Source: Fidelibacterota bacterium
GTDB taxonomy: Bacteria > Fidelibacterota > Marinisomatia > Marinisomatales > S15-B10
DNA length: 16,671 bases
Direction: 5' to 3'
Assembly: GCA_046861655.1 (NCBI GenBank)
Contig: JBHIAI010000031.1
Span: 1-16,671 of the forward strand
Position 1 is the first letter of the stretch. Each line of letters starts with the position of its first letter. Made by a program: the position numbers and the translations under genes. The notes under the pieces were generated by a model. That model was not told where the DNA came from, ran no database searches, and worked only from the letters and a program-made list of their open reading frames with translations. Shown here one piece after another: positions 1 through 16,671 of the stretch.

Positions 1-588
1 GCGTTCCCCACCCACCCTGTTCCCCTCGCGGCACTACGGGAGGCGGGAACTTTGATCTGCACAGATGGAAGCCGCGACCGGGCACGGCAGGCCGGGCTTT
101 CTCCCACCCTCACCGTGGGGGATATGGACTCCCTGAAGGACAGGTCTACGGGTCCCGGTGAGTGGATAAGACCGGAGACCGGCCAGGAGACCACCGATCT
201 GGAGAAGGCCCTCGAGTGGTGCCTGGAAAACGGAATCGCCAGGGTCACTCTCACGGGTATTACGGGGGGCAGGGACGATCATACCCTGGGCAACCTGTAT
301 GTCCTGGCCAACTCAGCCCTCCGTCTGGAGGTGACGGGGCTGACGGACCATTTCACCATCTCTTGTGTCTGGGATGAACAGACATTCACCGTGCATCCCG
401 GCCGGAGAGTTTCACTCCTCCCGGTTATTGACTCCCCGGTGGTATCTACGGAAGGCCTCCAGTATCCCTTGAGCCACGAATCCCTGTTGCCCGGGGGACG
501 GGGGATCAGCAACCGTGCCACGGGAGATTCCTTTTTCGTCTCCGTAAGCGATGGAGGCCTTCTGGTGTTTATCCAGCATCCCGAGTGA
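1..588 (+). CDS. thiN: Thiamine pyrophosphokinase (thiamine diphosphokinase), 5'-truncated by window edge
   Basis: Frame 1 is open from base 1 (AFPTHPVPLAALREAGTLICTDG...), so the real start is upstream of the window rather than at TTG 52. ThiN motifs: ICTDG, VGDMDS, QETTDLEKAL, GITGGRDDHTLGN, VSLLP, STEGLQYPL, RGISN. Confidence 0.9.
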   Translation, partial: AFPTHPVPLAALREAGTLICTDGSRDRARQAGLSPTLTVGDMDSLKDRSTGPGEWIRPETGQETTDLEKALEWCLENGIARVTLTGITGGRDDHTLGNLYVLANSALRLEVTGLTDHFTISCVWDEQTFTVHPGRRVSLLPVIDSPVVSTEGLQYPLSHESLLPGGRGISNRATGDSFFVSVSDGGLLVFIQHPE

Positions 589-2000
589 CCGAAGCCCTCC
601 ATCCCGCTGACCTGGCGGTCATCCTGTCCTATCTCGCCTTTCTCATAGGCCTCGGTTTCTTCCGATCCAGGGACAGTCTCCGGGATGAAAACGACTATCT
701 ACTCGCGGGACGCAGACTGACGCTCATTCCCTTTACGGCTTCCCTGGTGGCCACCTGGTACGGGGGAATCCTGGGGGTGGGGGAATTCACCTACCGGTAC
801 GGTGTGTCCAACTGGGTGGTCTTCGGTCTACCCTATTACGTATTCGCCCTGGGGTTTGCCTTCTTACTGGCAGAACGTATCCGCTCGGCGGAGTTGACCA
901 CTATCCCCGACCGGTTCTACGAGCAGTACGGACGGCTGCCCGGCATCCTGAGTGCCGTCCTGGTCATGATTCTGGCCTCTCCGGCGCCCTACATCCTCAG
1001 TGTTGGCGTGATCCTGAGGCATCTTTTCCACCTGAGCTGGCCCTTCTCCCTGGTTGTGGCCACTCTCCTATCCCTGGTGTACATCTATACGGGGGGATTC
1101 CGTTCGGTCATCCGGACCGATCTTTTCCAGTTCGCTCTCATGTTTTCCGGTTTCGCGGTCATCCTGGTGTTATCCGTCAGACAATTCGGAGGTCTTTCCT
1201 CCCTGACTTCTGAACTGCCGCCCCTGCATCTCTCCTGGCACGGTGGACTATCGGGTCAGACAATCCTGGTGTGGTTTTTCATCGCCCTGTGGACCTTCGT
1301 GGATCCCGGGTTTTACCAGCGGTGCGCGGCAGCCCGATCCGGCAAGGTAGCCAGGCGGGGCATCCTGGTTTCCATCGGTTTCTGGACCCTGTTCGACTTC
1401 CTCACTCTTACCACCGGGCTCTACGCCCGGATGACCCTTCCTCATCTCGGCGATCCCCTCATGGCCCTTCCCACCCTGGGGCAGGAGGTACTGCCCCCTG
1501 TGCTTCTCGGTCTGTTCTTTGCCGGGCTTCTGGCCACCGTGATGTCCACAGTCGACTCTCTGGGGCTGATCAGTGCCATCACCTTCGGCAGGGATATTCT
1601 ATGGCGGCTTGCGCCCCGCTCGGGGGATTCCGTCCGGTGGACTCAGATGGGTCTTCTTGTTACCGCCGCAGTTTCCGTCGTTCTGGCCTGGGCGTTTCCC
1701 TCGGTTGTGAAACTGTGGTACGCCATCGGCACCGTTGCCGTCCCGGGCCTGTTGATACCCTTCCTGTCCACCTTTTGGAAAGAGTGGAAGATCCCCGCCA
1801 TGGCTGCGATGATGGCTGTTTCGGCGGGAATCAGTCTGGCCTGGCTGTTGGCCGGGGTCGTACAGGGTGCCCAGCCCCCTGCCTATCCCCTGGGAATTGA
1901 ACCGTTCTATCCGGGTCTGGCGGCGTCCATCGTGTGGGTTGTCGTTGGAAGGGCAGCCAGGAGTTGGCGCCGGGGGTTACACGGTGGACGACAGACGTGA
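585..2000 (+). CDS. Sodium:solute symporter (SSS/PutP-like) family membrane transporter, possibly for thiamine or a thiamine precursor
   Basis: 471 aa, very hydrophobic with many TM segments; SSS-like motifs YLLAGRRL, SLVATWYGG-x2-GxGE, YTGGFRSVIRTDLFQ, YQRCAAA, AGLLATVMSTVDS. GTGA overlap with the thiN stop. Substrate inferred from context only. Confidence 0.88.
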   Translation: MTEALHPADLAVILSYLAFLIGLGFFRSRDSLRDENDYLLAGRRLTLIPFTASLVATWYGGILGVGEFTYRYGVSNWVVFGLPYYVFALGFAFLLAERIRSAELTTIPDRFYEQYGRLPGILSAVLVMILASPAPYILSVGVILRHLFHLSWPFSLVVATLLSLVYIYTGGFRSVIRTDLFQFALMFSGFAVILVLSVRQFGGLSSLTSELPPLHLSWHGGLSGQTILVWFFIALWTFVDPGFYQRCAAARSGKVARRGILVSIGFWTLFDFLTLTTGLYARMTLPHLGDPLMALPTLGQEVLPPVLLGLFFAGLLATVMSTVDSLGLISAITFGRDILWRLAPRSGDSVRWTQMGLLVTAAVSVVLAWAFPSVVKLWYAIGTVAVPGLLIPFLSTFWKEWKIPAMAAMMAVSAGISLAWLLAGVVQGAQPPAYPLGIEPFYPGLAASIVWVVVGRAARSWRRGLHGGRQT

Positions 2001-2100
2001 GACGAACCTAGTCGTCTTCCTGCCTGCTGCCAACTGTATCCTCGATCCTTGATCCGGGTGCTCGCTCTGATCCCGTGATCTCTCGATGAATCCATCTGAA

Positions 2101-2129
2101 TTGGAACAAAATCAGCCATGAAGTATATT
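2101..2129 (+). promoter_or_regulatory. Putative sigma70-type promoter for tonB
   Basis: TTGGAA (2101-2106), 17-nt spacer, TATATT (2124-2129) in an AT-rich patch 16 nt before ATG 2146. Confidence 0.45.
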
Positions 2130-2145
2130 AAAATAGGATAACAGG

Positions 2146-2829
2146 ATGGAAATGTCACAAAAGAGTCGTCTCCGGCGTATTCACTCCCGGGCAAACCTTG
2201 CGTTCAGGGAAGAGTATCCTGTAACGGTGAGGGCGTCTATTCTCACCGTTCTGGGGGCTCTCGTCGTGTTCTTCTGGGTCTTCCCCAAGCCGCTACAGCG
2301 GCAGCGGAGCGGGCCGCACGTTTCCGATCTGGTTCTGGAGCAGTTCGAAATCCCGGTCACCCACCAGTATGAGAAACCTCCCCCTCCGGCCAGGCCCGCC
2401 ATTCCCGTGGCCTCCGAGAACGAGGATCTGGCGGATGATGTGACCATCGATGAAATCACGTTTGAAGAATTCGAAGCCTGGGATGAACCGCCCCCACCTC
2501 CGTCGGGAGGACCGAGGGTGAAGTTCATCCCCTATGACGAACCGCCGGAGCCCATAGGGGGGTATTCCACCATTCAACGGAATATCAAGTATCCCGAAAT
2601 TGCCAGGGAGGCCGGGGTGGAAGGGACGGTGATCGTTCAGGCTTTCGTGAATAAGAACGGGCGAGTGACAGATACCTTTGTGCTCAAGGGACTACCGGGA
2701 ACCGGACTGGACGAATCGGCTGTCGAGGCCGTGGTGAGCACCCCTTTCAAACCCGCCAAGCAGCGGGATCGGCCCGTGGGGGTCTGGATTTCCATCCCCA
2801 TCCATTTCAGACTGAAGGTTACCGGCTGA
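2146..2829 (+). CDS. tonB: Energy transducer TonB family protein
   Basis: Single N-terminal TM helix (ILTVLGALVVFFWVF), Pro/acidic linker (KPPPPARPAIP, EPPPPPS), C-terminal TonB domain (IKYPEIAREAGVEGTVIVQAFVNKNGRV...GLDESAVEAV...FKPAKQRDRPVGVWISIPIHFRL). Start could be 2146 or 2152. Confidence 0.88.
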   Translation: MEMSQKSRLRRIHSRANLAFREEYPVTVRASILTVLGALVVFFWVFPKPLQRQRSGPHVSDLVLEQFEIPVTHQYEKPPPPARPAIPVASENEDLADDVTIDEITFEEFEAWDEPPPPPSGGPRVKFIPYDEPPEPIGGYSTIQRNIKYPEIAREAGVEGTVIVQAFVNKNGRVTDTFVLKGLPGTGLDESAVEAVVSTPFKPAKQRDRPVGVWISIPIHFRLKVTG

Positions 2830-2870
2830 CAGACGGCACCGGCGTCGAGATCCCAACTGTCAAGAGAGGC

Positions 2871-3908
2871 TCAGGCCACCTCCTGGGCTTTTTCCATATC
2901 CTTTGTGTATTTTCCAAGGGTGGCCGTTCCGTTGCATCTCGCCCGGTGATAGAACGCCTTTTGGGCATGGGAAGCATTGGCGGGATCGCCCTTCCAGGCC
3001 CTTAAGGCCGGCTGTTGAAGGGCCCTCCCGTAGGAGAAGCTGAGCCTCCAGGGTGTGGACAACCCTTCCATGGCATTCATGGCATTGAGGTGCAGGGTGG
3101 CCTGTATATCGCTCTGTCCTCCCGACAGGAAGCAGATTCCCGGTACGGCCGCCGGCACGCACCGTAAGAAACAGGAGACCGTCGCTTCAGCTACCTCAGA
3201 GACGGAAGCCTGCACAGGACAATCGTATCCCGATAGCACCATGTTGGGCTTTAAGATCATCCCTTCGAGGAATACCCGGTTCTCCCGGAGGGCCCAGAAC
3301 ACAGACCTCAGCGTTTTTTCCGTCACTTCGAGGCTTCTCTCGAGGGTGTGGTCTCCGCTCATCAGGACTTCAGGTTCCACGATGGGAACCAGACCCGCTT
3401 CCTGACACAGGGCGGCGTAGCGGGCCAGGGCGTGGGCATTGGCATCGACGCAGGCCCGGGTGGGAATGTCCTCACCGATGGTAATGACGGCTCTCCACTT
3501 GGCAAACATCGCCCCCAGGTCCCGGTATTCGGCCAACCGGTCCCGGAGTCCGTCCAGGCCTTCTGTCACCTTTTCCCCTTCAAACCCGGCCAGGGGTCTG
3601 GCGCCCTTGTCCACTTTGATCCCCGGAAGGATACCCTTGTTGGAAAGGTACCGGGGAAACGGGGTATCCTCTTTCAGAGTAGACTGGCGCAGGGTCTCGT
3701 CAAACATGATGACACCGCTGATGAACTCTTCCATCCCTTCGGTGGTAAACAGCATGGCGCGGTAGAACCGGCGGTTTTCTTCCGTGGAGGGGACGTCGAT
3801 CTGATCGAACCGTTTCTTGATGGTGGGAGAACTTTCATCGGCAGCCAGAATACCCCTTCCCGGGGTCACCATTCGCCGGGCCACATCCACCAGTTGATTC
3901 CTGTTCAT
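2871..3908 (-). CDS. fba: Fructose-bisphosphate aldolase class I
   Basis: GILAADES, GIKVDKG, EGLDGL, FAKWR, ARYAALCQ, PIVEPE, LKPNMV (Schiff-base Lys), FLSGGQS, SFSYGRALQ. GGAGG-like SD upstream (cctcc 3916-3920 on + strand). Confidence 0.96.
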   Translation of the reverse strand: MNRNQLVDVARRMVTPGRGILAADESSPTIKKRFDQIDVPSTEENRRFYRAMLFTTEGMEEFISGVIMFDETLRQSTLKEDTPFPRYLSNKGILPGIKVDKGARPLAGFEGEKVTEGLDGLRDRLAEYRDLGAMFAKWRAVITIGEDIPTRACVDANAHALARYAALCQEAGLVPIVEPEVLMSGDHTLERSLEVTEKTLRSVFWALRENRVFLEGMILKPNMVLSGYDCPVQASVSEVAEATVSCFLRCVPAAVPGICFLSGGQSDIQATLHLNAMNAMEGLSTPWRLSFSYGRALQQPALRAWKGDPANASHAQKAFYHRARCNGTATLGKYTKDMEKAQEVA

Positions 3909-3934
3909 GATCGTTCCTCCTGTTGCACGGATTC

Positions 3935-5149
3935 CTACACCGGATTCTGACCTATTTCCGTCAGCATGTCCCTGAACCAGGATTGCCCGGTATCGAAGGG
4001 TTTGCCCCCCTTGATCCGGGAGAAATCGATAAGGCCCAGGACCTGATCTCTTTCGTCATCGAGTCCCACCACACCGCTTCTTCCCTCAAGGGCAACCTGG
4101 GCGGCCATGTCCGCGGACCGGACAATCAGGTCCAGATCCCGTTCATTGGGGGCGGCAGACCGGGCAAAATAGCCGCTTTTCTGAACCAGAACCTTTTCCG
4201 CCTTAAGCTCTCCGGCGAATCGTTCGGCGAACCACTGACCCGGATTCAGGGTATCCAGCTTCACGTGCCCGAAGGGGTCCCGCTCGACCTCCTCCCCGGC
4301 ACCCTCCATTTCGGCGATGATGGTGTCGATTCCGGCTCCCTCGCCCAAGAAAATATTCACCCCGTCCTTGGCGTCCATCCGTTCCATGAGTCTTTCCGTT
4401 TCCCTGCCCATGTCTATGGGGAGTTCAGGCACGTAGACGGCATCCACATCCCACCGTTCCCGTGCCAGAAGAATCTCGGGGAGGAAGGTCTTCTTCTCAA
4501 GGCGCTCCCGGTACCGGTGAGCCGTTGCCGCCGTGAGCCACCCGCAGTGCCTCCCCATCACCTCGTGGATGATGAGCTGCCGCGTGCTGGTGGTGTTCTC
4601 GTTGGCCACATTCTCAAAAAAGACGGCTCCCTGTTCCGCCGCCGTCCAGGCTCCCAGAGTCTGGGTGATGGGGATCACGTCGTTGTCCACGGTCTTGGGG
4701 AGACCCACCACGGTCAGGGAATGGCCTTGGGAATCCACATAGTCCAGCAGTTTTCCGGCCATGGTGTTCGTGTCGTCTCCCCCGATCGTGTGAAGAACGG
4801 TTACGCCGTCTTCTAGCAGCTGCCCGGCGGCCACCTCCACCGGATTCTGCCCCTGCTTGACAAGGCCTCTCCGAACACAATCCTCCTGGTTGGTGAGTTT
4901 CACCCGGCTGTTGCCGATGGGACTCCCCCCAAACTTCAACAGAGAATCTGCCTGGTCCCGAACGGTCCGGGAAAACGAAATCCGCGATCCCTGTAAGAGT
5001 CCCCGGTACCCGTGGAGATACCCGATCATTTCTGTGTCCGGGGCCAATTCCTCGTATCTCCGGATAAGGGCGCCGATGGAGGCGGAAAGACACGGGGCCA
5101 GTCCTCCGGCGGTGAGAAAAGCGATTTTCGAGGGGGTGTTGCCGGCCAT
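3935..5149 (-). CDS. pfp: Pyrophosphate--fructose-6-phosphate 1-phosphotransferase (PPi-dependent phosphofructokinase)
   Basis: LTAGGLAP, GGSPIGNSR, TIGGDDT (Asp typical of PPi use), LPKTVDND (Lys typical of PPi use), EVMGR, QKSGYFARS; ~404 aa. Confidence 0.93.
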   Translation of the reverse strand: MAGNTPSKIAFLTAGGLAPCLSASIGALIRRYEELAPDTEMIGYLHGYRGLLQGSRISFSRTVRDQADSLLKFGGSPIGNSRVKLTNQEDCVRRGLVKQGQNPVEVAAGQLLEDGVTVLHTIGGDDTNTMAGKLLDYVDSQGHSLTVVGLPKTVDNDVIPITQTLGAWTAAEQGAVFFENVANENTTSTRQLIIHEVMGRHCGWLTAATAHRYRERLEKKTFLPEILLARERWDVDAVYVPELPIDMGRETERLMERMDAKDGVNIFLGEGAGIDTIIAEMEGAGEEVERDPFGHVKLDTLNPGQWFAERFAGELKAEKVLVQKSGYFARSAAPNERDLDLIVRSADMAAQVALEGRSGVVGLDDERDQVLGLIDFSRIKGGKPFDTGQSWFRDMLTEIGQNPV

Positions 5150-5161
5150 GAATACGTGTCG

Positions 5162-5190
5162 AATTTAGACGTCTGCCGCCACACTGTAAA
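5162..5190 (-). promoter_or_regulatory. Putative sigma70-type promoter for pfp-fba
   Basis: On the minus strand: TTTACA (5190-5185), 17-nt spacer, TAAATT (5167-5162), ending 12 nt before the pfp ATG. Confidence 0.45.
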
Positions 5191-5299
5191 GATGTTAGGC
5201 GTTTGGACAGAAGGCATTGAAAAATGGTTCCCTCCGCCGTAAGTTGACAGGGGCGGGGGTATAACGCAACACGCACTCCATGAGGCAGGAGCCATCAAC

Positions 5300-6544
5300 A
5301 TGACGGATGTTAAGGTAAACAATTTCAAGGCCTGCTGTGATCAGTTCGACAGGGCAGCGGAGCATCTCAACCTCAAAGAAAATGTCGGTCACTTCCTGAA
5401 GATGCCGGACCGGGAGCTTTCGGTGGAGGTGCCCCTCGTCCGCGACGACGGGAATCTGGTGATTTACCAGGCGTACCGAATTCAACACAACAACTCCCGG
5501 GGTCCGTTCAAGGGAGGAATCCGGTACCATCAAGATGTAGACCTGGATGAGGTGCGGTCCCTGGCGGCCCTCATGACCTGGAAGACCGCCCTGGTGGACA
5601 TACCCTACGGAGGGGGCAAGGGGGGTATTGCCGTGGACCCAAAGACCTTGACCAAACGGGAACTGGAGAGGCTTTCCAGAGCGTTCCTCACCCGGATCAG
5701 TCCGGTCATCGGGGTGAACGTGGATATCCCCGCGCCTGATGTCAATACCAATGCCCAAATCATGGCCTGGTTCATGGATGAATACAGCCAGAAGAATGGG
5801 TACACTCCCGCCATAGTCACCGGGAAACCCATCGACCTTGGAGGTTCCCTCGGCAGGGAAGCGGCCACAGGGCGGGGCGTCTTCATAACTGTGAGGGAGA
5901 CGGCGAAGGAATTTGGGGTGGACCTGAGTGACTCCACGGTGGCCATTCAGGGGTTTGGGAACGTGGGTTCCTTCGCGGCCGAAGTCCTCCACCAGGCGGG
6001 ATCCAGGGTGGTAGCTGTCAGTGACGTCTCCGGCGGTCTGTATGATCCAGACGGTCTCGACACGCCGGCCCTGGTGGAGCACGCCCGCCGCTCGGGATCC
6101 ATCCAGGGCTTCTCCCAGGGCAAAGCTATTTCCAACGAGACTTTGCTGGCCCTGGAATGCGATTTCCTGATCCCCGCCGCCCTGGGAGGCGTTATTCACC
6201 GGTTGAACGCGGACACGCTGGGGTGCAAATTCGTGGTGGAGGCAGCGAACGGTCCCACCACGCCGCCGGCAGACGAGATTCTTTGGTCCAAAAACATTCC
6301 TGTCATCCCCGATATACTCGCCAACGCCGGAGGGGTTACGGTATCCTACTTCGAGTGGGTGCAGAACCTCCAGCAATTCCAGTGGGATGAGGAGACGGTC
6401 AACACCAAACTGGAAGAGAGGATGATGTCCGCTTTCCAGGAGGTGTTCAAGCTCGCAAAAGAGAAGAAAGTTTCCTTCCGCACGGCGGCCTTCATGGTGG
6501 CCATCGACAGGGTGGCCAGATCGGCAGCCCTCAGGGGATACTAG
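5300..6544 (+). CDS. gdhA: Glu/Leu/Phe/Val dehydrogenase, most likely NAD(P)-dependent glutamate dehydrogenase
   Basis: RGPFKGGIRYH, LMTWKTA, PYGGGKGG, DIPAPDVNT, TGKP, GREAATGRG, QGFGNVG Rossmann motif, EAANGP, PDILANAGGVTVSYFEWVQN. AGGAG SD at 5287-5291. Confidence 0.93.
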   Translation: MTDVKVNNFKACCDQFDRAAEHLNLKENVGHFLKMPDRELSVEVPLVRDDGNLVIYQAYRIQHNNSRGPFKGGIRYHQDVDLDEVRSLAALMTWKTALVDIPYGGGKGGIAVDPKTLTKRELERLSRAFLTRISPVIGVNVDIPAPDVNTNAQIMAWFMDEYSQKNGYTPAIVTGKPIDLGGSLGREAATGRGVFITVRETAKEFGVDLSDSTVAIQGFGNVGSFAAEVLHQAGSRVVAVSDVSGGLYDPDGLDTPALVEHARRSGSIQGFSQGKAISNETLLALECDFLIPAALGGVIHRLNADTLGCKFVVEAANGPTTPPADEILWSKNIPVIPDILANAGGVTVSYFEWVQNLQQFQWDEETVNTKLEERMMSAFQEVFKLAKEKKVSFRTAAFMVAIDRVARSAALRGY

Positions 6545-6552
6545 CCGGCACC

Positions 6553-6573
6553 CTGCCATCTGCCCCCTGCCCT
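6553..6573. repeat. Three tandem 7-nt units CTGCCAT-CTGCCCC-CTGCCCT directly after the gdh stop
   Basis: Read directly: 6553-6559, 6560-6566, 6567-6573. Confidence 0.55.
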
Positions 6574-6600
6574 CTCGTTAACTCTCCACAAAGCGTTCCC

Positions 6601-6645
6601 TCTCTGAGAATCTGTGAGCCCATAACCGCCACAGAAACACAGAGA
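6601..6645. repeat. Imperfect inverted repeat (REP-like hairpin)
   Basis: TCTCTG(6601-06)/CAGAGA(6640-45) and TCTGTG(6611-16)/CACAGA(6630-35) stems separated by a 4x4 internal loop. Confidence 0.5.
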
Positions 6646-6657
6646 TGTTTTCATAAA

Positions 6658-6685
6658 TGGATAAATACCCCCTATTATCTATAAT
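6658..6685 (+). promoter_or_regulatory. Putative sigma70 promoter for the redox cluster
   Basis: Perfect TATAAT at 6680-6685 in a strongly AT-rich patch, with TGGATA (4/6 match to -35) at 6658-6663 and a 16-nt spacer. Confidence 0.45.
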
Positions 6686-7047
6686 TTCCATTGATTCCTT
6701 CTGGGCAGGTCCATAAATTTTGGACAGAAGAGGAAAAAAGAGGGACCCTCCGGGTCCTGGGGAGCTGGACTCTTCTGGTCAAAACGGGACAGGACGATGA
6801 ATCCCCCACTTGCCCATGCATGTTCATGTCGTCCCGGCATGGGAATTCCTTTACGGTGCCTTCCACGATGTGAATACCGCCCGGTACGGTACGGTCCGCC
6901 TGCACCGCGAAAGCCTGAATCCGGGTAGCGGAGGCTGATTTCCTCTTTTCTGTCCCGGCGGTACCCCCGTTACCGACGGGGCGAAGCCATAGCAAGAGCA
7001 CCCTATTGACCGTTCGTCATTCAGTCCGAAGGGGAGGTGTTGAGGGC

Positions 7048-7320
7048 GTGATCAAGCTAAACTGCTGGGAATTCATGAGGTGCGGCCGTGAAACAGGGGG
7101 TTCCAGGGAAAAGGATCTGGGGCGCTGTCCGGCGTTTACCTTCACCACGTTTCACGGTACCAACGGCGGTTTTCGTTCGGGCCGGTACTGCTGGTTTGTG
7201 GCCGGAACGTTCCAGGATGGAGAGCCTGCGTGCAACTCAGCCGAAACAGTGGAGGACTGTTCCCAGTGCAGCTTTTTCGAGCGGGTCCGGAAAGAGGAAG
7301 GATCCGGGTTCGTCCTCTAG
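7048..7320 (+). CDS. Small Cys-rich two-CW domain protein (90 aa), function unknown
   Basis: KLNCWEFMRCGRETGG...LGRCPA...GTNGG...GRYCWFVAGT...CSQCSFF...EEG pattern with two CW dipeptides; GTG start at 7048 with GGAGG at 7033-7037. Confidence 0.75.
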   Translation: MIKLNCWEFMRCGRETGGSREKDLGRCPAFTFTTFHGTNGGFRSGRYCWFVAGTFQDGEPACNSAETVEDCSQCSFFERVRKEEGSGFVL

Positions 7321-7330
7321 GAAGACCGCT

Positions 7331-7585
7331 GTGGCATACTGGCGCATCCCTCTGGACACACACGATCTTGAGTTACCCACGGGTGAGGTCCATATCCTTG
7401 TGGAACGGTGCAAGGGGTGCGGATTCTGCGAGGAGTATTGTCCCCGGCATATCCTGAAGATGTCATCCCGGTTCAACGGGAAGGGCTACCACTATCCCGA
7501 TGTGGTTACACAGGACGAATGCGTTAACTGCCATCTTTGTGAGATCATCTGTCCTGAGTTCGCCATTTTCACCACGGAACGATGA
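7331..7585 (+). CDS. korD: 2x[4Fe-4S] ferredoxin-like delta subunit of 2-oxoacid:ferredoxin oxidoreductase
   Basis: CKGCGFCEEYCP and CVNCHLCEIICPEFAI with the NGKGYHYP linker typical of KorD/OorD. GTG 7331 preferred over the 7088 start of the ORF track, which overlaps the two-CW gene. ATGA overlap with the alpha subunit. Confidence 0.88.
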   Translation: MAYWRIPLDTHDLELPTGEVHILVERCKGCGFCEEYCPRHILKMSSRFNGKGYHYPDVVTQDECVNCHLCEIICPEFAIFTTER

Positions 7586-8742
7586 AGGCTGATCCGGTTA
7601 ACGTAGCAACAGGAACGTATTTTATGGATGGCGATCACGCCTGCGCCGAGGGGGCCATCGCCGCCGGATGCCGCTTTTTTGCGGGGTACCCCATCACACC
7701 ATCCACCGAGGCTGCCGAACGCATCGCCGGGCGTTTTCCCAAAGTGGGCGGCATGTTCATTCAGATGGAAGACGAACTGGCCTCCATGGCGGCGGTGGCC
7801 GGCGCGGCCTGGGCCGGAACCAAAGCCATGACGGTCACATCCGGACCTGGATTCTCTCTGATGATGGAGAACATCGGTCTGGCCGCCATGCTGGAAACCC
7901 CCTGCGTGGTTGTGAACGTCCAGCGGGGCGGACCCTCCACGGGCCTTCCCACTCTCACGGGTCAAGCGGATATGATGCAGGCCCGCTGGGGCTCCCACGG
8001 TGACTACGAGATCATCGCCATTTCTCCCAATTCACCCCAGGAGTGCTTCGACCTTACCGTAACGGCGTTCAATCTGAGTGAAATCTGGAGGGTACCGGTC
8101 CTTTTCATGATGGATGAGTGCGTGGGACACATGACCGAAAAGGTGGTCATTCCTGACCCGGGAGAGATTGAGATCGTTTCCAGAAAATACTACCGGGGCA
8201 AGAAAAGACCGTACAAACCCTTCAAGTTCAACGGCCAGGCAAGACTGGCCCCCATGTCGAAGGCCGGAAACGGTCACTATTTCCACATCACCGGGCTGAC
8301 CCACGACGAACGGGGATACCCTGTGATTAACGCCGAGGCCCAGGACAAGAACGTTCGCCACCTGGTAAACAAAATCCGGGATAACGAGGAGAAGATTCAG
8401 ATCATCGAGGAGGACCGCATCAACGGCGCAGAGGTGGTGGTTGTCTCTTTCGGCATCTCATCGAGGGTCGCCCGTAGGGGAGTGGACATAGCCCGGAAAC
8501 AGGGGATCCGGGTGGGTACCCTCCGATTGATAACGGTCTGGCCCTTTCCTGAGAAAAGAATCCGTCAGCTGGCTGAGCGGGTGAGGGCTTTTGTGGTCCC
8601 CGAAATCAATATGGGCCAGATTGTGTTTGAAGTGGAGCGGGTGGCGGCGGGGAATGCCAGGAGCATCCTGGTGCCCCATGCCGGAGGGTGGGTACACGAT
8701 CCCCAGGATATCGCCCGGGCAATCCAGGAGGCTGCCCGATGA
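7582..8742 (+). CDS. korA: 2-oxoacid:ferredoxin oxidoreductase alpha subunit (probably 2-oxoglutarate)
   Basis: FAGYPITPSTE, QMEDELAS, TSGPGFSLMME, NVQRGGPSTGLPT, QARWGSHGD, TGLTHDERGYP, WPFP, PEINMGQ. Confidence 0.93.
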   Translation: MKADPVNVATGTYFMDGDHACAEGAIAAGCRFFAGYPITPSTEAAERIAGRFPKVGGMFIQMEDELASMAAVAGAAWAGTKAMTVTSGPGFSLMMENIGLAAMLETPCVVVNVQRGGPSTGLPTLTGQADMMQARWGSHGDYEIIAISPNSPQECFDLTVTAFNLSEIWRVPVLFMMDECVGHMTEKVVIPDPGEIEIVSRKYYRGKKRPYKPFKFNGQARLAPMSKAGNGHYFHITGLTHDERGYPVINAEAQDKNVRHLVNKIRDNEEKIQIIEEDRINGAEVVVVSFGISSRVARRGVDIARKQGIRVGTLRLITVWPFPEKRIRQLAERVRAFVVPEINMGQIVFEVERVAAGNARSILVPHAGGWVHDPQDIARAIQEAAR

Positions 8743-9653
8743 CACCCGGTGAAAGGGACCTTACGGATACTTTGCCCATTCCCGAACCTCCGGAACGTCT
8801 CTCCCATCCCATAGAAGAGTTTCTCAGGACTGAAAGACTTCCCCATGTCTGGTGTTCCGGATGCGGTATCGGCACCGTCCTGACCGCCTTTATTTCCGGA
8901 CTTCAGAAGTCGGGACTCGATGCCAGGAAGGTATCCGTTGTCTCCGGTATCGGATGCTCCGGTCGGGCTGCCGGGTATCTCCGGCTGGATTCTTTCCACA
9001 CCACCCACGGACGGGCCATACCGTTCGCCACCGGCCTGGCCCTGGGAAACCCGGAACTCAAGGTGGTCATCATTTCAGGGGACGGCGATCTCGTAGCCAT
9101 CGGAGGCAATCACTTCATTCATGCCGCCCGCCGGAACATCGATATGACCGTGATTTGCATCAATAACTACAACTACGCCATGACGGGCGGTCAAGTTGGC
9201 CCCACCACTCCCCTTCAGGCCAGGGCGTCCACGGCACCGTACGGCAGTTATGAATACCCCTTCAATCTCGCGTACCTGGCGGAATCAAGCGGAGCGGTTT
9301 ACGTTGCCCGGTGGACGGCCCTGCATGTTCGACGGTTGACCAAGGCCATTGCCGAGGCCCTCGGTAAGCCCGGGTTCTCATTCATCGAGGTCATCTGCCC
9401 CTGCCCCACACTGTACGATCGTCTGAACCGGCTGGGTGACGGCATCGATTCCCTGAGGTTCTATCACGATAACGCCCATATCCAGCACGGTGCCAACACC
9501 CGGGATGTGGACATCGGATTTCAGCAAAGAATCGTCGTCGGAAAATTCGTAGACAAGGAAAAGCCAACCTTCCTGGATCAATACCACAGGTTCATGAAGG
9601 AGAAACTGGGAGATCAATTCACCCCCTACCGGAAACCCGACCATGGACATTAG
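8739..9653 (+). CDS. korB: 2-oxoacid:ferredoxin oxidoreductase beta subunit (TPP-binding)
   Basis: WCSGCG, SGIGCSGR, HTTHGRA, TPP motif GDGD...IGGNH...NNYNYAMTGGQ, CPT. Start at ATG 8739 overlapping the korA TGA. Confidence 0.93.
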   Translation: MTPGERDLTDTLPIPEPPERLSHPIEEFLRTERLPHVWCSGCGIGTVLTAFISGLQKSGLDARKVSVVSGIGCSGRAAGYLRLDSFHTTHGRAIPFATGLALGNPELKVVIISGDGDLVAIGGNHFIHAARRNIDMTVICINNYNYAMTGGQVGPTTPLQARASTAPYGSYEYPFNLAYLAESSGAVYVARWTALHVRRLTKAIAEALGKPGFSFIEVICPCPTLYDRLNRLGDGIDSLRFYHDNAHIQHGANTRDVDIGFQQRIVVGKFVDKEKPTFLDQYHRFMKEKLGDQFTPYRKPDHGH

Positions 9654-10227
9654 AATTTCAGGGTTCGGGGGACAGGGAATCATCAAGGCCGGATTCCTGG
9701 TAGGGAAGGCCGCTTCCCTGTTTGATGGAAAACACGCCACGCTGAATCAGAGTTTCGGACCCGAGGCCCGGGGCGGGGCGTGTTCGGCCCAGGTCATCAT
9801 CTCAGACTCACCCGTGTTCTATCCCTACATCATGGCTACTGAGATCCTGGTCGCCATGTCCCAGGAGGCCTACGACAGATTCGCCGGCGATCTCCACGGG
9901 AAAGGGATCCTTCTTTATGACGCCGATCTCGTGACCCCCGGGAATACGCCGAAAGGGGTGAAATCATTTTCCATCCCCTCCACGCGGATCGCCGAAGAGA
10001 TGGGAAACAGGATTTTCGCCAACGTGGTCATGGTCGGATTTTTTGCCGCAATCACACAAATGGTGACGCCGGAGGCCGTCAGGAAGGCCCTCCCTGGATC
10101 GGTACCGAGCCGTTTTGTGGACAAGAATATCGAAGCGTTCGATCGAGGTTTCACCTACGGAAAGGATTTGTTGAAGGAGAACTCAAGGGCATCCCTCGCA
10201 GAGCAGGGTGTTAGTCCTGTCCTGTAA
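9643..10227 (+). CDS. korC: 2-oxoacid:ferredoxin oxidoreductase gamma subunit
   Basis: IRISGFGGQGII, QSFGPEARGGAC, LVAMSQEAY, ANVVMVG, NIEAFDRG. Confidence 0.92.
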   Translation: MDIRISGFGGQGIIKAGFLVGKAASLFDGKHATLNQSFGPEARGGACSAQVIISDSPVFYPYIMATEILVAMSQEAYDRFAGDLHGKGILLYDADLVTPGNTPKGVKSFSIPSTRIAEEMGNRIFANVVMVGFFAAITQMVTPEAVRKALPGSVPSRFVDKNIEAFDRGFTYGKDLLKENSRASLAEQGVSPVL

Positions 10228-10334
10228 TATGTGACTCCCTACGAGGTAGCCATATTGCATCTCTCATCCTGCTCCTGCGCAGGGATGCTTCACCGCTGGG
10301 ATCCCACCCTGGCAAACGGTGGGCCAGGGGGAGA

Positions 10335-12176
10335 ATGACAGAAATCACCCGAGAAGACCTGGACACCATCAGAGAAGAATCCAGGGAATCCCTCCGCCTT
10401 GAGGAACGGGGAGCCCGGGCGAAGATCACTGTTCATATGGGCACTTGTGGTCTTGCGGCAGGCGCACAGACTGTCATGGATGCCCTGCTAGAGATCAGGC
10501 AAGAGGAAAACGGGACCGACGTCATCCTCTCCAGTTCTGGCTGCGCCGGTCTCTGCAGTCGCGAACCCATGCTGACGGTGGAATTGTTGGGGAAGGATCC
10601 TGTCAAATATGCGGATCTCACCGAAAACAAGGCCCGAAAGATCTTTGAAGAACACGTCCAGGGCGGTAGGCCCGTCATGGAATATGCCCTCCCCCCGGAT
10701 TCCCGGATGGACTTTTTCAAACACCAGATGCTTGTGGCTCTACGAAACCGCGGGCTCACGGATCCAGAAAGCGTCGATGAATACATCGGCCGGGGTGGGT
10801 ATGAGGGACTGGCCAAGGCTCTCCTGGAGATGACTCCCGAGGAGATCATTGAGGAGGTAAAGACATCCAGGATCAGGGGCCGGGGTGGGGCCGGGTTTCC
10901 CACCGGGGTGAAGTGGGAGTTCTGTCGCGGGGCACCGGGTGACAGGAAATACCTGGTCTGCAACGCGGATGAGGGGGACCCGGGAGCGTTCATGGACCGG
11001 AGTATTCTCGAGTCTGACCCCCATTCGGTTCTTGAAGGGATGACCATTGCCGCCCGGGCCATCGGAGCTTCCCAAGGAATCGTGTACGTGAGGGATGAAT
11101 ACCCTTTGGCCATGAAGAGGCTGGAGATTGCCATCGATCAGTCCGAATCCTACGGCCTGCTGGGAGAGGACATCCTTGGAAGCGGTTGGGGCTTTCGGGT
11201 CCGTCTCGTAAGGGGCGGGGGAGCCTTCGTTTGCGGGGAGGAAACTGCCCTGATCGCTTCCCTCCAGGGCCTTCCGGGAAGACCCCGGCCCCGACCCCCG
11301 TTTCCCGCCCAGAAGGGACTGTGGGAGAGTCCCACCGTCATCAACAACGTGGAAACATTGGCGAATATTCCCGTCATCATCCAACGCGGCGGTGCCTGGT
11401 ATGCTGGGATCGGCACCGACACCTCCAGGGGAACCAAAGTGTTCTCCCTGGTGGGGAAAGTGAACAACACCGGTTTGGTGGAAGTCCCCATGGGGACCCC
11501 CTTAAGAACAATCATCTTTGATATCGGCGGGGGCGTTCCCGACGGAAAGAAATTCAAGGCTGTCCAGACCGGAGGACCCTCCGGTGGGTGCATCCCGGAG
11601 GCCCTTATGGACCTTCCCGTTGACTATGAACAACTCACCAAAGCCGGGTCCATCATGGGCTCGGGAGGACTCATCGTCATGGACGAGAGCTCCTGTATGG
11701 TGGATGTGGCCCGCTACTTCCTGGGCTTCCTCATGGAGGAATCGTGCGGAAAATGCACCCCCTGCCGGGAAGGTATCCTGAGGATGCACGAAATCCTAAC
11801 GGACATTACCCGGGGAAAGGGGACCCTCAACCAGCTGGACCTGCTCCAAGAGCTGGCCCTGGTTGTGAAGGATGCCTCCCTCTGCGGACTGGGAGCCACC
11901 GCCCCCAATCCCGTCCTGACAACGCTGAAGTACTTTCGTCCTGAATACGAAGCTCACATCACGGACCTGACCTGTCCCGCTGGCGTCTGCCCGGACCTGA
12001 TCACCTACCGAATCGATCCTGACCTGTGTACCGGCTGCCTGGTGTGCAAGAGACTGTGCCCGTCCGAAGCCATCACCGGGGAAAGACAGGTGCCCCATTC
12101 AATAGATGCTGAACTCTGCATAAAGTGCGGTGCCTGCGAGGAAAGTTGCCGATTCCATGCCGTCATCAGGGAATGA
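10335..12176 (+). CDS. NADH/FMN-binding HydB/NuoF-like (BfuB-type) subunit with N-terminal thioredoxin-like FeS domain and C-terminal 2x[4Fe-4S]
   Basis: HMGTCG..SGCAGLC N-domain; RGRGGAGFPTGVKW; CNADEGDPGAFMDR; GAFVCGEETAL; GGPSGGC; ESCGKCTPCREG; SLCGLG; EAHI..CPAGVC; CTGCLVCKRLCP / CIKCGACEESC. Confidence 0.93.
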   Translation: MTEITREDLDTIREESRESLRLEERGARAKITVHMGTCGLAAGAQTVMDALLEIRQEENGTDVILSSSGCAGLCSREPMLTVELLGKDPVKYADLTENKARKIFEEHVQGGRPVMEYALPPDSRMDFFKHQMLVALRNRGLTDPESVDEYIGRGGYEGLAKALLEMTPEEIIEEVKTSRIRGRGGAGFPTGVKWEFCRGAPGDRKYLVCNADEGDPGAFMDRSILESDPHSVLEGMTIAARAIGASQGIVYVRDEYPLAMKRLEIAIDQSESYGLLGEDILGSGWGFRVRLVRGGGAFVCGEETALIASLQGLPGRPRPRPPFPAQKGLWESPTVINNVETLANIPVIIQRGGAWYAGIGTDTSRGTKVFSLVGKVNNTGLVEVPMGTPLRTIIFDIGGGVPDGKKFKAVQTGGPSGGCIPEALMDLPVDYEQLTKAGSIMGSGGLIVMDESSCMVDVARYFLGFLMEESCGKCTPCREGILRMHEILTDITRGKGTLNQLDLLQELALVVKDASLCGLGATAPNPVLTTLKYFRPEYEAHITDLTCPAGVCPDLITYRIDPDLCTGCLVCKRLCPSEAITGERQVPHSIDAELCIKCGACEESCRFHAVIRE

Positions 12177-12189
12177 CGGGGGACTGTCG

Positions 12190-12642
12190 ATGAACCTTGA
12201 CCGTATTGACAGAATCATGAAACAGCATGATTACGAACCATCCAGTGTCATCGCCATGCTCCAGGACATCCAGAAGGACCTGCGGTATCTTCCAAAGGAT
12301 GAGCTGCGGGTTCTTGCGGACAGAATAGGGATACCGGCCAGCCGGGTCTATTCGCTGGCCACCTTTTACAGATCTTTCAGTCTCAAGCCCAGGGGGAGGC
12401 ATCTGGTTCGGGTTTGTATGGGGACTGCCTGCCACGTCAGGGGAGGCGCTTTGATCATGGGCAAGATACTTCGGGACCTGAAAACGGAACCGGGTGAAAT
12501 GACCGTGGACCGGAAGTTCACCGTGGAACCCGTCCGGTGCGTGGGATGCTGCGGTCTGGCTCCCGTCATCGTAATAGACGAAGATTTCTTCGGCAAGATG
12601 ACTCAGCAGAAGACCCCTCGAACACTGCGAAAGTACGAGTAG
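12190..12642 (+). CDS. [2Fe-2S] HydC/NuoE-like (BfuC-type) subunit
   Basis: LQDIQ..RYLP, ATFYRSF, VCMGTACHVRG, RCVGCCGLAPV. ATG 12190 after GGGGGA chosen over 12130, which overlaps the upstream gene. Confidence 0.92.
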   Translation: MNLDRIDRIMKQHDYEPSSVIAMLQDIQKDLRYLPKDELRVLADRIGIPASRVYSLATFYRSFSLKPRGRHLVRVCMGTACHVRGGALIMGKILRDLKTEPGEMTVDRKFTVEPVRCVGCCGLAPVIVIDEDFFGKMTQQKTPRTLRKYE

Positions 12643-12675
12643 TATGGTGTATGAGTAGCAGGTTTCCATCTCATA

Positions 12676-12720
12676 CGTCATTGCGAGGATCCCCACAAAG
12701 CGGGGAGACGTGGCAATCTC
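12676..12720. repeat. CGTC-tagged REP-like palindromic element
   Basis: CGTCATTGCGAG-GATCCCCACAAAGCGGGGA-GACGTGGCAATCTC follows the GTCATTGCGAG...GACG..GCAATCTC layout of CGTC-type palindromic repeats, with an internal TCCCC/GGGGA hairpin. Confidence 0.6.
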
Positions 12721-12752
12721 ATAGTGCTACGGAGCACTACGAAAGGGTAAAG

Positions 12753-13412
12753 ATGGTAGGGATCACCATAGACAACCGCAAGGTAGAGGCCAGGGAGGGA
12801 ACGACGCTCCTGGATGTGTTCCGGAACACCGGGATAAAGGTCCCCACTCTTTGCGCCCACGAGGCCGTTTCACCCTATGCCGCCTGCCGGATGTGCCTGG
12901 TGGAAGTCACTGTGGGCAAACGGACCATGCTGGTGGCCTCATGCAGTCACCCGGTGTCCGAGGGAACGGTGGTCAACACCTCCTCCGAACGGGTCATGAA
13001 CGCCCGGAGAATGGTGGCTGAACTCCTTCTGGCCCGCTCTCCCAACGCCCCCGCAATCCAGAAGATTGCCGGTGAACTGGGCATTACCCGCACCCGCTTC
13101 AAAAAGAGGGATGAAACCTGCATTCTGTGCGGATTGTGTGTCCGGGGCTGTGAGGAAATCGCCGGTCTTGGCGCCATCTCGTTTGCCGGCAGGGGGGTCC
13201 ATACCGAGATGGTGAGTCCTTTCAAGGTTCCATCGGAGGTCTGTGCCGGGTGTACCACCTGTGTCTATCTGTGTCCCACGGACGCCATCCGCCTGGGTGA
13301 CATTCGCGTCATGGAAACGCCTCATCATTTCCATGAAGATATGGATGGGGCCAGGTGTGGACTGTGTGCAGAATATGGAATGGTTCCCACGTTTGGGGAA
13401 GTCCACATCTGA
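12753..13412 (+). CDS. Short FeS subunit similar to the HydA/NuoG N-terminus ([2Fe-2S] + 2x[4Fe-4S]), no catalytic domain
   Basis: PTLC..AACRMCLVEV..VASC ([2Fe-2S]); CILCGLCVRGC and CAGCTTCVYLCPTDA; only 219 aa. ATG 12753 preceded by AAAGGG; the 12537 extension of the ORF track crosses the preceding gene and the repeat. Confidence 0.88.
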   Translation: MVGITIDNRKVEAREGTTLLDVFRNTGIKVPTLCAHEAVSPYAACRMCLVEVTVGKRTMLVASCSHPVSEGTVVNTSSERVMNARRMVAELLLARSPNAPAIQKIAGELGITRTRFKKRDETCILCGLCVRGCEEIAGLGAISFAGRGVHTEMVSPFKVPSEVCAGCTTCVYLCPTDAIRLGDIRVMETPHHFHEDMDGARCGLCAEYGMVPTFGEVHI

Positions 13413-13415
13413 ATC

Positions 13416-15479
13416 ATGACATCCGGCGCAAGGATCGGGGTCTTTATGTGCGATTGCGGAGGGGAAATCCCTGCTGTCCTGGATTCCGACGAATTGCTCC
13501 AGGAGATCACCCGTCTTGAAGGGGTGACCCATGTGGAAAGACTCCCCTACAGCTGTAGTCCCCACGGGGAAGAAACCATCATAGCCCGGATCAGGAACAT
13601 GTCTCTCAGCAGGGTGGTTGTGCTGGGCTGCTCACCCAGAATCATGGAAAAAAGGTTTCAGCGGGTCTGTTCTGATGCGGGATTGAATCCCTTTCTCCTG
13701 GAGATGGTGAACATCCGGGACCAGTGCGTGAGAATCCACGGGTCCGATCCGGGCACGGCCGGAGAAAAGGCCCGGGATCTGGTGAGCCTGGGCCTGGCCA
13801 GAGCCCGTCGTCTCAGTCCCGTGGCACCGGTTGAGGCCGAAATGCACCCGCGGGTGATGGTCGTGGGCACGGGTGTCGCAGGGTGCACCGCAGCCCTCTC
13901 CCTGGCCCGGCAGGAGATCAAGGTCACCCTGGTGGAACCCGGGAAAAAGTCCCGGGGCCCAAAGGACATGATGGACGATATCCGAACATCAAGAAACATA
14001 GATCTGCGCATGGGATCTGAGGTTCTTGCCGTCTCGGGCAGCTACGGAAACCTGAATATCGAAATCGGCTCAGATGACAGCGCTGAAACCATAACATGCG
14101 GAGCCGCGCTCCTGGCCACCGGCGCCGACCACTGGAAACCGAAGGGACTTTTCGGCTACGGTGAGGATTCACGGGTTGTGACTCAATCGGAGCTGAAGGA
14201 GAGGCTCGACACCCATCCCTCTCTCCAGGGGGTGGATAACGTGGTCATGATCCAGTGTGTGGGTGCCCGGACCGATGAAAGACCGTACTGCGGAAGAGTC
14301 TGCTGCCTGTGGGCCGCGGACAACGCCATCCGTCTGAAAAAGGATAAACGGTCTAGAGAGATAACCATCCTGTACCGTGACATTCCCCAGAGGCCCGGCC
14401 CCGGTATGGGAACCCTGGATGAAGCCCGGGAGCTTGGTGTCAGATTCCTCCGTTTCAGCCCCGGGGGACCCCCAGAGGTCCGACCGTCCGGCGTCACGGG
14501 AAATACCACGGATGGACAGACCTATGAGCTCCCCTTTGACCTCCTTGTCCTGTCCACTCCTCCTGTACCCTGGGACTCCTCCCGGGAACTGGCGGCCAGA
14601 TTCCGCATCCCGGTGGATGAATTCGGATTCATCCCGGATACGATGGCCAGCCTGAAGGCCCATCAGTTTGTTGAACCCTGTATTCATCCCGTGGGCAACG
14701 CTCATTGGCCCTGTACCCCATCCGAAGCCATGGTCCAGGCCTACGGTCGATCGGCCCAAATCGCCTCCCTTCTCCAGAGGGGCAAGGTCACCTCCCACCG
14801 TCTCACGGCCACGGTAAAACCCGATGTGTGCAGGGCGTGCGGCACGTGTGTAGAATGGTGTCCGTTCGATGTGCCGGTGATTCAGACCATGAACGGAGGC
14901 CGCCCGGTTTCTTTCATCGACCCCTTTCTTTGCCGGGGGTGTGGATCTTGCGTGGCCCACTGTCCCAATGGGGCCGCAACCATCACCAATCTTGAGGACG
15001 AAGCTTACTTCCACATGATAGAGTCGGTCATGTCTCGCGGCAGTGACAACGGGGTGAGAGCCCTGGCCTTCTTATGCGACTGGAGCGGGAACGCGGTGGC
15101 GGACCTTGCCGGTGTCCGGAGAAAATCTTTGCCCGGGGGTGTGGTTCCCATCCGGTTCCCCTGTGCCGCCAGGATTTCCACAGGTCTCCTGCTCCGGGCG
15201 TTTTCCTGCGGGGCCGATGGGGTACTGGTGGGCATGTGCGGAAAGAGAGAATGTCACTACATGGGCGGCAACACAAATTTCACAAAAAGCGTGAGCGATA
15301 CCGCCCGTATCCTGGCTCTTCTTGGGATTGAAGACAGAAGATTCCAGATGAGGGACATCAGCCCGGTGGATGCGGACGGTTTCTCTAAGATCCTTGGAGA
15401 TTTCGTGACTGAATTGGAAAAACTCAAAGGTTCCGCCCTCAGGTTGCCCTATGCGAAAGCAGAACGGACCGGACCCTGA
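13416..15479 (+). CDS. HdrA-like FAD/FeS protein fused to a C-terminal MvhD-like [2Fe-2S] domain
   Basis: HdrA N-domain GVFMCDCG, YSCS, GCSPR, NIRDQC; VGTGVAG; LLATG; IQCVGAR..YCGRVCC; C-terminal CRACGTCVEWCP / CRGCGSCVAHCP; from about 15051 MvhD-like FLCDWS..DLAG..PCAARI..GADGVLVGMC..ECHY..GN. Confidence 0.88.
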   Translation: MTSGARIGVFMCDCGGEIPAVLDSDELLQEITRLEGVTHVERLPYSCSPHGEETIIARIRNMSLSRVVVLGCSPRIMEKRFQRVCSDAGLNPFLLEMVNIRDQCVRIHGSDPGTAGEKARDLVSLGLARARRLSPVAPVEAEMHPRVMVVGTGVAGCTAALSLARQEIKVTLVEPGKKSRGPKDMMDDIRTSRNIDLRMGSEVLAVSGSYGNLNIEIGSDDSAETITCGAALLATGADHWKPKGLFGYGEDSRVVTQSELKERLDTHPSLQGVDNVVMIQCVGARTDERPYCGRVCCLWAADNAIRLKKDKRSREITILYRDIPQRPGPGMGTLDEARELGVRFLRFSPGGPPEVRPSGVTGNTTDGQTYELPFDLLVLSTPPVPWDSSRELAARFRIPVDEFGFIPDTMASLKAHQFVEPCIHPVGNAHWPCTPSEAMVQAYGRSAQIASLLQRGKVTSHRLTATVKPDVCRACGTCVEWCPFDVPVIQTMNGGRPVSFIDPFLCRGCGSCVAHCPNGAATITNLEDEAYFHMIESVMSRGSDNGVRALAFLCDWSGNAVADLAGVRRKSLPGGVVPIRFPCAARISTGLLLRAFSCGADGVLVGMCGKRECHYMGGNTNFTKSVSDTARILALLGIEDRRFQMRDISPVDADGFSKILGDFVTELEKLKGSALRLPYAKAERTGP

Positions 15480-16671
15480 TCTAGAGGAAAGAATAAGGCG
15501 GACCAACGCTCTGGCCTGTCTGGACTGTGGCAAATGCACCAGCGTCTGCCCCGTTTCCCTTTTCGGCCGGAATTCCCATTCTTCCGGTCAGTACTCTCCC
15601 CGGGTTATCCTGACCAGGGCCGTACGCCGGGACTACAACTCCCTGTTTGAGGATTACAGACTGTGGAGCTGTCTCACCTGTAAGAAATGCGACCAGGTCT
15701 GTCCGTCGGACATACGGTACTTGGACCTCATGTACACACTCAGATCGAGTGCCAGAGGTTCCGGGCTGAAAAGTGGCGGGTGCACCCATTCGGGAGCCCT
15801 GGATGCCCTGAGTACCCTGATGACCGCAGAGAATCTGAAGCAGAACCGCCTGGAATGGGTCACGGACGACCTTCAGGTCTCCTCCGAAGGGGAAGTTCTC
15901 TACTTTGTGGGGTGTGCTCCGTATTTTGACGCCTTTTTCACCGACCTTGACCTTTCCACCCTGGAGGCGGCACGGAGCAGCATCAAGATCCTCAACGCCC
16001 TGGACATCTCCCCTGTTCTACTGCCCGATGAACGGTGCTGCGGGCACGACCTTTACTGGAATGGGGATGTGGAACATTTCAAGATCCTGGCAGATCACAA
16101 CGTTTCCCGGATCAAGGGGAATGGAGTAAGGACCGTTCTTTTCTCCTGTGCCGAATGCCTCAGTGCGTTCAAGAACCTCTATCCGGCCCAGGGGTACGAT
16201 CTGGATGTAGAGTTCAAGCATATGAGCCAGTTCCTGGCAGAAAAGGTCGAGTCCGGGGAAATCAAGATGAAGGATGCTCGACAGGTGTACACCTATCAAG
16301 ATCCCTGCCGCCTGGGACGGCACCTGGGTATTTACGATGAACCCCGGAGGGTGCTGTCACACGGATCCTCTGAGAATGGCGGCCCATCCTCTGCCTTCCA
16401 CGAGATGAGGCATACCCGGAAGCAGTCCCTTTGCTGTGGGGTCAGTGCCTGGATGAACTGCGACGTCAACGCCAAGTCCATTCAGATGGAACGGCTCCGG
16501 CAGGCAAACGACACGGGGGCGGACGTGTTGGCTGTCGCCTGCCCCAAATGTCAGATACATCTTATCTGCACCCTGAAGGATAAGACGCTTCAGGAGGGAT
16601 ACGAAATCAAGATCCAGGACATCGCATCGGTGGCCCTGGAACGGATGAAACAACGCGAAAGCCCAAACAGG
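15451..16671 (+). CDS. HdrD-like (HdrC+HdrB type) FeS oxidoreductase with 2x[4Fe-4S] and two CCG domains, 3'-truncated by window edge
   Basis: Translated by hand in frame 1 from ATG 15451 (MRKQNGPDPDLEERIRRTNALACLDCGKCTSVCP...WSCLTCKKCDQVCP...YFVGCAPY...DERCCGH...SCAEC...YQDPCRLGRH...LCCG...ACPKCQIH...) with no stop before 16671. Confidence 0.9.
   Translation, partial: MRKQNGPDPDLEERIRRTNALACLDCGKCTSVCPVSLFGRNSHSSGQYSPRVILTRAVRRDYNSLFEDYRLWSCLTCKKCDQVCPSDIRYLDLMYTLRSSARGSGLKSGGCTHSGALDALSTLMTAENLKQNRLEWVTDDLQVSSEGEVLYFVGCAPYFDAFFTDLDLSTLEAARSSIKILNALDISPVLLPDERCCGHDLYWNGDVEHFKILADHNVSRIKGNGVRTVLFSCAECLSAFKNLYPAQGYDLDVEFKHMSQFLAEKVESGEIKMKDARQVYTYQDPCRLGRHLGIYDEPRRVLSHGSSENGGPSSAFHEMRHTRKQSLCCGVSAWMNCDVNAKSIQMERLRQANDTGADVLAVACPKCQIHLICTLKDKTLQEGYEIKIQDIASVALERMKQRESPNR

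Follow-up and report, generated by a model that had tools for sequence, protein, structure and literature searches.

A Kor-Bfu-Hdr gene cluster in Fidelibacterota and its candidate role in a benzoyl-CoA reductase-type electron cascade

Introduction

This locus from a Fidelibacterota bacterium raises the question of which reaction is served by a set of electron-bifurcating subunits encoded beside a 2-oxoacid:ferredoxin oxidoreductase (Kor), and in which direction electrons pass through it. The window (the whole stretch of DNA analysed, 16,671 nucleotides) is an entire contig, C36, and ends a few codons short of the stop codon of its last gene, which encodes an HdrD-like protein. The host phylum is regarded as heterotrophic. 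An initial annotation had proposed an undescribed system in which 2-oxoacid oxidation is coupled to NAD(H), ferredoxin and a thiol/disulfide.

Gene content of the cluster

The genes of the cluster are as follows; the last two lie on a second contig, C51.

7048..7320, + strand: two-CW-domain protein (90 aa); NF045718 above cut-off
7331..7585, + strand: KorD, delta subunit with 2x[4Fe-4S] (84 aa, GTG start); Fer4 domains, top NCBIfam match OGOR_delta, below cut-off
7582..8742, + strand: KorA, 2-oxoacid:ferredoxin oxidoreductase alpha subunit; NF006412 above cut-off, PDB relatives 1yd7, 8ys5 and 6n2n
8739..9653, + strand: KorB, TPP-binding beta subunit; domain and family matches, GIGCSGR motif
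9643..10227, + strand: KorC, gamma subunit; PF01558
10335..12176, + strand: BfuB (HydB/BamH-like), FMN/NADH core, B2-site ligands and C-terminal 2x[4Fe-4S]; Pfam domains, PDB matches and alignment
12190..12642, + strand: BfuC (HydC/BamG-like), [2Fe-2S] protein; PF01257
12753..13412, + strand: short type 2 BfuA (BamI-like), 219 aa; one [2Fe-2S], two [4Fe-4S], no A3 and no catalytic domain
13416..15479, + strand: HdrA'-MvhD, predicted non-bifurcating HdrA-type adaptor; N-domain, eroded FAD domain, C-terminal ferredoxin, MvhD lacking the second Cys
15451..16671, + strand: HdrD-like protein (HdrC+B type; BamD-like), 2x[4Fe-4S] and two intact CCG domains; 3' end incomplete
C51:13-2445: Sec-HdrA-MvhD, the eleventh gene, continuing the cluster
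C51:2623-3204: GAF protein, continuing the cluster after Sec-HdrA-MvhD

The ten genes that run from 7048 to the window end are co-directional and closely spaced or overlapping (-29 to +110 nt), as had been annotated. Nine of them can be assigned to redox families; the first, counted earlier among the redox set, cannot, since a two-CW-domain protein is not a redox subunit. It is conserved as the first gene of the cluster and lies directly 5' of korD in most relatives, comparison with which also set the GTG start of KorD. Promoter and terminator scans returned counts at chance level, with no site in the korC-bfuB gap. Metagenomic contigs from a vent (four runs of one study) match positions 12500-16671, and some extend past the window end. 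A glutamate dehydrogenase gene lies directly upstream of the cluster, and in several genomes the flanking genes encode glutamate dehydrogenase, citrate synthase, malate dehydrogenase or succinyl-CoA synthetase.

That the cluster continues past the window had been anticipated, and the continuation was found on C51. The two contigs are joined on the basis of synteny and a 4-nt overlap, an overlap common to six contig ends. The downstream genes include a second HdrA, and no bamBC, mvhAG or fdh genes occur on C36 or downstream on C51. Hydrogenase, formate dehydrogenase and BamBC were each rejected as hidden partners.

The Bfu trio

Family and domain matches support the earlier assignment of a HydB/HydC/short-HydA-like trio beside a KorDABC-type enzyme. 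BfuB contains FMN/NADH, SLBB, 4Fe-4S and C-terminal ferredoxin domains (Pfam), and both it and BfuC have the features of type 2 Bfu proteins. The top PDB matches of BfuB are NfnB, StnB and HydB, far ahead of NuoF. In an alignment to 7t2r_B, the B2-site residues C454/T492/H541/C547/C552 correspond to C438, C/T476, H525, C531 and C536 of the A. mobile enzyme, and A218 and M220 correspond to A202 and M204. No exact BfuB counterpart of F182 could be placed; the nearest BfuB Phe aligns with F196. In relatives a small HydD-like gene stands alone; in BfuB it has become the N-terminal domain. The short BfuA, also of type 2, has four plus eight cysteines (A1, A2, A4), and a domain search of it found no A3, H-cluster or molybdopterin domain. 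Coupling of NADH and ferredoxin by this trio is predicted from the conserved cofactor ligands.

Two HdrA proteins and an HdrD

The HdrA-MvhD fusion and two-CCG HdrD of the initial annotation are both present, but the window HdrA' lacks the bifurcation residues. K261 and D302 occupy its E356/K409 sites, both equivalents are kept in none of its 12 orthologs, and the protein has neither a CxxC/U motif nor an inserted ferredoxin domain. Its match in tandem BamE-like HdrA is to their C-terminal half and, because the bifurcation residues are missing, it is best read as an adaptor comparable to BamE's second half. The predicted bifurcating copy is the Sec-HdrA-MvhD on C51, which has E363/K417 at the E356/K409 positions, a C196/U199 CxxU motif and an inserted ferredoxin domain, as expected of a bifurcating HdrA, and which scores 1182 bits against NF040770 (HdrA2; cut-off 1100).

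The second hdrA might be taken for a split or broken gene. This was rejected, as the interrupting TGA is a selenocysteine codon. Among 44 distinct rows, the CxxU position is TGA in 32 and a Cys codon in 12, and never TAA or TAG. A SECIS-type 7-bp hairpin with a GGUC loop accompanies all 32 TGA rows and none of the 12 Cys rows, with one compensatory pair. The source genome encodes tRNA-Sec and SelD, and the gene has the marks of a selenoprotein gene; selA is found in 11 of 12 carriers and was not found in the source genome (93% complete).

HdrD retains two CCG domains with all ten cysteines, so that both five-Cys sites are intact, and has further conserved residues at C111/H113/C337/H370. Its nearest solved fold is the ETF-linked EtfD, followed by HdrB. 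It has Glu/Trp/Lys where BamD is described as having His/Trp/Tyr, the sites being placed by motif and not by comparison with a BamD sequence, and Gln replaces the His ligand in most aligned rows. Because of these differences and the intact five-Cys sites, HdrD does not appear to share the BamD traits that would point to ETF.

The Kor enzyme and the exchangeable input arms

The substrate of Kor is probably 2-oxoglutarate, judging from sequence. The KorB GIGCSGR motif has the Arg of the 2-oxoglutarate enzyme 8ys5, a residue that we take to bear on substrate choice, and the closest named models and structures are OGOR, all below model cut-offs. An ortholog (at least 75% identity) occurs in all 20 Marinisomatota genomes that have the Hdr core (carriers) and in none of the 15 without it. 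A separate, more distant OFOR has a match in all carriers and in 14 of the 15 non-carriers; Kor is thus an extra, Hdr-linked enzyme. Synteny of kor with hdr genes had been named as a check on the initial annotation, and 17 of the 20 carriers have the Kor and HdrD genes together on a contig in a constant order, the remaining three being broken by contig ends, which argues against a chance arrangement. At one locus (L046), korD and the Hdr core are present and korABC is not adjacent.

The Bfu arm, presented earlier as part of the system, proved not to be a conserved component. Five carriers have Bfu plus the HdrA' adaptor, 13 have an NADPH-type GltD-MvhD fusion and two have a tandem HdrA; all three arms are found within one genus. 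Bfu and HdrA' are gained or lost jointly, as one unit situated between korC and hdrD, and Kor is kept in the 15 carriers without them. Repeated exchange may be explained if the Bfu output (-390 mV) and NADPH (-380 mV) are equivalent donors. A metagenome scan with the short BfuA returned only distant relatives (at most 46%). Annotation of the best nine of its 51 loci gave three Por-Bfu and two Hdr-Bfu-Mvh clusters and no combination of Kor, Bfu and Hdr; loci L117, L120 and L122 are Por-Bfu clusters without Hdr.

Partner enzymes in the genome

BamB, which had not been visible in the window, was not found in the source genome as BamB/AOR, nor were NiFe and FeFe hydrogenases. The domain PF01314 (the W-pterin AOR family of BamBC) was not found in the source genome or in 19 of the 20 carriers, and occurs in no cluster examined. 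The NiFe large subunit was not found in genomes G000 (the source) or G001; NiFe hydrogenases are located away from the cluster in 17 of the 20 carriers. The cluster contains no flxABCD, hdrBC, tfrAB or aclAB. An ATP-citrate lyase domain was found in none of five Bfu-variant genomes, by a search without a working positive control, and a full reductive TCA cycle is thus not established. The source genome does encode ETF, a FadF/EMO-like protein, complex I, fumarate reductase, NosZ and a heme-copper oxidase. ETF is encoded outside the cluster, and all 30 genomes compared have it, whether carriers or not. The cluster retains no thiol carrier. DsrC was rejected as a general acceptor, DsrC-family genes being found in only four of the 20 carriers and not in the source genome. 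The lipoyl carrier GcvH is present in all five genomes tested.

Proposed mechanism and alternatives

The reading we prefer, to which we would give an even chance, is a cascade of the kind proposed for class II benzoyl-CoA reductase (BCRII), with the four-subunit Kor replacing the BamBC ring reductase. First, as its conserved cofactor ligands suggest, BfuBC would merge electrons from NADH and from reduced ferredoxin by confurcation at about -390 mV. By analogy to BamI-BamE-BamF, the short BfuA would then hand these electrons to HdrA', whose ferredoxin and MvhD domains would relay them to the Sec-HdrA FAD. In most relatives, NADPH (-380 mV) entering via the GltD-type domain would replace this first step. 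Finally, the Sec-HdrA FAD would bifurcate. Its low-potential electron would travel through the inserted ferredoxin domain to KorD and KorAB, where succinyl-CoA is carboxylated to 2-oxoglutarate, and its high-potential electron would exit via HdrD, either towards ETF and the quinone pool or towards a disulfide. Both the electron direction and the high-potential acceptor are what we infer. Were the low-potential electron to go back into the ferredoxin pool that feeds Bfu, the Bfu arm would run a futile cycle, so a more negative sink may be needed, and Kor is the only low-potential enzyme retained in the cluster. The cluster thus probably makes very low-potential electrons for a carbon-fixing step.

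A more ambitious version, which we put forward only tentatively, is that all of these subunits form a single megadalton complex in which serial Bfu confurcation and HdrA bifurcation deliver electrons below ferredoxin potential straight to a bound 2-oxoglutarate synthase.

Equally tentative is an oxidative or freely reversible use, which comes nearest to the original proposal. Here Kor would oxidise glutamate-derived 2-oxoglutarate, and Sec-HdrA would confurcate the resulting electrons with thiol electrons from the HdrD non-cubane sites to yield NADPH (GltD arm) or NADH and ferredoxin (Bfu arm). The HdrD cysteines and added conserved residues, the upstream glutamate dehydrogenase and the ubiquity of GcvH among the genomes tested all suit such a role. 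So does the fact that SucA was not found in 35 genomes, nor Rnf in the source genome, as the cell would then need a route for ferredoxin reoxidation. Thiol/disulfide chemistry thus survives as one option, although BCRII uses ETF, the cluster has no conserved thiol carrier, the nearest solved fold to HdrD is EtfD ahead of HdrB, and oxidation could be left to a separate two-subunit OFOR. Energetics calculations point to the reductive direction, except with a third couple near -250 mV, where the overall reaction comes to within 6 kJ of equilibrium; were the couple ETF or a disulfide at -140 mV, running oxidatively would cost 19-57 kJ per 4 electrons.

It is less probable again that Kor is a co-regulated source of reduced soluble ferredoxin for the Bfu arm, with the low-potential output going to an enzyme or ferredoxin encoded elsewhere. 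KGOR is the ferredoxin-reducing system used with BCRII in the available text of the preprint (bioRxiv 10.64898/2026.04.10.717634), and the Kor-Hdr linkage seen here is one of gene order and co-occurrence. However, the 15 Bfu-less carriers retain Kor without that kind of ferredoxin input site, and no AOR/BamB-type enzyme was found in 19 of 20 carriers.

Least probable of all is that one operon encodes two enzymes, a Por-Bfu-type Kor-BfuABC and an HdrA-MvhD/HdrD, with HdrA' a decaying or structural relic of a tandem HdrA: Hdr-free Por-Bfu clusters do exist (PMC9304861, in its accessible part, and the three loci above) and the source-genome HdrA' has lost part of its FAD-binding loop relative to its orthologs, but all Fe-S ligands and the frame are intact in the 12 orthologs (43-63% identity), and Bfu and HdrA' come and go as one block.

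Significance

On the preferred cascade reading, the cluster suggests that BCRII-type electron transfer serves central carbon metabolism without an aromatic enzyme, and bears on succinyl-CoA carboxylation, a step that ranks among the most difficult in reductive TCA flux. Because one genus naturally combines three different input arms with the same core, what each arm contributes can be tested directly. If the single-complex version holds, it would be a CO2-fixing counterpart of benzoyl-CoA reductase and only the second enzyme type built on two bifurcation modules. Together with the citrate synthase encoded nearby, it could power citrate-synthase-type reversed TCA flux, and the plug-in arms would show NADPH and NADH plus ferredoxin to be interchangeable donors.

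Comparison with known systems

The description of the system as undescribed was too strong, since Kor with Hdr-Flx, Por-Bfu, and Bfu with HdrA have each been published; Kor wired to Hdr is not new as a genomic idea. Mvh-Hdr and Fdh-Hdr complexes differ in having the mvhAG or fdh genes that the cluster lacks. Archaeal HdrA clusters, comprising HdrA2-type (HdrA-MvhD fusion, type Ia), type II and type III (PMC12054007), and the HdrL loci of Desulfobacterium autotrophicum (PMC2702500) share HdrA-MvhD fusions, GltD-type NAD(P)H domains, Sec-HdrA and HdrD, and two HdrA copies are proposed there to lower potential stepwise. Their partners are F420, formate, hydrogenase or Dsr, and the parts of these accounts available describe no Bfu or Kor.

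In tubeworm symbionts and Thioflavicoccus, korABCD is interspersed with flxABCD-hdrABC and tfrAB in a reductive TCA cluster; the symbionts have a dimeric KorAB elsewhere, and direct electron delivery to Kor has been proposed (PMC6315080, PMC11636981, accessible portions). A four-subunit Kor, an HdrA module and NAD(P)H input in one operon, with a second OFOR elsewhere, are common to both. Here, however, the input is Bfu with HdrA' (or GltD) rather than Flx, the exit is HdrD rather than HdrBC, tfrAB and aclAB are missing from the cluster, and two predicted bifurcation modules lie in series. Por-Bfu clusters, as far as PMC9304861 describes them in its accessible part, similarly place four OFOR subunits beside a BfuABC set in which BfuA is short and has neither A3 nor A5, but the present cluster adds an Hdr part, and its OFOR is of the 2-oxoglutarate type and is retained when Bfu is replaced.

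The closest parallel, as the initial annotation recognised from the subunit set, is the electron-transfer part of BCRII. The solved Geobacter metallireducens complex, Bam[(BC)2DEFGHI]2, has ETF at its HdrD-like subunit, and in BamD the substrate site is blocked and the distal non-cubane cluster disrupted; the available text of the preprint reports two different bifurcation modules per complex, with no earlier report of such an arrangement (bioRxiv 10.64898/2026.04.10.717634). Unlike BCRII, the cluster has Kor in its operon in place of BamBC, its two HdrA units are separate genes with an MvhD each, selenocysteine is in the HdrA CxxU motif rather than in MvhD, and both five-Cys sites of HdrD are intact. 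The coupled reaction of BCRII could not be demonstrated in vitro (same preprint, available text), and the cluster offers a simpler, tungsten-free model for it. The two systems share a confurcating trio of HydBC type (predicted here) in which the small subunit has three clusters, a pair of HdrA units of which one bifurcates and the other does not (again by prediction here), an MvhD adaptor, an HdrD-like high-potential exit and selenocysteine.

Gene cluster and source genome

The window spans an entire contig (C36) of the host genome (G000; 2.06 Mb, 93% complete), and the stretch is present in hydrothermal-vent metagenome runs, all from one study. The initial annotation described ten co-directional, close-set Kor, Bfu and Hdr genes, and gene calls, spacing (intergenic distances of -29 to +110 nt) and family and domain matches bear this out. 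From 7048 to the window end, the order is:

7048-7320, +, two-CW-domain protein
+, KorD
+, KorA
+, KorB
+, KorC
+, BfuB
+, BfuC
+, BfuA (219 aa)
13416-15479, +, HdrA-MvhD fusion (HdrA')
+, HdrD-like protein

Upstream (window 1-2000 and 2871-6544) are genes encoding thiamine pyrophosphokinase, a sodium:solute symporter, TonB, a class I aldolase, a phosphofructokinase and glutamate dehydrogenase. The first two could be relevant to thiamine supply to a TPP enzyme. Aldolase and phosphofructokinase genes likewise border the G018 and G033 clusters and a second G031 copy. The two-CW-domain gene before the cluster and a single-GAF-domain gene after it (L021:2623-3204, host contig C51) are kept with it in many Marinisomatota, and it is possible that they encode regulators of the cluster.

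Continuation and a selenocysteine HdrA

A second HdrA, among the downstream partners considered in the initial annotation, is encoded on contig C51, starting at base 13. The end of C36 and the start of C51 share four identical letters, and since six contig ends have them, this match is weak alone. Joining the contigs would complete HdrD as a 410-residue frame whose stop codon overlaps the HdrA start; in G001, of the same genus, hdrD and the second hdrA occur on one contig, 25 nt apart. Downstream are the GAF protein and, on the opposite strand, citrate synthase.

The C51 HdrA has an in-frame TGA at codon 199 (motif DCSI-U). The fetched loci contain 44 distinct HdrA rows, and in these the codon is TGA in 32, Cys in 12 and TAA or TAG in none. 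Located 21 nt past the TGA, a 7-bp hairpin whose loop reads GGUC is present in all 32 TGA rows and none of the 12 Cys rows, with one compensatory pair. The host encodes tRNA-Sec and SelD; selA turned up in 11 of 12 carriers but not in the 93% complete host genome. Selenocysteine is known at the same position in Methanococcus HdrA (PMC13518236). In several relatives (L024, L026, L028, L031 and L099) selD, often with a two-subunit 2-oxoacid:ferredoxin oxidoreductase (OFOR), lies just upstream of the cluster, and in the host these genes are together on contig C13.

The absence of a W-pterin BamB, hydrogenase or formate dehydrogenase partner extends beyond the window: no bamBC, mvhAG or fdh follows the cluster on C51, and family searches of the host genome found no AOR, NiFe hydrogenase, FeFe hydrogenase or DsrC.

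Conservation and an exchangeable input arm

An HdrD ortholog (at least 59% identity) is encoded in 12 of 41 near relatives, the host included. These 12 and eight genomes from a phylum-wide sample make up the 20 carriers analyzed here; 15 controls were taken from the 29 non-carriers among the 41. A KorA ortholog (at least 75%) is present in 20/20 carriers and 0/15 controls, a pattern and not a statistic, since kin genomes are not independent; more distant OFORs were matched in every carrier and in 14 of the 15 controls. In 17 carriers Kor and HdrD are encoded on one contig, the other three being fragmented. The synteny with kor that was in question is the same throughout: kor comes first, then an input arm with ferredoxin-MvhD at its end, then hdrD and the selenocysteine hdrA-mvhD.

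The arm itself is more flexible. Five carriers (G000, G001, G018, G033 and G181) have Bfu and HdrA', 13 have a GltD-type domain fused to ferredoxin-MvhD, and two have a tandem selenocysteine HdrA plus MvhD with extra hdrCB. Most GltD domains contain an RR motif of the kind typical of NADPH binding. In several GltD genomes korC lies within 6 nt of the arm gene, which suggests that kor and the arm form one operon. In a tree of 26 selenocysteine HdrA sequences, the Bfu label requires at least two changes on well-supported branches (the G001 label was confirmed after the tree was made), and one supported clade from a single genus unites G181 (Bfu), G162 (GltD) and G219 (tandem). G031 has two kor-GltD clusters (L104 on C171, L024 on C191), one in the aldolase/phosphofructokinase context where the host has the Bfu arm. 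G181 (L105, L083) has a second korDAB copy of equal score, possibly an assembly duplicate.

The Bfu and HdrA' form is uncommon: of the 251 genomes sampled across the phylum, 4 have full-length HdrA' orthologs. A scan of all species yielded 13 loci, four from genomes already counted. The nine additional loci, from Bacteroidota, Gemmatimonadota, Aminicenantes, Cloacimonadota, Stahlbacteria and others, all have the Hdr core; kor adjoins it in six, contig ends cut two, and one (L046) has korD alone. Bfu and GltD are present together in two of the nine.

The Bfu arm

BfuB scores 627-757 bits against the proven bifurcating NfnB, StnB and HydB chains vs 417 or less against Fdh beta and NuoF chains, and retains the B2-site ligands plus A218/M220. 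By the classification in PMC9304861, BfuA belongs to type 2, which Bam-Bfu and Por-Bfu share. The trio is not a displaced part of complex I, since the host complex I has its own NuoEFG.

BfuB begins with a thioredoxin-like domain that shares 61% identity with a separate 127-aa HydD-like gene preceding bfuB in G181, but only 31% with the N-domain of the BfuB of G181 itself. From these identities, it seems that in this genus the small gene became fused to bfuB, displacing the original N-domain. The HydD-like sites are:

window 10335-10690, +, domain within BfuB
L083:8671-9054, HydD-like site in G181
L023:15985-16368, HydD-like site in a further locus

Two HdrA proteins and HdrD

In the methanogen enzyme, E356 and K409 are the residues proposed to mark a bifurcating HdrA (PMC12054007). 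The C51 HdrA has both (E363, K417), along with a CxxU motif and an inserted ferredoxin domain, and scores above the HdrA2 cut-off. At the equivalent positions HdrA' has K261 and D302; it lacks the CxxC/U motif and ferredoxin insert, and Ser replaces the second Cys of its MvhD. In a set of HdrA' and the 11 full or near-full homologs nearest to it, Glu is found in 6/12, Lys in 1/12, both in 0/12 and the MvhD Ser in 12/12. The first 540 residues of HdrA' align with the C-terminal half of tandem HdrA from related clusters (32%). In class II benzoyl-CoA reductase (BCRII), BamE is a fused dimer in which one FAD unit bifurcates and the other does not, and BamI passes electrons to the C-terminal ferredoxin clusters of BamE (bioRxiv 10.64898/2026.04.10.717634). 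Given this architecture, the missing bifurcation residues and the tandem HdrA match, we infer that HdrA' corresponds to the non-bifurcating adaptor half of BamE, fused to a BamF-like MvhD.

HdrD retains five Cys in each CCG domain (one is missing in 3 of 26 orthologs), and in 25 of 27 rows Gln takes the place of the His of the usual HDP motif. Mycobacterial EtfD is its only PDB sequence match and its best fold match (TM 0.73), above HdrB. In the same preprint, the HdrD-like BamD delivers electrons to ETF and not to a disulfide; its distal site is disrupted, whereas that of the window HdrD is not.

Other clusters

Loci L094:6124-17782, L095:6973-17003 and L100 of other Marinisomatota encode succinyl-CoA synthetase, fumarase, HdrA-MvhD, HdrC, HdrB and two thiol:fumarate-reductase-like proteins (judged by eye and by BLAST to Sdh/Frd), a possible Hdr-coupled fumarate reduction branch. 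L089, L091, L119 and L121 combine BfuBC with tandem or split HdrA and MvhD, another Bfu and Hdr combination, but with an MvhAG hydrogenase. The host also encodes a 1140-aa protein in which a molybdopterin oxidoreductase domain is fused to a NifS-type cysteine desulfurase (L115:1280-4699, contig C168).

Proposed mechanism and energetics

The Kor potential is -500 to -520 mV. Those of NADH, NADPH and ferredoxin are -280, -380 and -500 mV (PMC9304861, Table 1), and that of ETF is +16 mV (bioRxiv 10.64898/2026.04.10.717634). Bfu would confurcate NADH and ferredoxin, sending electrons into the cascade at a computed potential of about -390 mV; this equals NADPH, which explains why one arm can stand in for another. 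For a donor at about -390/-380 mV, reduction of Kor and ETF is computed to release 49-57 kJ per four electrons; with a -140 mV disulfide it is 19-27 kJ, and with a -250 mV couple near zero.

The low-potential branch may feed Kor, run reductively, a reading to which we give an even chance. It is favored because the cascade would gain nothing by merely re-reducing the ferredoxin pool that feeds Bfu. Candidate high-potential sinks in the host are ETF, a FadF/EMO-like protein, complex I, fumarate reductase, NosZ, a type II DMSO-reductase-family enzyme and heme-copper oxidase pieces. Against the reductive direction are the intact HdrD sites, the lack of an ETF gene within the cluster and the failure to find ACL (in a search with no working control) or, in genome searches, SucA and Rnf. 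These last two also keep alive the oxidative direction for Kor, since a cell lacking them would need a ferredoxin sink; we consider it rather unlikely.

Relation to known systems

The claim that the system is undescribed may hold for the combination but not for its parts. Kor together with Bfu, HdrA' and HdrD was not found described in the literature searched, which excluded most subscription journals; the supplements of the BCRII preprint, PMC6315080 and PMC9304861 may bear on this novelty. BCRII couples the same two modules, Bfu and Hdr; Por-Bfu was predicted in 2022 (PMC9304861); and HdrL loci are described in PMC2702500. Kor genes interspersed with Hdr-Flx and Tfr in tubeworm symbionts were proposed to encode a complex for the rTCA cycle, and their co-transcription was demonstrated later (PMC6315080, PMC11636981), and a Kor and Hdr-Flx arrangement is noted for Bipolaricaulia (bioRxiv 10.1101/2023.11.26.568696). 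The present system is real and conserved, and its novelty is a new combination of known parts. It is predicted to work like the BCRII cascade, yet it is distinct from BCRII, from hydrogenases and from Hdr-Flx complexes.
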